DNA of 64,000 nt from an uncultured virus (IMG/VR IMGVR_UViG_3300020727_000006). Its lineage: Duplodnaviria; Heunggongvirae; Uroviricota; Caudoviricetes. Shown piece after piece: positions 1 to 64,000 of this stretch. The stretch lies in IMG/VR virus record IMGVR_UViG_3300020727_000006; one strand, written 5' to 3'. Made by a program: the position numbers and the translations under genes. Every line of letters begins with the position of its first letter. Position 1 is the first letter of the stretch. The notes beneath the pieces are model-generated. The model did not search any database. It was given only the letters and a program-made list of their open reading frames with translations, and was not told where the DNA came from.

Positions 1-567
1 AGTGGCGCAACACCAACGCCAGGAAAGATAAGCGGCGATTTTGATGTTATGGCAGATGAAGGCGCAGTTCAATCGTATTTCAAAGTAAAAGATGCTAAAG
101 AAGCTCGTCGTGCGCTGCGTGATTATCTAACACAAAAAGGTTTTGAGACTGCGCAAAGTGGCATCAATGTACATATGTTAGTTCCGCTACCAAATGGTAA
201 AAAAGCACAGACTGATATTATGGTTACACCACACGCAGGTGAGATTAGCAAATTTCACAAACATAATATTCCACTTGGCAGTAAGTTTAAAGGAACGCAT
301 AAAGCAATCCTAATGAGTGTGCTAGCTAAGACAAAAGGAATGATGTGGAGTCCATGGAATGGGTTGTTTAATCGTACACCAGATGGCAAGCGTGGTGACC
401 TTATAAGCAATAATATTGATGTAGTTGCTCGCACTTTACTTGGCTCACATGCAATTGGCGGTGACCTTGGAAGTGTTGAAAGTATTCTTGCAAAACTTCC
501 ACAACAAAAAATAGATGAATTGATGACGCTGCTTGATGCTGATCCAAATTGGAAAGCTATAACATGA
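1..567 (+). CDS. Pol-beta superfamily nucleotidyltransferase-like protein (5' truncated by window)
   Basis: Frame is open from base 1 and reads SGATPTPGKISGDFDVM (a GD-x-D metal-binding motif); a later QTDIM supplies a third Asp. Confidence 0.55.
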   Translation, partial: SGATPTPGKISGDFDVMADEGAVQSYFKVKDAKEARRALRDYLTQKGFETAQSGINVHMLVPLPNGKKAQTDIMVTPHAGEISKFHKHNIPLGSKFKGTHKAILMSVLAKTKGMMWSPWNGLFNRTPDGKRGDLISNNIDVVARTLLGSHAIGGDLGSVESILAKLPQQKIDELMTLLDADPNWKAIT

Positions 568-1916
568 GAGCATCAGAATTTCTTATTGAGGCAAAAGGCG
601 TTTTTGGTCGCAAAGAAGGCGATCCATATATGAACGATAATGGCGCAACCGCTAGGTTCATAGGCGTTCAAATGTATCCAGATACTAAACCTAACAATGG
701 TTATAAAGATTGGGACACTGCCACAATCGCAATTGACCGCATTGAAAAAAGTATGGGTAAACAAATTCAATGGGTAAATCGCCAGACTCCACAAACAAAA
801 GCATTTGCTATAGCTACACTGCATGGCGATGATGGTGAACTAATTTTATGGGGCCGCTATTATAAACTAGTACCAACAAATACTGTTAGTAGTTGGAACA
901 ACAATGAATTACCAAGCGGATGGGTGTTTAATAGCAAGACTGCAAAGAAAGCAAGAAGTGGATTAACGCCACAAGATTTAATTCGTAGTGAAATGAAATT
1001 TACTGGAACTGATAATATCATTGATGCAATTGCGGCAAACGGTGCGCCAGAAGAAATAATTAATGGATTGCGCATGGCTGCTCTTGGACAAATGCCAATC
1101 TTTAGAAACAGTGCAGACAAACTAGAAAGTATCCGCGATCATCTTGGTGAAATTATTACGCCTATTGCGTTAATGGCTGGATTGATTAGTGATTCAAATT
1201 CTAACAATGCTAAGAACGAATTGCTAAAGACAGATTGGGATAATTGTACAGTTCATTGGCCTCAAAATAAAAACAATAATTTAGTAGACAGTGAATTTAC
1301 TGCGGCGGGTGGCGGAGTTATAGGCATCAGCAACAAAGGCAACAAAGGCGCAATGGCAAGTGTTGCTAATATATTCCAAGCTATGCAAAAAGCAAGCGAT
1401 ACTTTAAGAAGAACGCACCAAAAAGCAGTTGATGTTATTGAAACAATTCAGCAAAATAATGCCAAAGAAGGTCCGATTAAACTTGCCGAAGACCTCGGTA
1501 TTATTGATGAGTATCTTGGCAGAGAAATTCGTGATAATATAAAAGACGGAACAGATGATCCAGAAGCATTAAGCGACAATGCTAAAAAACTTTTTGTAAA
1601 GTATGGCAGTGTTGGAACTAGTGCTGGTTACAAGATTGGATTAGTGTTGCTAGCAAACTGTGCTAAAGAAGTAGCAGCGAAACTTAATAAAGATAAAGAA
1701 TTTCAAGAAAGCTGCATGTCTTTCTTAAACCAAGCAAGTATCTTGCAAGTATATACAGATGCTAAAGTAATTGGAAATGATGTTCACATAACAAAGTTTA
1801 TGTCAACTTATCCGCCAAGATTTACTGGCGGCATAAAATTAGATGCTGGTAAAAATTATATGAGTACAATCGTCAAAGGTAAATTTTCATTTGACATAGG
1901 AAAAGGGCAGGATTAA
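564..1916 (+). CDS. Hypothetical protein, probable internal head protein; possible degenerate PD-(D/E)xK fold
   Basis: ATGA overlap with upstream stop; N-terminus MRASEFLIE; VDSEF...ISNK resembles a nuclease motif only weakly. Confidence 0.45.
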   Translation: MRASEFLIEAKGVFGRKEGDPYMNDNGATARFIGVQMYPDTKPNNGYKDWDTATIAIDRIEKSMGKQIQWVNRQTPQTKAFAIATLHGDDGELILWGRYYKLVPTNTVSSWNNNELPSGWVFNSKTAKKARSGLTPQDLIRSEMKFTGTDNIIDAIAANGAPEEIINGLRMAALGQMPIFRNSADKLESIRDHLGEIITPIALMAGLISDSNSNNAKNELLKTDWDNCTVHWPQNKNNNLVDSEFTAAGGGVIGISNKGNKGAMASVANIFQAMQKASDTLRRTHQKAVDVIETIQQNNAKEGPIKLAEDLGIIDEYLGREIRDNIKDGTDDPEALSDNAKKLFVKYGSVGTSAGYKIGLVLLANCAKEVAAKLNKDKEFQESCMSFLNQASILQVYTDAKVIGNDVHITKFMSTYPPRFTGGIKLDAGKNYMSTIVKGKFSFDIGKGQD

Positions 1917-1926
1917 CCTGCCCTTT
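1902..1926. terminator. Bidirectional intrinsic terminator
   Basis: AAAGGGCAGG-ATTAA-CCTGCCCTTT between convergent genes. Confidence 0.75.
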
Positions 1927-1931
1927 ATTAA

Positions 1932-2294
1932 TTAAGCATCACGAGAAATATAGTGATGACGAATCTTCTGCGGCTTAAAATACTTTTCTACAGTGTTAAA
2001 GACAAGTTCGTTTTCAAATGGCTTACATGAGAAAACATCAATATAGAAATTGCCATCATTATCACAGAAATGACCAGTAATGTTTGATGTTTCAATCATC
2101 TGACAAAGACTATATCCAGCCTTGTCAGCAGCATGCGTTGCAAAACGCTCAATCCAAGGTTCACCAAATGCTGTCATGTCAATAACAACAACTAGTTCCT
2201 TAATAAAATTATAGATATTTTCCTTTGAACCGATAAGTTCCTTATCGCCAGCGGTGCAGTCTAGTAGTAGGTGGCAACCCCAAGTCTTGCTCAT
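1932..2294 (-). CDS. speD: S-adenosylmethionine decarboxylase proenzyme (pyruvoyl-dependent family)
   Basis: GxHLLLD N-terminus, ETSNITGH self-cleavage region, YIDVFSCK motif. Confidence 0.85.
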   Translation of the reverse strand: MSKTWGCHLLLDCTAGDKELIGSKENIYNFIKELVVVIDMTAFGEPWIERFATHAADKAGYSLCQMIETSNITGHFCDNDGNFYIDVFSCKPFENELVFNTVEKYFKPQKIRHHYISRDA

Positions 2295-2327
2295 GCCAGT
2301 CTCCTTTGTTTATAGCAATTTGAAGAA

Positions 2328-2879
2328 TTATTTATTTGGATATACGCCTAACTTGTGGAAACACTCAGTTAGCCGTTGTATTTGTGACAAGCAATCCCAT
2401 AGCGCATGGTGCTTGTTATTTTGTGGAATAAAATGGTCAGGAACCAGTTTATAAATGGTGCGAGCATCTAATACTTGCCAGAAATGCCAAGAGTTATCAA
2501 ACCCAACTTGTCGGTTACAGCTTTCAAGAATGCTGAAATCAAACTGAACTCCATTTGCCCAATAGCGATCTGCTCCTTGCGCCCACTGGTTAAGACTCTT
2601 CATTGCTTCTGGCAGCGGCAAACGATTGCTATCAGCAAATGCTTCTGCCTTTGCTTCTTCTGGTTGTTTTGCCCACCACTGCACAGTATCTTCGTCAATT
2701 TGACGATTTTGATTTTCTACTTCTACACGAGTATAGAAAAAATCAAGTGTGGTTGGGTCTGCTACCATTCCGTAATTTCCCATACGGTCAAAGGCAATGC
2801 CAGCAATAGTTAAAACTGTGGCATCAGGCGTTTTGCCTAGCGTCTCGATATCGATCATTACATCTCTATGTTTTATCAT
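2328..2879 (-). CDS. DEDDh 3'-5' exonuclease (DexA/Exo VIII-like)
   Basis: MIDIETLG, WANGxxFD, HHALWD motifs; ATG lies 6 nt after the -10 box. Confidence 0.85.
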   Translation of the reverse strand: MIKHRDVMIDIETLGKTPDATVLTIAGIAFDRMGNYGMVADPTTLDFFYTRVEVENQNRQIDEDTVQWWAKQPEEAKAEAFADSNRLPLPEAMKSLNQWAQGADRYWANGVQFDFSILESCNRQVGFDNSWHFWQVLDARTIYKLVPDHFIPQNNKHHALWDCLSQIQRLTECFHKLGVYPNK

Positions 2880-2885
2880 ACTCTC

Positions 2886-2913
2886 AATATACACTAAAAT
2901 ATTATATTGTCAA
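2886..2913 (-). promoter_or_regulatory. Sigma70-type early promoter, leaderless
   Basis: TTGACA-16 nt-TATATT. Confidence 0.75.
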
Positions 2914-2971
2914 CAAGTTTTTTGCTAAAAAATGGTAAATATGATTAGTAAGTTTTTCGGAGTACTAACCA

Positions 2972-3112
2972 GTGTCTACTCAAGAATGGCAATGCATTAA
3001 AAATAATGTACCTAATTTTATATTATGGCCTGAGTTTTTGTATGGTTGTTTGTTTGGCGCATGTGGCGGTGTTTTACTTCTTGAAGCAATATTAAAGATG
3101 GTAGTTCGATAA
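2972..3112 (+). CDS. Small membrane protein (46 aa, not in ORF track)
   Basis: TAAATA at 2936, GGAG RBS, GTG start; MSTQEWQCIKNNVPNFILWPEFLYGCLFGACGGVLLLEAILKMVVR. Confidence 0.5.
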   Translation: MSTQEWQCIKNNVPNFILWPEFLYGCLFGACGGVLLLEAILKMVVR

Positions 3113-3126
3113 ATTGGAAGTCACAC

Positions 3127-3405
3127 ATGGACTTTTTAAAATTAGTTGGTGAAGTTGGATTCCCTATTGCTGCCGCCTGTGCTGGCGGCTATTTTGTTTT
3201 TTTAACCCTAAAATTTATTCTTGCTGGCGTTACAAGTTCTGTGAATGGCATTAAAGGTATCATTATGGCACTTGATAACCGTGTAAAGACGATGAACCAC
3301 GATGTTATTAGAATTGATACACTTATGAGTAATGCATTAGGTGTGCGTCCCGACCTTGACCGTATTGCTCGTGCAGACGGTAAAAATGATGCTCGCAGAG
3401 ATTAA
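3127..3405 (+). CDS. Small single-TM/coiled-coil protein (YvrJ/holin-like), paralog of 4927-5298
   Basis: GFPIAAACAGGYFVF TM segment followed by an amphipathic coil. Confidence 0.6.
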   Translation: MDFLKLVGEVGFPIAAACAGGYFVFLTLKFILAGVTSSVNGIKGIIMALDNRVKTMNHDVIRIDTLMSNALGVRPDLDRIARADGKNDARRD

Positions 3406-3417
3406 AAGGAAAATAAA

Positions 3418-3507
3418 ATGGTAGAATATTTCGTAGTAACAGGCTTATTAATTCAAATGGGCATACTTGCATTTGTTGGGAAAGATTATCTATGGGCAAA
3501 AGTATAA
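3418..3507 (+). CDS. 29-aa transmembrane peptide (not in ORF track)
   Basis: AAGGAAAATAAAATG leader; MVEYFVVTGLLIQMGILAFVGKDYLWAKV. Confidence 0.55.
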   Translation: MVEYFVVTGLLIQMGILAFVGKDYLWAKV

Positions 3508-3785
3508 AATATATTTTATTAATAGCATTATCGTTATCAACACCTGCGATGGCATTTGATATAAAAGGTGACAAGGGCGAACTTAAACGCACACCTCCGC
3601 CCAAAGTTGATGGTCTTTGGCGCATTGATCCTATTAGAATAACTGACCCTCCAATTTATTGGGGAGATTGGGTAGAGCATCCTCCACATCATCGCTACCA
3701 TGAACATATACATCCATTATGTTCATGCATAGGCACTGTACATATACCATTAGATAAACTTAGAATATATCACCCACAAGAGTAA
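3492..3785 (+). CDS. Secreted hypothetical protein, Pro/His-rich
   Basis: Signal-peptide-like N-terminus ending in AMA. Confidence 0.55.
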   Translation: MGKSIKYILLIALSLSTPAMAFDIKGDKGELKRTPPPKVDGLWRIDPIRITDPPIYWGDWVEHPPHHRYHEHIHPLCSCIGTVHIPLDKLRIYHPQE

Positions 3786-3809
3786 TTACTTGCACCGAAG
3801 GAAAATAAA

Positions 3810-3905
3810 ATGAGTATGATTCTTAGTAGTCTAATTGTCATACAACTGATTATAAGTACTGCTATTATAGGATGGATTTTACATGGACTTTACAAGGATG
3901 ACTGA
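3810..3905 (+). CDS. 31-aa transmembrane peptide (not in ORF track)
   Basis: Same AAGGAAAATAAAATG leader; MSMILSSLIVIQLIISTAIIGWILHGLYKDD. Confidence 0.55.
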   Translation: MSMILSSLIVIQLIISTAIIGWILHGLYKDD

Positions 3906-4500
3906 CATGGTTTTAAAAAATAAAGATGGCAAAGTACTGAGTCGCAGCGAAGGTGAAGCAGTTCTTAAAGATAAAGCAAGTGTTACGATTACGATTTTTG
4001 CTGCATTTTTGGCAATTTGTTCTTGGTTAGGCGGACAAGTTAGCGGTAAGATTATGGCTAATAATATTCAACTTGGAGATGTATGGTCTTTCTACCAAGC
4101 AAAAAGTATTAAACAGAATATGTACCAACTTAACCTTGATGATTTAAAAATTCAAATTTCTGAAACTAATGATGCTAATATTAAGAAATCTCTTGAATCT
4201 CGCATAGAGAATTACCAAAAATATATTGATGTTCTTGAAAGTGATCCAAAAACTGGCGAAGGTAAAAAAGAAATTCTTGCTAAAGGCCGTGCGTTGGAGG
4301 CAGAGCGTGATAGTGCCAAGAAGCGTAGCCCATATTTTGGTATCGCCGCTACAGTACTTCAAATAGCTATCGTATTAAGCACAACAGCAATACTGGCAGT
4401 TAGCTTGGCATTATGGTATAGTAGCATTGGTGTTGGAATTATCGGCATTATTCTTTTAGCAGATGGTGTTTGGTATTTCTTGCCCCTGCCATGGTTATAA
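3898..4500 (+). CDS. DUF4337-like membrane protein
   Basis: TM segment, WSFYQAKSIKQ motif, coiled coil, two C-terminal TMs; exact start uncertain. Confidence 0.75.
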   Translation: MTDMVLKNKDGKVLSRSEGEAVLKDKASVTITIFAAFLAICSWLGGQVSGKIMANNIQLGDVWSFYQAKSIKQNMYQLNLDDLKIQISETNDANIKKSLESRIENYQKYIDVLESDPKTGEGKKEILAKGRALEAERDSAKKRSPYFGIAATVLQIAIVLSTTAILAVSLALWYSSIGVGIIGIILLADGVWYFLPLPWL

Positions 4501-4538
4501 ATAATCTTGGTGGGAAAACTTAAAAAAAAGGAAATCCT

Positions 4539-4727
4539 ATGCGTAAAATTATACTAGTAGCAACCGTTATGGCGTTTGCATCAACTGGGTTTGTAAGTTC
4601 AGCGTTTGCAAAATCAGCATGTGATCCCGTATCAAATCCAAAAGCTTGCAAGAGCGTGGTACATCACAAAACACCAAAAGCTTCAATTTGCAAGATAAAA
4701 GACAAAAAGAAATGTCCTAAGAAATAA
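4539..4727 (+). CDS. Small secreted basic Cys-containing protein
   Basis: TATAAATA at 4496, AAGGA RBS, signal peptide ending AFA. Confidence 0.6.
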   Translation: MRKIILVATVMAFASTGFVSSAFAKSACDPVSNPKACKSVVHHKTPKASICKIKDKKKCPKK

Positions 4728-4765
4728 TTAACTTTTTGTTAAGTATTTGGTGGTAAACTAATGAA

Positions 4766-4927
4766 GTGGAAAATGTACAGTATCCTTATCGTGTTGAAGA
4801 ACACCGCCATGTAAATGGTGACCGATATTTTACTGTGTATTTCCATGGAAGATTAATAATAATATTACGAAATAAAAAAACAGCAGACGAATACATAGAA
4901 TTAAACAAGAAATATAAAGAGAAATAA
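4766..4927 (+). CDS. Small hypothetical protein (53 aa, not in ORF track)
   Basis: GTG start, MENVQYPYRVEEH...GRLIIILRNKKTADEY; TAATG coupling to the next gene. Confidence 0.55.
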   Translation: MENVQYPYRVEEHRHVNGDRYFTVYFHGRLIIILRNKKTADEYIELNKKYKEK

Positions 4928-5298
4928 TGGAATTGGGATTAGCAGACGCAATTAACAAATATGGTTTTCCAATTGTTGCTGCGGCTGGAATGGGATATTT
5001 TATATTTTTTACCTGGCAATGGGCTACAACAGAAGTAAAACCAGTGTTAAGTGAAGCTAATACGGTGTTGATTGCTCTCATTGACCGTATTCGTATGTTA
5101 GATAACGATCTTATCCGTCTTAATCAAAAACTAAACATTGTGCTAATGTTGCGCGGCAAAGAGATTGAAAGCCAGCGCCATCTTGATGATGCCAAAGCTG
5201 CTGTTGCTGCACAAAAAGTAGAACTTGAAGCAGAAAAAACGCTAAAGAAAGCAGCTAAAGAAATCAATAAAAACGAAGCCGCTGGCGGTAATAGTTAA
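4927..5298 (+). CDS. Single-TM/coiled-coil protein (YvrJ/holin-like), paralog of 3127-3405
   Basis: YGFPIVAAAGMGYFIF TM; LIDRIRMLDNDLIRL aligns with LDNRVKTMNHDVIRI. Confidence 0.65.
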   Translation: MELGLADAINKYGFPIVAAAGMGYFIFFTWQWATTEVKPVLSEANTVLIALIDRIRMLDNDLIRLNQKLNIVLMLRGKEIESQRHLDDAKAAVAAQKVELEAEKTLKKAAKEINKNEAAGGNS

Positions 5299-5822
5299 TT
5301 ACTTAGAATTGCTTCTTTTTTAATTAAAAAAACAGAAGTATTATTTTGTCTTGCTGCTTCATTCAATCCTTTATATTCTACACCACGATAGATTACAGTT
5401 TTAAGAAGCGGATGCTTTAATCTTTTTTCTTCCGTGCAAGGTTGAAGTTTTCCTTTATTGGGAGAAACCTTTCCATATCTTGGATTTTTCTCACCAACCA
5501 TTTTTCTTTTTTCCACCCATTCTGCGGATTGTTTTCGCCCTTTTCCTTGACCTTTTTTAGATTCACTAATTTTTCTTTTTGTTTCTTCGCTTAATGGTGG
5601 TCTTTTTACACCTCTACGAGCAGCATACATTATTTCCATTCTTTCTTCTTCTGTAATCAAACCAAGCAATCCTCTATATGCAACAAGGTCTTGCCACCTT
5701 CCATGCACTTCATACAAAATTTTGTGTGCTTCTGCGTGTTCTTCTATGGTTAGTTCTACGAGATTCGATGGGTCATCAGTTCCGCCCATATGTCTTGGAA
5801 TAATATGATGTTTATGTTTCAT
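5295..5822 (-). mobile_element. Free-standing HNH homing endonuclease with NUMOD3 domain
   Basis: HKHHIIPRHMGG..NLV..EHAEAH; SEETKRKISES NUMOD3; leaderless start after TAAATA. Confidence 0.85.
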
Positions 5823-5850
5823 ATTATTATTTATGATTTGTTCTATAAAC

Positions 5851-7902
5851 CTATTTTGAAGTTGCTCTAAAAACACCATCCCAACCTTCGCCTGGTAGAT
5901 TTTCTGCCATCTCTGTACAGCGTTCAATCCACATATCATAATAGCCATCCATTTGACCATCAAACTCACCTTTTAACTGCTTGCATGCATCAATAGCAGT
6001 TTTAAAGTGTTGTGAGCGATAATCATCCATCATACTAAGATGCCCACTTTTTGCTGCTAGGTATTCTGCGGCTGAACCAACATCATATATCTGTAGCACA
6101 GTGTGAATATTCACACCTTCTTTTTTACCCTTAACTGCAATGCAATCTAGTGGCAGAGTAAAGTACTCGTCCTTGACATATTCATTAGTCTTATCACCAA
6201 TAACCATAGCAACATGATATGGTTTACTTTGTCCTTCTAAGCGTGATGCCAGATTAACGCCATCACCAAGACAAGTATAATCAAAACGCTGACTAGAACC
6301 CATGTTGCCCACCACCACAGTAGCAGTGTTAATACCAAGCCCCATACCGAAAGGTGGAACACCTTCGGCAGCAACTTCTCTATTAAACGCATCTAAACTT
6401 CCTAACATTTGTAATGCTGTTTTCACAGCGTTTTTTGCATGGTCTGCATCATCAAGTGGTGCGTTCCAAAATGCCATTTGTGCATCACCAATATACTTGT
6501 CAAGAGTGCCCTCGTTTTCTAATATCTTTGCTGTCATCGCTGTCATATAGCGATTCATTATTTTGGTAAGACCTTGAACATCACTACCATAATGCTCAGA
6601 AATTGAAGTAAAGCCCCTAACATCGGTAAACATAATTGACAATTCACGAGACTCTCCACCAAGCGTTAATAATTCAGGATTCTTTTGTAGTTTCTCAACC
6701 ATTGCTGGTGAAAGATAAGTTCCAAATTGTTTCTTTATTTGTTGTTTTTGTAAGAACTCACTAACAAATTTAACTCCATAAGCATGCAATGCCACTAGTA
6801 TAATTGTGACAGTAAATGCAGTAGCGTCAAACAAATAAAGGTTGCTACTAAATTCGTACATGCTGCCACCAATACCAGCGAGAACAAGTACAACGACAGT
6901 TGATAATCCGACATAAGTCCACCTTGTTAAAAATAATAATAATAAACTACCAATGATAAGAGCAGCAAGTTCTGCGCCTTCTGCATAATCTGGTCTAGAA
7001 ATGTTAACCTTGTTTGCCAGTGTTGCAATAATTTTTGCTTGAATATCTTGTGGATATACAGCACCGATAGCAGTTGGAACAGGGTTAGCAATACCAGCCG
7101 CACTGGTGCCAACAATAACAACAGCGCCATCAAAGTTTTGTGGCATATTCATAAGACTTACTTGCTTATGCTGTTGACTTAAATCAATCCATACACGACC
7201 AAGTTGATCAGTGGTGAATATAGACTTGCCCATGCCCATCTTATCAATACCAATTTCACTTAACTTGACCTTAAAGTTCTTTTCTTGCATCAAGACACGC
7301 AGCGTCTCAATACCAATAGTAGGATAAAGTTTGCCGCCACTGCCAACAAGAAGTGGAATACGACGATTCACACCATCTATTTCAGGATATACATTTGTAG
7401 TTCCGACACCGATAGCGGCGTTTTCTAGTTCTGGAATGTTGGCGATTACCCCAGGATAATTGTAAATCCTATCAATAAAATTACTGTTGACAATGGCAGC
7501 ACCGTTAGGGCGAGGCGTATTTTTACTCACGCTGCTTGGAATATTTGAAAGAATGGTTGGGTGTTGCTTAAGAGTATCTGCTAGAACTGCATCACCGCCT
7601 TGACGGTCTGCCTCTGGCATCAACACTGTCCATACAACTAGACTTGCTCCACGAGCATAGATATCTTTAATAATATCCGCATATATTTGTCTATTAAACG
7701 GCCACTGACCATACTTGTCAAGTGCTGCTTCATCAATATTGACTGTATAAATTGGATTATCAGTTGGCGCTTTGTTGGTGATTAGCGTGTCAAAGTATCG
7801 TAACTTAATACTTTCAACAAAGTTGGGTGATGAAACTTTGATAGCAACTAATATTGCCAGCGTGATGAGTGCAGTCCATGGAGATAGCAGAATTTTTTTC
7901 AT
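5851..7902 (-). CDS. CHASE2-domain class III adenylate cyclase
   Basis: N-terminal TM, CHASE2 (IDEAAL..GQWPFNR, DGVNRR), three TMs, FTDVRGFT, DKYIGD, DYTCLGDGVNLASRLE (adenine-specifying K and D, catalytic N/R). Confidence 0.92.
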   Translation of the reverse strand: MKKILLSPWTALITLAILVAIKVSSPNFVESIKLRYFDTLITNKAPTDNPIYTVNIDEAALDKYGQWPFNRQIYADIIKDIYARGASLVVWTVLMPEADRQGGDAVLADTLKQHPTILSNIPSSVSKNTPRPNGAAIVNSNFIDRIYNYPGVIANIPELENAAIGVGTTNVYPEIDGVNRRIPLLVGSGGKLYPTIGIETLRVLMQEKNFKVKLSEIGIDKMGMGKSIFTTDQLGRVWIDLSQQHKQVSLMNMPQNFDGAVVIVGTSAAGIANPVPTAIGAVYPQDIQAKIIATLANKVNISRPDYAEGAELAALIIGSLLLLFLTRWTYVGLSTVVVLVLAGIGGSMYEFSSNLYLFDATAFTVTIILVALHAYGVKFVSEFLQKQQIKKQFGTYLSPAMVEKLQKNPELLTLGGESRELSIMFTDVRGFTSISEHYGSDVQGLTKIMNRYMTAMTAKILENEGTLDKYIGDAQMAFWNAPLDDADHAKNAVKTALQMLGSLDAFNREVAAEGVPPFGMGLGINTATVVVGNMGSSQRFDYTCLGDGVNLASRLEGQSKPYHVAMVIGDKTNEYVKDEYFTLPLDCIAVKGKKEGVNIHTVLQIYDVGSAAEYLAAKSGHLSMMDDYRSQHFKTAIDACKQLKGEFDGQMDGYYDMWIERCTEMAENLPGEGWDGVFRATSK

Positions 7903-7918
7903 GAATATATTTACCCAA

Positions 7919-7947
7919 GAAAAAACCCCGCAAATTTCTTTGCGGGG
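7919..7947 (-). terminator. Intrinsic terminator
   Basis: CCCCGCAAA/TTTGCGGGG stem followed by a T-run on the minus strand. Confidence 0.75.
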
Positions 7948-7957
7948 CGTTGGTGTC

Positions 7958-9928
7958 TTATGCCTGTTCTAAGTTTAGTAACTCAGTCATATTAGCATTT
8001 AAATTAGAAGTACTAATGCCAGCCTTAATGAGTTTGGCTTTCTTTTCCAAACGCTTCTCACAATCATGCAAACTTTCATCTAGATTATCTGCATGAGTAG
8101 TCAGAGAAACTGGTTTTAGTGCGATCTCAACATCTGCTGTATCATACCCATCTTTTGCTCGCTTGCACAAGCTATGAATTACTGCCTTAGAAACAATCCA
8201 TGCCATTTCCTCAGTAGCAATATCTTTTGCTGCTTCACGAATATCAGCAACAGTTCCTTCATCCTCATTAAGGTAAGGACCAACCATTGCATCAACTGCA
8301 TAATTTACAGCATCATACATACAGTTAATATAAAGAGCAGTCTCAGTATATTGTGCCGCACGATGCTTTAACTGGTCAGCACTGCAACTTTCAAGATCAA
8401 TCTCATTTCTGATAAACTCAATTGGCGGAAATGATTCTTGAATATCAGCAGCAGCCCCAATGCCACCAAAGAGAGGAGATTTTTTCTTAGGCGGAGAATG
8501 AGTAGCGCCTTTGCCAGTTGGCGGGTTACGGGTGCCATTTGTGCGACCATTGCTGCTGCGAACTGCAGCACTGCCGCGCATTTGCGTCATCAACTTATCA
8601 AGCAACTCTTGTGCTTTGTTTTGCAAATCATTTGCACTCAAGTTATTTGGAGCATAACTCTTGATTTTATCCTTGAACCATTGTGGCATATTTGCACGAA
8701 TTTCGGGTGCAAAAGTAAGCAACTTAACTTCGGTCTTATGCTCATCATTGATCATGATCTTCTTACGATGTGAGTCAGGCATGATTTCAAAGTCATCTGG
8801 AAGTTCTACAAAAATACGAAAGTATTTGTAGTTATATAGAATGTTCAACAAACCTGCTGTGCCACGCCATACATTGTTATTAGTGAAATCATAGATTTCA
8901 TTCTTCCAAACAAGGCCACTGAATGTGCTTTGACGAGAAGTTGGATTGCTATAAATGCTCATGCTAAGATCATTTTTCGCAATAGGCTTGCCATCGTCGT
9001 CTAGTTCAGTTGTATTAGTATTAACAGGACCGTCCCATACATAAACGATCTTAACGCCATTTTCAAGCGCAACAATTTCTTTCTTAATTTTGTCTGGTTG
9101 TGACTCACACAGGTTGTCAATTCGTTCTTCAATGCTTACAAAACGAATGCTATTCTTGTGAGCAAAACCAATACCAGTAAAGAAGCGCATTTCAATGCGC
9201 GGGTCAAGACGATAGAAACGAGCATATGCAGTGTTGACCAACCAGCCTCGTGCTTCCTCTTGCTGTGGGTCATATGGACGCTCTGCGGTATTTTGCTTGA
9301 TGTTATTACCACACAACACGATAGCAGTCCAATCTTCATTGGTGTCCCAAGGAATCGTGTCAAGACCAGTAATATCCACAATGTCTTTATACTTTGATTT
9401 GCTCTGTGCATCGGTATCAAAGAAATCATACCGAACAAATTCTTCAACACCAGTCTTTTCATTTACTTGCTTCAAAAGCAAAACAAGTGATACCACCTTG
9501 TTTTTGCAAGTAATCCAAATCATACCTTTTTGATTGACTGCAAGTGCAGAAATTTTAGCACCAATACCAAAGTTGTGCATTAGACTTTGCATTTTTTCAA
9601 TGCTACTAGCTAAATCAACCGCCAAGCGAAGTTGATGAGCAGTCATTCCACGACCGTTATTCCAGTAGGTAAGTTTTTTATTGCCATATGCATTATCTGA
9701 TACACCACCTCGTGCACCAGAACCATAATAATTGAGATTATTGAGTGGATATTCAAGGATGCCAAAAATTGCTGGATCAGTTTCCATTATATAAATTTTA
9801 GGAGATTCTGCATTTTGACTTGCTTCAATTGCATTTTGAAGTAGTTCTCGCACCATCATATCACTTGGTGCCTGTGAAATAGTACGGGTAATATGACCCG
9901 TTGGATTGCCGAACGCGAGTGTACTCAT
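7958..9928 (-). CDS. GHKL (Hsp90/MutL/rIIA-like) ATPase
   Basis: RELLQNAIEA, NNGRGM, NFGIGAK, WTAI Bergerat-fold motifs. Confidence 0.75.
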   Translation of the reverse strand: MSTLAFGNPTGHITRTISQAPSDMMVRELLQNAIEASQNAESPKIYIMETDPAIFGILEYPLNNLNYYGSGARGGVSDNAYGNKKLTYWNNGRGMTAHQLRLAVDLASSIEKMQSLMHNFGIGAKISALAVNQKGMIWITCKNKVVSLVLLLKQVNEKTGVEEFVRYDFFDTDAQSKSKYKDIVDITGLDTIPWDTNEDWTAIVLCGNNIKQNTAERPYDPQQEEARGWLVNTAYARFYRLDPRIEMRFFTGIGFAHKNSIRFVSIEERIDNLCESQPDKIKKEIVALENGVKIVYVWDGPVNTNTTELDDDGKPIAKNDLSMSIYSNPTSRQSTFSGLVWKNEIYDFTNNNVWRGTAGLLNILYNYKYFRIFVELPDDFEIMPDSHRKKIMINDEHKTEVKLLTFAPEIRANMPQWFKDKIKSYAPNNLSANDLQNKAQELLDKLMTQMRGSAAVRSSNGRTNGTRNPPTGKGATHSPPKKKSPLFGGIGAAADIQESFPPIEFIRNEIDLESCSADQLKHRAAQYTETALYINCMYDAVNYAVDAMVGPYLNEDEGTVADIREAAKDIATEEMAWIVSKAVIHSLCKRAKDGYDTADVEIALKPVSLTTHADNLDESLHDCEKRLEKKAKLIKAGISTSNLNANMTELLNLEQA

Positions 9929-9996
9929 TGTTTATTTTCCTTTTTGTTGTTACCATGAACAAACCCACCATGGGGTAACTATGTCTAAGGTATAAT

Positions 9997-10027
9997 TATT
10001 TATACTATACAATTAGAGGCTTTTCAA
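9997..10027 (-). promoter_or_regulatory. Composite sigma70/late promoter of the GHKL gene
   Basis: TTGAAA-17 nt-TATAAATA. Confidence 0.55.
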
Positions 10028-10056
10028 GCATTTTTTTTAATTATTTTCAATTATTT

Positions 10057-10941
10057 TTAAGAAATTTTAAAGGCAATATAATTGACTATCTCGCTTGCAA
10101 TGTCAAGGCCGCAATATTTTTCAAATCCTTCAAAGCCAGGCGCACTGTTAGCTTCACAGACTTTGTAACCATCTTTGTCAAATAGCAAGTCAATGCCAGC
10201 AATATCTAAACTAAGAGATTTAGCAGTTTCACGACATAGCAAATCAATTTCGTCCGTAATAGGAAATGGTTCTCCTGTGCCGCCACCAGTGATATTAGCA
10301 CGGAAGTCTCCTTCTGGACCAATGCGTTTCATTGCGCCAATACACTTGCCGCCAATTACCCATACCCGCAGGTCAGTTCCAATAGCGGCATCAATGAACT
10401 CCTGAACGATCATTGTTTTCTTTACGCCAAGATTATCAACAAGGTCCATTAGATTGACAAAGTGTTCTTTTGTTGGGCAAAGATGAACACCCTTGCCATG
10501 CGAACCTTGCAGCACTTTAACTACGCAAGGGAAACCAATTTCTTGTTCAACAGTTGTGATATGAACAGGAAACTTCACTAACATTGTTTTAGGTGTTGGT
10601 ATATTATTTGCAACTAATATCTGGTGCGCAAGTAGCTTATCGCGCACATTATTGATAGCATCACTGCTGTTGATTGTTTGCACATTATACTTCTCAAGAT
10701 GTCGCATAACTGCACTGCTAAAATAATTTGTGCCAGCACCTGTTCGCGTTAGAACAAGTTTAGGCATGGCGATAAGATCACCTTGGTAGCGAATACTTTT
10801 ATTCTTGCTACGGTTAACTATGATATCAAAATGATCGGGATGCATAAGTTTGGCGTCAATACCTTTGGCAGCAAATGCCGAAAGCAAACGACCATTCTCA
10901 TAGCTATCACGATGTTGACTTAAAATCCACACTGTGCTCAT
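10057..10941 (-). CDS. rimK: RimK-family ATP-grasp alpha-L-glutamate ligase
   Basis: RDKLLAHQ, GFPCVVK..GSHGKGV, QEFI, DLRVWVIG, FRANI..GG, EANSAPG. Confidence 0.88.
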   Translation of the reverse strand: MSTVWILSQHRDSYENGRLLSAFAAKGIDAKLMHPDHFDIIVNRSKNKSIRYQGDLIAMPKLVLTRTGAGTNYFSSAVMRHLEKYNVQTINSSDAINNVRDKLLAHQILVANNIPTPKTMLVKFPVHITTVEQEIGFPCVVKVLQGSHGKGVHLCPTKEHFVNLMDLVDNLGVKKTMIVQEFIDAAIGTDLRVWVIGGKCIGAMKRIGPEGDFRANITGGGTGEPFPITDEIDLLCRETAKSLSLDIAGIDLLFDKDGYKVCEANSAPGFEGFEKYCGLDIASEIVNYIAFKIS

Positions 10942-10956
10942 GCCATTAGTTATTCT

Positions 10957-11163
10957 TTAATTGATTTGTCGCAAATAATTCACAAAACTATCTGTGCACT
11001 TTGTCCAAGTGTAATCTTTGCTGCTTTCGTACACATATTTACGATAAAAGTTGGTGCTGCTCGCAAAGGGAAAACTGCCATAGAGATTTATGGAGAGGAA
11101 AAAGCAAAAGCAATGATTGAAAAACGAATAGCAACAATGGCAGAAAAAAGAAGGTGCGGGTAG
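10957..11163. pseudogene. Probable deletion scar: NUMOD-like endonuclease tail (+) abutting a glycosyltransferase-like C-terminus (-)
   Basis: Plus strand reads RKGKTAIEIYGEEKA (compare RGKTYEEIYGKEGA in 39173-40297); minus strand reads RKYVYESSKDYTWTKCTDSFVNYL*. Confidence 0.35.
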
Positions 11164-11297
11164 GATTTATACCTACAATTTTAAATGGTATTATATAAAG
11201 CAGAAGGGCTTATCATTCCCGTGCTAGCTAGTTCGTCGTTCTATTCCCATTCTTCCCCGTATCTAGGGCTGTGTGTCCTGTCCACGCCGCCGCACCT
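11152..11297 (-). ncRNA. tRNA-shaped ncRNA of unknown family (about 146 nt)
   Basis: 8-bp terminal stem AGGTGCGG/CCGCACCT, D-like arm with GG loop, T-like arm GTAGG-TATAAAT-CCTAC; TAAGTA 6 nt upstream; U-rich tail. Confidence 0.6.
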
Positions 11298-11306
11298 ATC
11301 TCTTAC

Positions 11307-11540
11307 TTAACCTTGACTTACAAAGTCATTTAGAATCTTGGCTTTCTCAACAATCTGTTCCATTGTATAAATTGGTGGGAGGTCTGGAATAGTAGGAACA
11401 GGTTTATGTCCTTCATGTGCCAATGAAACTTGATTGCTCCAATCAGTACGGATCATATCACATTTTGTATGGTATTCTGTGTTAAGTGCATCTTGTGCCA
11501 TCTTTAACAATTCAAGACGAAGCATATATGGATTTGACAT
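11307..11540 (-). CDS. Conserved-looking small phage protein
   Basis: AAGGAG RBS; NPYMLRLELLKMA...AKILNDFVS. Confidence 0.7.
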   Translation of the reverse strand: MSNPYMLRLELLKMAQDALNTEYHTKCDMIRTDWSNQVSLAHEGHKPVPTIPDLPPIYTMEQIVEKAKILNDFVSQG

Positions 11541-11667
11541 TATAATCTCCTTTGTGTGTTTGTGTGTAATGTCTGTATACTGTTGTATACCAATATACTT
11601 ATTTTTAACTTCATACACAATAAAATAATTTCAACTGTTAAATATGTTAGGAATTTTTGGAGCAACT

Positions 11668-12147
11668 ATGCGTAAATTTGGCATTTTTATGACAGTTTTA
11701 ATGTTTTCATCTGCTGTTAATGCATCGCAGCTTGAATTTCAATTCAAGAGTCCACAGTTTAGTGGAAACGGTTATGGTACATATTCTCAGCAAATCGAAA
11801 ACACTGAGTATACACGCCAACAAGCAATAGAAGCGTCAAAACAAGCAGCAGCCGCTGCTGCAGAATCTGCTGCAAAAAACAGTATTTTAAACCAATTTGT
11901 TAACAATTTACAAAGTCGTATCTATGCACAGGTTAGTCAAAACATAGCTAACCAGTTGTTTAATGGCACTGCTGGGTCAGCTAGTACAACTTGCGCAACA
12001 GCAGCGGCTGGATGCACAGTTCAATTTCCAGATGGCAGCAATGTTACATTTTGGAATGATGGAACTAATGTTAGTTTACAAATAATTGGTGGGTCAAGTG
12101 ATAGTTCAACAACGGTAACTATACCAATCGGAGCGTTCAAATTATGA
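11668..12147 (+). CDS. csgF: Curli assembly protein CsgF-like
   Basis: Signal peptide, SQLEFQFKSPQFSGNG, FVNNLQSRIYAQVS, C-terminal TIPI. Confidence 0.8.
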   Translation: MRKFGIFMTVLMFSSAVNASQLEFQFKSPQFSGNGYGTYSQQIENTEYTRQQAIEASKQAAAAAAESAAKNSILNQFVNNLQSRIYAQVSQNIANQLFNGTAGSASTTCATAAAGCTVQFPDGSNVTFWNDGTNVSLQIIGGSSDSSTTVTIPIGAFKL

Positions 12148-12995
12148 TTAAAAAACTTATTATATTAACCACAACGGTTCTTGCATTATCGGCATGCCAG
12201 ACTGCTAAGGAAGTGGTAGTTAATGAAAGACCAACCATTGTTCAGCCCGAACTGGTAAATGAATTTAAAAGCGTTCGTGCACCAGATGGTCCTCCGTTTG
12301 TAGTAGCACTTTATAACTTTAGTGACAAAACAGGTCAACGCAAACCAAACGATGCTTATGCTAGTTTAAGTAGTGCAGTCACACAAGGCGCAGAAGTTCT
12401 TGTTATCAAGGCACTAAAAGAAGTTGGCAATGGCAAATGGTTTCGTGTTGTAGAACGAGTTGGAATTGATGATATTGTAAAAGAACGCCAAATGATTCGT
12501 CAAACTCGTGAAACATTTGAAGGAACAAGTGCAAAGCCACTAGACCCTATGTTATTTGCTGGCATATTAATTGAAGGCGGCGTAATAGGATATGACACCA
12601 ACAAACAAAGCGGTGGTGTTGGTGCTGCCTTTCTTGGAATAGGCGCTGATACACAATATAGCCAAGATGTAGTAACTGTTTCTATGCGAGCGGTAAGCGT
12701 TCAAACTGGCGAAGTTCTTATGGAAGTAAGCACTACAAAGAACATATTAAGCACAGGCAGCAATGTTACATTTTTTAAATTCTATGATTTAGGAACCCAA
12801 CATGTAGAAAGTGAAGCAGGGTATACGATCAATGAACCTGTCACTTATGCTGTTAGAGTTGCAATAGAAGCGGCAGTAGTAGAACTAATCAAAGAAGGTG
12901 TGCGTAAAAAATATTGGAATTACGCTTCAAGACCTGATTCAACTAAATCTTTATCAACAAAACCCGTTATACAAAATGGTGGAAGTAAGCAATAA
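12144..12995 (+). CDS. csgG: Curli secretion channel CsgG/HfaB-family lipoprotein
   Basis: Lipobox LSAC, FSDKTGQRKP, SSAVTQG, WFRVVER, KERQMIR, EGGVIGYD. Confidence 0.92.
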   Translation: MIKKLIILTTTVLALSACQTAKEVVVNERPTIVQPELVNEFKSVRAPDGPPFVVALYNFSDKTGQRKPNDAYASLSSAVTQGAEVLVIKALKEVGNGKWFRVVERVGIDDIVKERQMIRQTRETFEGTSAKPLDPMLFAGILIEGGVIGYDTNKQSGGVGAAFLGIGADTQYSQDVVTVSMRAVSVQTGEVLMEVSTTKNILSTGSNVTFFKFYDLGTQHVESEAGYTINEPVTYAVRVAIEAAVVELIKEGVRKKYWNYASRPDSTKSLSTKPVIQNGGSKQ

Positions 12996-13018
12996 TATAT
13001 TGTGATAAGGATGGAATT

Positions 13019-13747
13019 ATGAGTATAAAAAAAAGTTTAGCAATTGCAGCAATGCTTTTGTACACGGGTATTGCAAACGCCAATGAATTATATATTGATC
13101 AAGTAGGTAACAGCGGAACTGTTAATTTAAATCAAACTGGTATAAACAATACTATTGGAAGTTCTCCTGTGCCATTTAATATTACTGGTGATGGTAGCAC
13201 TATCACTATGACACAAAGCGGCACAAGTAATACTATGACAGGCGATATTACTGGTTCAGCAGTAGAATTTACTTCTATTGTGTCAGGAAGTTTCAACACG
13301 CAAACTAATTATGGTACTGGCATGGATAATAGTACTATAACACAAACTATTACAGGCGACACAAACACTGTTACAATAGGAAGTAGCGGTGCTGGATTAG
13401 CTGCTAATGGTATAAAAAGCACAGGCAGCGGACCAACTAGCACAATTGGTATGGGAACTAATGTCACTGTGGCATTGGCTATCACTGGCAATACTAACAA
13501 TGTATTAAGTATTCCACAAAGCAACAATGGTATACAAACCATTACTTTGAATGGCAGTAATAACGATGTTACTGCGGTTCAAACTGGTGGCGGTGTTGGT
13601 AGTGGTCAAGGCCATGATTTAACATTGACAGTAACTGGTGGCTATAATACATATGATATTAACCAAAGTGGTTCAACTAAACAAATTGCTAGTGTTAGTA
13701 CAATTGGAAGTAATAATACGGTTACTATTCGTCAAAATGGTAACTAA
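13019..13747 (+). CDS. Secreted curlin-like beta-repeat protein
   Basis: Signal peptide; repeats of (I/L)xQxGxxN rich in N/T/G/Q; adjacent to csgG. Confidence 0.75.
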   Translation: MSIKKSLAIAAMLLYTGIANANELYIDQVGNSGTVNLNQTGINNTIGSSPVPFNITGDGSTITMTQSGTSNTMTGDITGSAVEFTSIVSGSFNTQTNYGTGMDNSTITQTITGDTNTVTIGSSGAGLAANGIKSTGSGPTSTIGMGTNVTVALAITGNTNNVLSIPQSNNGIQTITLNGSNNDVTAVQTGGGVGSGQGHDLTLTVTGGYNTYDINQSGSTKQIASVSTIGSNNTVTIRQNGN

Positions 13748-13752
13748 AATCA

Positions 13753-14871
13753 ATGAAGAAGATACTGGCATTTCTCATGGTGATGGTATCATCCCAATGT
13801 GCAAGTGCTGCAGTGGGGACCATTACTGAACAAACTGGTCCCACTTCTATTACCAGAGACAAATCCAGCTTTGATACACAAAAAGGCGCTGGAGTTGAAA
13901 TGGCAGATACTATCAAAACTGCTAGATCGCGTGTTGGTATTCAATTTGAAGATAATAGCACAGTTCAGATTACCGAAGATAGCAAACTTGAAATAGATGA
14001 GTTTGTTTATGATCCAGAAAAAAATGTAGGTAAAATGGCTATCAAGGTTGCGCTTGGGACTGTTCGCATGGCTAGCGGCAATATTGCTCATAACAGTGCA
14101 GACAATGTTAATATTCAAACGCCAACCGCTACTATTGCGGTTCGTGGTACTGATTTTAGCATGAGCGTAGATGAAATTGGACGCAGTGTTATTGTGTTGT
14201 TGCCAAGTTGTCCGCCTTATATAAAAGATGAAGCATTATGTAAAGTAGGCGAAATATCAGTTATAACAAATAATGGTAAGGTCACACTTAATAAAGCATA
14301 TCAAGCAACAGTTGTTAATAGTAGAAATTCTCCGCCGTCTACGCCAAAGATTGTTTCTATTGGTCTTGAAAATATCAATAATATGATTTTAATTGCTGTC
14401 CCAAAAGAAATTAAAAAAGAGTACAGCAACGACAATCAACTTAAGATTGATCAAGTTAATGTAGATTTTCTTGATAAAGATTTTTTAAAGTTTGATGAAT
14501 TAAAGAAAAATGCGCTAGCTGATAATGCGTTATCAACTTATGGTGCTACTCGTTTAGATATTAACTTGTTGGCAGTAAGTTTTTTGTTTAATGTGCTATC
14601 TGTGGATGCTGACACAAGTGGATTAGGTGGAAATCTTCTTGCACAAGCGATGGACACTGTTTTACCAGATTTTAAACCTATTGCTGGTCTAAGTGCAGTA
14701 ATTACGCCATATGATGTAACCATTACTCGTCAAGCAAGCGATCAACTTGCTCAAATAACAGTGCAGCGTTTTACTAACGCCACACTGACTATTTCACAAG
14801 ATAACATTAAAACCATTACAAAAGTTAATGGCGGCAACACCGTTGCGTTTAATATAAAACAAAGTCCGTAA
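13753..14871 (+). CDS. Periplasmic FecR-domain protein
   Basis: Signal peptide, IQFEDNS, LEIDEFVYDP, TPTATIAVRGTDF. Confidence 0.88.
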   Translation: MKKILAFLMVMVSSQCASAAVGTITEQTGPTSITRDKSSFDTQKGAGVEMADTIKTARSRVGIQFEDNSTVQITEDSKLEIDEFVYDPEKNVGKMAIKVALGTVRMASGNIAHNSADNVNIQTPTATIAVRGTDFSMSVDEIGRSVIVLLPSCPPYIKDEALCKVGEISVITNNGKVTLNKAYQATVVNSRNSPPSTPKIVSIGLENINNMILIAVPKEIKKEYSNDNQLKIDQVNVDFLDKDFLKFDELKKNALADNALSTYGATRLDINLLAVSFLFNVLSVDADTSGLGGNLLAQAMDTVLPDFKPIAGLSAVITPYDVTITRQASDQLAQITVQRFTNATLTISQDNIKTITKVNGGNTVAFNIKQSP

Positions 14872-14874
14872 TTT

Positions 14875-14950
14875 TGGTTGGGGAGCCAGGGATCGAACCT
14901 GGAATCTCCTGAGTCAAAGTCAGGCGTATTGCCAATTATACCACTCCCCA
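14875..14950 (-). tRNA. tRNA-Gln(UUG)
   Basis: Cloverleaf; anticodon arm CCTGA-CTTTGAC-TCAGG; GGTTCGATCC; encoded CCA. Confidence 0.95.
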
Positions 14951-14955
14951 ATAAC

Positions 14956-15693
14956 TTAGTTTTCGATTGCCTGTCCGTTTGGAGCAACCAATCCTTTTAC
15001 ACCAGTGCGGTCAAATTCAACCACATCTGCCTTTGGTAAGAATTTATACCAAAGATGTTCAATATCTATATATCCGCCAGCATTAACACGATCTTGCATA
15101 TGTTCAGTCATATCTTCGAGAAGTAAAATAAACTCTGCAATACGATTACCACCAAAACTATAAACACGCAACATATACTGCTGGTCTGTACCAGTAACTC
15201 CTGGAACAAATTGACTTAACATACGCTTAGAAACAACATACTTGTCACCAACAATGTCATTTTCATAATCTTTAGTATTAAACTTTTCAGTTAGTGTATA
15301 ACGACCACTGACCTTAAACACGCGATCACAATCTTTGAACCAACCTTCTTCCTGCGCAATATTAAAGAAACCTTGAACAACACCAAGTTCGGTTAAATTC
15401 TTTACAACATCTTGAACCGTAATGTTGTCATGAATCCATTTTACATTATCATCATCACTAAAGTCTATAAAATAATCAACATTTGCAGAGTTTAGCTTGT
15501 TGGCAACTTCTTCACTAATTCCTGGCTGACTGCAATCTGTCAAACAAATAACAGCATTTGGAATGCGTTCACGAACGCTCTTAATAGTTTCTAGCGTTTG
15601 TGCTAGTCTTTCTTCTGGACTATAAATTGAAAACTTTGCATTAATAGCACTAGTAATCAATACGCCGTATTTCTTTTCTGTTTTCTTAGGCAT
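14956..15693 (-). CDS. Hypothetical protein, glycosyltransferase-A-like
   Basis: LITSAI, RLAQTLETI, FKVSGRY motifs; adjacent to a sugar dehydratase. Confidence 0.5.
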   Translation of the reverse strand: MPKKTEKKYGVLITSAINAKFSIYSPEERLAQTLETIKSVRERIPNAVICLTDCSQPGISEEVANKLNSANVDYFIDFSDDDNVKWIHDNITVQDVVKNLTELGVVQGFFNIAQEEGWFKDCDRVFKVSGRYTLTEKFNTKDYENDIVGDKYVVSKRMLSQFVPGVTGTDQQYMLRVYSFGGNRIAEFILLLEDMTEHMQDRVNAGGYIDIEHLWYKFLPKADVVEFDRTGVKGLVAPNGQAIEN

Positions 15694-16732
15694 CTAAATT
15701 TAACCAATCTGGACGAGCAAGAGTCCAATCTACAACTTGTTTAATGCGTTCTGTAAGTTCAATCTTGGGTTCCCAACCAAGGCTCTTCATAAATTCACCA
15801 CTCAGTGAATAACGAAGGTCATGTCCAGGACGGCTACTATGAAAATCAACCATTTCATAGTGCAACTGTTTATCCTGTGAGTTGGCAATGATCTTGGCAA
15901 GTTCAAGGTTATCAATTTCTTGTTTGCCAACGATATTAAATTTAGGGCATTTTGCTCCACCAAACTCTGGTGGCATTGTAAAGTTTTCTAACCCTAAAAT
16001 AAACATCAATGCTTCGGCAACATCTTTTGCATGGATGTAATGACGAGAACCAGGAATAGTGCGAGTTTTATCACTGTGCACGGTAATCGTTTCGCCATCA
16101 CGCGCCTTACGGATGCACATAGGAATGAATTTTTCTGGATGCTGCCGCTCACCAAATACATTCATAGTATGAGTTACATAGATTGGCAGACCATAGGTAT
16201 TTTCATATGCTACTGCAAGTTCTTCGCCACCTGCCTTGGCTGCGCTATATGGATTGCCACTATTGTAGCGATCATATTCACCATAGTTCACGCCAACTGG
16301 TGCAGGACCAAATACTTCATCAGTTGAGAAATATACAAAGCGTTCTAGATTATCACACTTGCGAGCAAACTCAAGTATATTACAAGTTCCCACAACATTA
16401 TCCATGACGAATTCCATTGGATAATCGATGCTGCGATCAACATGACTGCCAGCGGCCAAGTGAAGAATAACATCAACATGACCAATGCGAGTTTTTGTAA
16501 GAGGGTTAATTTCTGCTTTAAGATCATGGAAGATTACCTTTACTCGTGCTCGTGTCTGTGGGCTATGGTCTTGCATCATATCATTTAGACGGTTAAGATT
16601 GCCGCTAAAATCTAAACGATCAAGACTGATAATATTCCAATCAGTAGTTTTAAGGATATGGTCGATAACATGGGTAGCAATAAAACCTGCACCACCCGTA
16701 ACTAATACATTCTTTGACAATTCAAGCTCCAT
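15686..16732 (-). CDS. NDP-glucose 4,6-dehydratase (RmlB-like)
   Basis: TGGAGFI, SHVDRSI, STDEVFG, YSAAK, RPGHDLRY. Confidence 0.9.
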   Translation of the reverse strand: MELELSKNVLVTGGAGFIATHVIDHILKTTDWNIISLDRLDFSGNLNRLNDMMQDHSPQTRARVKVIFHDLKAEINPLTKTRIGHVDVILHLAAGSHVDRSIDYPMEFVMDNVVGTCNILEFARKCDNLERFVYFSTDEVFGPAPVGVNYGEYDRYNSGNPYSAAKAGGEELAVAYENTYGLPIYVTHTMNVFGERQHPEKFIPMCIRKARDGETITVHSDKTRTIPGSRHYIHAKDVAEALMFILGLENFTMPPEFGGAKCPKFNIVGKQEIDNLELAKIIANSQDKQLHYEMVDFHSSRPGHDLRYSLSGEFMKSLGWEPKIELTERIKQVVDWTLARPDWLNLDA

Positions 16733-16753
16733 TATTGATACTAATATATATGG

Positions 16754-16978
16754 CTATGAAACCTTTGTCAATAAATTATTAATGATATCGTTACTAATTT
16801 TTCTGGCGTGTCCATTTCTATCAACCAAAACTAGACCAACACCAGTTGGGCTTGCATCATCTGGATAAAACTCAACAGTGGCTTCACTATCTTTGCCACT
16901 TTCACGAAGATAGCGTTTTACCATATTCATCATGCGCACATTTTTAAATGTGTTTTCACAATCAATTACATTATCCAT
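16754..16978 (-). CDS. Hypothetical protein
   Basis: ORF coupled to upstream gene (TAATG). Confidence 0.55.
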   Translation of the reverse strand: MDNVIDCENTFKNVRMMNMVKRYLRESGKDSEATVEFYPDDASPTGVGLVLVDRNGHARKISNDIINNLLTKVS

Positions 16979-17331
16979 TATTCAACTCCAACAACATGTT
17001 TGCAACTACGACGAAATTGAAAACCACTGCAAGTGCAAGATTTATACGCACCATCAACTGTAACAACATAAGTGTTTCCATTGGTGCCAGTGACTTGAAA
17101 TTGGCGTTTAGTGGCAGGAATAACAACTTTTGATTTAACTACATCGCCGTTGATTTTAACAATATGCTCACGAGCAATGATACGGACTGGAAACTTGTGA
17201 TCACCTGTCGTAAGAGCAACCGCAGGATAATCTACCCATTTAGGAACAGAAACTTCTTCGCCTTCATAGGAAAATTGTTTGATTTGTCCGTACATAGTGT
17301 TTTTTACCGTAACAATCATACCTGCCTCCAT
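16978..17331 (-). CDS. SWIM zinc-finger protein
   Basis: C-terminal YxV...CTCSGFQFRRSCKH. Confidence 0.75.
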   Translation of the reverse strand: MEAGMIVTVKNTMYGQIKQFSYEGEEVSVPKWVDYPAVALTTGDHKFPVRIIAREHIVKINGDVVKSKVVIPATKRQFQVTGTNGNTYVVTVDGAYKSCTCSGFQFRRSCKHVVGVE

Positions 17332-17344
17332 TGCTTATACTCTT

Positions 17345-17372
17345 AATATAGCATAGATTTTAACATTGTCAA
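17345..17372 (-). promoter_or_regulatory. Sigma70-type early promoter
   Basis: TTGACA-16 nt-TATATT (GCTATAT). Confidence 0.75.
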
Positions 17373-17375
17373 GCA

Positions 17376-17405
17376 AAAAAAAAACACCGCCGAAGCGGTG
17401 TTTTT
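17376..17405 (-). terminator. Intrinsic terminator with UUCG tetraloop
   Basis: AAAAACACCGC-TTCG-GCGGTGTTTTTTT. Confidence 0.85.
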
Positions 17406-17453
17406 AACGGACATCTTTAGTTTTGGCTCGTGCCGATGCCGCAAGTTTTTAAA

Positions 17454-17900
17454 TTACTTAGATTTTTTTGGTGCCTTTGGAGCAGCCGCCTTCTTGGCAC
17501 GAGGCTTCTTAACTGGCACAACTTCTGCAACTGGCGCTGCTTCTGTGACTGGCGTGTCAGCGGTAACAATAACTGGCGCTACTTCAACACGGTTTGGGTT
17601 TTGATCACTCATTGCCCATTCAGCATCGCTCAACTTATGTAACCCAACACAGTTACCTGTTGGGCTACGACCGCAGCCACAGGTTCCTTTCTTTGGTGCA
17701 TCTGTAGTAACAGTTTCAGTTGCTACTTCCACATTTGATAGTGGTGCTGTAGCTATCTTTGACAAAACTTCTTCAAGTTTTGCATTTGCGTCCGCTTCCA
17801 ATTTATCCAATGGATCAGGCGTCTTGTCGCTGTGAGTTAGTAATTTATAAATTACTGCAATAAGAACCGCAAGTCCAAGTAATACAATAATAGTATTCAT
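17454..17900 (-). CDS. Membrane-anchored protein with CDGSH-like Fe-S/zinc motif and basic KA/P tail
   Basis: N-terminal TM; CGCGRSPTGNCVGLH (3Cys-1His). Confidence 0.6.
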   Translation of the reverse strand: MNTIIVLLGLAVLIAVIYKLLTHSDKTPDPLDKLEADANAKLEEVLSKIATAPLSNVEVATETVTTDAPKKGTCGCGRSPTGNCVGLHKLSDAEWAMSDQNPNRVEVAPVIVTADTPVTEAAPVAEVVPVKKPRAKKAAAPKAPKKSK

Positions 17901-17961
17901 CGATTATCTCCTTTGTAGATATTTAATATCTATAATATGACAATTAAATTAAAATGTCAAA

Positions 17962-18270
17962 TTATTTGTATGTTGGGGAATAAAATTTAAATGCTTCCTT
18001 CCAGAAAGTGCTGTAAAGATCATTTGAAACTTGTTCTTGCATCTTCTTGAAATGCTTGCCAGCACTAACTTCTTCGACTGACTTTGCCATTTCACTTGAA
18101 ATAGTTCCCATTGCACTTGCTGCTGCCTTGACAGCATCTTTTGTATAAGCAGACTGTGCATCAACAAATGCATTTAGACTCTTTGCAACAGTTTCGTTCT
18201 GTACAAAAGTCTTAACCATTGTCTTCTTTGCGTTTTGTACAGTATCAATAAATTCATCGGTATCAAACAT
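17962..18270 (-). CDS. Phasin-like helical protein
   Basis: Small Ala-rich amphipathic helical protein; AAGGAG RBS; PhaR-type boxes upstream; second in-frame start about 25 codons upstream. Confidence 0.6.
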   Translation of the reverse strand: MFDTDEFIDTVQNAKKTMVKTFVQNETVAKSLNAFVDAQSAYTKDAVKAAASAMGTISSEMAKSVEEVSAGKHFKKMQEQVSNDLYSTFWKEAFKFYSPTYK

Positions 18271-18354
18271 TTCATTCTCCTTTGTGATGGCGGTTGTGCC
18301 GTTATTAATAAATTCTAATTCATCTACAGTGTATGGTTGCATCATTACTTCCTT

Positions 18355-18399
18355 TGCTGCACTGCATATATTTATACTGCACCGCAACAATTATGTCAA
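18355..18399 (-). promoter_or_regulatory. Promoter with two inverted PhaR-type operator boxes
   Basis: TTGACA-17 nt-TATAAATA flanked by TGCAGTGCAGCA (-) and TGCACCGCAACA (+). Confidence 0.65.
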
Positions 18400-18408
18400 T
18401 ATATTATT

Positions 18409-19500
18409 TTAGAAAAGATCAACTGTTTCCCATGGCAATCCATCTTTGCCAAAGTGTCCGTAATTAGTCGTAGCACTATAGATAGGACGGAATAGGTCAA
18501 ACTTGTTGATAATACCAAGTGGCGTTAAGTCAACATTCTCACGAATCCACTTTGTCAATGCACGACTATCGCCATTGCTTTCAACATAGAAACTCATTGG
18601 CTGTTCAAGACCAATAGCATAGGATACCTGAACTGTTGCCCAATCTGCTCGTCCGCTTGCCACGATATTCTTGGCAAGATAACGCATCATGTAAGCGGCA
18701 GACCTATCAACCTTTGTAGGGTCTTTACCACTAAATGCACCGCCACCATGAGGAGCAGAACCGCCGTAAGTATCAACAATAATCTTACGACCAGTAAGAC
18801 CAGTATCGCCATCTGGACCACCAATAACAAAGCGTCCAGTAGGATTGATATGAAACTGTGTGCGAGTATCAACTAAGCGGTCAGGAAGAATACCACGAAT
18901 AAGCTGTTCTACTCGTGTGCGAACCGTATGCATATCAGTATTTTCGCTATGCTGAGTAGAACACACTACCTTATCAATGCGAAATGGGTTGTTATCATCA
19001 TTGTATTCAACGGTAATTTGGCTCTTGGCATCTGGACCAAGCCAATCACGACCACTCTTGCGATGTTCAGCCAATACCTTGACAATTTCATGACTATAAT
19101 GGATGGCACTTGGCATAAAGTTTGGTGTCTCATTGGAAGCGTAACCAAACATCAAGCCCTGATCGCCAGCACCAAAAGTATCAGTACCTAGCGCAATATC
19201 AGCACTTTGACCATGCATTAGGTTGAGAATTTCAACAGTTCGCCAATCAAATCCACTTTGCTCATATCCAATATTTTTAATAGTATTGATAACAGCAGCA
19301 TCTACTAATTGTGGATCAAGTTCGCCTTTGTATTCACCTGCAATTACTACTTGATTAGTAGTAACAAGTGTTTCACACGCACACCGATAAGATTTATCAT
19401 GTGGTTGCATCATCAAATCTAGAATAGCATCGCTGATAGCATCAGCAACTTTATCTGGATGTCCTTCACTTACCGACTCGCTTGTAAAAAGATAACTCAT
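18409..19500 (-). CDS. metK: S-adenosylmethionine synthetase
   Basis: FTSESVSEGHPDK, GAGDQG, GGGAFSGKDPTKVDRS. Confidence 0.97.
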   Translation of the reverse strand: MSYLFTSESVSEGHPDKVADAISDAILDLMMQPHDKSYRCACETLVTTNQVVIAGEYKGELDPQLVDAAVINTIKNIGYEQSGFDWRTVEILNLMHGQSADIALGTDTFGAGDQGLMFGYASNETPNFMPSAIHYSHEIVKVLAEHRKSGRDWLGPDAKSQITVEYNDDNNPFRIDKVVCSTQHSENTDMHTVRTRVEQLIRGILPDRLVDTRTQFHINPTGRFVIGGPDGDTGLTGRKIIVDTYGGSAPHGGGAFSGKDPTKVDRSAAYMMRYLAKNIVASGRADWATVQVSYAIGLEQPMSFYVESNGDSRALTKWIRENVDLTPLGIINKFDLFRPIYSATTNYGHFGKDGLPWETVDLF

Positions 19501-20526
19501 TTAATTTCCTTTTGTTAATTCTTCGTGTAGTTTAAAACTAGCAAGGTTTTTTGCCTTGGCTTCTACTTGAATATCAAAGTCATTCCACAATTCGCCAACA
19601 TATTGATTGACTGCGCCATTCCACATAAAATCACTATGAGAGCGAAGGGTACCTTTCTTGTGACCACTTTCCATTAGTGTGGATAGATCAGGTCTAGTAG
19701 CATCAGAGATACCCATAGATTCACGACTAACACTATAATGAAGAGTAGGGCGGACACCACGCCAACTATCCTTGACCATCTTAATACGGTCATCAGACGG
19801 TGAGATGTATTCGCCGCTATGAATCCAGTGATGATGTGTATCAAAAACGATAGGCAAGATATCACCCAAAGCAAGACAAGCATCAAGTCCATATGAATAT
19901 TCCTCATTTTCTATTGTGATAAGGTTTCTGGCTTCGCGTGAAAGTCTATTAAAGACTTGGCGAACTCCTTCTGCACATCGTCGTCCCGCAATATGGACAT
20001 TGATCTTAAAACCGAAATCATGCCAGCTATCCCCATAGCCCATCCATCTAGCCATATCAGTATGATACTCAAATTCTGCGATTGAATTTGTAATAACATC
20101 TTCTCTGTCGCTACCAAGCACACAAAACTGGCCTGGATGAAAACTAATACGGACACCGTGAAGTTTAGCACTTTCTCCAATTCGGGCCAATCGCTTTTCG
20201 ATGGCAGCAAGAGTGTCTGGACGACGATAGAAATAGCTCCAAGTTGGCTCAGTGTACACAGGGAAAATGTCACTACTAAGACGCACCATTCGAAGTGCTG
20301 GGTCCAATAGTCCCACACGGTTGACCAAATTGAGTGTAGCATTGGTATTGTGCTCCATGATGTCCCACAGCCGCTGCTCAGCAACCGCTTTGGTCTGTCG
20401 GTTTAACCAAGCTACTGTTGTAGTCTTGTTGTTATAATTTAATGCATCATCTTTAGGCTTGAAGCCATCAAGTTGATCCACGGTGTCAATCCATTTGCAG
20501 CAAAAGCCGATTCGTTTTTGGGTCAT
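19501..20526 (-). CDS. uvsE: UV damage endonuclease
   Basis: RLSSD, SFHPGQF, IENEE, DTHHH, HSD, EAKAKN. Confidence 0.92.
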   Translation of the reverse strand: MTQKRIGFCCKWIDTVDQLDGFKPKDDALNYNNKTTTVAWLNRQTKAVAEQRLWDIMEHNTNATLNLVNRVGLLDPALRMVRLSSDIFPVYTEPTWSYFYRRPDTLAAIEKRLARIGESAKLHGVRISFHPGQFCVLGSDREDVITNSIAEFEYHTDMARWMGYGDSWHDFGFKINVHIAGRRCAEGVRQVFNRLSREARNLITIENEEYSYGLDACLALGDILPIVFDTHHHWIHSGEYISPSDDRIKMVKDSWRGVRPTLHYSVSRESMGISDATRPDLSTLMESGHKKGTLRSHSDFMWNGAVNQYVGELWNDFDIQVEAKAKNLASFKLHEELTKGN

Positions 20527-20532
20527 ATTAAT

Positions 20533-20560
20533 AATATAACACAGATTTATACATTGTCAA
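20533..20560 (-). promoter_or_regulatory. Sigma70-type early promoter, leaderless
   Basis: TTGACA-16 nt-TATATT-6 nt-ATG. Confidence 0.75.
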
Positions 20561-20563
20561 GCG

Positions 20564-22027
20564 TTAAAATACAGGAATATTATGCAAATTACTAAATTTT
20601 TGGGCGTCTTCCCATGTATTTACTAATGGTTCGCCTTTAATATTAAGGCTAGTATTCAACAACATCGGACAACGAGTTCTTGAATACCATGCTTCTAATA
20701 TCTTATACACGATGCTTGGAGTAGGATGATCAATTGTTTGAACACGAGAAGTTCCGTCTACATGACAAATTGCTGGAAAATCTTGGGGAGAAAGACATGC
20801 ATCTGCATATTGCATATAGTCATGATCTACTCGCATCTTGCTGTAAAAGTATTCGCTAAACCAAGGTTTCAATATAATTGGTGCAAATGGGCGAAATGGT
20901 TCGCGCTTCTTAATTGCATTAACACGATCTTTTACATCGCCACCACGAGGATCGGCAAGCAGTGAACGATTGCCTAGCGCACGAGGACCAAACTCTGCAC
21001 GACCATTGGCAATGCCAACAACTTGTCCTGCTTCCAGTGCATCAACCACATCGCGCACATTTACACTACGACGAATATCGTGACCAAGAAATGCATGATC
21101 TAGATGCACATGCTTCTTAGTATGATAGGCAACTGCACCAAGACTTAATCCAGCATCTCCAGTATTTGGCGGTACCCATATATTATAAAATCCAGTAAAT
21201 CTTTTTAATCTAGTATTTGCTACACAATTAAGAGCGCATCCGCCGCTTAACACTAGATTATCACTGCGAACAATTTCACGCGCATAGCGGCAGATTGCCA
21301 TTAGATATTGTTCATATATTGCTTGAGCGGTAGCTGCAATATCTTCGGGCTTCCAACCATTTTCATCAGGCGTTTTCCACCAACGCATGCCACGATGCAG
21401 ATTGTGCTTAAACTCTATGTTCGGCGGTGACCATGCTCCAAAGAACTCATTAAGCATTTCTTTAAGATATTTTGGCTCACCATATGCTGCCATGCCCATG
21501 ACAATATATTCTTCTTCGTTGGGCTTGAACCCAAGATAATCTGTGATGGCACTATAGAATAGCCCAATACTTTGTGGATAGACATTGCTCCAAACTTTGC
21601 GTAGTTCAAGTCCACGACCACGCCATATTGAAGTGCATTCAAGTTCACCAACTGCATCAATTACCACAATAGCAGCATCAGCAAATTTACTGGTATAATA
21701 ACCCATAGCAGTATGTGCGCCATGATGCGGCGTAGTGATCACTGGTATTTTACCTAATCCATATTTTTTAAGATATGTGTTTAAGTTATAATGCAGCGGA
21801 CGCTGACCACTTATAAGATTGCGAACCGTGCGTTTCCATGGTTGTTCATACCATACTATTCTATCTGGTATGCCATATTGTAGCGCATCATCAATGAGTG
21901 CTTCATTAAGATGAGGATCATTTTTTACTCTGCTATACCGCTCGGCGTGACCCGCAAAAAGAATATTAGACCCATCAACAAGAGCAATACTTGCATCATG
22001 GTTGTTAGCATTGATACCTAATAACAT
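20564..22027 (-). CDS. O-carbamoyltransferase (NodU/CmcH/TobZ family)
   Basis: [43 protein letters not shown]. Confidence 0.93.
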
Positions 22028-22033
22028 TTTTCC

Positions 22034-22144
22034 TCAATATACAAATGGATCGCGTTTCTTAAGTTCCTTAAGCAACTTACGACGCTTATATTTGTACATC
22101 ATATCATCAAAAATATTATAAATCCATTTAAAAATGCGTTTCAT
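22034..22144 (-). CDS. 36-aa basic peptide upstream of the carbamoyltransferase (not in ORF track)
   Basis: ATGA-coupled; MKRIFKWIYNIFDDMMYKYKRRKLLKELKKRDPFVY. Confidence 0.65.
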   Translation of the reverse strand: MKRIFKWIYNIFDDMMYKYKRRKLLKELKKRDPFVY

Positions 22145-23328
22145 AGAATCTTCCCCCAACTAGTTTGACCATGACATCTGTATATAGCACTGCCATCGAT
22201 GAGTATTGCAATTTCTCCAGGTTCACCAACTCGTTCAGGTATTCTATCAACTACACTTATTACTAATCCAGATAATCTGATTCTGCCGTTTATTTCAATA
22301 TCACCAGTAGTTTTTAGTTTAATCTGTGGTTGGTTATTACTGCCGAGCGTAACATCTGACATTCTAGTGCTGCCAGCAAATATATTTTTTGGTGAATGTT
22401 TTACTAGTGTAAATTCACTATCTTCATCCCATACAGTAAGCGCACCACGCGCTTCTTCTGTATTGATTCCAACTCGCTTATCTGTAACTGTTAAGGTTTC
22501 TGCAATACTAGCTTGTCCGCTTACTACTAGCTCAGTCAGGTTTCCTACTTTTCTAAGATTACTATTGATAATTTGTGGACCAAGGGTATTTTCACTAAGA
22601 ATTATTCTATCTTGGTAAGTGATACTGCGATTGGTTAGATCAATGTTGTTTTGGTTATTTCTATCAACAATTTCTACAGCAGCGCCATTGGCGATAGCTT
22701 TAATATATCTATCAAGCGTTTCGGTAGATGATATTGTTCCATCTAAAATTAAATTGCCTTCAATGGTTACATTTTTAAGAAAAGCATTATCATCAATTAG
22801 TAGATTAGCAGCAGTAATGTTATTTGTAGTAATAATACCTTCATCAGTTATAACTAACTGAGTTGTTGATGATTGGTCTTCAATACCAGTACTATTAAAA
22901 AGTTTTATTTTTCCTGAATCTATTTTTGAGGCAGGAATTATTGCTTTTTCTAAATTAATACTGTTAAATGGAATACTTGCTTCTGGAAATTCATAGCTAT
23001 CAGCAACACGATGCACTTCATTTTTTACACTGCTTAATATTAAACTATTAATATCAGCAGACTGTATTGTTGTTGTAACTTGGTTTGTTCCAAAAGTTAA
23101 TAATTGGTCAGCTAATATATTTTTAACAAGCGAAGTAACTTCACTTTGTAAATCTCGTTTACTAACAATGTCACCCAATATTCTAGTAGTTAAATTTAGA
23201 ATAACATTACTGACTTGTTTTTCTAGTGTTTCTGCAATAATTTGATCTAAGTTAACAGTTTGCAAATACTGTTCTACATTAGCTTTTACACTAGCTGCAA
23301 TGGTTTGTTCAATTTGTAAGTTTACCAA
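22141..23328 (-). CDS. Hypothetical protein, probably virion structural
   Basis: Helical N-terminus, beta-rich C-terminus with SNLRKVGNLTEL and VGINT motifs typical of fibre proteins. Confidence 0.5.
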   Translation of the reverse strand: MVNLQIEQTIAASVKANVEQYLQTVNLDQIIAETLEKQVSNVILNLTTRILGDIVSKRDLQSEVTSLVKNILADQLLTFGTNQVTTTIQSADINSLILSSVKNEVHRVADSYEFPEASIPFNSINLEKAIIPASKIDSGKIKLFNSTGIEDQSSTTQLVITDEGIITTNNITAANLLIDDNAFLKNVTIEGNLILDGTISSTETLDRYIKAIANGAAVEIVDRNNQNNIDLTNRSITYQDRIILSENTLGPQIINSNLRKVGNLTELVVSGQASIAETLTVTDKRVGINTEEARGALTVWDEDSEFTLVKHSPKNIFAGSTRMSDVTLGSNNQPQIKLKTTGDIEINGRIRLSGLVISVVDRIPERVGEPGEIAILIDGSAIYRCHGQTSWGKIL

Positions 23329-23330
23329 GT

Positions 23331-24038
23331 TTAAAACCTAAGTGTGATGATGTGCTCGTAGTTTTTTTTAAAAAATCCACGATATAACAGATTCTTCTGT
23401 ATTACATAATCACTGCCGTTTAAATCACTGCTGTATTTTGCTAATTGTTTAAAATACATAGTACGGCGGTTTTCTGGGCCAAGAACTGTTAACTCATTAT
23501 GATTTTCTATATAGTATATATAGTTTTTCCAGTTCTGCCTATTATTTTTGTCTAATATATTTTGATCTAAGATTATTGACTCTGTTGCACCATGAGTAGC
23601 AATTGTATCAACTTGGCTTCTTTTGTGTGGCGCTGAGTTTTTATAGTCTTGTAGAGTGGTTATAACATAACCGTCTGTTACTGATTTAACATTTTCAAGT
23701 AAATCTCGCTGATCTTGTTCTGTTTCAGCATAGGTAAAATATTCATCTAGTGCAAGACAAACATCAACTTTGTTTTTAACATCTTTTATATTATCAACAA
23801 ATTCACTCTTAGATTGCCATGAATATTTTAAACTTTGGTCTGCTACGACAATACAATCATAATGATTTTCAAGCAATATAACAATTGGATTAAAAGAAGT
23901 TAACAAAACAGTGCGAGGAGAAATATTTAAGCTTGCAAACAACTTGTCTATAATATCAAATTTTGCTTGTGCTTGTTCAAGCCATCTATTAGGGTCAATA
24001 GTTTGTTGAATTTTTAACCAGTAATCCGTATTAATCAT
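23331..24038 (-). CDS. Hypothetical late protein (possible degenerate methyltransferase fold)
   Basis: GGAG RBS and ATG at 24038 lie within a late-promoter hairpin. Confidence 0.6.
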   Translation of the reverse strand: MINTDYWLKIQQTIDPNRWLEQAQAKFDIIDKLFASLNISPRTVLLTSFNPIVILLENHYDCIVVADQSLKYSWQSKSEFVDNIKDVKNKVDVCLALDEYFTYAETEQDQRDLLENVKSVTDGYVITTLQDYKNSAPHKRSQVDTIATHGATESIILDQNILDKNNRQNWKNYIYYIENHNELTVLGPENRRTMYFKQLAKYSSDLNGSDYVIQKNLLYRGFFKKNYEHIITLRF

Positions 24039-24078
24039 GCTGAACTCCACCTAATATTTAGTGGAAATTCAGCATGAT
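24034..24078 (-). promoter_or_regulatory. RBS-sequestering hairpin with late promoter in the loop
   Basis: ATCATGCTGAATTTCCAC-TAAATATTAG-GTGGAGTTCAGCATGAT. Confidence 0.75.
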
Positions 24079-24079
24079 C

Positions 24080-24277
24080 TTACTTAAGAATGATACCTAG
24101 TTCTTTCAAATCGTCATAAAGAGTGTGATCATTCGGAATGGTTTCTGTTTTGCCATCTTTGACATTTTTGACAATCTTTTCAATTTCATGCGTTTGCAAC
24201 TCTGTGCAACGCTTAAACGAAGCACGGACCTTGGTCCAATCTGGCTTGCCTTTATATCCCATGATCAACATTGTCAT
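24080..24277 (-). CDS. Small hypothetical early protein
   Basis: ORF downstream of TTGACA-17 nt-TATATT (24301-24329). Confidence 0.6.
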   Translation of the reverse strand: MTMLIMGYKGKPDWTKVRASFKRCTELQTHEIEKIVKNVKDGKTETIPNDHTLYDDLKELGIILK

Positions 24278-24333
24278 AACTCTCTTCTGTTTATTCTCTT
24301 AATATACTATATAGTTTTTATTTTGTCAAGTAG

Positions 24334-24533
24334 TTTTTAACGGGTGGGTTGCTATCCCCACGATGGTTTTAGGCTGGTCTACCATTTCGGGTTTCGTTTG
24401 TCTGACACAACTACCATTACCTTAAACAGGTCTCTCACCTGTGCAGTCCACTGATATTGGTATGCATCCCTCACAGATGGTTTTTAGTTATACTCGCTCC
24501 AACCTTTTAGCACAGCCGTGCCGCCGTTAAAAA
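24334..24533 (-). ncRNA. tRNA-shaped ncRNA of unknown family (about 200 nt)
   Basis: 10-bp terminal stem TTTTTAACGG/CCGTTAAAAA; GGCAC/GTGCT arm; AGGTTGG/CCAGCCT long-range stem; GTGGG-GATAGCAA-CCCAC T-like arm; ORF-free gap. Confidence 0.6.
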
Positions 24534-24536
24534 TTG

Positions 24537-25346
24537 TTATGTCCATAAACCTTTTCTTATACGAACAACAAGCATCAACATAGCAGTATCTTCTGCATCA
24601 TATGCTGCTTCAATTTCAAATGATTTATCTAGTGCCGCACGACCACGCGCTCGTTCTTCTGGGGTTTCTTGATCACGACTTTCAAAAATATGGTCATCAC
24701 CATACTTGTCACGCATATCATCGCAATACTGGCTCCAGTCACTTGCATCATGCACATCAGGACGATTTGGGCGATCAAACTTCCACCAGATATAAAGTTT
24801 CATTACATCAATGGCTCGTTGTGCTTGATCAGTCAATGTACCAAACTTTTCGTCACCCAGTTCCATTCCCCATGACTCATCGTAAAACAGTCCCATTTCC
24901 CATTTTAAATATTCTAAACCAAGTTCAGGACAACGACCGTTCTTCCACACAGCTTTCTTGCTTTCTTCTGTGCTCATCCAACGACTTTTCCATGCAACTT
25001 CCTTTTCGACATAATCAACAATACTTTGCATGATACCATGAAGAATGCGTTCATCTAAATCATGATATTCACCCACTGTTAATCCTGTTGGTAGAACATG
25101 AGTTTGACTCCAGAAACGATTGCGCAGATAATAACGAACATTATCAATATGACCAACTGTGTTGCGATCAATTTTATCAATGATACGAGGAAGAGTTTCA
25201 GTCACCCAATATCCAATAGGATGTGCAGCTTTGGTTTCACGCTTCCACACTGACCAAGCGCCCCATTCAAGAGCCACTGGCTTTTCAATCTTAAACTTCT
25301 TGCGAAGCCAATAGACTACTTTAGTTTCTGACCAATAACGATTCAT
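24537..25346 (-). CDS. Hypothetical protein (Trp-rich)
   Basis: Long ORF with AGGAG RBS and upstream TTGACA promoter. Confidence 0.7.
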   Translation of the reverse strand: MNRYWSETKVVYWLRKKFKIEKPVALEWGAWSVWKRETKAAHPIGYWVTETLPRIIDKIDRNTVGHIDNVRYYLRNRFWSQTHVLPTGLTVGEYHDLDERILHGIMQSIVDYVEKEVAWKSRWMSTEESKKAVWKNGRCPELGLEYLKWEMGLFYDESWGMELGDEKFGTLTDQAQRAIDVMKLYIWWKFDRPNRPDVHDASDWSQYCDDMRDKYGDDHIFESRDQETPEERARGRAALDKSFEIEAAYDAEDTAMLMLVVRIRKGLWT

Positions 25347-25408
25347 TGGAATCTCCTGTTATATTTTAATTTATATTAATAGTACTGGTTTGTCAATTAA
25401 ATAATATC

Positions 25409-26149
25409 ATGATTTTAATTACAGGTGGGTGTAGTTTTAGTGACTGCACATATATAAAAAAAGAAAATAGTACTTGGCCCATTTATCTTTCTGAAAATAT
25501 AAATTTAGAAAAACATTACGCCACAGGCTTGGATAGTATAGGAAATTCGTTAATAAGTAAAAAAGTTTTATATACATGTGAACAATTGTTAAAAATTACG
25601 AATTCAGAAAATTTATTAGTCGGAATAATGTGGAGCAATCCAAATAGAGAAACTATATATATAAATGGAAAAATACCCCGTAAAGCAATACCACAAACTA
25701 AACTAAGTAACGACGATTTAGGAAGTTGGTTAATATTAAATGCACGCCACAATAACATGATTGCAAAAAATTATTTTGTTAATCTGCATGATGAAGTATG
25801 GGGATATATAAAAACACTCGAAATAATATTGCACACTCAATGGTATCTTGAAAGAAAAAATATAAAATATTTCATGATGCCTTATGAAAATTATGTTTTT
25901 AATGAAAAGTTATATGAAAACACAAATGTAAAATGGTTATATGATCAGATAGATTTTAGTAAATTTATCACAATGACAGGATGTTACGAGTGGTGCAGGG
26001 ATAACACAAATTTTCCGTTTAGAGAACACGAAGAAAATCTTGCTATCAAGCATCCTACTAGTGACCATCACAAGAGTTTTACAGAAAAAGTTATAATACC
26101 TTGGCTCGAAAACAACCAATATATAAATGGTGCCCAAAGAGAGGATTGA
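25409..26149 (+). CDS. AT-rich SGNH-like hypothetical protein
   Basis: N-terminal GCSFS, GN, C-terminal HPT..H; leaderless after TAAATA; 3' end overlaps the tRNA. Confidence 0.55.
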   Translation: MILITGGCSFSDCTYIKKENSTWPIYLSENINLEKHYATGLDSIGNSLISKKVLYTCEQLLKITNSENLLVGIMWSNPNRETIYINGKIPRKAIPQTKLSNDDLGSWLILNARHNNMIAKNYFVNLHDEVWGYIKTLEIILHTQWYLERKNIKYFMMPYENYVFNEKLYENTNVKWLYDQIDFSKFITMTGCYEWCRDNTNFPFREHEENLAIKHPTSDHHKSFTEKVIIPWLENNQYINGAQRED

Positions 26150-26202
26150 ACTCCCGACCTACGCATTACAAGTGCGTTGCACTACCGCTGTGCTATTTGG
26201 GC
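26128..26202 (-). tRNA. tRNA-Thr(UGU)
   Basis: Anticodon arm ACGCA-CTTGTAA-TGCGT; GTTCAATC; encoded CCA. Confidence 0.95.
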
Positions 26203-26203
26203 T

Positions 26204-26563
26204 TTATTCTTTCGGAACAGTGTGCTTTACGCCATCCCATGTACTATTTAATTTAGCAGATTCTGTAGAAAAGTCAATAACTAAATCATAAAATTCGTCA
26301 AGTTCTCCAGAAAATTGTCCTTTGAGAGTCGTTGCAAATTCAATAGCTTTGTTCCATACACTAGATTTATAAGCTGCTACCATGTCCTTGTGTAATTCGC
26401 GAAAGAAACTAAGTGTAGCTATATCACCAATATTATTAATTTCAATCACTGCATAAAGAGTTAACGGCTCTGTCATGTTTGGTTGAATAACAGTATCTAA
26501 TTCTAAAACTGTGTACTTGTCTGCCAATTCTTTGGCTATATTTGGGTCAAAAATTATGTTCAT
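26204..26563 (-). CDS. Stand-alone paralog of the adenylate cyclase C-terminal region
   Basis: Aligns by eye with the last ~120 aa of 5851-7902 (LELD/LPLD, LKGQFSGELDEFYD/LKGEFDGQMDGYYD, WDGV). Confidence 0.7.
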   Translation of the reverse strand: MNIIFDPNIAKELADKYTVLELDTVIQPNMTEPLTLYAVIEINNIGDIATLSFFRELHKDMVAAYKSSVWNKAIEFATTLKGQFSGELDEFYDLVIDFSTESAKLNSTWDGVKHTVPKE

Positions 26564-26601
26564 ACCATTATATATTCATAATTAAAATAGAGAACAAAAA
26601 A

Positions 26602-27378
26602 ATGCATTTTGATTTATACAGTGATTTACATGATAATTGGTGGCCAAAAGATCAATTATTAGACTACAAAGGTCTAGGAACTAGTTTAGTAGCAGTGGTT
26701 GCAGGTGATATAAGCAATAACTGGGATTATAGTTTTAATACACTGCTTGAGATTGGGCAACATTATCGCCATGTTATTTTCGTAGATGGAAATCATGAAC
26801 ATAACCATCAATCAAACATTTCAGAAAATTGTGCAAAGTTTCAAGAACGGCTATCGCCGTATCGCAATATAACATTTTTATATAAAAGCTGCATAGTTTT
26901 AGATGATACTGCGTTCGTTGGATGCAACGGATGGTGGACTTATGATTTCTGTCAGCCAGAAGTTTCGACCGCCGAATGTTGGGATGGGTTATTAAACAAT
27001 GTTTACCATGAATCGTTGCAAAGTGAAATTTTTATCACTGCAAAGTTAGAAGCACAAACTTTGTTAAATCAAGTTGAAACTTTTAACAATGATCCACGCA
27101 TTGGTAACATAGTTGTTGTTACACATACTAGTCCTATGCAAAAATTTAGATATATTAATCCAGAAATGGAATTTTTCCATATGGGACGAGCAGGTAATAG
27201 TTTAATGAGTTTAGTATTAAACGCGAATACTAATAAGAAAATTAGTACTTGGTGCTTTGGGCATGTCCACAAAGAATATGATGAAGTGATAGATGGTATT
27301 CGTTATGTATGCCATCCTCGTGGAAGGGCAGAAGAAAATATTGGGCAGATTTACTACCCAAAATTAATTACAGCTTAA
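26602..27378 (+). CDS. Calcineurin-like metallophosphoesterase
   Basis: SDLH, AGD, GNHE, THT, GHVH motifs. Confidence 0.88.
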   Translation: MHFDLYSDLHDNWWPKDQLLDYKGLGTSLVAVVAGDISNNWDYSFNTLLEIGQHYRHVIFVDGNHEHNHQSNISENCAKFQERLSPYRNITFLYKSCIVLDDTAFVGCNGWWTYDFCQPEVSTAECWDGLLNNVYHESLQSEIFITAKLEAQTLLNQVETFNNDPRIGNIVVVTHTSPMQKFRYINPEMEFFHMGRAGNSLMSLVLNANTNKKISTWCFGHVHKEYDEVIDGIRYVCHPRGRAEENIGQIYYPKLITA

Positions 27379-27698
27379 GCTTCTGGTTCTAGCTTTACAG
27401 ATAGTGGAAATTTATTCTTGCGAGCCAGCACTGTAACTTCAACAGCTTTACTTTCTGCAATTTCAAAAGGCAGCACCGCTACAGTGGCTTGCCCCTGTTC
27501 ATGAATTTTTGCAGTCAGTGACATAGCATAATCTTCTGCATGGTCAAACAATTCTTGTAATACAGCCATTACAAATTCTACTGTTGTAACATTGTCGTTA
27601 ACAAATATTACTTGAAACTGTGGAGGCGGAGTGAGATCAGTTTTTGGCTGAATCTTGACACGAGTTGTAGTGTTGGTTTCTGTGCTCATTTTGCTCAT
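27375..27698 (-). CDS. clpS: N-degron adaptor ClpS
   Basis: VIFVNDNVTTVEFV, KIHEQG, EIAESK, FPL. Confidence 0.9.
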   Translation of the reverse strand: MSKMSTETNTTTRVKIQPKTDLTPPPQFQVIFVNDNVTTVEFVMAVLQELFDHAEDYAMSLTAKIHEQGQATVAVLPFEIAESKAVEVTVLARKNKFPLSVKLEPEA

Positions 27699-27710
27699 CT
27701 TCTATTATTT

Positions 27711-27736
27711 ACACGGCGGGACAATTCCCGCCGTGT
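27711..27736. terminator. Strong intergenic hairpin (terminator or stabiliser)
   Basis: ACACGGCGGGA-CAAT-TCCCGCCGTGT. Confidence 0.55.
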
Positions 27737-27749
27737 TTATTAGCATAAA

Positions 27750-28190
27750 TTATTCTGAAATTACTGGAATTTTCTTTGGCTTCTTTTCGTCTGGAACAAT
27801 ATGCTCCAGTTCTACGATAAGCAAGCCATTTTTAACCTTTGCAGCATTTACTACAACATCATCACTTAGTGAGAATGTGCGAATAAACTTGCGAGCAGCA
27901 ATGCCACGATGAAGATACTCATTGGTATCCTCGTCGGTGTTTTCGCCAGTGATAACCAATTGATTATCAGTCAAGGTGATATCAATATCCTTTTCAGAGA
28001 AGCCACTAATGGCAATCTGAATTTCATAATTGGTTTCATCATTGCGGATGATATTGTATGGGGGATAATTTTGTTGTACTTGGATGCTGTTTACACGCAG
28101 CATATCATCAAACATACGATCAAAACCAATAGTGGTACGGTGAAGGTTATCAAATAATTTTTGGTCGAAGACCTGTAGAAGGTTACTCAT
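27750..28190 (-). CDS. Small heat shock protein Hsp20 (IbpA-like)
   Basis: IGFDRMF, NYPPYNI, YLHRGIAARKF, NGLL. Confidence 0.95.
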   Translation of the reverse strand: MSNLLQVFDQKLFDNLHRTTIGFDRMFDDMLRVNSIQVQQNYPPYNIIRNDETNYEIQIAISGFSEKDIDITLTDNQLVITGENTDEDTNEYLHRGIAARKFIRTFSLSDDVVVNAAKVKNGLLIVELEHIVPDEKKPKKIPVISE

Positions 28191-28197
28191 GCTTGTT

Positions 28198-28250
28198 TCT
28201 CCTTTATTAAGCGAGTATACGATAGACGACCCATCATTGGCATCGTCTAC
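28198..28250 (-). promoter_or_regulatory. ROSE-like RNA thermometer 5' UTR
   Basis: 5' hairpin TAGACGA/TCGTCTA, then CTCGCT-TAATAA-AGGAG pairing the SD; promoter TTGACA-17 nt-TAAATA at 28254-28282. Confidence 0.6.
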
Positions 28251-28288
28251 ATATATTTAGTGATTCGCACACCATTTGTCAAGGGGTT

Positions 28289-29389
28289 TCAAGAAAATAT
28301 TTTATTCACTTGATTATTAACCAACACAAATGTTGTGCGCTTGGATAGTTCTTTCAGCGATTTGCTGCCTGTATAGGTAAGTGTAGAACGAACACCACCA
28401 AGAATATCCTGAACAGTATCGCCAACATCGCCACGATAAGGCACTGCTACTTCCTTGCCTTCTGCTGCACGATAGGATTTTAATCCACCACTATGCTTTT
28501 CATTAGCAGATTTGCTGCTCATACCATAAAACTTTACAAACTGTTTAGTCGTAAAGATATCATCTGGGGTGCCATCGTCTTGTATCCAAACTTGGTTACT
28601 ACGAGTAGTTTGTGATACAATATCACCGCCGCCTTGATCGTGACCCGCTAAAAGTCCCCCCAACATTACGAAGTCTGCACCACCCCCAAAAGCCTTAGAC
28701 ACATCGCCAGGACAAACGCAACCACCATCGCTAATGATATGTCCACCAAGCCCATGAGCAGCATCAGCACACTCAATAATAGCACTAAGCTGTGGATAAC
28801 CCACACCCGTTTTGAGACGAGTAGTACAGACACTACCAGGACCAATACCAACTTTAATAATATCTGCTCCACTCAGTATCAACTCCTCTGTCATATCACC
28901 AGTTACCACATTACCAGCAATGATAATTAGGTCAGGATTTTCCATACGGAACTTTTTAACAAACTCTACGAATCGTTCTGTATAACCATTGGCAACATCA
29001 ATACAAACAAATTTGATATTATCCTTTGGCAACATTCTCTTAACAAGTTTGAAATTTTCGTATTCTTCGTCCTTGATACCAAGACCATATGCCCAATATT
29101 CTTGGATATTATAACCTGTGCGACCAATCCATAAGATAAGGTCTTCTGTGCTATAATTTTTACGCAAGCATGTGAACATTTTATAAGTGGCAAGTTTTTC
29201 TGCCATCTCAAATGTAGCAACGCCATCCATATTAGCAGCCATTATAGGAGTTCCGCTCCAATAACGATGACTATTACGAAATGTAAAAGTTCGTTCTAGT
29301 GATACTTCTTCACGGCTAGTAAGTGTGGATCGTTTAGGCAAGATTAGTACATCACTAAAATCAAGTTTAGTGTCATTGATAATACGCAT
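28289..29389 (-). CDS. guaC: GMP reductase
   Basis: [39 protein letters not shown]. Confidence 0.95.
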
Positions 29390-29413
29390 TTTTCACCTAT
29401 TGATTAGAATTTA

Positions 29414-29659
29414 TTAACGAGCAATACCTTGGGTACGAAGTTCTTTCAACTTCTTTTGCCAACGCTTAACAGCACGGGCTTTTGCCTTTTTGCGCTGTTG
29501 ACTAGGAGTTTCAAACCGCTCACGATCACGGAGTGTTTGAAAAATGCCGTCTTGCTGGATGATCTTCTTCATCTTACGCAGTGCTTTAGTTACATCTCCG
29601 TTATGAACTTCAACAAACAAACCTCTTTGACGAACATTTTCTAATTCTGGTCTATACAT
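29414..29659 (-). CDS. rpsU: Ribosomal protein bS21
   Basis: VEVHNGDVTKALRKMKK...RERFETPSQQRKKAK..AVKR; GAGG RBS. Confidence 0.85.
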   Translation of the reverse strand: MYRPELENVRQRGLFVEVHNGDVTKALRKMKKIIQQDGIFQTLRDRERFETPSQQRKKAKARAVKRWQKKLKELRTQGIAR

Positions 29660-30044
29660 TTTTTTCCTCTTGTTTAATGTAATTATTAAATTGCTGAGCA
29701 AGCCAAGAATAAATGTCAAAGACATTTCTGTGTGTTGCCGCACCAATATCGTTAGCCCCCAATGCCCATGTGTTTTTTTGACTTAGAAGCCAACCTTTGA
29801 GCATTTCTTTATTTCCACTAAATCTACAATTGACAAGTGTAGTATAAGCATGCTTGCTTGTGTTGATACACCATACATCATCTGTATCATTGCTACCATA
29901 CAAGAATATAGTAACATCAGTATTCATTGCTTCAATAGCTTTGCTAAGTTTTTCAACATCGCTCCACTCTACATCAACCAATAATATCTTGAACCTGTCA
30001 TCTAAATCCATATCAGGCGCAGTTACAATTCTACTTGTATTCAT
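29652..30044 (-). CDS. Hypothetical protein
   Basis: Operonic ORF with overlaps at both ends. Confidence 0.6.
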   Translation of the reverse strand: MNTSRIVTAPDMDLDDRFKILLVDVEWSDVEKLSKAIEAMNTDVTIFLYGSNDTDDVWCINTSKHAYTTLVNCRFSGNKEMLKGWLLSQKNTWALGANDIGAATHRNVFDIYSWLAQQFNNYIKQEEKNV

Positions 30045-31582
30045 GCATTTTGTTCTTCAATTGCTTGTTGCTCAGCAACAGTCATATCTTCCCACTCAAT
30101 TTCGGCGCGTTGTAATCTGCCCAACTGCCAATGTTTCCAATTTATATTTTGAGTATAGCTGGTATTTCCGCCTTTGTCAACTTGAATCCACTGATCTCCG
30201 TTATATTTCCAAAGAATTTCTGGCTGGCGGTATACAATAAACAATTGTCCATTTGTACCTGCAGGAAGTTGTGGACCAACGATATCATTATCTTGTTCAA
30301 GGTTGAAATGTGATGTATCTTCACCTGCTAATTCTTCGGCAAGAATTTCACCAGTGGCGCGAAGTTTATGTATCTCGGCATTTTTCTTTTCTATTTCAGC
30401 AAGAAGGTGATCTAATGCTTGAGTCAAATCTATCACTGTTTTGCTATCTTGTGCCTCAACAGGAACTTCAACGATGCGTTCAACTTCTCTAATAACTTCA
30501 ACAGGAACTTCTACGATCTTTTCTACTTCGCGAATAGTTTCAAATTGCACTTCTACAATCTTTTCAACAACCGTAGTAGTTGGAACTTCTACTATCTTTT
30601 CAATGATATTATCACGAAAAATAGGAACTGGTTGTATAATTTCTTTGTATACTACTTCTGGTTCTTGTGCCTTTAATCGTTCTAACTGTTCTTCTAGTAC
30701 TACAGCACGAGCAATAGCATCGTTATCATAAACAGTTACAATTTTCTCAACAGGCACTTCAACAATTTTTTCTTTATATTCTATCCGTGGTTCAGTTTCT
30801 TTTCTGCGACCACTGATGCCCATCGTTGCGCCAAGAACCAGTGAAACCGCAAGTGGATCAAACACAGCGACGATAAAAATAATAACCCAACGAACTGCTC
30901 GCTCAAGTAGCGACTTATCAATATTATCTCCGTATATTAACTGCGCAATATACTTGATTGGCCCAACTTCAGCTTCAACTTTTAGCTGTGCTTGATTAAG
31001 TTTCAATTTCTGACTATTCAAATCCTGAACACGCTTATTAGTGTCATCTATGGTTTTATTAGCTGCTTCTCGGTCTTTCTTTTGACTATCGCGCAATTTA
31101 GTTGCTTGTGTGGCTAGTGTAGCGGTGCGATTATTATCTTTGGTAGCATTACTCGCACTGCCGCTTAGCAGACCATTAACTGCATCATCCATTTGTTTAA
31201 TAACAGCTTGATTATCACGAATACGCTGTTGCTCAACCGCAATGTTTTGATCAATCTGCTCAATAAGAAGAGTATTATCGCCTACGCTACTTGTTGTTTC
31301 AATATGAGCACGAGATAAAAACCCAAAGATACCCATAGAAGTAACAAACATCAGCACGACAACAGCAAGTGAAAGGTACCACTTTACAAAAAAATTAACA
31401 TGTTTCCAATTTTGGTGCAGCCATACTGTAGTAATAATTTTACCAAACTCAAGAGTACCGCCCATGATAATAATAGGAATAACGGCACCACTAAAGATAG
31501 CAGTAAGACCAGCAATACTATAATATGCTGCAACGCCACTGATAGAGATTGCACTCAACAGTGCTAAAATGTTTAAGAACAT
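30041..31582 (-). CDS. Multi-TM coiled-coil protein with EKIVEVP repeats
   Basis: Three N-terminal TMs, coiled coil, EVGPIKYIA, FDPLAV, Val/Glu-rich repeats. Confidence 0.7.
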   Translation of the reverse strand: MFLNILALLSAISISGVAAYYSIAGLTAIFSGAVIPIIIMGGTLEFGKIITTVWLHQNWKHVNFFVKWYLSLAVVVLMFVTSMGIFGFLSRAHIETTSSVGDNTLLIEQIDQNIAVEQQRIRDNQAVIKQMDDAVNGLLSGSASNATKDNNRTATLATQATKLRDSQKKDREAANKTIDDTNKRVQDLNSQKLKLNQAQLKVEAEVGPIKYIAQLIYGDNIDKSLLERAVRWVIIFIVAVFDPLAVSLVLGATMGISGRRKETEPRIEYKEKIVEVPVEKIVTVYDNDAIARAVVLEEQLERLKAQEPEVVYKEIIQPVPIFRDNIIEKIVEVPTTTVVEKIVEVQFETIREVEKIVEVPVEVIREVERIVEVPVEAQDSKTVIDLTQALDHLLAEIEKKNAEIHKLRATGEILAEELAGEDTSHFNLEQDNDIVGPQLPAGTNGQLFIVYRQPEILWKYNGDQWIQVDKGGNTSYTQNINWKHWQLGRLQRAEIEWEDMTVAEQQAIEEQNA

Positions 31583-31956
31583 TATATATTTACCTTGTTT
31601 TCAACCACATACCAACCAATTTTTTTTAAATCTTCACGAATCTCTTCATCAACCATGCCTTCGGAAATATAGTTAGCATCATCGCTAAAACTTGCTGTGT
31701 AATAACGCATATAATCGCCGCTAAACGAACCATCATACAAACTAGCAGCAATACCGCCACTATGTCGCCAACTACAGGACCAATGTTCTGCTGCTACAAT
31801 GGATAATACTTCTGCCTTGATAAATTCATTATTACAAAGAGTAGCATAAAGGTGCTGGCAATAGGTATCATTGTTGCGTGATTTATCGCGGATATATTGG
31901 CTATCAAACAAATCTCGTTCAAGGTCTGGTTTAGGCTGATCCATAATGCGCTCCAT
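31582..31956 (-). CDS. Conserved-looking hypothetical phage protein
   Basis: YCQHLYATLCNN, WSCSWR..GG, EG.V..EIREDL..IGW. Confidence 0.65.
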   Translation of the reverse strand: MERIMDQPKPDLERDLFDSQYIRDKSRNNDTYCQHLYATLCNNEFIKAEVLSIVAAEHWSCSWRHSGGIAASLYDGSFSGDYMRYYTASFSDDANYISEGMVDEEIREDLKKIGWYVVENKVNI

Positions 31957-32029
31957 GATTATTTAATCTACCACACGAAGCTTCATAGAGCAATATTAAA
32001 ATAAATATTAATCTAACAGGGGATCAATA

Positions 32030-32788
32030 ATGTTAAAAGACCTAAGCATACCTGAATTGGCCGTAACAATGGCAGAATTAGCAAGTGCAGCCTATCAAGA
32101 TGACAATAAAGCCATTTATGCTGCTCTTGGATTTACAAAATATAAATTTTTAGACAATGAAGGCGCACAAGGCCATGTTGCTGCAAGCGATAGCGAAGTT
32201 ATCGTTTCTTGCCGAGGCACACAACCTACGCAACCAAATGATCTACTTGCTGACCTTGACACTATTCCAAAGCGACATGGTAAAGGATGGGTTCATGAGG
32301 GTTTTCGTCGTGAAGCAAGAAAAATTCTTGACCAAGTATTAGATTGGGCAGCGAAGAATAAGGGCAAAGATATATATGTTACTGGTCACAGTCTTGGTGC
32401 TGCAATGGCACTTTATATCACCCAAGAACTAGAATTTGCTGGATATCAGCCAAAGAAACTTCTTTCGTTTGGACAACCTCGTCTTGGAAATGCTGATTAT
32501 GTTGCTGATATTAAAACAGAGCATTATCGCTTTGTAAACTGCAATGATATGGTTACGCATGTGCCACCGCCAGTGTTGCTATTCAAGCATCATGGTCAAC
32601 TATGCTATATCAACTTCTATGGCAATATTCGTCCACTAAGCCGTTATCAACGCTTTAAGGATAGTATGAGAGCACATATTCGTTGCTGGAAAAAAGGTCA
32701 ATTGTTTGATGGAATTTATGATCATGGAATGGATCACTATATTGAAAAACTGACCAATATTCGAGATACTGGTCAGTCTATTAATTAA
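32030..32788 (+). CDS. Lipase class 3 (alpha/beta hydrolase)
   Basis: CRGT, VHEGF, TGHSLG nucleophile, FGQPR, DMVTHVP, DH. Confidence 0.9.
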   Translation: MLKDLSIPELAVTMAELASAAYQDDNKAIYAALGFTKYKFLDNEGAQGHVAASDSEVIVSCRGTQPTQPNDLLADLDTIPKRHGKGWVHEGFRREARKILDQVLDWAAKNKGKDIYVTGHSLGAAMALYITQELEFAGYQPKKLLSFGQPRLGNADYVADIKTEHYRFVNCNDMVTHVPPPVLLFKHHGQLCYINFYGNIRPLSRYQRFKDSMRAHIRCWKKGQLFDGIYDHGMDHYIEKLTNIRDTGQSIN

Positions 32789-33255
32789 TTTGCATCCGTA
32801 TAAAACCAGTGGTGTCCTATCTTTTTAATAAACTTGAACTGTTTGTTCTTAAATGGTTTATTATTAAAGTATAGCGCACCATCGGTTGGATCAACCATAT
32901 ATGTTGAATATAACACCATCATTGCTATACTATAAAAATCTCCACGATTTTTGTCTTGGTCAACTGGCTTAAATGGAAAACATATAAAAGTAAATTGACA
33001 ATCAATTCCATGTCGTTCATAAACGATTTTGCATGGCGAGTTAGGAAACTTTCCACTTTGTAATCTATTACGAATTACCCAAGCAATCGCAACTTGTCCC
33101 ATATAGTCTTCGCCGCCAGCTTCATTTTTAATAGCTTGGGCAACACACTCGCTAGGATCTTCCACATAGTAAGGAATTTTGGGGGGTTGCTCTTTGGCTA
33201 AAACAGGATAACTCACTGCCGTGATAAGCGCCAAAGATAATAAGAGTTTTTTCAT
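32785..33255 (-). CDS. SleB-like cell wall hydrolase
   Basis: Signal peptide, EAGGE..GQVAIA.VI.NR, QF, DPTDGALYF, IGHHWFY. Confidence 0.9.
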   Translation of the reverse strand: MKKLLLSLALITAVSYPVLAKEQPPKIPYYVEDPSECVAQAIKNEAGGEDYMGQVAIAWVIRNRLQSGKFPNSPCKIVYERHGIDCQFTFICFPFKPVDQDKNRGDFYSIAMMVLYSTYMVDPTDGALYFNNKPFKNKQFKFIKKIGHHWFYTDAN

Positions 33256-33264
33256 TAACCTCTC

Positions 33265-33558
33265 AAAAAGGTGGGGGGATTCTGTTGCCAAGTTCCCCCC
33301 GTTACTCCGATCAAGCCGCTAGGCGAAGATCATATGCATTGTTGTCGTTTGCATTTACGATTTTTACTAACATCTACTCAAAACCTTTACTGCACTTGTC
33401 GATCCTATTTCGCCCCCATCAAAGATACACCGGGTGTTCGGAAAAACCTATTACGCCATATTTGTTCCGACTATGACGACCGATGTATCTATGGTGGAGG
33501 CGCCGGGTACCGCCCCCGGGTCCAATATGCCTATTCTGTTTCGCCTCAACAATATTAG
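33265..33558 (-). ncRNA. ssrA: Two-piece (circularly permuted) tmRNA, tag ANDNNAYDLRLAA
   Basis: 3' acceptor/T segment GACCCGGGGGCGGTACCCGGCGCCTCCACCA ends at 33492, hairpin spacer, then GGGGGCGAAATAGGATCGAC at 33417 and tag at 33352-33311; promoter TTGACA-17 nt-TATAAATA. Confidence 0.93.
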
Positions 33559-33602
33559 TATGTTATTTATAGCATATGGAAAAGGTTATGTCAAGGGTTA
33601 TT

Positions 33603-36600
33603 TCACTTCTTTGGAATAGTATACATACCATCTGGACCGCTTCCGCCCCAAGCACTTTGAATATTACGGTCTACACCAGTATCATTTTGATATAACGCAC
33701 TTTGAGTAATATCATTTAGCTGCGATGTATTTGTATTGGTGCCATTATTGACAGCAGTTCCTGTATTAATTCCAGTACCAGCAATAGATTGACCAGTGCT
33801 AGCAGCAATGATTTGCCCAAATGCATTATTGATTTTAGTAAGCAGATTTGGCAAGACTGCACTTCCAAGTAAAGTATTCTCTAATGCTTTTATGTTCATG
33901 GGAGTAACTTGCCCTAGCATTTCAAGTGTTCCATAAATCATTTGGTCAGTATTAAATGGATTTTCATACTTAGTAGCACCAATTTGACCATAGATTATCT
34001 TATTTGATATCTTTAGAAGATTATCAACCAATGCTTCATTGTTGGTAAGTGCTAGCCCATTTTGATCTATTGTAGCAAAAGGAATTTGTTGTCTGTCAAG
34101 TGTAGTTACAAGACACTTATTACCAACTACTAAAACATTTCTATCAATGGCTTGGTTAACAACATTCAATCCAATATTTTCTTTAACTGCTGGACTTACA
34201 TTAGTCCACTGTAAATCATAATATGTTTCATCAGCTTGGGCTGGTAACATTTCTGCTGGATTATATCCACTTTCTACCAATTTTTGATTTCTATTATCTA
34301 TATAGATATCTGCTGGGTTAATCGGGTACACTACATCTTGTAGATTTTGTGGAACATATGGAAGATTTCCTGTGTACGCAGTCAAGTAAAAAGTAGCTGG
34401 ATCGCGGAAATATTGGCTATGTGGTAGCTTAAATCTATCAATATTAACGCCAAGCTGGCTTAATGCATCTGCATTTCTTCCCATACGCATTGCACCTTTG
34501 ATCGCATCTCCATAAATGTTATCTGCGGCAACACGCTCTAAGTAGTCACCAATTTGACCATAACCAGTACTTGTTCCATAGTATGGCAATCCATCAGCAA
34601 AAACATATGCATTGATTGGACTATTTGGTATGGCTTCAAATAAATTTACATTGAAAGCTTGTAGGTGATGGTTTTCTTTTAATAACTGAGCACAACTAGC
34701 AGCATGCGCGTTTTCGCTTGCTTGCAATGCTGCTTGTATAGTAGGATCACTTGTATTTTTAATAACAGTTAACTGCGATTCAATCAAACCAATCATGTAA
34801 TATACAGCATCGTCAAGCGTAGTGAAAACCGTACCATTGATTACTATGCTATCAGGATTGGCTGGCGCTCCAGTAGTTGGGTCTGCTTTAGTTCCTTGAA
34901 CATGATAGCCGCCTGTTAGCAATGTTTGCAGTTGTGTGATTAATTGATTTAATGTTTGGCCATCTGTAGTTGCCATAACTTTGTTATTAGCATCAATTAT
35001 ATAAGGAAGCGTTTCATTGTGAACATACCCTGCAGGGGTTCCAATGAAATCTGCCATAGTAAGTTCACCTAAACTGCCACCACCATATCCAAATGTTTGC
35101 ATCATTCTGTCAGCGGCTGGTTGATAAAATGGCGTACTCATTTGACTAAGATGATTTAAATCTAACCCAGAATCTATTTTTGATAAGGCAGTTCCAATTT
35201 CTTGGAAATGTGTAGCTCGCGTTAGCCCAAGACTTAAGAAATGTTGTCCTAGCTGTGCAAAGTTTTGACTAGGCCCAGTTTTAGATAGATTAGGACACAT
35301 ATGACTAATGTCAGTTAATTGTCCCAAATGATTTAGCGGTACCCCAATATTAAAAGCAGCACTTACTGCACCAGTTGCGGCTTCGCCAGTGGTATTTGTC
35401 AGTATTTGTTGACATACAGCATCATTCATCGGATTATCAACTCCAGCGAGCGGAATACCTGCAGATACCAAATTCTTAGTTAAACCCGTTACATCACCAA
35501 GCCCTGCATTTAAAATTTGAGCAACAACCTGACTTGGTTGTTGCATACGCAACATATTAGTTGTTGCAAAAGTTCCTAAATTTGACAGATCACTTGCCGC
35601 GCTAGGAAGATTTAAACTCAATGTAGTTGTACCGTAACTCATAATATCATTATTGTTACGGAATAAATTTCCAAGACCGCCAGCGTTTGCCGTGCCAAAA
35701 CTCATGGCAGTTGCTTCGCCAATAGCACCAACTACATTATTTGATATACCACTGTATGCACTGGTAATACCAACATTTTGCATAAAGTTACTGAGTGATC
35801 CACTTACAGCATTTCCCATCATGTTACCAGCAACTTGATTAATCATTCCGCCTATTCCGCCACAGCTAGCAAATTGTTGCATTGCATTTGGTAAGTTTAA
35901 AGGATTTTGTAAAATTCCGTTTAGTGGACCTAAAATTGAACCAGTTGCTCCCTGTAGTGCACCGCCAACTAAACCTGATATTCCAGATGGCAACACACCA
36001 GTTAAACTTGGAAGTATACCGCTGCCTATTGAACTCAGCGCACTAAATGCACCACCAGATAGTGTATTCAATGCACTACTAACACCACCAGTAATAGAAC
36101 TAAGTGCACTGCTTAAGCCACCAGTGAGACCACCTAAAGCACCAGTGGCAGCACCCAGTGCGCCGCCTAGTGCTCCAGTTATCCCACTCAATCCAAGTGC
36201 GCCAGTTAATCCGCCCAATGCACCATTGATTGCTGCGCCAAGTCCGCCCAATAAACCACCGCCAGCAAGAGCAGCAATCATTCCTAAACCAGCACCAGCG
36301 CACCCTGCACCACTGCCAACTCCAGCACCTTTTGCGTTTGCTGGAAGCGCCGCTGAAGGACCGCCGCCTTTAACATTACTAGGAACTTGTCCGCTTGCAA
36401 GCGCAGCATCTGCGGCACGGCGCGATGGGTTTGAACTAAGCTGTGACATGCTGCTGCTAATAGCATTAGGATCACCTGTTTGTGCTGCTGCTACCGAATC
36501 ACTTAAGCAACGACTGCCAGAACCATAATTATAACTTAAATCAACATATGCTGCTTGTTGTTCTGGAGTTAAATTACTCCATGCTGGTTCACCGATACGA

Positions 36601-36845
36601 TTTGCAATTCCAGGCGCATATGTATCAACAATCTGTTGTTGCATAAGAGCCTGACCGTCTGTTTGAGTTATTGATTGGCCAGGCTGAACAGGACTACCAT
36701 CAGCATTATAATGGTTGCCATATCCAATTGCATAGCCAGTGAAAACGCCTTGGCTGTTATAGTCAGGATAAGCAGTTGATTTAAAACCTTCATTTGAAGC
36801 AATAAAACTTGAAGTAAGATTAGGGTCTTTAAGTGCACTTGCCAT
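33603..36845 (-). CDS. Large baseplate/tail hub protein with N-terminal GH24 lysozyme and Gly-rich linker
   Basis: EGFKSTAYPD..YAIGYG, DLSYNYG; next to the PAAR gene. Confidence 0.7.
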   Translation of the reverse strand: MASALKDPNLTSSFIASNEGFKSTAYPDYNSQGVFTGYAIGYGNHYNADGSPVQPGQSITQTDGQALMQQQIVDTYAPGIANRIGEPAWSNLTPEQQAAYVDLSYNYGSGSRCLSDSVAAAQTGDPNAISSSMSQLSSNPSRRAADAALASGQVPSNVKGGGPSAALPANAKGAGVGSGAGCAGAGLGMIAALAGGGLLGGLGAAINGALGGLTGALGLSGITGALGGALGAATGALGGLTGGLSSALSSITGGVSSALNTLSGGAFSALSSIGSGILPSLTGVLPSGISGLVGGALQGATGSILGPLNGILQNPLNLPNAMQQFASCGGIGGMINQVAGNMMGNAVSGSLSNFMQNVGITSAYSGISNNVVGAIGEATAMSFGTANAGGLGNLFRNNNDIMSYGTTTLSLNLPSAASDLSNLGTFATTNMLRMQQPSQVVAQILNAGLGDVTGLTKNLVSAGIPLAGVDNPMNDAVCQQILTNTTGEAATGAVSAAFNIGVPLNHLGQLTDISHMCPNLSKTGPSQNFAQLGQHFLSLGLTRATHFQEIGTALSKIDSGLDLNHLSQMSTPFYQPAADRMMQTFGYGGGSLGELTMADFIGTPAGYVHNETLPYIIDANNKVMATTDGQTLNQLITQLQTLLTGGYHVQGTKADPTTGAPANPDSIVINGTVFTTLDDAVYYMIGLIESQLTVIKNTSDPTIQAALQASENAHAASCAQLLKENHHLQAFNVNLFEAIPNSPINAYVFADGLPYYGTSTGYGQIGDYLERVAADNIYGDAIKGAMRMGRNADALSQLGVNIDRFKLPHSQYFRDPATFYLTAYTGNLPYVPQNLQDVVYPINPADIYIDNRNQKLVESGYNPAEMLPAQADETYYDLQWTNVSPAVKENIGLNVVNQAIDRNVLVVGNKCLVTTLDRQQIPFATIDQNGLALTNNEALVDNLLKISNKIIYGQIGATKYENPFNTDQMIYGTLEMLGQVTPMNIKALENTLLGSAVLPNLLTKINNAFGQIIAASTGQSIAGTGINTGTAVNNGTNTNTSQLNDITQSALYQNDTGVDRNIQSAWGGSGPDGMYTIPKK

Positions 36846-36848
36846 AGG

Positions 36849-38087
36849 TTAACTCACATTTGTTGGTTTAAAAGTAGGAGGCACCCAAGTTATGTCTCCA
36901 GGCTTATAGGTATCTGCTACAACATTAAGCATGCCAGGAACTGCAATGGGTGCGCCTGTTGCTACAACTTTTCGTAAGTTTTGTGGTTGTGGGCGCAATC
37001 TTGATTCTTGGTTATTTCCAAGATTTACACCGCTATGATCTTTTAAATCTTCGGTTGGACTAGTTTGAGAATAATATTCTCTAGCAGAATCTAAACTATC
37101 AGTAACTCGTGGAAGATTTATATTAGCTAACTTTGCATATCTATCCGCGCTAGTGGTTGATACTAACGAACCAATTGCACCGTTATATGCTGCCCTATCA
37201 CCAGTCCTGACTAAGTTTTCAATGTCTCTAGCACGATGCAAACTATTTCTCACATAACCAACATCGGTCCCAAAAGCAGATTGATTTCTATCAAAGTCAT
37301 GAACGGTGTAATCGCTGCCAGCACTATTAAACTTTGTTCCTAATGAATAATTGGAAAGAACAGCAGTGCTGTTTCCGTGTTTGGTGTAAATGCTAGCTGG
37401 TAAATTTACTAATATTCCAGTTACACCATCACGAATTGGCGGATGGTAACTGTTTACTACGCTAGTGTTTGGAATTAAACCAGTGTTTACCCAGTTAAAC
37501 AAATGACTGTTGATATTGAGTATACCCGCATTAACATTTGGTTCTTCAAATGCAGTTCCTGGTCCGCCAAATGGTGAATTTTTTGCATAAACTGGTTTAG
37601 TGTTAAAGTATTGTAAGTTGCTAACATTTGCCAACCCATTGGCATTAAGATATAATTGGGTATCACTTGTAATTAATTCAACCGTGCCTACATATGTATT
37701 TGGTCCTGCGACTGTATTTGCGATCCATATACTATCGCCATAATTTACTTGAGTAGTAAAATTAGTTGAGTTGCCAGTTACAATTTGAGAAGCTGTATTG
37801 GCAGTAATATTTCCAGTTGTATAATATGTATAAACAATTGCATTTGCAATAAACGGGGCATAATGCAATGATTGATTTGTGATGTTAAGATTTGCGTTAG
37901 TAGTAAGATATAAGCTAGTATTGTTAGAAATATATGATACATACCCAACAAACACATTGCTTATGTTTGCAATGGCAGAGCCAGCTTTAAATTGCGTAGT
38001 AAATGTAGTACCAATGCCAGTGACGGTGTTCGATGTTGTCGTAGTAGTAATATTTCCAGTACCGATTGTAATATTACCTAATGGCAT
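36849..38087 (-). CDS. Virion structural protein with repeated fibre-type beta modules
   Basis: Two TGNIT..VTG..T.FTTQ repeats; T/N/G-rich. Confidence 0.6.
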   Translation of the reverse strand: MPLGNITIGTGNITTTTTSNTVTGIGTTFTTQFKAGSAIANISNVFVGYVSYISNNTSLYLTTNANLNITNQSLHYAPFIANAIVYTYYTTGNITANTASQIVTGNSTNFTTQVNYGDSIWIANTVAGPNTYVGTVELITSDTQLYLNANGLANVSNLQYFNTKPVYAKNSPFGGPGTAFEEPNVNAGILNINSHLFNWVNTGLIPNTSVVNSYHPPIRDGVTGILVNLPASIYTKHGNSTAVLSNYSLGTKFNSAGSDYTVHDFDRNQSAFGTDVGYVRNSLHRARDIENLVRTGDRAAYNGAIGSLVSTTSADRYAKLANINLPRVTDSLDSAREYYSQTSPTEDLKDHSGVNLGNNQESRLRPQPQNLRKVVATGAPIAVPGMLNVVADTYKPGDITWVPPTFKPTNVS

Positions 38088-38619
38088 TTTGTACCTGCCC
38101 AACTACATTATTAACTGCACCACCAACAACGCTGTTGACTAAGCCGCCTACGCCATTGTTAACAACATTACTAACTGCGCCAACAATACTAGATACGCCG
38201 CCGAGACCACTAGCAATGCTTCCTAATGAACCTAACCCACCTGCTAGACCGCCAAGACTGCCAAGACCGCCAAGCAATCCACCACCAATACTGCCTACCA
38301 AACCACCAAGCAATCCGCCACCAATTCCGCCAGCGCCGCCAGCAGCTACTAAAACATCTGCTTCAAATGGGATCATAGAGTGGTGACACATATCAAGACT
38401 TCCTAAGAAACCTTGTGGTCTACCACCTACCAGTACGCTTGGACTACCAATAATTATTGGATTTGGTGGGTGGGGGTGTCTAGGATCAAATCCAGGGTGA
38501 CCTGTTACCATATCACCTAAACGACTTGCTGGTCTTCCATTTATGAGAACAGTTAATTCTCCCATAAATGCAACACCAGCGCCAGTATTCATACTACCAA
38601 TTTTTGCTGGAATAGACAT
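38074..38619 (-). CDS. PAAR-domain spike tip with Gly-rich C-terminal extension
   Basis: VLINGRPASRLGD, H..HP, GSPSVLVGG. Confidence 0.8.
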   Translation of the reverse strand: MSIPAKIGSMNTGAGVAFMGELTVLINGRPASRLGDMVTGHPGFDPRHPHPPNPIIIGSPSVLVGGRPQGFLGSLDMCHHSMIPFEADVLVAAGGAGGIGGGLLGGLVGSIGGGLLGGLGSLGGLAGGLGSLGSIASGLGGVSSIVGAVSNVVNNGVGGLVNSVVGGAVNNVVGQVQNAIR

Positions 38620-38628
38620 CGACTCTCC

Positions 38629-38931
38629 TTAGATAGAAGTAGCCAATGTCAATCCTGTTGTTTTAGCAAGGTACTGATTGGCTATATCTTTGTCAGTAGG
38701 ACCATATAAAGCTACTGCACTCTTATTTAACACTGGAGAATCGGCAGGTGAAATACTAAACACCGCAGGTGCTAACCCAAACCCACCTTGCGGTGTAGCA
38801 ATCATTACTAGCGGTTTAGTAAGTTTATATGTAGTTTCGGTTTCTTCTGCGACACGAGTGATGATTTCTTCACCTGCAAATGTCTTAAAAGTCATAACGG
38901 TAGTTGAGTCAGTTGTTTTCTGTAATAACAC
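38629..38931 (-). CDS. Small Sm-like hypothetical protein
   Basis: FKTFAGEEIITR..LTKPL, QY...TTGL. Confidence 0.6.
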   Translation of the reverse strand: MLLQKTTDSTTVMTFKTFAGEEIITRVAEETETTYKLTKPLVMIATPQGGFGLAPAVFSISPADSPVLNKSAVALYGPTDKDIANQYLAKTTGLTLATSI

Positions 38932-39169
38932 GCTTTTTTTCCTGTAATTCGTTGATAGATAGTTTACTTAGACCACTATAACCGCCTTCTACTAAAAGTT
39001 TTTCGTTATAGTAAATTTGTGGCACGGTCTTATGACCTTCGGCAACAAGCCAATCACGAACACCCTCATCATTGATATCGACTTCGGTGTAATCTTCGCT
39101 CCAACTTTTAAGTAGGTGCTTTGCGCCATCGCAATATGGGCAATTATCTTTTGTATATAATGTAATCAT
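38909..39169 (-). CDS. Glutaredoxin
   Basis: CPYC, TVPQI, GGY. Confidence 0.93.
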   Translation of the reverse strand: MITLYTKDNCPYCDGAKHLLKSWSEDYTEVDINDEGVRDWLVAEGHKTVPQIYYNEKLLVEGGYSGLSKLSINELQEKKRVITENN

Positions 39170-39172
39170 TGA

Positions 39173-40297
39173 TTATTCCTTTTCTATTACTTCTATTTTC
39201 CAATCTTTATTTTTACCTCTTTTGCTTGGAGGCCAATTATCTTGTATATTTTTTTGAAATGTTGCAAAACTTAAATTGTTGTCTATGCAAAACTGTTTCA
39301 ACTCTCCACCATATAACATGTATATATTATCATTATTTGTTAGTTTATAACAATTACTTAGATAGTGATTTTTACCCGTTGGCATTGTTCTGTTTTCTTT
39401 AATTTTTTGTATTGTTTCTGGGCTATGATGTTTGCCATACATTGGATTATTACTGCCAGTAGTAAGTTCTCTAAACTTTGCACGAGTTTCTTCACTGTGC
39501 TTTTTAGGTCCATAACCACCCCGTTCTTTTTGTAATTGCGAACGCTTTAATCGCTGCAATTCTGCTCCTTCCTTACCATATATTTCTTCGTAAGTCTTTC
39601 CTCGGTGGCTCGGTGGTCTTGCTTCTAAACATATGTTGGTTAAGATACCATAAGGTTCATATCCTTTGCGACCATACCGCAATATTAAATCTTCTTCCAT
39701 TTTATAAGCAAAATTTTCATCAATAATATCTTCTGCAAGATATTCAATTTGTGGTTCTAATCCTGCTTTTCTAATAGCATCAATCTTATTTTCTTTATGA
39801 ATATTGTCACTTCTTGACATATCCCAAAGATGCGTTTGTGCTCGCTTACCAGTTCCCTTGCCAATATAAAATGGCATATTATTTCTTGGGTCTATAAGTG
39901 CATATACATAATACATAATATCTAATTCCTGCTCATTGTATTTAGCAAGAGATAGAGAATATATATTATTTGTAGTATATTTTTGTGTATTATTTTTTAA
40001 TTTGGCAAATACATTTAATTTTCTTTTATCGGCAAATGGAGTAATATCTATCAAGTTTCCATCATTGTCCTGCCATACACTATGCAATATTGCTTGATAT
40101 CCCCACGCACTTTCCAAGAAATAATATCCAAGTATTTTTTCTCCCCCATGACTAAGAATATAATTTTTTACATTTGTATGGCATATATTTTCTTCGCAAC
40201 TTGCATCAGGATTGACTGGAATATTTCCTAACCAATCACAACCAATACTGCGAGCAAAATCAGCAACTGAAGTTGCTGATGGTATAAACCAAATCAA
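39173..40297 (-). mobile_element. GIY-YIG/NUMOD3 homing endonuclease fused to an N-terminal Cys-His-Asp domain; internal start at 39916
   Basis: YYVYALIDPR..FYIGKG, NUMOD3 (HSEETR, HHSPET); N-domain CHTNV..HSVW..DITP. Confidence 0.8.
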
Positions 40298-41409
40298 AGA
40301 CTAAATCCCTTAAATGTATCGTTGGATACATCCTGTTTGGTTCCGCCAATGATATACGAACTTATCTGCGTTTGCTGGGGGGCCACTTGAACTTCTGCAC
40401 CAGCAATCCATTTCTGTGTCCAAGGCAGTGGGTTATTCTTAGTAGGATATGGTTGACCGAGACCAACTGCTTGCATACGCTTATTAGCAATAAACTCAAC
40501 ATATTCAGCAAGTAGTTGATAGTTTAGACCAATCATAGAGCCATCTTTAAACAGGTATTGCGCCCATGCCTTTTCTTGATTGACTGCATCATCAAATAGT
40601 TTGATAGCCGCATCACGACATTCCGTTTCAATCTTGGCATAATCAGGATCATCTTTAGGTAGCAGTTTTAGTAAGGTTTGTGTGCCAGCAAGATGCAGAT
40701 TTTCATCACGAGCAATCAACTTGATAATTTTGGCATTGCCTTCCATTTTCTTCAATTCAGCAAATGCCCAACTGCAAGCAAATGAAACATAAAAGCGAAC
40801 ACCTTCAAGAATGTTCACACTCATAAGTGCAAGCCAAAGTGCTTTTTTATGTTCATAATTAAACCCGCCCCAATCAGGTGGATCGAAGTCATCTAGGGTT
40901 CTTTGGTTATTCATCGTAATAAGTTTATCATAAAGCGCAGTGATATCACCAGCACAATCAACAATTTCTTGAATGTCCATCATTTCATCAAATACTTTTG
41001 ATGGATTAGCATATACATTGCGAATGATATGAGTATATGAACGAGAGTGAATAGTTTCACTGAATGTCCAAGTAGTGATCCATGTTTCTAACTCTGGTAG
41101 TGAACAGATTGGACCAAATGCCACTGCTGGCGCACGACCTTGAACCGAATCAAGTAAGATTTGACGCTTTAAGTTGCTTGTAAAGATATGCTGCTCATTT
41201 TGGGACAAGTCTTTAAAATCTTTGGCATCACGAAGAATATCTATTTCTTGTGGTAACCAAAAGAAAGATAATTGCTTTTCGGTAAGTTTTTCAAACTGGC
41301 GGTATTTGATAGTATCGTAACGCTGAATACTTACACCGCCATGTGGGTCTAGGAAAGCCAGCGACTTTGTGTGGTCACTCTTATCATTTGCATCAAATAC
41401 TGTACTCAT
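40294..41409 (-). CDS. nrdB: Class Ia ribonucleotide reductase beta subunit
   Basis: FFWLPQE, LDSVQGR, ETIHSRSY, LEGVRFYVSF, RDENLH, VAPQ..ISSY. Confidence 0.97.
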   Translation of the reverse strand: MSTVFDANDKSDHTKSLAFLDPHGGVSIQRYDTIKYRQFEKLTEKQLSFFWLPQEIDILRDAKDFKDLSQNEQHIFTSNLKRQILLDSVQGRAPAVAFGPICSLPELETWITTWTFSETIHSRSYTHIIRNVYANPSKVFDEMMDIQEIVDCAGDITALYDKLITMNNQRTLDDFDPPDWGGFNYEHKKALWLALMSVNILEGVRFYVSFACSWAFAELKKMEGNAKIIKLIARDENLHLAGTQTLLKLLPKDDPDYAKIETECRDAAIKLFDDAVNQEKAWAQYLFKDGSMIGLNYQLLAEYVEFIANKRMQAVGLGQPYPTKNNPLPWTQKWIAGAEVQVAPQQTQISSYIIGGTKQDVSNDTFKGFSL

Positions 41410-41435
41410 TGTTAACCTCAATTTTAACTATTATG

Positions 41436-42686
41436 TCATATTTTGTTATTAATATCAATTTCAAATTCTTGTAACCAAGGAAAAATTTGTCGCCAATCTG
41501 TTCCACGGCGACGATCTTTTTCATTTAAGTATGTGAATAATTTACTTATTTCTTTTTGATTTTGAACACTTTTCTTTACAGAATTTGCAATTCCACGCAT
41601 ACACATTATAGAATTTTTTTCTTCTTCATTATTAGATGGCATTAGAGATATAATATTTTCAAAATCATCCATAAAAAAATCAGGTCCAAAGATGCCAGGT
41701 TTCATATAAATTGGAGTTGGTCCAACTTCTCCAAGATACTGTGCTACTTTACCAATTGATTTCCAATACACAAGTTTTTCAATAAGTTGTGGCATTGTTT
41801 TTATTGTTAGTGAACTTATTGTCTGATGTATTTTTAAAGAAATCCATTTTTGTTTCAATAGATATTCAAAATTACTTTCCCATAAATTTAAATTTAATCC
41901 ATATCTAACATATTCTTGTTCTTTACCCCAACAATCAATACTACATATAACTCCAAGTGATTTAATTTTTCTCTTTTTAATTAGATTTTTTGTTTTTTCA
42001 ACAAATTCTTTTAACTTTTCATTCGGTATGTTTAAATTTGTAGTAATTGAGATACTAAGATTTATGTTTGGTTTTTTTTCAAAAAAATCTAATAGAATAT
42101 CTAATTCTTTTTGAAGTAATGGCTCACCACCTAAAATATGTAATTCACTTAATACATGAGAATTTTTATTAAGCCATGTCCAAAAATATGGAACTAAAGT
42201 TTTATATTTCTTTTCCCTAGATATTAAATCAATTCCATTACTATTAAAGTTACCAAATTCTTTATTTTCTTTAGCAATGAACGAACTTAAATTTGGTCCG
42301 CAATATAAGCAACCCATGTTACATGTATTGTTAAAATATACTTCAAGAATAGTAGGAGATACGGTTGTTGAATTAATGTTTTCTTTTAATTCTGGTGGAA
42401 TTGCATGTGGCAATGTTAAATGTAAATTTCTATCGCTGAACCCACCAGAATTTTCTATATTTTTGCAATAACCACAACTAGAATCAGGCCATTTTCCATT
42501 TAACATTGCTTCTCTATCAGCAATTTTAATTTCTGTATTATGAAAATTTTCAAAATTTTCTGGAGTTAATGTGCTTTCACTCGTTCTAAAACAAGAACGA
42601 GTGATACCGCTATTCAAAAAAAGTGTGCTCCAATTCCATTTTAATGCACATGCAGTTGCAGTTTTTATAGGAAAATTGCTTTCCAT
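41436..42686 (-). CDS. AT-rich radical SAM protein with N-terminal Cys cluster (twitch/SPASM-like)
   Basis: CNMGCLYC, GGEP, SID; TAATG coupled to the nrdA stop. Confidence 0.85.
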   Translation of the reverse strand: MESNFPIKTATACALKWNWSTLFLNSGITRSCFRTSESTLTPENFENFHNTEIKIADREAMLNGKWPDSSCGYCKNIENSGGFSDRNLHLTLPHAIPPELKENINSTTVSPTILEVYFNNTCNMGCLYCGPNLSSFIAKENKEFGNFNSNGIDLISREKKYKTLVPYFWTWLNKNSHVLSELHILGGEPLLQKELDILLDFFEKKPNINLSISITTNLNIPNEKLKEFVEKTKNLIKKRKIKSLGVICSIDCWGKEQEYVRYGLNLNLWESNFEYLLKQKWISLKIHQTISSLTIKTMPQLIEKLVYWKSIGKVAQYLGEVGPTPIYMKPGIFGPDFFMDDFENIISLMPSNNEEEKNSIMCMRGIANSVKKSVQNQKEISKLFTYLNEKDRRRGTDWRQIFPWLQEFEIDINNKI

Positions 42687-43735
42687 TAAATCGTGCAACT
42701 TTCACAAGCGTCTTGATCTTCAAGAAGTTGTAAGTTTTTGACTTCAAAGTCTTGCTTTTGTTCAACAAACTTGCTGACATCAACTTCACCTTGACCATCA
42801 TATGTATTGAAATAATAAAGAGTCTTAATACCATACTTGTAGCAAAGTAGTAGGTGACCAATCATAACACTCATTGGAATCTTTTCATCCGCATAGAATG
42901 TTGGATTATAACTTGTGTTAGTAGAGATACTTTGGTCAATATACTTCTGCAGCACAGCAACTAATTTCAAATAACCTTCTGGTGATTTTTGATCCCACAG
43001 TAGTTCATACTTGTTCTTTAATTTGCGGAACTCTGGCACAACTTGCTTTAATACACCATGCTTGCTCTGCTTGACACTAATAAGACTGCGTGGTGGTTCA
43101 ATACCATTTGTAGCATTGGCAACCTGTGCACTAGTTTCTGCTGGCATAAGTGCCATCAGAGTAGAATTACGAATACCATGTTCACGAAGACTTGCACGAA
43201 GCGATGCCCAATCCATGCGCTCCACATGAGGCACAAGTTCATCAACTTCACGCTTATATGTGTCAATAGGCAGAACACCATAACCATACTTGGTTTCATT
43301 GCTCTTTGGTGCAGCACCACGCTCAATAGCAAGTTGATTGCTTGCACGAATAAGATAGTAAGACCATGCTTCTGCATACTCGTCAACGAGTGCCAACGCA
43401 CGAGGATCGCTATAACTCATATCATTCTTTGCAAGGAAATATGCGAAGTTAATGATACCAACGCCAAGTGGACGACGGTTCATTGTGCTTAACTGTGCTG
43501 CAATAACAGGATAGTTTTGGTAGTCAAGTAGCGCATCAAGACCACGAACAGCAAGGTCGCACATCTTTTCAAAATCTTTTGGTTCCTTAACATTGCCCCA
43601 ATTAATTGCACTAAGTGTGCATAAACTTATTGCAGCACCATCATAATCTTCAACATCTGCATCAAGATACACATACTCATCAGTTTCTATCTCGTTTTCA
43701 TCTACTATTTCATATAACCAATCGTTATTTTTCAT
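42686..43735 (-). CDS. nrdA: Ribonucleotide reductase alpha subunit, C-terminal fragment
   Basis: SLCTLSAIN, RRPLGVG, MPAETS, KTLYY, C-terminal CESC; acidic N-terminal extension. Confidence 0.92.
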   Translation of the reverse strand: MKNNDWLYEIVDENEIETDEYVYLDADVEDYDGAAISLCTLSAINWGNVKEPKDFEKMCDLAVRGLDALLDYQNYPVIAAQLSTMNRRPLGVGIINFAYFLAKNDMSYSDPRALALVDEYAEAWSYYLIRASNQLAIERGAAPKSNETKYGYGVLPIDTYKREVDELVPHVERMDWASLRASLREHGIRNSTLMALMPAETSAQVANATNGIEPPRSLISVKQSKHGVLKQVVPEFRKLKNKYELLWDQKSPEGYLKLVAVLQKYIDQSISTNTSYNPTFYADEKIPMSVMIGHLLLCYKYGIKTLYYFNTYDGQGEVDVSKFVEQKQDFEVKNLQLLEDQDACESCTI

Positions 43736-44483
43736 TTTGTTTCCTTAATTTGTTCAATTTATAGATAGATAATCCAGTGTATTCGGATGCTTCTCTCATT
43801 GACCCGTAATATATTCCATCAACGGTAATAGATTTAGCATATCCATTTTTTTCACCATAGTTTGCCTTGGCAGAATGTCCTTTACTTTTCCACTCAGTAT
43901 ATTCGTAATCAATATTGCGAGTGTTTGTTAATTTCTTACACCAATAATTTTTATGAATCTGTCTTTTCCCTCTAGCAACCGCACTCATTGTAGAAGGGTT
44001 TAAATTATTTTCTTTACAGAACTCTAACATATTTTCAATTTCAAAGATATTTCCATTTGGGTCTTTGACCAACCATTTATCAATTTTTAATTTGTGTCTA
44101 TTATTCTTCCATAAAGATTTTCCTTTATGTGGCGATGGTTTGCCTTTTCTTGCCGCCGATATTCTTTCATAGTATATTTTAGCAAGTTCTGGATTATCGT
44201 GATGACTCCAACCCATGCCAGAATAATTATTTAAATTATAATATTCAGAAGAGTTGGCTGCATCAATATCGCAAAGAAGCAGTTGTTCTTTTTCCAATGC
44301 CTCTTTTCGTGACAATTCAATAGTCAATATTTTTCTTTCAAAGTTTTCTGGATTGTTGTTATATATTTCATTAAAGTAATTGCTTGAACTAACATACCCG
44401 TCAGTCAATTCACCATAGTGCGAACCAATGTATTTCTTGTTATCACTTTTAGAAATCCACATATATATAAATCCATATTTCAT
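43725..44483 (-). mobile_element. GIY-YIG (Seg-like) homing endonuclease inserted in nrdA
   Basis: GFIY...YIGSH, YYN, C-terminal HTH-like YGSMREASEYTG. Confidence 0.85.
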
Positions 44484-44508
44484 AATATATCTCCCGATAT
44501 ATTATTTA
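44482..44508 (-). promoter_or_regulatory. Late promoter plus RBS-occluding hairpin for the endonuclease
   Basis: TAAATA overlapping ATAATATATC-GGGA-GATATATTAT(G). Confidence 0.7.
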
Positions 44509-45995
44509 TCACTCTTTGCACTTTTACTGCCATTAAATCTTTCTTTATTAAGATATAATAGGTTTTTGGATTCTTTTTTATATTTCAAGAACTCTTGATA
44601 TTTTTCTTTTGGAACACGAATTTTTTTTCTGGAAGCACCATCAAAGATATGATTCAATGGCTTTGTAGGCAGCGCAATTTCAGCGCACAGATTGCTTTGC
44701 TTGATTACAGCCTTGCTTTCAATAAACGCACCATGAGTATTAGCATGATCAACATTCATAAGATAGATGCGACCTGTGTTCTTGCGCTCTTCCATGAACT
44801 GTGAAAATAGGTCAATAGCTTTGTAGGTCTTCTTACGAATCTTTGGATTCTTTTCTGCTTTTTCATACAGTTCTTTGAACTTGTCTTGATCAGCAAAGAA
44901 CGCATCATACAAACCTGGCACATCACTTGGCGAGAAGCAAGTAATATCACCGCCTTGAAGAAGACGCTCATACATAAGTTTGTTAAACTGAACGCCATAA
45001 TCCATCTGGCGAATACGATTATCTTCTGTTCCCTTATTGTTTTTGAGAACCAGCAAATCTTCTACTTCATAATGCCATAGTGGGTAATAAAGAGTTGCAG
45101 CACCATTGCGAACACCGCCTTGTGAGCAACTACGAACTGCTGCTTGGAACATCTTATAGAATGGAATTAAGCCTGTGTGAGAAGCATCGCCACGACGAAT
45201 AGGCGAACCGATAGCACGAATAGAACCCGCCCCAATGCCAATGCCAGCCTTTTGTGAGACATACTTAACAATGGCACTGCTTGTTGCATTAATGCTGTCT
45301 AAACTATCGCCAGTTTCAATCAACACACAAGATGAGAACTGGCGCTGCGGAGTGCGAAGACCAGCCATGATAGGAGTTGGAAGAGAAATGTCATGCTTTG
45401 AGATAGCATCATAATAATCACGAACATACTTCAAGCGAGTATCCTGTGGATACTTGGCAAATAGGGTTGCAGCAATAAGCGCATAGGCAACCTGTGGCGT
45501 TTCCATAATTTGTCCAGTTACACGGTTCTGAACCAAATACTTTCCGCGAAGTTGTTCCATAGCAACATAAGAAAGTGTACAATCACGCTCGTGATCTATA
45601 AATTTATTAATGGTTGCCCATTCTTCTTCAGTATAATCTGTTAGTAAATTAGCATCATAGAAACCACTTTCTACATTCTTCTTTATAATATCAATCAATG
45701 GTAGAGGAAAATAATTGTTATATACTTCTTTACGAAGGTGATAATTTACAAGACGACCTGCAACATACTGATAATTAGGTGCTTCTTCACTAATAAGATC
45801 AGCAGCAGCCTTGATCATTGTTTCTTGAATTTCAGAAGTCTTAATATTATTGTAAAATTGTATTTGACTTCGTAGTTCTAATTCACTGGCACTTACGCCA
45901 TTGATGTTTTCGGTTGCCCAAAATACTACTTTATGTAATTTTTCAATATTTAATGGTTCTTTGCGACCATCACGCTTTGTAACATTGATTGCCAT
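44502..45995 (-). CDS. nrdA: Ribonucleotide reductase alpha subunit, N-terminal fragment with ATP cone
   Basis: VTKRDG, PTPIM, FSSC, SQGGVR, QSNLCAEI; basic C-terminal extension. Confidence 0.93.
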   Translation of the reverse strand: MAINVTKRDGRKEPLNIEKLHKVVFWATENINGVSASELELRSQIQFYNNIKTSEIQETMIKAAADLISEEAPNYQYVAGRLVNYHLRKEVYNNYFPLPLIDIIKKNVESGFYDANLLTDYTEEEWATINKFIDHERDCTLSYVAMEQLRGKYLVQNRVTGQIMETPQVAYALIAATLFAKYPQDTRLKYVRDYYDAISKHDISLPTPIMAGLRTPQRQFSSCVLIETGDSLDSINATSSAIVKYVSQKAGIGIGAGSIRAIGSPIRRGDASHTGLIPFYKMFQAAVRSCSQGGVRNGAATLYYPLWHYEVEDLLVLKNNKGTEDNRIRQMDYGVQFNKLMYERLLQGGDITCFSPSDVPGLYDAFFADQDKFKELYEKAEKNPKIRKKTYKAIDLFSQFMEERKNTGRIYLMNVDHANTHGAFIESKAVIKQSNLCAEIALPTKPLNHIFDGASRKKIRVPKEKYQEFLKYKKESKNLLYLNKERFNGSKSAKSDK

Positions 45996-46006
45996 TCTAT
46001 TCTCTT

Positions 46007-46486
46007 TCAAACTGGTAAATTTTTGTAATTAGCACGATTAATCAATTCTGCTGATGGACTGATCGTGAGGTTATTTACAACCTCGCCCAAGCTGTAATTA
46101 AGCGTATATAATCCGCCTTCGCATCTGACTAAATTAAGGTATTCATGTTTTTCTCTATCTCTATAAACTTCAATAGCCATTGTATCACGAAACGGATAAG
46201 AAGTATAATATAAAGTGTAGTACATACCCAATGCACGGGCTAAATCGCAGTAATTACCTTCACTAATAAGTGTCCAAGGATCGGGCCAGTTACGACAATC
46301 ATCGTATTCAAGATAATTTGTAATGATTGGGCATTTAACCCAATCACGCGCTACAGTTTGCAAATGATTGTTTGCAATACTGCGACGATATGTTCGCCAT
46401 TCTAAAATTTTATTATCAGATTTACCAGAGAACCAATTATAACATTTCAAGGTATCTAATTGCATAGTTGATGAGGCCAGTTCCAT
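46007..46486 (-). CDS. Hypothetical protein (start uncertain)
   Basis: WPDPWTLI..YC..ALGM.YT motif. Confidence 0.6.
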   Translation of the reverse strand: MELASSTMQLDTLKCYNWFSGKSDNKILEWRTYRRSIANNHLQTVARDWVKCPIITNYLEYDDCRNWPDPWTLISEGNYCDLARALGMYYTLYYTSYPFRDTMAIEVYRDREKHEYLNLVRCEGGLYTLNYSLGEVVNNLTISPSAELINRANYKNLPV

Positions 46487-49400
46487 TTGAGTCTGAAGTG
46501 TAAGTTAAATCGGTTCCGTCAAAACCAAGTGTAACTCCTGTATCAGCATTTTGAGTTCCATCATCTTCTATACTATAAATTCCAGTCGGTGTCAATGTTA
46601 ATTTTAACATACCAGTTCTAACTTGGCTTCCACTGTTTCTGTATATAGTATAATCTACTAGCATACCAACAACTTGAGAAGCAACACTATAAAAATTTGT
46701 TCCTAATCTTGAAGTAGTGCTTGCTGCAAGAACCAATGATTGCCCCATAAGATGATGTTCAGTTCCAAGTCGAAGACCAACAGTATAATTCCATTCTACA
46801 GAATTAACAGTTTCAGTAACACGATTACTATCTGTTCTGTCAAAGCTATCACCAACGGATGCACAACCAATAGCAGTAGCTGAGTCAAAATATATAACTG
46901 GTACTACTGGACTGCTAGCGCCATTCAAGCTATCGCCAACATCTTTGTAATAATTTGCAAAGCTAACAAAGTTAGTGGCATTTGTTATATAAGCACCATA
47001 TGAATAAATTTGATCCATTACACTGTTGCTAAGAGTAACGCCTTTTGCGCTGCTACCAACTAGATAAACGCCGTTATATAAGTTATTAAATGTACAGCTA
47101 TCCATTAATGCATTGCTTGCACTTTGTGTAGCAGGTACATATAATCCAACATTAAATCCAGTAATTAAACAATCTACCAAATTAACATCGCTTGGAAATG
47201 TCAAACTTCTTCCTAGTATCTTTACGGCGGAAGTTATATTTCCAGATATAGTATCAGTTAGTGCAGTAACAGATGAAATTGGTCCTTGCAGACGAACATT
47301 GTTCAATGTCACGCGACTTGCACTATCTATGACTATACCATCATTAAGACTTTTTAGCGTTAGATCACTGATAGTAATATCATTTGGCAACCCTGCACCA
47401 TTTAATCCAATAAGATTCTGAATCTGTTGTTTATTATCTGCAGTATACATAACCCAAGTAATATATGGATAAATGTATGGATTTGCAGTTTGTGTAATTT
47501 GTGTATTAAATGTTCCTTCGCCTTCAATTCTAGCATTGCTAGGAACATTTATACTACCACTTACGATATAATTTCCCGCAGGAAAATATAATCTCTTTTT
47601 TGCAGGATAGCTAGATGTGCGGCAATAAATTTCATAAAGTGCACGGTTAATAGCTTCTGTGTCATCAGTTACGCCATCGCCTCTTGCGCCAAAATCTTTT
47701 ACACTAACAAAATCATCAAGTTTATCTTGTAACTTACGAATAGTACTGCTATTTCCAAAGGTATAACTTTGGCTAGTCCAAGCAATGCCATTTACACTGT
47801 TTGATATTTGACCAGCAGCACCCACTGCAATAAACTGTCCAGCATTATATAATAGCGCATCGGTTGTATAGTTTAGGTATTGAACAACATTTCTCCAATA
47901 AACATATTGATTGCTTGCATGGTATAGATAACCATATTGTCCGCCTAAAACACTATAAGAAGCATTTGTTGCTGCATCATTTAAGTTGGGTGCTAATAAG
48001 TTTGAACCATAATAAACACTAGTGGGAGTCCAAGTTACAGAATCTTGACTTGCTAAATATGTTAACCCAACATCCCCCACTGCAAAGAAATAAGTTCCAG
48101 TGTATATAATGTCTAAAAAGTTACTATTTGTATATGTAGTAGTAGTACTCCAAGTGGTGCCATTTGTACTTGTAGCAACAATACCATTATCACCCACAAC
48201 AGTGTATAGACTAGTAGGACTACCTGCGCCAGGAGCAGTAAAGGTTTGATAAATTACTGCATTTAAATCACTAAGTGTTACAGGTGAACCACTTGGGTTT
48301 GTAGCTGAATTGTTTATAGCGATTGACCAAGCGGTTCCATTTGCACTATAAATTCCCTTGCCGCCTACGCCAACTGCAATTGCCCTATAAGTACCACCGC
48401 CTAAATTTGCAACAGTAATATTACGAAGATCAGTGCTGAGACCACTTGACTGTGCAGTCCAAGTTGTTAGATTTGGACTGGTAATAACTATACCACCAGC
48501 ACCAACGGCTATCCACGAAGAACTAGGTATTCTGTTAATACCGTATAAATTGCTTGTTGTTCCACTTGTTCTGCTAGCAAATGTAGAAAACGCAACAATC
48601 GTTACCGCAGTTCCTGTTGCAGTTACAGGATTGCTCAATACTAAAGTACTAGTTCCTGCACCACTTACCACTGTAGTATTTGCTGGAATACCCGCACCAA
48701 CAATATATTGTCCATTGGCAATAGTAAGATTTCCAACCGAAGTTATTGATGAACTGTTAGCCGTTGTAGTAGCAGTGGTCGAAATTGTTGTGTTTGTTAA
48801 GATTACGCCGCCATTGCCAACGGTTACCCAAGAAGTTGTTCCATCATAATAAGTTGTATTAAGAGAAGTTGCAACGCCACTCGAAAGAGTTGTCCATGTA
48901 ATAGCATCTGCACTTACATAGATGCCGCCACTACCAGTTAATGCCATAAATGCATTGCTTGAATAATATATATTGGTAAAATTTTCAATGTTGCTTGCAA
49001 TACTAGAAATATAGTTTAGCACACCATATGAATTTTTATAAACATCGCCCCAACTTGTTAGTGCGTATGCACTAGTTCCATCAGTAGCTACGCCAACAAA
49101 TGAATCTACTAGCGATCTATTCCAAGTTACAGCGTCACTGCTATAATAAACTTTGTTGTTTGCAGCCGTAGCAATATAAGAACTGCCGCCGCTTGTTGTC
49201 AAATATCTTATGCCTAGCAAATCAAAACTACTGATACTCTTATTTGTCCAGCTTACGGCATCTGTGCTATAAACGACTGTGCCAGATTTACCAACTGCTA
49301 CATACTTTCCATTAGCATAAGTTATTGCGTTGAGCGGCACAGATACTCCACTTGTGTGTGATTGCCAAGTGATGCCATTAACACTAGTAAAAACACCACC

Positions 49401-50090
49401 TAACAATGTAACAAGAACAAATATTCCATTACCAAATGTAACATCGTTAATTGATGTGTAGGTAATTGCCCCACCAGTTGCTAGTAGTGTCCAAAAAGTT
49501 GTATTGGTTGGAAGAATACCAGCAGTAGTAGTAGCGATGCAAAGATATGAATTGCCGCTATAACTTACAACTGTTCCGCTTGTATATGATACTGATGCAC
49601 TATAGGTTTGTGTTCCCTGATTCCAAACTGTACCATTACTACTATAAAGCACTGTGCCATTTGCGCCAACGGCCACAAAATAACCAAGCCCATATGCAAT
49701 GCCCAATAAATCACTGGTTGTTCCGCTATCGGTGTTGCTCCAATTAGTTGCATCTGTACTAGTTAAAATGTGACCAGAAGTACCAACTGCAACATATATT
49801 GTTCCATTCCATGCAATGGCATTATACTGTGCTTTGGCATTTCCTGTTTGTGGATTATAACCAGCGTCATTATTCCTAAAGGTGTAGCTGTTGGCTAAAT
49901 TTAAAATATCGCTGTATTCAGTAAGAATTTCTGTATTGCCAGTTTCTGGTGCACCATCGACAAGTTGACCATTGCCGATAAAAAGACGACGCTGATCAAC
50001 GCTGTAACCAAGTTCGGCCTTAGCGAGTTGTGGTAAATTTTCTAGTAGACCGCTACGATGGGATATACGGGAAATTTGAACGATTGCCAT
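46437..50090 (-). CDS. Tail fibre/baseplate receptor-binding protein (beta-propeller repeats, CBM-like module, pectate-lyase-like beta-helix)
   Basis: LPQLAKAELG..RRLFIGNG N-terminus; VAVG..G..S.DG.TW repeats; VSVKDFGARGDGVTDDT. Confidence 0.8.
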   Translation of the reverse strand: MAIVQISRISHRSGLLENLPQLAKAELGYSVDQRRLFIGNGQLVDGAPETGNTEILTEYSDILNLANSYTFRNNDAGYNPQTGNAKAQYNAIAWNGTIYVAVGTSGHILTSTDATNWSNTDSGTTSDLLGIAYGLGYFVAVGANGTVLYSSNGTVWNQGTQTYSASVSYTSGTVVSYSGNSYLCIATTTAGILPTNTTFWTLLATGGAITYTSINDVTFGNGIFVLVTLLGGVFTSVNGITWQSHTSGVSVPLNAITYANGKYVAVGKSGTVVYSTDAVSWTNKSISSFDLLGIRYLTTSGGSSYIATAANNKVYYSSDAVTWNRSLVDSFVGVATDGTSAYALTSWGDVYKNSYGVLNYISSIASNIENFTNIYYSSNAFMALTGSGGIYVSADAITWTTLSSGVATSLNTTYYDGTTSWVTVGNGGVILTNTTISTTATTTANSSSITSVGNLTIANGQYIVGAGIPANTTVVSGAGTSTLVLSNPVTATGTAVTIVAFSTFASRTSGTTSNLYGINRIPSSSWIAVGAGGIVITSPNLTTWTAQSSGLSTDLRNITVANLGGGTYRAIAVGVGGKGIYSANGTAWSIAINNSATNPSGSPVTLSDLNAVIYQTFTAPGAGSPTSLYTVVGDNGIVATSTNGTTWSTTTTYTNSNFLDIIYTGTYFFAVGDVGLTYLASQDSVTWTPTSVYYGSNLLAPNLNDAATNASYSVLGGQYGYLYHASNQYVYWRNVVQYLNYTTDALLYNAGQFIAVGAAGQISNSVNGIAWTSQSYTFGNSSTIRKLQDKLDDFVSVKDFGARGDGVTDDTEAINRALYEIYCRTSSYPAKKRLYFPAGNYIVSGSINVPSNARIEGEGTFNTQITQTANPYIYPYITWVMYTADNKQQIQNLIGLNGAGLPNDITISDLTLKSLNDGIVIDSASRVTLNNVRLQGPISSVTALTDTISGNITSAVKILGRSLTFPSDVNLVDCLITGFNVGLYVPATQSASNALMDSCTFNNLYNGVYLVGSSAKGVTLSNSVMDQIYSYGAYITNATNFVSFANYYKDVGDSLNGASSPVVPVIYFDSATAIGCASVGDSFDRTDSNRVTETVNSVEWNYTVGLRLGTEHHLMGQSLVLAASTTSRLGTNFYSVASQVVGMLVDYTIYRNSGSQVRTGMLKLTLTPTGIYSIEDDGTQNADTGVTLGFDGTDLTYTSDSNGTGLINYAIRYLEML

Positions 50091-50094
50091 ATGG

Positions 50095-50118
50095 AATATC
50101 TCTCTTTAGAGATATTTA
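50095..50118 (-). promoter_or_regulatory. Late promoter plus RBS-occluding hairpin
   Basis: TAAATA overlapping AATATCTCT-AAAG-AGAGATATT. Confidence 0.6.
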
Positions 50119-50165
50119 TGTATAAATGGCAATGCTATTTGCAATAAAAAAACAATGGGAAAAAA

Positions 50166-50861
50166 TTATTCAGAGTAAAATTTTGTAACTCTGTCCCACC
50201 ATACTTGAGTCCAGTGTTCAAAATCATCGCCTTTGATAATCCATCGCTGTGGCTCACAATCTTTGCTGCACATAAGGATAACAATCTGTGATATATCTGT
50301 GCCAAACAACTCGTTGTGTGCAGCAGCATACGCAGCGCCTTGAATGAAATAGTCATGAATCCATTCAGTTTTCTTGGGTTTATTGGTTTGTTTGTAATCT
50401 ACGATAGATGGTTTACCATTATAAACGCCAACAAGATCAGTAGTGCCAGCATAAAGTTGCGGGTAATATAGCGCAGTTTCCATGCCCCAATATTCTTGCA
50501 TCTGACCTTTCATATAATTCTCGATAATAGTAGTTGCCATCTTAGCAGCATCGGCATGAACTAAATTACTGCCTGTTTTTAATTCTCCAGTTTCAAGCCA
50601 ATTTTCTAACTGCTTGTGCATTGAAGTGCCGCGACCAGCAGCTTCTGTTGTAATAGCTTGTGCTTTTACAACACCTACACGCTTTTTCCACTCGTATAAT
50701 GATTTCTTTTTTTCTTCACTCTTTGTTTTATCAAGGATCGTAGTTACACTAGCAACAACATCGCCTTCTGGCGTTTGATATCTACGACCTTCAACAGTTT
50801 CTTTTCGTGTGATTTGTTTATAATCATACAGCGGATTGTGCGTTACATATGGATTTGTCAT
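50166..50861 (-). CDS. PD-(D/E)xK exonuclease (Cas4/MGME1-like, phage type)
   Basis: SVTTIL, RGTSMH, E..LY, AGTTD, IVDYK, Q..AY. Confidence 0.88.
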   Translation of the reverse strand: MTNPYVTHNPLYDYKQITRKETVEGRRYQTPEGDVVASVTTILDKTKSEEKKKSLYEWKKRVGVVKAQAITTEAAGRGTSMHKQLENWLETGELKTGSNLVHADAAKMATTIIENYMKGQMQEYWGMETALYYPQLYAGTTDLVGVYNGKPSIVDYKQTNKPKKTEWIHDYFIQGAAYAAAHNELFGTDISQIVILMCSKDCEPQRWIIKGDDFEHWTQVWWDRVTKFYSE

Positions 50862-50867
50862 ATTATT

Positions 50868-50895
50868 AATATATCACAAAATTGCCAGATGTCAA
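50868..50895 (-). promoter_or_regulatory. Sigma70-type early promoter, leaderless
   Basis: TTGACA-16 nt-TATATT-6 nt-ATG. Confidence 0.75.
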
Positions 50896-50904
50896 GTGGT
50901 TTTT

Positions 50905-51243
50905 TTACCAGCTAATCTGCCAAGATATATGCGTTCCATCTAAACTTAAACGACTTACTGTATAACCAAGAGCAGAAAAATTGTTTATAACAGCGTTCAT
51001 TTGAGCAGCACATAACAAATTACTATTAGTAGTTTGCCAAGTGCTGTAATAATTTGGATCAAGAGTCATTGGAGTACCAGCAATATTTGCGCCACTTACC
51101 ATCGTATATGTATTGCCTTTAATCTGAACAGATGTTTGGTTATTGTCAACAGCATTAATAATATTAATATTAATTAACGCAAGTTCAGTTTCAACAATTA
51201 CGCTATCAACACTTGCAATTCTGGCATTTGTGGCATTAAACAT
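50905..51243 (-). CDS. Hypothetical late protein
   Basis: TAAATA and GGAG upstream. Confidence 0.65.
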   Translation of the reverse strand: MFNATNARIASVDSVIVETELALININIINAVDNNQTSVQIKGNTYTMVSGANIAGTPMTLDPNYYSTWQTTNSNLLCAAQMNAVINNFSALGYTVSRLSLDGTHISWQISW

Positions 51244-51257
51244 TTGTGGCTCCGTTA

Positions 51258-52061
51258 TTATTTATTGGATTTTTTATTCTTTTTAACCTTGAATGTTTTA
51301 CCACCAACAGTAAATTCGCTGTGTCCTGCTTCACGAGCAGCAGCAAGAGCACCAGTAAATTGGTTACCTTCGCTTATACTTAATTCAACATCGGTTGCTT
51401 GAGAGCCAGCTTTATATAGTTTTTCTATATCGCCAACATTGCGTAGCAATTTAAATGCAAGGTTATCAACACCAAATTCACCATCTTTTTCAAGACCACT
51501 TTGGCGCATCGTTTTAATTTTTTTCTTTAATCTATTAATTGTTTCGCTATCGCCGCTGTCTATTGCTTGGTCAATTTCATTATGAAGATATTCATACTTG
51601 TCTTCAATATTAGAAGTGTCAGGCGTTGCTGTAATTTTCTTTGGAAATTTTACCCAATTATCATCATATACGCTATATATGCCATTGGAGATATGCTTCT
51701 CGTCACTGTTTTGTACATATACTTCGACGGAATGACCAAATATAGATATATCATGCTGGTCATTAAACGCACTTTTCTTAGCAAGAAACATTTCTTTAAG
51801 GTCTACTTCGCATGGACCATTAATATCTGCAATTAAATGCAAATCTATGTCGCTCATTGAAGTGTAATTGAATGAAGCATTGCTGCCGCTAACAGTAATA
51901 TCAGTTAATTTAATATCTGCAATGTTAATAAAAGCTAAGAACTCTTTAGCAATTTTAAAAAGAGCAAGACGAACTTGCGGCTTCAAGCGATTATTATCCC
52001 ACAGTTGTGGATTAAGTTTATCATGAAAATGTGTAAGCTGGTCTATATCATCAACGCGCAT
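51258..52061 (-). CDS. Pol-beta superfamily nucleotidyltransferase, probably virion-packaged
   Basis: SGSNASFNY..SDIDLH, VEVYVQ, GIYS; C-terminal EGNQFTGALAAA..FTVGGKTFKV module. Confidence 0.8.
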   Translation of the reverse strand: MRVDDIDQLTHFHDKLNPQLWDNNRLKPQVRLALFKIAKEFLAFINIADIKLTDITVSGSNASFNYTSMSDIDLHLIADINGPCEVDLKEMFLAKKSAFNDQHDISIFGHSVEVYVQNSDEKHISNGIYSVYDDNWVKFPKKITATPDTSNIEDKYEYLHNEIDQAIDSGDSETINRLKKKIKTMRQSGLEKDGEFGVDNLAFKLLRNVGDIEKLYKAGSQATDVELSISEGNQFTGALAAAREAGHSEFTVGGKTFKVKKNKKSNK

Positions 52062-52071
52062 TAAGTATTTA

Positions 52072-52413
52072 TTAGAACTTAGCTGCGTTACTTGCCATCT
52101 GATCTACGGTTTTTTCTTCCGCATTATTATCATCTAGCGACTCATCGTCGGCAGGAGATTTTTTACCTAGCGTAATGCTATCTTGATTTGCATCGCCAAT
52201 CATATCTTTTAAGCCAGTGTTTTCTTCATCTGCCATCATATCTTGTAAAATATCAAAGTTAAATTGATATCCAGCATTGTTCATTAGACGAGCAATATTT
52301 GCCATCGGAATTTTTTCGCCTGGCTTTGTTTTACTTTCCAGATATTGTAAAATTGTCATGAGAAATGCTTCCTCACCTTTTACAAAATCTGGAGCAACTT
52401 CAAAAAGTTTCAT
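52072..52413 (-). CDS. Hypothetical acidic head-associated protein
   Basis: MKLFEV N-terminus; acidic tail ending VDQMASNA. Confidence 0.6.
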   Translation of the reverse strand: MKLFEVAPDFVKGEEAFLMTILQYLESKTKPGEKIPMANIARLMNNAGYQFNFDILQDMMADEENTGLKDMIGDANQDSITLGKKSPADDESLDDNNAEEKTVDQMASNAAKF

Positions 52414-52414
52414 A

Positions 52415-53353
52415 TTATGCTCTGCGACCACGGCCCATTTCAGCGCCAACTCCACCAGCCGCAGCATCTGCTGCATCAAGTTCGCTGGCATTATCACGAG
52501 GCGGCGTTATTGCTTCGTCTCCGCCTACTGGAGCATTCATATCTGGCGCTGGTTCTCCGCCCATATCGCTGCCCATATCATCGCCACCGCCCATATCCAT
52601 AGGTTGACCGCCGCCAACTGCACGGCTAGCGTTGTCAAGAGCATCACGAGCACTATTTGCTGCGTCTAGCAGAGTAGAAAGAGTTGTCTTAGTTGCTTCG
52701 CTGAACTGGTTAGCTTGGTCCATGCCAATCTGATCCTTCATTGCGCTAACAAGTGCTGGAAGTTTTTCGTTCTGCATATCGCTGATTTTTTCAACGATGT
52801 CTTGTACGCTATCTGCAAGGTCACGAGCAGCCATGGTAACACGGGCTTGTTCAATCTCACCCTCGGTAAGTGCAGGTGGAAGAGTATAGCTTTCATTCTT
52901 TGCCATCTTAGTAGCAGTAGCATACATTACTTCATCACCACGAGGTCCATAACGCTTGCTAAATTCATCTTTGCGCTTTTCGAGTGCACCCTTGTAGTGC
53001 TCACGCTTTTTTAATTCAGTTGGTGTCAATTCGCGTTCGTTAAGATTTATCGCACAAAAACGATCAATTCTGCGCATTGCTTCACTAAGACGAGTGCGTT
53101 TTGTTGTCATTTCATTCTTCCAAGTTTCTAAAATTTTTCCAACCATTACAGCTTCCATATATTGTGGATTTCGCTCTGCATGATGAGCTTGGCTAGTGCT
53201 TTTAATCTTTCTGATTTTGCTACCAATAGTTTGCAACATTTGTGATGCATCGTTTTCGGTGATAGTATTTAAGTTTAACTGCCAACGATAAACCTTATTC
53301 AACTGTTGATTCAACTCAGTGGCTGAAACACTTCCAAATTCTTTAACAAACAT
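52415..53353 (-). CDS. Prohead core/scaffold-like protein
   Basis: Helical, LTEGE motif, VMYATATKMA, acidic Gly/Pro tail ending GRGRR; late promoter. Confidence 0.55.
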   Translation of the reverse strand: MFVKEFGSVSATELNQQLNKVYRWQLNLNTITENDASQMLQTIGSKIRKIKSTSQAHHAERNPQYMEAVMVGKILETWKNEMTTKRTRLSEAMRRIDRFCAINLNERELTPTELKKREHYKGALEKRKDEFSKRYGPRGDEVMYATATKMAKNESYTLPPALTEGEIEQARVTMAARDLADSVQDIVEKISDMQNEKLPALVSAMKDQIGMDQANQFSEATKTTLSTLLDAANSARDALDNASRAVGGGQPMDMGGGDDMGSDMGGEPAPDMNAPVGGDEAITPPRDNASELDAADAAAGGVGAEMGRGRRA

Positions 53354-53379
53354 AGTAATGTCCTTACATTTAATAGTAT

Positions 53380-53817
53380 TTATTGCAGTGAGACAGTTTT
53401 CTCTAATTCGTGTAACTGTTGATCTAACAATTCTAATTCAGTTTCAACATTAACAAGCCTATCTGCATATATTTGGTTATCTGGATTAGCTTTATATCTT
53501 ATAGAATACATTTGCTTATCGCCAAGATAAATGTCTAACTGTTTATCAATTACTGTCGCTCGTTGAATATCACGATAATATCGCTTACTTGCCAATGCCG
53601 CAAGCAATATAGCTACTCGTCGTTGACGCAATTTGGCAATAATTGATTTGCCTTTTGTTACTTGCCACAAGTTATCTACAAGTTTTACATTGATACCATT
53701 GACAAGGTATCCGTTCCCCACGGATTTTACAATCACTGCTCCTTTTTGGGATAGGTGACTGTATTCTTCCGTGACGAATTGTTTGATTTTGTTAAGAGTT
53801 GCGGTTTCATCTATCAT
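53380..53817 (-). CDS. Hypothetical protein
   Basis: ORF with upstream TTGACA promoter. Confidence 0.6.
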   Translation of the reverse strand: MIDETATLNKIKQFVTEEYSHLSQKGAVIVKSVGNGYLVNGINVKLVDNLWQVTKGKSIIAKLRQRRVAILLAALASKRYYRDIQRATVIDKQLDIYLGDKQMYSIRYKANPDNQIYADRLVNVETELELLDQQLHELEKTVSLQ

Positions 53818-53853
53818 AATATTATAATAGCATAACGCTGTCTCTTATGTCAA

Positions 53854-54126
53854 TTAAGTATGTGATTTTGCAACATATAATATAAGTCCCAAAAGTGCCG
53901 TTAATAGTGAGCCAATAATGCCAATTCCTAAGCCAACGAGTTTTTTATAAGCCAAAGTTTCTTTTTCGATTAACATAGATTTAATTTCGCTGACTATGGA
54001 TTCGACCTTTGCAAGTCTTGCTTCCATAGTGTTCATTTTATTATCCATTTGTTCATAACGCTCTGCACAGATATCAACATGCGCTTCTAAACTGGTTCGC
54101 TCTATTTCATATGGTTTATTTGCCAT
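53854..54126 (-). CDS. Coiled-coil protein with C-terminal TM
   Basis: SLEAHVDICAERY, coil, TM; GGAG RBS. Confidence 0.65.
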   Translation of the reverse strand: MANKPYEIERTSLEAHVDICAERYEQMDNKMNTMEARLAKVESIVSEIKSMLIEKETLAYKKLVGLGIGIIGSLLTALLGLILYVAKSHT

Positions 54127-54165
54127 AACAACTCCATGCATTGCAAATAATATTTATTATGACAC

Positions 54166-54531
54166 TTATAATAATAAAAACACTATATTTTGATTATCGC
54201 CATTTGTAACAGTATAATGATCAAGGTTTTTGGCAGTTTCTTCTAATCCAGTAATCATTGGTATAAGGTCAATATTGCTTTCTAACTCAGTTATATCACC
54301 ATCAAAATTATCTATATTGAAATCAAACATCCATATTTCTTCATGGCCACTATATTTTTTACCAAACCCTAAACCATCTGTATTACGAAAAAATTTTCTA
54401 GGATAAGATTGAATAGTAGGAATAGATTTTATATTAATTGCTTGCATAAGAGTGTGCCAATTTTTAAGTTGGTCTGCGGCATGATAGTCACCATTTCTGG
54501 TAATATCAAATAGTGTCATACATCTAATCAT
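54166..54531 (-). CDS. Hypothetical protein
   Basis: TLFDIT, NW.TL.Q, PMITGLEE. Confidence 0.6.
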   Translation of the reverse strand: MIRCMTLFDITRNGDYHAADQLKNWHTLMQAINIKSIPTIQSYPRKFFRNTDGLGFGKKYSGHEEIWMFDFNIDNFDGDITELESNIDLIPMITGLEETAKNLDHYTVTNGDNQNIVFLLL

Positions 54532-54563
54532 GTTTTTACTTATAGTAGAGTAATTTAGACAAA

Positions 54564-54587
54564 GAAAAAGGGCGGTTACCCGCCCTT
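54564..54587 (-). terminator. Intrinsic terminator
   Basis: AAGGGCGG/CCGCCCTT stem plus T-run. Confidence 0.75.
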
Positions 54588-54614
54588 GAACTTGTTTAAT
54601 ATATCTGTGATATA

Positions 54615-54995
54615 TTAAGTATAGCTTAGCTTGAAACCACGAGCTGCGATCATAGTGCCAGTAACATCAACGCTGTTGTTACCAACAGTTGTTCCTGCGC
54701 TACGAATGATGCCTTGAATGTCGGTTGCACTGAAGTGTGAAGCACCTTCAAGAAGTAGACTGATGTTACCACCGCTACCATTCTCAATCTGATAAGCAAG
54801 AACAGTGACATTTGACTCAAGAGTGTTTAGGATTGCAGGAACTGCATAATTAACACCCACTTCACCACGAAGGTCAACTGCACTACCGCCACTTGCTGCA
54901 ACATAACCTGCAACTGCAAGAGGGGTCTTACCGATAAAACTAATCATGCTACCAGCAGGACCAGCATTACCACTTATACGATAAAAATCTGCCAT
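54615..54995 (-). CDS. Small, probably abundant virion protein
   Basis: Own TATAAATA promoter, GGAG RBS and terminator; G/A/S/T-rich. Confidence 0.6.
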   Translation of the reverse strand: MADFYRISGNAGPAGSMISFIGKTPLAVAGYVAASGGSAVDLRGEVGVNYAVPAILNTLESNVTVLAYQIENGSGGNISLLLEGASHFSATDIQGIIRSAGTTVGNNSVDVTGTMIAARGFKLSYT

Positions 54996-55053
54996 TTTAA
55001 TTCTCCAAAATATTGCGTCTATTACGCTACTATTATTTATACATAATTATGAT

Positions 55054-56196
55054 TTATGGGGTATTACTCTTCTGCGGCATTATACCCTGTCTAGCCAGTG
55101 ATTTAGCTACTGCTTCTCTTTTATTTGGATCAGCTAGTGTATTTGCCAATGTTTGAGCAATATTTGGACTATCTGGATCAAGACCAATATACTTTAGTAG
55201 TTGACTGTTACGATTTGATAGTCTACTACCAGTCCCAGATTCACTACCAGCGCCAGAATCTAAACTTTTTCCTGGATTATCATTTGACCATTTACGATTC
55301 TTGTACCAAGTTTCAGCGGCATCATTTGCCAATTTATCAATTAGTTCGGGGTCAACTGATATTAGACTAGTTGATGAATCAAAAGAAACCGCAGCTTCAC
55401 TGATAATATTACTAGGATTTCTGTATACACTGCTGTTTAATCTTTTAGTAATTTCAGCATAACGAGGATCACTTGGTTTAATTGTTTCGCCACCAACAGT
55501 TATAGGCTGTGGAGTTTTAACTTTTAAATCTTCTGGTGATTTAGCAGCCGCCGCCGCTTTTATCTGGTCAGGATTCATGCTGCCAGTTGCTGGTTCTTTT
55601 GTTTTTGAGAAATAACGGCGAGTAAGTTCTTGCGCAACTTTATCATTTGCAAATTTACCACTGCCGCCAGTTCTAGGAGAAACTTCTGCCCACTTAGCGC
55701 CTTCCCAACGATATTTTGTTACACCGCCACCTGCTGCACGAGATTTTCCAATCTCTACTTCAGCACCTCGTGGTATAGTTTGTTGTTTTTGTTCTCCGCC
55801 AGCAGCGGCACCTGCTGCAGAACTGCCAGCACTGGTATCTTTATTAGCGCCAGCAGCACCTGCGGGTTGTTCTCCACCAGTAGCGCCAGCACCGCCTAAG
55901 AAATATTCTTTAAATCGCTCAATATCGGTGTCAGTAATAAAGCCAGCGCCCATTTTCTTAAGATTGGCATAAACTGCGTCTTCAATGCCTTTGGCAAGTT
56001 GCATTGGGTCTTTAGATATGCCTTGACCAACTCGCGGGTCTTTTTGATTTCGCAAAGCAACGGTTTTAGAATATTCAGAAATAGCATAGTTAATGAACTT
56101 CTTCATTGACTCTGCAGTAGCTTTAAACTCAGGACTGCCTACTTGTGGCGGTTCGCCTGGCTTTGTTAATTCTGTCAAAAACTCAACGGCTCTCAT
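55054..56196 (-). CDS. Low-complexity probable internal head protein
   Basis: MRAVEFLTE N-terminus; Ala/Gly/Pro linkers. Confidence 0.55.
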   Translation of the reverse strand: MRAVEFLTELTKPGEPPQVGSPEFKATAESMKKFINYAISEYSKTVALRNQKDPRVGQGISKDPMQLAKGIEDAVYANLKKMGAGFITDTDIERFKEYFLGGAGATGGEQPAGAAGANKDTSAGSSAAGAAAGGEQKQQTIPRGAEVEIGKSRAAGGGVTKYRWEGAKWAEVSPRTGGSGKFANDKVAQELTRRYFSKTKEPATGSMNPDQIKAAAAAKSPEDLKVKTPQPITVGGETIKPSDPRYAEITKRLNSSVYRNPSNIISEAAVSFDSSTSLISVDPELIDKLANDAAETWYKNRKWSNDNPGKSLDSGAGSESGTGSRLSNRNSQLLKYIGLDPDSPNIAQTLANTLADPNKREAVAKSLARQGIMPQKSNTP

Positions 56197-56431
56197 TTAT
56201 CTTCCTAAGACCTCGAATAAATTTAGCAGGGTCTTGTCCACGAATACTATTAATTAATCTGCGTTCAAGTTCATCTGCTTCTGGAGTATCATAATTTTCT
56301 CGTATTTGCGTAATTAAATTTATTGCACTGTTAATAATATGGTTTGCACGACTCTCCAACACTAAACCAGAATTTTTATTAATGGTCAGTGAACTTAATT
56401 CGTCTAATATTGAGCGGGTTTGTTTACGCAA
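56183..56431 (-). CDS. Conserved-looking small late protein
   Basis: TRSILDEL, ESRA.HII.SAINL, D..KF.RG; TTG start with GGAG. Confidence 0.65.
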   Translation of the reverse strand: MRKQTRSILDELSSLTINKNSGLVLESRANHIINSAINLITQIRENYDTPEADELERRLINSIRGQDPAKFIRGLRKINESR

Positions 56432-56510
56432 ATCTTAATACTCCACGAATATTTATTGAATAGTTGCTTTAAAAAATAATAAAGGATAACATATAATAAT
56501 ACATAATAGT

Positions 56511-57395
56511 ATGTCTGAACAATTTAAAATAACCCTTGCCAACCCCAATGATTTTTCTGACACGCATGAACTGTTGTTTAATTTAGATGATACTCCTATT
56601 GTTGAAAAATGGAAACAAAAGATAAACTTAGTAAACAAGCTAAACATACCAGTAGATGATCCTACTAGATTCTATGGAATGAATAGTGCCGAAGAAGATG
56701 CAAAGATTTCCATTGGTTTAATCAATAGAAATATTGAAACAATTAATTCATTTAAACCGCTGATAGACAGGGCAATGACATCTATTAGCGACACTGATAC
56801 TCTTAATCTATTGCATCATGTATTTGAAGAATATCATGGATTACTTAATGAACAAAACAGTGAGTTTTGGTTATCAGCGCCGCCAGAAGTACGCAAAGCC
56901 TTGTGTGATTTAAACATTAATGTTCATAGAGTTGAAAATGTTCGTGATAACAATGTCAGTAGATTTGTTGCAACATATTTTGCATTACCAAAAAGAAGCA
57001 AATTAGATATCGGTGATTACAGTAATTTAAAATGGCATATAAAATTTGGCGAGTTGTTTTTAAATTATGTAGAGGTAGGAAAAACGCTAGAAGATTTATG
57101 GCGCGATAACGATCAATATATTCATCCAGATGCATTTAAACCATGGATACATTACAGTGCTGATTTTACTGTTAGACTACATGACAATGCGCATAATGCA
57201 GAATTTAAATATGATGAATGTTGGAAATATTTTAAAAAGAATGCTGAATTTTTTAAAAAATTAGGATATTCATATAAAGATATACGATTAAATCCTGGAT
57301 TTATTAAACTTGGAAAATTAATATACAAAGATGAAAAAGATATTTTAGATAAAATACAAACACATCAATTTTTATCTAATGTTAGATTTTTATAA
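56511..57395 (+). CDS. AT-rich hypothetical protein
   Basis: LN.LH..FE, LN..VH..E, L.Y..VGK. Confidence 0.6.
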   Translation: MSEQFKITLANPNDFSDTHELLFNLDDTPIVEKWKQKINLVNKLNIPVDDPTRFYGMNSAEEDAKISIGLINRNIETINSFKPLIDRAMTSISDTDTLNLLHHVFEEYHGLLNEQNSEFWLSAPPEVRKALCDLNINVHRVENVRDNNVSRFVATYFALPKRSKLDIGDYSNLKWHIKFGELFLNYVEVGKTLEDLWRDNDQYIHPDAFKPWIHYSADFTVRLHDNAHNAEFKYDECWKYFKKNAEFFKKLGYSYKDIRLNPGFIKLGKLIYKDEKDILDKIQTHQFLSNVRFL

Positions 57396-58138
57396 AGACC
57401 TTTATAATATAAATTGTTTAGCAATAAATCAACTTTGTCTATTTTTTCCAAACGAGTTTTAACAACATCTGTTAATTTTTCTCGCAATTCAATCAACTTT
57501 TCTGCAGTATCAAAAACTAGTTCTTGATCAGCATTAGTAAGATTAAGATGTAATCTGTCTTTTTTACCACTATTAAACGCATTATGAACGGTGTTGGTGT
57601 GCAGCTTGTACAATTTAGTATAACTTGGCATAGTGACAAAACTATCATCGACATAAAAAAAACATTCTGGAACTTGCGTAACTATTGGCAAATGCCATCT
57701 AGCACTGCCAAAGTCAGTATGAAAATCCAATGATGAACTTGGTTTCATCAAAGAACTATTAATAATTCCAAATTTAATATTTGAAAGTTTTTCTATTTTG
57801 TCTAAAACTTCTATGATATATGGAAATTTTTCGGTTAGTAATGTAGTATAATATATAAAATCTTTTGGTTTTACTAATCTAAAATTTTCTATTAAATTGT
57901 TCCAGTTAATATCAGCAAACCCATCTAACGCATCAACAGACAAACTTGTTACTGTTGTTTTGTTTGGGTTAATTTGTTTTTCTATAGGCAAAGATGTGTC
58001 ATGCGTTCTTAGCCAAATTCTATTACTTCCTGTTAAATTAAAACATTCAAAATGATGTTTAACTACTTGGCTTCTAAATTTATTAAAATCAATGTCAATA
58101 TGACTTAAATCAACAAAATCTTCTAATTCTTTAAACAT
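57365..58138 (-). CDS. 2OG-Fe(II) oxygenase (Asp/Asn beta-hydroxylase-like)
   Basis: HTD, RWHLPI.T, H.AFN.G..DRLHL. Confidence 0.8.
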   Translation of the reverse strand: MFKELEDFVDLSHIDIDFNKFRSQVVKHHFECFNLTGSNRIWLRTHDTSLPIEKQINPNKTTVTSLSVDALDGFADINWNNLIENFRLVKPKDFIYYTTLLTEKFPYIIEVLDKIEKLSNIKFGIINSSLMKPSSSLDFHTDFGSARWHLPIVTQVPECFFYVDDSFVTMPSYTKLYKLHTNTVHNAFNSGKKDRLHLNLTNADQELVFDTAEKLIELREKLTDVVKTRLEKIDKVDLLLNNLYYKGLYKNLTLDKN

Positions 58139-58156
58139 AACATATTTATGTTGTCA

Positions 58157-59560
58157 TTATTTTGAAGATTTAATATTAGCTAACATACTTTTTAATCTGC
58201 TGCTATCGACTGTTGCCGTGACTTTACTAGATTCAGTATCAATGTTGCCAGCCGCTCTTACGACACTGCCAGTTTTAAGACCGTCGAAGATAGTATTTGA
58301 TGGTTTCTTGAACTGAGATGTTTGGCTATCATCATCTGGAAGATCGCGAATACGCAAACTATCAATATCAAATTCAAGTTCAACCTTTTGTCCAACGCCA
58401 CTGCTGCTACGAGTTTTCATAATTTGAAGTTGATATTTGCCGTGCTCACGCATACTGCGTGTTGTAAAAATGCCGAATAGATTGTCTGCAGTATTGATTT
58501 TTGAAATACCGCCACTAATATGACTGTGGTCAAACTCTACTTCTTCAACACTTGCACGATTTAACTGCGATGCTGTAACCAATAAGATTTGCATTTCTTT
58601 GGCAAAATTACGAATTTCCTCACTTACATACTTGTCCTTGACAAACAAATCACTTGGGCTAACCTTTGCACTAACAGGCATTAGCAAATCAAGATAATCA
58701 ATCATAACAAAATCTACACGACGACCGCTGCGGATTTGCAGTTCTTTAATATAAGCACGAACATCGTTGATATTGCTTTGCGCTGGCAAATATTTGATTT
58801 GTAACTTACCACTCTTTTTACCCATCATGATAACCTTCATATCTACATTGTCAATATCTCTGAAGATATCTTTACTTGGAATATTAGTAATCATACTATC
58901 AATACGCATAGAGGTTAGTTCTTCACTCAATTCTAGCGTAATATAAACGCCATTGAGACCAAGTTGCATCCAGTTAACTGCAATGTTTTGCATAAACAGT
59001 GACTTACCGCTACCGCTACCACCAGCAAATATATTCAACTCGCCCTTATTAAACCCACCAAATAGTTTCTGGTCAAGTGCGTTCCATCCTGTAGAAACCT
59101 GCCCATTGTTATCTTTAATTCTCATCAAACGGGCTTTAGGATCAGCAAAGTAGTCTGTGCCAAGGTCTTTAGTCAAGCTAATTTGCACTGCATCCTTAAT
59201 AAGTTTCTCAACAGGATCAAAATCGCCTTTCTCAAGCAAGTCAGCAGCGGCAAGAATTGCTCGTTCAAGTTCTTTTTGTCTAGTAAATCCCTCGAACTCA
59301 TCTAAAAACCAAGAGGTATGGTCATCTGTCATTCCAGAAATTGGTTGAAATGTATTATTGGTGGCAGCATTAATTTGCTCATGCAACGGCATAATAGTAT
59401 GCTTTTCACAGTGTTCCTTAATGAACTCTGCTGCACTTTTTAAACTACGATCAAAGTTATTTGGATTAAAAATATTTTGAACGCGCACATAACTTTGCGA
59501 ATCGCTCAGCATCATTTCAATGAATAGCTTTTGGATTTGTGCGTCGTATGTTTTTGCCAT
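58157..59560 (-). CDS. Replicative DnaB/gp41-like helicase
   Basis: GGSGSGKS Walker A, LELSE, IDYLDL, TASQLNR, KTR. Confidence 0.92.
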   Translation of the reverse strand: MAKTYDAQIQKLFIEMMLSDSQSYVRVQNIFNPNNFDRSLKSAAEFIKEHCEKHTIMPLHEQINAATNNTFQPISGMTDDHTSWFLDEFEGFTRQKELERAILAAADLLEKGDFDPVEKLIKDAVQISLTKDLGTDYFADPKARLMRIKDNNGQVSTGWNALDQKLFGGFNKGELNIFAGGSGSGKSLFMQNIAVNWMQLGLNGVYITLELSEELTSMRIDSMITNIPSKDIFRDIDNVDMKVIMMGKKSGKLQIKYLPAQSNINDVRAYIKELQIRSGRRVDFVMIDYLDLLMPVSAKVSPSDLFVKDKYVSEEIRNFAKEMQILLVTASQLNRASVEEVEFDHSHISGGISKINTADNLFGIFTTRSMREHGKYQLQIMKTRSSSGVGQKVELEFDIDSLRIRDLPDDDSQTSQFKKPSNTIFDGLKTGSVVRAAGNIDTESSKVTATVDSSRLKSMLANIKSSK

Positions 59561-59575
59561 ATGTGTATTATATCT

Positions 59576-60247
59576 TTATTCTTGGTTGTTGTCACTATTT
59601 TTAGTTAAGTCGATAAGCCATTTGTTTTTGCTTGCCCAGCAATCGTAAGTACTTTCAAATAAAGTATTATCAAACTCAACTTGGGAAATATTATTAACCA
59701 ATGTTTTACATTTATTTTTATCAAAAATATCAACTATATCTATTCTGTTTATTCCTAGTTTTTTCCATTCATTTAGTGCATGTAGTCTACTTTTTTGTAT
59801 TGCCAACAATGCGGTTTCTTCGTTTGGATATTTTATTTTTGCAAATTTAGGATTTCCAGAATTGCATTTCAACCATTCAATTATACTCGAATAATCTTGA
59901 TTTATTCTTTTTTTAACAAACGCCGCCGTGGTAACTTCACAAAACAGACTATCATCTATATAATAAAATTTACATTTTGGAAAACGATTAATTATTTCGT
60001 TATTGCAGAAATGCGAGTTGCCAGTATCATATTCATAAGATGATATATTTTCTTCAAAACTATTATTAAAAAAAAGAGAATGAAAATATCGTTTAGAAAT
60101 ACTTTCTATACCTTGTTCAAGGGCACCGTTATCATCAATAATTCTGCTTTCTGTTGGCAACTTATATCGCTGCTGCAAAATAAGAAAAGTAAGAAAATCG
60201 CCACATGCACCACCATTGAATACTATGCATATTTTAGGTTTAAACAT
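59576..60247 (-). CDS. AT-rich hypothetical protein (P-loop/sulfotransferase-like)
   Basis: IVFNGGACGDFL N-terminal motif; TAATG coupling. Confidence 0.5.
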   Translation of the reverse strand: MFKPKICIVFNGGACGDFLTFLILQQRYKLPTESRIIDDNGALEQGIESISKRYFHSLFFNNSFEENISSYEYDTGNSHFCNNEIINRFPKCKFYYIDDSLFCEVTTAAFVKKRINQDYSSIIEWLKCNSGNPKFAKIKYPNEETALLAIQKSRLHALNEWKKLGINRIDIVDIFDKNKCKTLVNNISQVEFDNTLFESTYDCWASKNKWLIDLTKNSDNNQE

Positions 60248-61245
60248 TAAAACCACTTTCGTGAATGTAACTGTATTTTTAATTTATTATTCTGCACACT
60301 GTTTAAAATACTACGCATAGTAAACAACTGCCCATACTTAGCAACAGCATCTGATACATCTTTAATTCCCGCTTCCCAATCAGGAAATGCTACTCCCCAA
60401 CCATATTTTAGTGCAGCATCTACCATTGCCCCACCAGCTTTATCACGATCAGGCACGACAATGATATCACGGTCAAGTGTCTCAATAACTTGAGCCTGTC
60501 CATCATTGATTTCATTGCTACAAATAGCAAGTGCACCAATAGCAACTGCATCAAGCAATCCTTCAACGACGATGCAAAACTGTGCATCCTTGTGTTGCCG
60601 ATCATAGCCCCATATCAAATTACTTGGATAGTTAGAAAAATATTTGACTTTCTTTTTACCATCTTCAAACAGCCGCCCACTAAATCCCATAGGTTTGTTT
60701 TTCCAAGTAAATGGAACAAGCACACGGTTTCTTAGTAAAGGGTCGTCTGTCCAGTAAAAATCAGATAACTTATCGCCAAAACCTCTAGAATCAAGATAAT
60801 TGATAGCATTTTCAAGACTGTTATAATCGTTTTCATTGATATATCCATCATTTAACCAACTTGTAATAGGGCGACCAGGACACGGATCACGAGGTTCGTA
60901 AGTAGGTAACTCACGAGTTTCAACTACAACTTGTTCATAGCTTTCTTGACTGATAGCAAAAAGAGCAAGACGACCAATCTCGTCGTCGCCCATGCCAAGC
61001 CAAGACATCCACCGCCGCATCTTGTAAGAAAGACGGCGACCTGGTTGCCAAGAAGCAGTGTAATGACAATTGAAACAATGCGCAGTTATGCCGCCTTCTG
61101 GCGATGGCATAACGCCACCACGACCACGAGTATCAACATTTTGACCATTATGATGACAGCAGACAGCATTGAAACTTATCCAACCGCTAGGCGTGGATTT
61201 GCGTTTCCATGGCAGATGCTGCATGATTTGGTCAGTAATTTCCAT
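60247..61245 (-). CDS. DNA primase (gp61-like, zinc finger plus TOPRIM)
   Basis: CC..HCFNC, YLDSRG, VEGLLDA, PDRD, KDVSDA. Confidence 0.9.
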   Translation of the reverse strand: MEITDQIMQHLPWKRKSTPSGWISFNAVCCHHNGQNVDTRGRGGVMPSPEGGITAHCFNCHYTASWQPGRRLSYKMRRWMSWLGMGDDEIGRLALFAISQESYEQVVVETRELPTYEPRDPCPGRPITSWLNDGYINENDYNSLENAINYLDSRGFGDKLSDFYWTDDPLLRNRVLVPFTWKNKPMGFSGRLFEDGKKKVKYFSNYPSNLIWGYDRQHKDAQFCIVVEGLLDAVAIGALAICSNEINDGQAQVIETLDRDIIVVPDRDKAGGAMVDAALKYGWGVAFPDWEAGIKDVSDAVAKYGQLFTMRSILNSVQNNKLKIQLHSRKWF

Positions 61246-61251
61246 AACACT

Positions 61252-61279
61252 AATATAACAGATTTATAACAAATGTCAA
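61252..61279 (-). promoter_or_regulatory. Sigma70-type early promoter, leaderless
   Basis: TTGACA-16 nt-TATATT-6 nt-ATG. Confidence 0.75.
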
Positions 61280-62064
61280 GGACGATATGCGATATAATTT
61301 ACAGTGCCGCTAGTTTGTGTTATTTTAAATCGTACAGCGTTAAATTTACCATAGAAATTAAAATATCCGTTGCCTGTCATGTTGTTAAGTGTGACATCTT
61401 GTATAACAACCCAAGTAGCAGCATTACTAACACTGAGATAATCTTGCGTTGCCTGACATTCAATTGTACCAGTAAATCCTGTACAGTTATATTGCACGGT
61501 TTGTGCAACTGCACGCCCTTTTACACGATCTGCCATTTGCGTTGCACTCGTATAAGCAACATTTAGATAGCCAGTGCTGATATCGTTTGTATAATTTAAA
61601 ATAGTAGGTTTGAAACTTTCAACAAATGCTGGATAAACATTGTCGTGAATTCTGGCTTGTCCTTGCGCATTATAGTTGTCATCGCTATATGCAATTTGCT
61701 GTTCGCCTTCTGGACTTGTAACTACAATACTATAATTGTATAATCCAGCGTTTACATCATCAATAAGACTGCTCTCAACAAGTGTAGTGGCAGTACCAGC
61801 ATCAGTATAAACAAGTTGTAATGCTCTACTAAAAACTAATTCTGTCGTAGTAGGATCAATCAAGTTAAATAGAACTGAACTATCAAGTAGACTTACAGGT
61901 TTTTGGTCTTGGTTTTTAAACAAAAATTGGAATCGGTTATCTACACCCTTGTATATTTGTAATGGTTTCGCATACACTAACTGATTCTCCCTGTGTGGTG
62001 CGAAGTCACTGTTCTTTACAACGGTAATGATTTGTTTATATAAATAACCTAAAATTGGCTGCAC
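61276..62064 (-). CDS. Ig-like virion structural protein
   Basis: YKGVDN..F.F.NQDQKP; beta-rich; TAAATA and AGGAG upstream. Confidence 0.6.
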   Translation of the reverse strand: MQPILGYLYKQIITVVKNSDFAPHRENQLVYAKPLQIYKGVDNRFQFLFKNQDQKPVSLLDSSVLFNLIDPTTTELVFSRALQLVYTDAGTATTLVESSLIDDVNAGLYNYSIVVTSPEGEQQIAYSDDNYNAQGQARIHDNVYPAFVESFKPTILNYTNDISTGYLNVAYTSATQMADRVKGRAVAQTVQYNCTGFTGTIECQATQDYLSVSNAATWVVIQDVTLNNMTGNGYFNFYGKFNAVRFKITQTSGTVNYIAYRP

Positions 62065-62089
62065 AGAATGGACTCCTTTTATATTTATT

Positions 62090-62461
62090 ATGATTTCAAT
62101 TGAACAAATGCTAGAACAATACCCGTTCCTAAGTTACATAAAATATACTCACAGTGATTATATTGGTATTATACAAAATCATGATACCGATATCGTAAGC
62201 ATGTATGCTTTTAATAAACTTAGAACAGATAAAGATAAACTTGGGTTTTTAGAAACTGCAGAAATATGGTGGTGGGAATCTAATAGATTAATTCCTATTA
62301 ACATATTTCTTAAAGAAAGTTGGAATCCATTCAGGTACAGTACAGTAACGCTAGCTTGCAAAGATATAATAGAACAACATGGACATATTGTTAGCATTGC
62401 CAAGCTAGCAGAGAAGCGAACCAAACGCCGTGTAGTGCAATTAGTTCGCAGACTCACTTAA
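62090..62461 (+). CDS. Conserved-looking hypothetical protein
   Basis: YPFLS, YIGIIQN, WWWESNRLIPINIFL. Confidence 0.65.
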   Translation: MISIEQMLEQYPFLSYIKYTHSDYIGIIQNHDTDIVSMYAFNKLRTDKDKLGFLETAEIWWWESNRLIPINIFLKESWNPFRYSTVTLACKDIIEQHGHIVSIAKLAEKRTKRRVVQLVRRLT

Positions 62462-63001
62462 TAGATTCATATGAACCATTACTAACTGCGCATAACTGTA
62501 TGCGTGTGCTTTCTTGAAGTAATAGCCTTCATGCGGTTTTAACCAAATTTCTTCGGCAATTTCTTTCCATCGTTTTCCAACAAGATATCGTTTACTTGGA
62601 CGAATCATTGCTAATACCATTGCTAACTTATCCATTGTATCTGGAAAATGTTTCTGGACAAGATCATAGTGGCCATTAAGATGAATTAACTTATCAACAA
62701 ATTCTTTATTGTGAAGTTGGACCCACTGCGGTTCAGTATTACAGAGTTCGTCAAGATGCTCGTTGCTGCGAACTGAATTATAAACATGCACATTCAACAG
62801 GTCCAACTTCATATAGCCAAGTTCTTCGGCTTCGTTATAATCAATATTACTTAAACCAGTAACTGGGTTTTGGGGTATGGGATTAACATAAACACCAGTA
62901 TTGTGTTTGACAACACTGCCGTCACGGCTGATAGACGCAGGTATATGCTTGATTAGTTTCAAGATATCCTCGCGGTTTCCAAAGTCTATGTCAATGTCCA
63001 T
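62441..63001 (-). CDS. Miniature DNA polymerase III alpha (DnaE)-like protein
   Basis: DIDIDF, KHNTGVY, GYMKLDLL, LAMIRP, YFKKAHAYSYA in only 186 aa. Confidence 0.8.
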   Translation of the reverse strand: MDIDIDFGNREDILKLIKHIPASISRDGSVVKHNTGVYVNPIPQNPVTGLSNIDYNEAEELGYMKLDLLNVHVYNSVRSNEHLDELCNTEPQWVQLHNKEFVDKLIHLNGHYDLVQKHFPDTMDKLAMVLAMIRPSKRYLVGKRWKEIAEEIWLKPHEGYYFKKAHAYSYAQLVMVHMNLLSESAN

Positions 63002-63253
63002 TTATGCCCATCTCATTGCAAATAATGTTACATCTTCCTTATTGAGAAACATATATCTTAGATAATAAATTTGTTTTGGATATGGTTCATATATTTTTTC
63101 CATAAATTGATACCATTTTCCATTAGGATTTTCACTATTATACTCCATACCAATATTTTCTTGACACCATTTCTTATAATCTTTGGGTATCCCATTAAGA
63201 GAAGTACCTGATATCTTGTGCCAATTAGATGTTAATTCATTTTTCATGACCAT
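63002..63253 (-). CDS. Hypothetical protein (ends F..RW)
   Basis: WC.EN, F...EDVTLFAMRW. Confidence 0.6.
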   Translation of the reverse strand: MVMKNELTSNWHKISGTSLNGIPKDYKKWCQENIGMEYNSENPNGKWYQFMEKIYEPYPKQIYYLRYMFLNKEDVTLFAMRWA

Positions 63254-63498
63254 CTCACCAAAAAAAGTGTTCTTTCTTCATCGTTAACAAACGCTAGTAT
63301 CATACCTTTTTGTGACCAACTTGTCAATGAAGAATTGCACCATTCTGCAATATCTTCTTCATTTAATACCCACCATGATACATCAGCGATAACAAGTATG
63401 CTTTTATTTTTTATTAAATCAATAGTATGAATATTTTCAGATAATTCACGAACTTCACTAAGCGATAACCCATTACCAATTATAAATCGTTGAGTCAT
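63244..63498 (-). CDS. Hypothetical protein (ends F..RW)
   Basis: EWC, F...EERTLFLVRW. Confidence 0.6.
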   Translation of the reverse strand: MTQRFIIGNGLSLSEVRELSENIHTIDLIKNKSILVIADVSWWVLNEEDIAEWCNSSLTSWSQKGMILAFVNDEERTLFLVRWS

Positions 63499-64000
63499 TA
63501 AAAACCTGCTTGTCGCAATATATGACGGTTCATTTCAGCGTCTGCTGGATAATCTCGAAGCTTTCTTTGCCAAAAATCAGGATCAATCTGTTTAATAACC
63601 ATGCCAACATGTTCCTCAGTCAAAGTTTCAAGTTTAGCAATTCCACTGTCGCAGCAATATAGCACCCATGGAGAAACACGACCATTGATAATATGCTGCA
63701 CAAATCGACCATTTGAAACAGCTTCAAAATACTGTGTTATATCATTATTGGTATCTTCTGCCCAATCTTGCATAGTTAAGATTGAACGCTCTAACGCATC
63801 GCTACTATTTTCAGTACGCAATAGTAGATGAAGATATTCATCATACACTTTGTCTTTACACCAATTATCAATTTTCAACTGCTGTTTTAATACATAGTCA
63901 GTAAATTGACTGGTGTTAATAGCATTTATACTAACGCAATGTCGCCCAAATTTTACAAATGCGTTATAAAAAGTATTGTTGCAAAAATCTGCATATGTTT
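63498..64000 (-). CDS. Hypothetical protein (5' truncated by window)
   Basis: Frame is open to the window end (TYADFCNNTFYNAFVKFG...KIDNWC, GRVSPW). Confidence 0.65.
   Translation of the reverse strand, partial: TYADFCNNTFYNAFVKFGRHCVSINAINTSQFTDYVLKQQLKIDNWCKDKVYDEYLHLLLRTENSSDALERSILTMQDWAEDTNNDITQYFEAVSNGRFVQHIINGRVSPWVLYCCDSGIAKLETLTEEHVGMVIKQIDPDFWQRKLRDYPADAEMNRHILRQAGF

Follow-up and report, generated by a model that had tools for sequence, protein, structure and literature searches.

A 200-nt gene on the minus strand at 24334..24533 of the window (the whole 64,000-nucleotide stretch of uncultured-virus DNA analysed here) almost certainly encodes a real structured RNA of a new family, as judged by comparison with related sequences. 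It is the sole significant match in the window (232.7 bits, E 2.9e-64) to R1, a covariance model that we built from the close-group sequences. Rfam release 15 (4227 models) gives no match at the locus, and none at an E-value of up to 10 over 24200-24650; the divergent members of the family give sub-threshold matches only. The initial annotation had reported, in an ORF-free gap, a structured and so far unannotated RNA of some 200 nt and had read it as a tRNA mimic. The RNA itself is borne out by the lack of an Rfam match and by covariation among its relatives, and all of the stems and repeats listed for 24334-24533 are present in the sequence; the reading as a tRNA mimic is not upheld. The reading that we favour, at a little below even confidence, is that of a trans-acting RNA particle that binds a partner.

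There are 23 distinct versions of the RNA, all in contigs of uncultured freshwater giant phages. Exact-motif scans detected the element in IMG/VR (23 contigs) and in JGI metagenomes (17 records); the full element is present in 90 of 93 loci, amounting to 20 distinct sequences with the window's copy included. Two truncated copies (L014 and L036) were excluded from the counts, and L053 is a chance motif match. R1 was run over the best 80 of more than 450 IMG/VR loci related to P0002, the gene upstream of the RNA, and over 19 further loci. The divergent members recovered with R1 are L106 (45.9 bits), L110 (53.6 bits) and L187 (58.6 bits).

Fold of the RNA and its comparative support

A position p in the RNA lies at 24534 - p in the window, and all parts of the RNA given below lie on the minus strand. 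Comparison of the relatives shows a predicted fold in which a 10-bp closing stem, P1, opens into a four-way junction of P1, P2, P3 and P8. The end arms CCGTTAAAAA (P1 5' strand, RNA 1-10, 24524-24533) and TTTTTAACGG (P1 3' strand, RNA 191-200, 24334-24343) are 100% complementary at a spacing of 180 nt. They form the perfect 10-nt inverted repeat that had been noted earlier as a closing stem; one variant has a G-U pair in it, and in L110 an A-U pair is replaced by G-C. P2 (RNA 13-24, 24510..24521) is a hairpin of 4 bp with the loop GGCU, invariant in the 20 close versions; three of its four pairs are exchanged in L106. P3 (5' strand RNA 29-35, 24499..24505; 3' strand RNA 157-163, 24371..24377) displays compensatory changes in six of its seven pairs across the 23 sequences, and its pair 31:161 is a G-A mismatch in 13 of the 20 close versions.

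Comparison likewise shows P3 to bear a predicted 120-nt domain of three arms (P4-P5, P6 and P7). The domain is entered through a stretch that is predicted to be unpaired and is shown to be almost invariant (RNA 36-53, 24481..24498), with the core GAGYGAG-N3-AACU near-invariant in all 23 sequences. The P4-P5 arm follows (RNA 54-86, 24448..24480), with pair 56:84 being G-C in 15 and A-U in five sequences; it carries the self-complementary P5 apical loop AUGCAU (RNA 67-72, 24462-24467). P6 (RNA 87-115, 24419..24447), the hairpin ACAGGU-GAGAG-ACCUGU with a 3-bp extension, is invariant in the close versions; its pair 93:107, C-G throughout the close group, is U-A in the three divergent members. P7 (RNA 122-138, 24396..24412) is a variable hairpin in which three pairs are changed on both sides among the close versions, and which is cleanly deleted (21 nt) in L006 and L091.

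The domain is tied back to the junction by a predicted 5-bp pseudoknot, PK2, which the exchanges in the divergent members show to link the strand 3' of P6 to the P3-P8 junction strand. Its 5' strand AUGGU (RNA 117-121, 24413..24417) pairs with ACCAU in the P3/P8 junction (RNA 167-171, 24363..24367), and by hand alignment of the three divergent members this pairing is replaced by AGUGU/ACACU in L110 and L187 and by GGG/CCC in L106. The initial annotation had placed ACCAT/ATGGT as a sub-hairpin within the large domain: the pairing stands, with the second ACCAU as partner, but as a pseudoknot and not as a hairpin. P8 (RNA 173-190, 24344..24361) is the hairpin GUGGG-GAUAGCAA-CCCAC, with 0 nt between it and the 3' strand of P1. 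Pairs 175:188 and 177:186 of P8 are exchanged in the divergent members, and the facing positions 179:184 are A/A in 17, G/G in five and G/A in one of the 23 sequences. The other elements listed earlier for the minus strand, namely the arm GGCAC/GUGCU, the stem AGGUUGG/CCAGCCU and the hairpin ACAGGU/ACCUGU, are all part of the predicted fold. The duplicated segments were also found, each of them twice: a 9-mer and an 8-mer, GATGGTTTT (the reverse complement of AAAACCATC) and CTACCATT (the reverse complement of AATGGTAG).

When the window's minus strand is folded alone it reaches -56.2 kcal/mol (z = -1.85), with eight of 200 shuffles as stable, and the plus strand folded alone gives z = -2.11. 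Single-sequence folding thus barely beats chance, and the case for a fold beyond chance rests on the relatives and not on thermodynamics. Among the 20 close sequences 94.9% of the cells pair, and in seven pairs both partners have changed. Covariation scores 0.101 here; shuffles give 0.065, with none of 500 reaching the observed value, and slid controls stay at 0.049 or below. P1, P2, P6 and P8 are invariant within this group, and hence the close sequences are uninformative about these helices either way. Fitted to the model, the 23 sequences have 27 of 50 pairs changed on both sides compared with 6.8 +/- 1.8 in shuffled controls (0 of 500) and at most nine in slid ones, and in a hand-mapped table 22 of 48 pairs are compensatory, at least one in every helix and in the pseudoknot; the divergent members entered these counts by hand mapping or model fitting, both of which lean towards structure. 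For P1, P2, P6 and P8 the covariation comes from the three divergent sequences only (L106, L110 and L187). With a structure-blind MAFFT alignment of the 23 sequences, the P3 3' strand of L106 is misplaced and the pseudoknot strand is off by one base; because the divergent members are misaligned, this alignment was left unused for pair counts.

The same alignments speak to the strand. Read on the minus strand, the paired cells include 55 G-U and six A-C combinations, and the RNAalifold consensus energy is -37.9 kcal/mol for the minus strand versus -29.7 kcal/mol for the plus strand. Both results indicate that the RNA is read from the minus strand, the preference that had been proposed from the G-U pairs of the single sequence, and the orientation of the promoter and terminator in relatives agrees.

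The element evolves as constrained non-coding sequence. Its identity to the window's copy is 85-100% in the close group, and 79% in the two forms that lack one hairpin, whereas the adjacent 65-aa gene is just 48.5-62.1% identical at third codon positions (in the 15 of 19 variants where this gene is comparable). In L002 the RNA is identical to that of the window, with the next gene only 79.8% identical. No conserved reading frame runs through the RNA: the frames it contains are of 16-47 aa and are broken by indels, and the variable columns are spread evenly over the codon phases (15/16/13). The high identity relative to third codon positions, the unconserved frames and the even phases together identify the RNA as constrained and non-coding, and the earlier view of the gap as ORF-free holds in the sense that a conserved ORF is absent.

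Distribution, transcription and neighbouring genes

On the sequences available, the family is confined to phages, to a single clade of freshwater giant phages, with a single copy per genome. With R1, the window and the three whole records searched yield one copy apiece; among these records is a complete genome of 338,435 bp with direct terminal repeats, in which the RNA gene lies 11 kb from the end. Further motif scans yielded no new members. Chance matches made up 41 of 43 loci in one set of motif hits and 10 of 13 in another. In cellular genomes, one per species for 185,579 species, a degenerate two-block pattern hit a single locus that R1 did not confirm and that we count as chance. Distant blastn against 50,697 GenBank phage records left the locus unmatched, and the sole match of a megablast of 10 kb against GenBank phages is tRNA-Thr. 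The nearest record, the 24.8-kb fragment G001, is without the RNA locus; none of five related phage records with P0002 has an R1 match better than E 0.95, and in L115 and L116 a 230-aa ORF occupies the position of the RNA. The host of the phage is uncultured.

Downstream of the RNA lies P0001, a 65-aa gene (24080..24277, minus strand), which follows the RNA in 23 of the 24 loci examined and in every relative whose sequence reaches that far; its homologs are also present in relatives without the RNA. The AlphaFold model of P0001 (pLDDT 92.9) matches the L7/L12 C-terminal domain with Z 7.4 and an rmsd of 1.9 A over 59 residues, and ClpS with Z 6.4-7.0. Unrelated folds score Z 4.3 or less, the best Foldseek E-value is 0.075, and a profile search against PDB sequences returned nothing below E 0.59. 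Upstream is P0002, a 269-aa gene (24537..25346, minus strand) with its stop codon 3 nt before the RNA and a promoter-like site TTGACA-17-TAAATT at 25396-25368 on the minus strand. Its model is all-helical (pLDDT 82.7) and without a significant PDB match. Pfam, PHROG and PADLOC assign no family to the 65-aa, 269-aa and 239-aa proteins; for the last of these, encoded downstream, there is a weak language-model lead to class I methyltransferases (score 0.90). The RNA's upstream neighbour differs between genomes. The host-like genes of the window include those for bS21, RimK, ClpS, Hsp20, SAM synthetase and ribonucleotide reductase, a permuted tmRNA and two tRNAs.

In relatives, the promoters and, in one of them, a terminator show the RNA to form a predicted transcription unit of its own. 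By eye, seven of 17 distinct upstream flanks have a -35/-10 pair of near-consensus sigma-70 type ending 3 nt 5' of P1, whatever the upstream neighbour. A scan tool places TTGACA-17-TACAAT (11/12 consensus) at 1378-1406 in L015, with the RNA at 1410-1610. It also recovers the promoter of L106 (4052-4080), behind which come the RNA (4084-4305), an intrinsic terminator 5 nt after P1 (4311-4326, then a T run) and the next gene's promoter (4332-4360); L110 has a U run directly 3' of P1. For the window's copy no promoter or terminator of its own was found: in the window and in five other flanks the stop codon of the upstream gene lies 3 nt before the RNA and a promoter is not seen. The window's RNA is therefore probably transcribed together with P0002, from whose transcript, we infer, it would be cut out. 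The 24 sequencing runs listed as containing this DNA include no RNA run. The next gene has a sigma-70-type promoter, TTGACA-17-TATATT (11/12 consensus), at 24301..24329 on the minus strand, which starts 5 nt after the RNA; among relatives its hexamers are conserved and its spacer is variable.

This arrangement bears on an alternative that we consider unlikely, in which the element acts in cis within a polycistronic mRNA as a processing site, a stability element, an insulator or a read-through sensor for the 65-aa gene. Six flanks, the window's among them, would suit such a role, as a stop codon lies 3 nt ahead of the element, which has no promoter or terminator of its own, and it is always the same 65-aa gene that lies downstream. 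Against it stand the conserved promoter between the RNA and that gene, the terminator and new promoter before the next gene in L106, the seven flanks that supply the RNA with a promoter regardless of what lies upstream, and a constraint that far exceeds the needs of a processing hairpin. A riboswitch or 5' leader was rejected likewise: with a promoter between the two, and a terminator as well in L106, the RNA is not the leader of the next gene.

Likeness to tRNA and to known structured RNAs

In outline the secondary structure is cloverleaf-like: the closing stem leads into a small 5' arm, the domain of about 120 nt sits on a long arm, and a 3' arm adjoins the closing stem. The tRNA-mimic reading takes the P1/P8 stack and P2 to imitate the acceptor/T and D arms of tRNA, the RNA serving as a decoy or processing signal; candidate binders would be RNase P, elongation factors, the ribosome and tRNA-targeting defence nucleases. 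The four-way junction with P8 abutting the 3' strand of P1 agrees with such a role, as do the translation-related bS21, RimK and tmRNA of the phage and the tRNA genes close by, both in the window (tRNA-Thr at 26128-26202) and in four relatives, where a tRNA with the anticodon CUA lies between the upstream gene and the RNA. The rnaC of T4 offers a precedent for a stable phage-made RNA in a tRNA frame.

The details are at odds with this outline. ARAGORN calls no tRNA or tmRNA at the RNA site, either in the window or in eight relatives; its calls in the window (tRNA-Gln, tRNA-Thr and the tmRNA) are all away from the RNA, and the Rfam tRNA model RF00005, negative for the RNA in the window and the eight relatives, matches just the two tRNA genes of the window. 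P1 has 10 pairs against the seven of a tRNA acceptor stem, and the junction spacers measure 4-5 nt between P2 and P3 and nine between P3 and P8. What had been described as a T-like arm is present as GTGGG-8 nt-CCCAC at 24344-24361, adjoining the 3' closing strand, but its 8-nt loop has a U-R-R-C core and is not a T-loop. D-loop and anticodon loop are lacking and no CCA is encoded after P1, as already noted for the anticodon and CCA; the suggested decoy for anticodon nucleases would accordingly offer them no anticodon-like loop to act on, which leaves that reading without a target. In the 20 close versions, GCU of the P2 loop could form an elbow-like pairing with AGC of the P8 loop, and this pairing never varies among them. 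It was rejected as a tRNA elbow because both loops are changed without compensation in L106, L110 and L187, so that the RNA resembles tRNA in outline alone. These sequences lend no support to strict tRNA mimicry, and we hold the tRNA-mimic reading to be quite unlikely.

The closest phage parallels are two stable RNAs of T4, rnaC (species 1 RNA, 139 nt) and rnaD (species 2 RNA, 119 nt), which are likewise phage-encoded and structured, with paired termini. They are made alongside the phage tRNA genes, whereas the giant-phage RNA is not inside a tRNA operon. It is also longer than rnaC, pseudoknotted and without a canonical T arm such as the one that we take rnaC to have (CCGGGUUCGAAUCCCGG). With filters off, R1 scores at most 7 bits in the tRNA region of T4, which is noise. 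The biological roles of rnaC and rnaD are described as unknown (PMC3014915).

The outline of a four-way junction whose 3' hairpin stacks on the terminal helix is shared with tRNA, tmRNA and the bacterial Y RNAs of the YrlA type; a Ro60-type gene was not seen among the window ORFs scanned with Pfam (13, and 47 of 72). The pRNA of phi29-type phages is a structured, phage-encoded RNA that oligomerises through loop-loop base pairs. The giant-phage RNA resembles it in lying near a genome end (11 kb, in the 338-kb relative), but pRNA forms a ring through pairing of two different loops and the giant-phage RNA has one self-complementary loop; the phage type is entirely different, there is no Rfam match, and a link to packaging genes was not seen. 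With GOLLD, ROOL, raiA and OLE, large orphan RNAs known from bacteria and phages, several of which are reported to form homo-oligomers, the RNA has in common a conserved, complex, pseudoknotted fold. It matches none of their Rfam models, is far smaller than GOLLD, ROOL and OLE and is limited to a single clade. A retron msr-msd was rejected as well: inverted repeats are present, but the six neighbouring proteins give no reverse transcriptase or defence matches with Pfam and PADLOC, and with no reverse transcriptase nearby the RNA is not a retron. Full-text search of the literature found no description of the RNA, with one large viral RNA catalogue covered in part. This catalogue contains 10,006 candidate structured RNAs from IMG/VR, and six contig numbers tried are absent from the searchable part of its supplements (PMC10690425).

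The promoter-less copies, which would need excision, fit a ribozyme reading, as does the compact, pseudoknotted core of several helices with its near-invariant unpaired stretch: together, core and stretch would form an active site, for instance for self-cleavage from the upstream mRNA. We rate this as improbable. No Rfam ribozyme family matches at E up to 10, a conserved cleavage-site context was not identified, and the relatives with their own promoter would have no need of self-cleavage.

A possible trans-acting particle

As a trans-acting particle, the RNA would be made early in infection by the host RNA polymerase and would act as a compact, stable body. It would hold a conserved partner, protein or ribosomal, by means of the P6 loop and the invariant unpaired stretch; two copies might join by the self-complementary loop that caps P5, and pairing with mRNAs would play no part in its action.

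The same unpaired stretch, accessible, conserved and about 16 nt in length, might instead be the seed of a regulatory small RNA that base-pairs with phage or host mRNAs. This appears distinctly improbable to us: the rest of the 64-kb window contains no complementary site with three or fewer mismatches, and small RNAs of the seed type are usually far smaller and less tightly structured. We give almost no credence to a DNA-level element (a miniature transposon, replication origin or recombination site), which the 10-bp perfect terminal inverted repeats and the variable upstream neighbour might suggest, given the single copy per genome, the compensatory internal helices with their G-U over A-C excess, the flanking promoter and terminator in relatives and a GC skew that is unchanged at the site. 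A miniature inverted-repeat transposable element in particular was rejected on the single copy and on flanks without a target-site duplication.

Dimerisation of the trans-acting particle through the P5 loop, by functional analogy with kissing-loop homodimeric RNAs, is, to our mind, possible yet doubtful. The apical loop is AUGCAU in 13 and CUGCAG in seven of the close sequences (pair 67:72 being A-U in 13 and C-G in seven of the 20), GUGCAC in L106, UCUAGA in L110 and CUUCGAAG in L187. It is thus self-complementary in four lineages with a different sequence in each, for which the joint chance is about 3e-6 by a post hoc estimate with loop limits of our own setting. When whole arms are considered, 6-nt palindromes are common by chance (P 0.32-0.51), and the data for the main group and L106 are explained equally well by a UGCA tetraloop with an ordinary closing pair. 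P5 has just 2-3 pairs in the main group; the L106 loop sits on a stable 4-bp stem. Pairing between two copies of the RNA may occur, and we treat it as a lead and not as a finding.

Genes that interfere with host translation are numerous in giant phages, and to our knowledge almost nothing is known of their non-coding RNAs. Structured orphan RNAs have often proved to be ribozymes, protein sponges or self-assembling particles. That the present one is a new self-assembling phage RNA particle which seizes a conserved host machine, or else an undescribed ribozyme, would be the most far-reaching outcome, and we think it unlikely to be the case. If it were, a P5-loop dimer made early in infection would seize the host machine, most plausibly the translation apparatus, a target suggested by the bS21, RimK, tmRNA and tRNAs of the phage and by the L7/L12 C-terminal-domain-like fold of the neighbouring protein. 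Unrelated to any Rfam family, this 200-nt RNA combines a pseudoknotted fold with a sequence constraint stronger than that of the surrounding proteins, and its size suits cryo-EM, crystallography and assays of binding and dimerisation. It would place a second, unrelated example beside the stable RNAs of T4, whose function has been a puzzle for 50 years.

Proteins encoded around the RNA

In relatives whose DNA spans the position, the structured RNA gene is always followed by P0001, a 65-residue protein encoded on the minus strand of the window (24080-24277). No family match was found for P0001, and its confident structure model has a beta-alpha-alpha-beta-alpha-beta fold, the top structural matches being the C-terminal domain of ribosomal protein L7/L12 (Z 7.4) and ClpS (Z 6.4-7.0). 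Going by this model, P0001 would amount to a free-standing version of the L7/L12 domain that recruits translation factors.

On the other side of the RNA, upstream, lies the gene for P0002 (269 aa; 24537-25346, minus strand). More than 450 relatives of P0002 are encoded on IMG/VR contigs, many of them longer than 100 kb. The protein belongs to no known family, and a search of the PDB with its all-helical model returned no significant match. Conserved downstream of P0001 is P0003 (239 aa; 23331-24050, minus strand), which has no match in Pfam and for which a weak language-model lead (score 0.90) points to class I SAM-dependent methyltransferases. The same window encodes a SAM synthetase (18409-19500) and an AdoMet decarboxylase (1932-2294).

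An amber-reading tRNA gene and a weak, probably spurious model match

In relatives, the RNA is separated from the P0002 gene by a tRNA gene with the amber-reading anticodon CUA, labelled tRNA-Pyl by ARAGORN (positions 3302-3378 in locus L106, 3293-3369 in L110, 549-625 in L015 and 345-421 in L006); the window lacks it. R1, the covariance model built from close versions of the RNA, gives a weak second match in the window at 1537-1599 on the plus strand (10.6 bits, E 0.092), which is probably noise.

Metabolic, curli and signalling genes

The ribonucleotide reductase region (39173-46010, minus strand) carries the large subunit in two ORFs (44502-46010 and 42686-43735) separated by an ORF of 252 aa; beside the small-subunit gene lie two other ORFs, one radical-SAM-like and one resembling a GIY-YIG/NUMOD3 endonuclease. 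One plus-strand block (11644-14871) encodes CsgF-like, CsgG-like, curlin-repeat and FecR-domain proteins, placing parts of curli secretion within a phage genome. Another phage-encoded protein, of 683 aa (5851-7902, minus strand), combines a CHASE2 sensor domain with an adenylate/guanylate cyclase domain.

Translation and protein quality control genes

A permuted, two-piece tmRNA is phage-encoded on the minus strand (33220-33598; tag peptide ANDNNAYDLRLAA); its score with the tmRNA model for alphaproteobacteria is 141.6 bits. The P0001-bearing phage also has its own copies, all on the minus strand, of ribosomal protein bS21 (29414-29746), the ClpS adaptor (27375-27698), Hsp20 (27750-28190) and a RimK-type ATP-grasp enzyme (10057-10941). 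Taken together, these four proteins resemble a tool-kit serving translation and the quality control of proteins.
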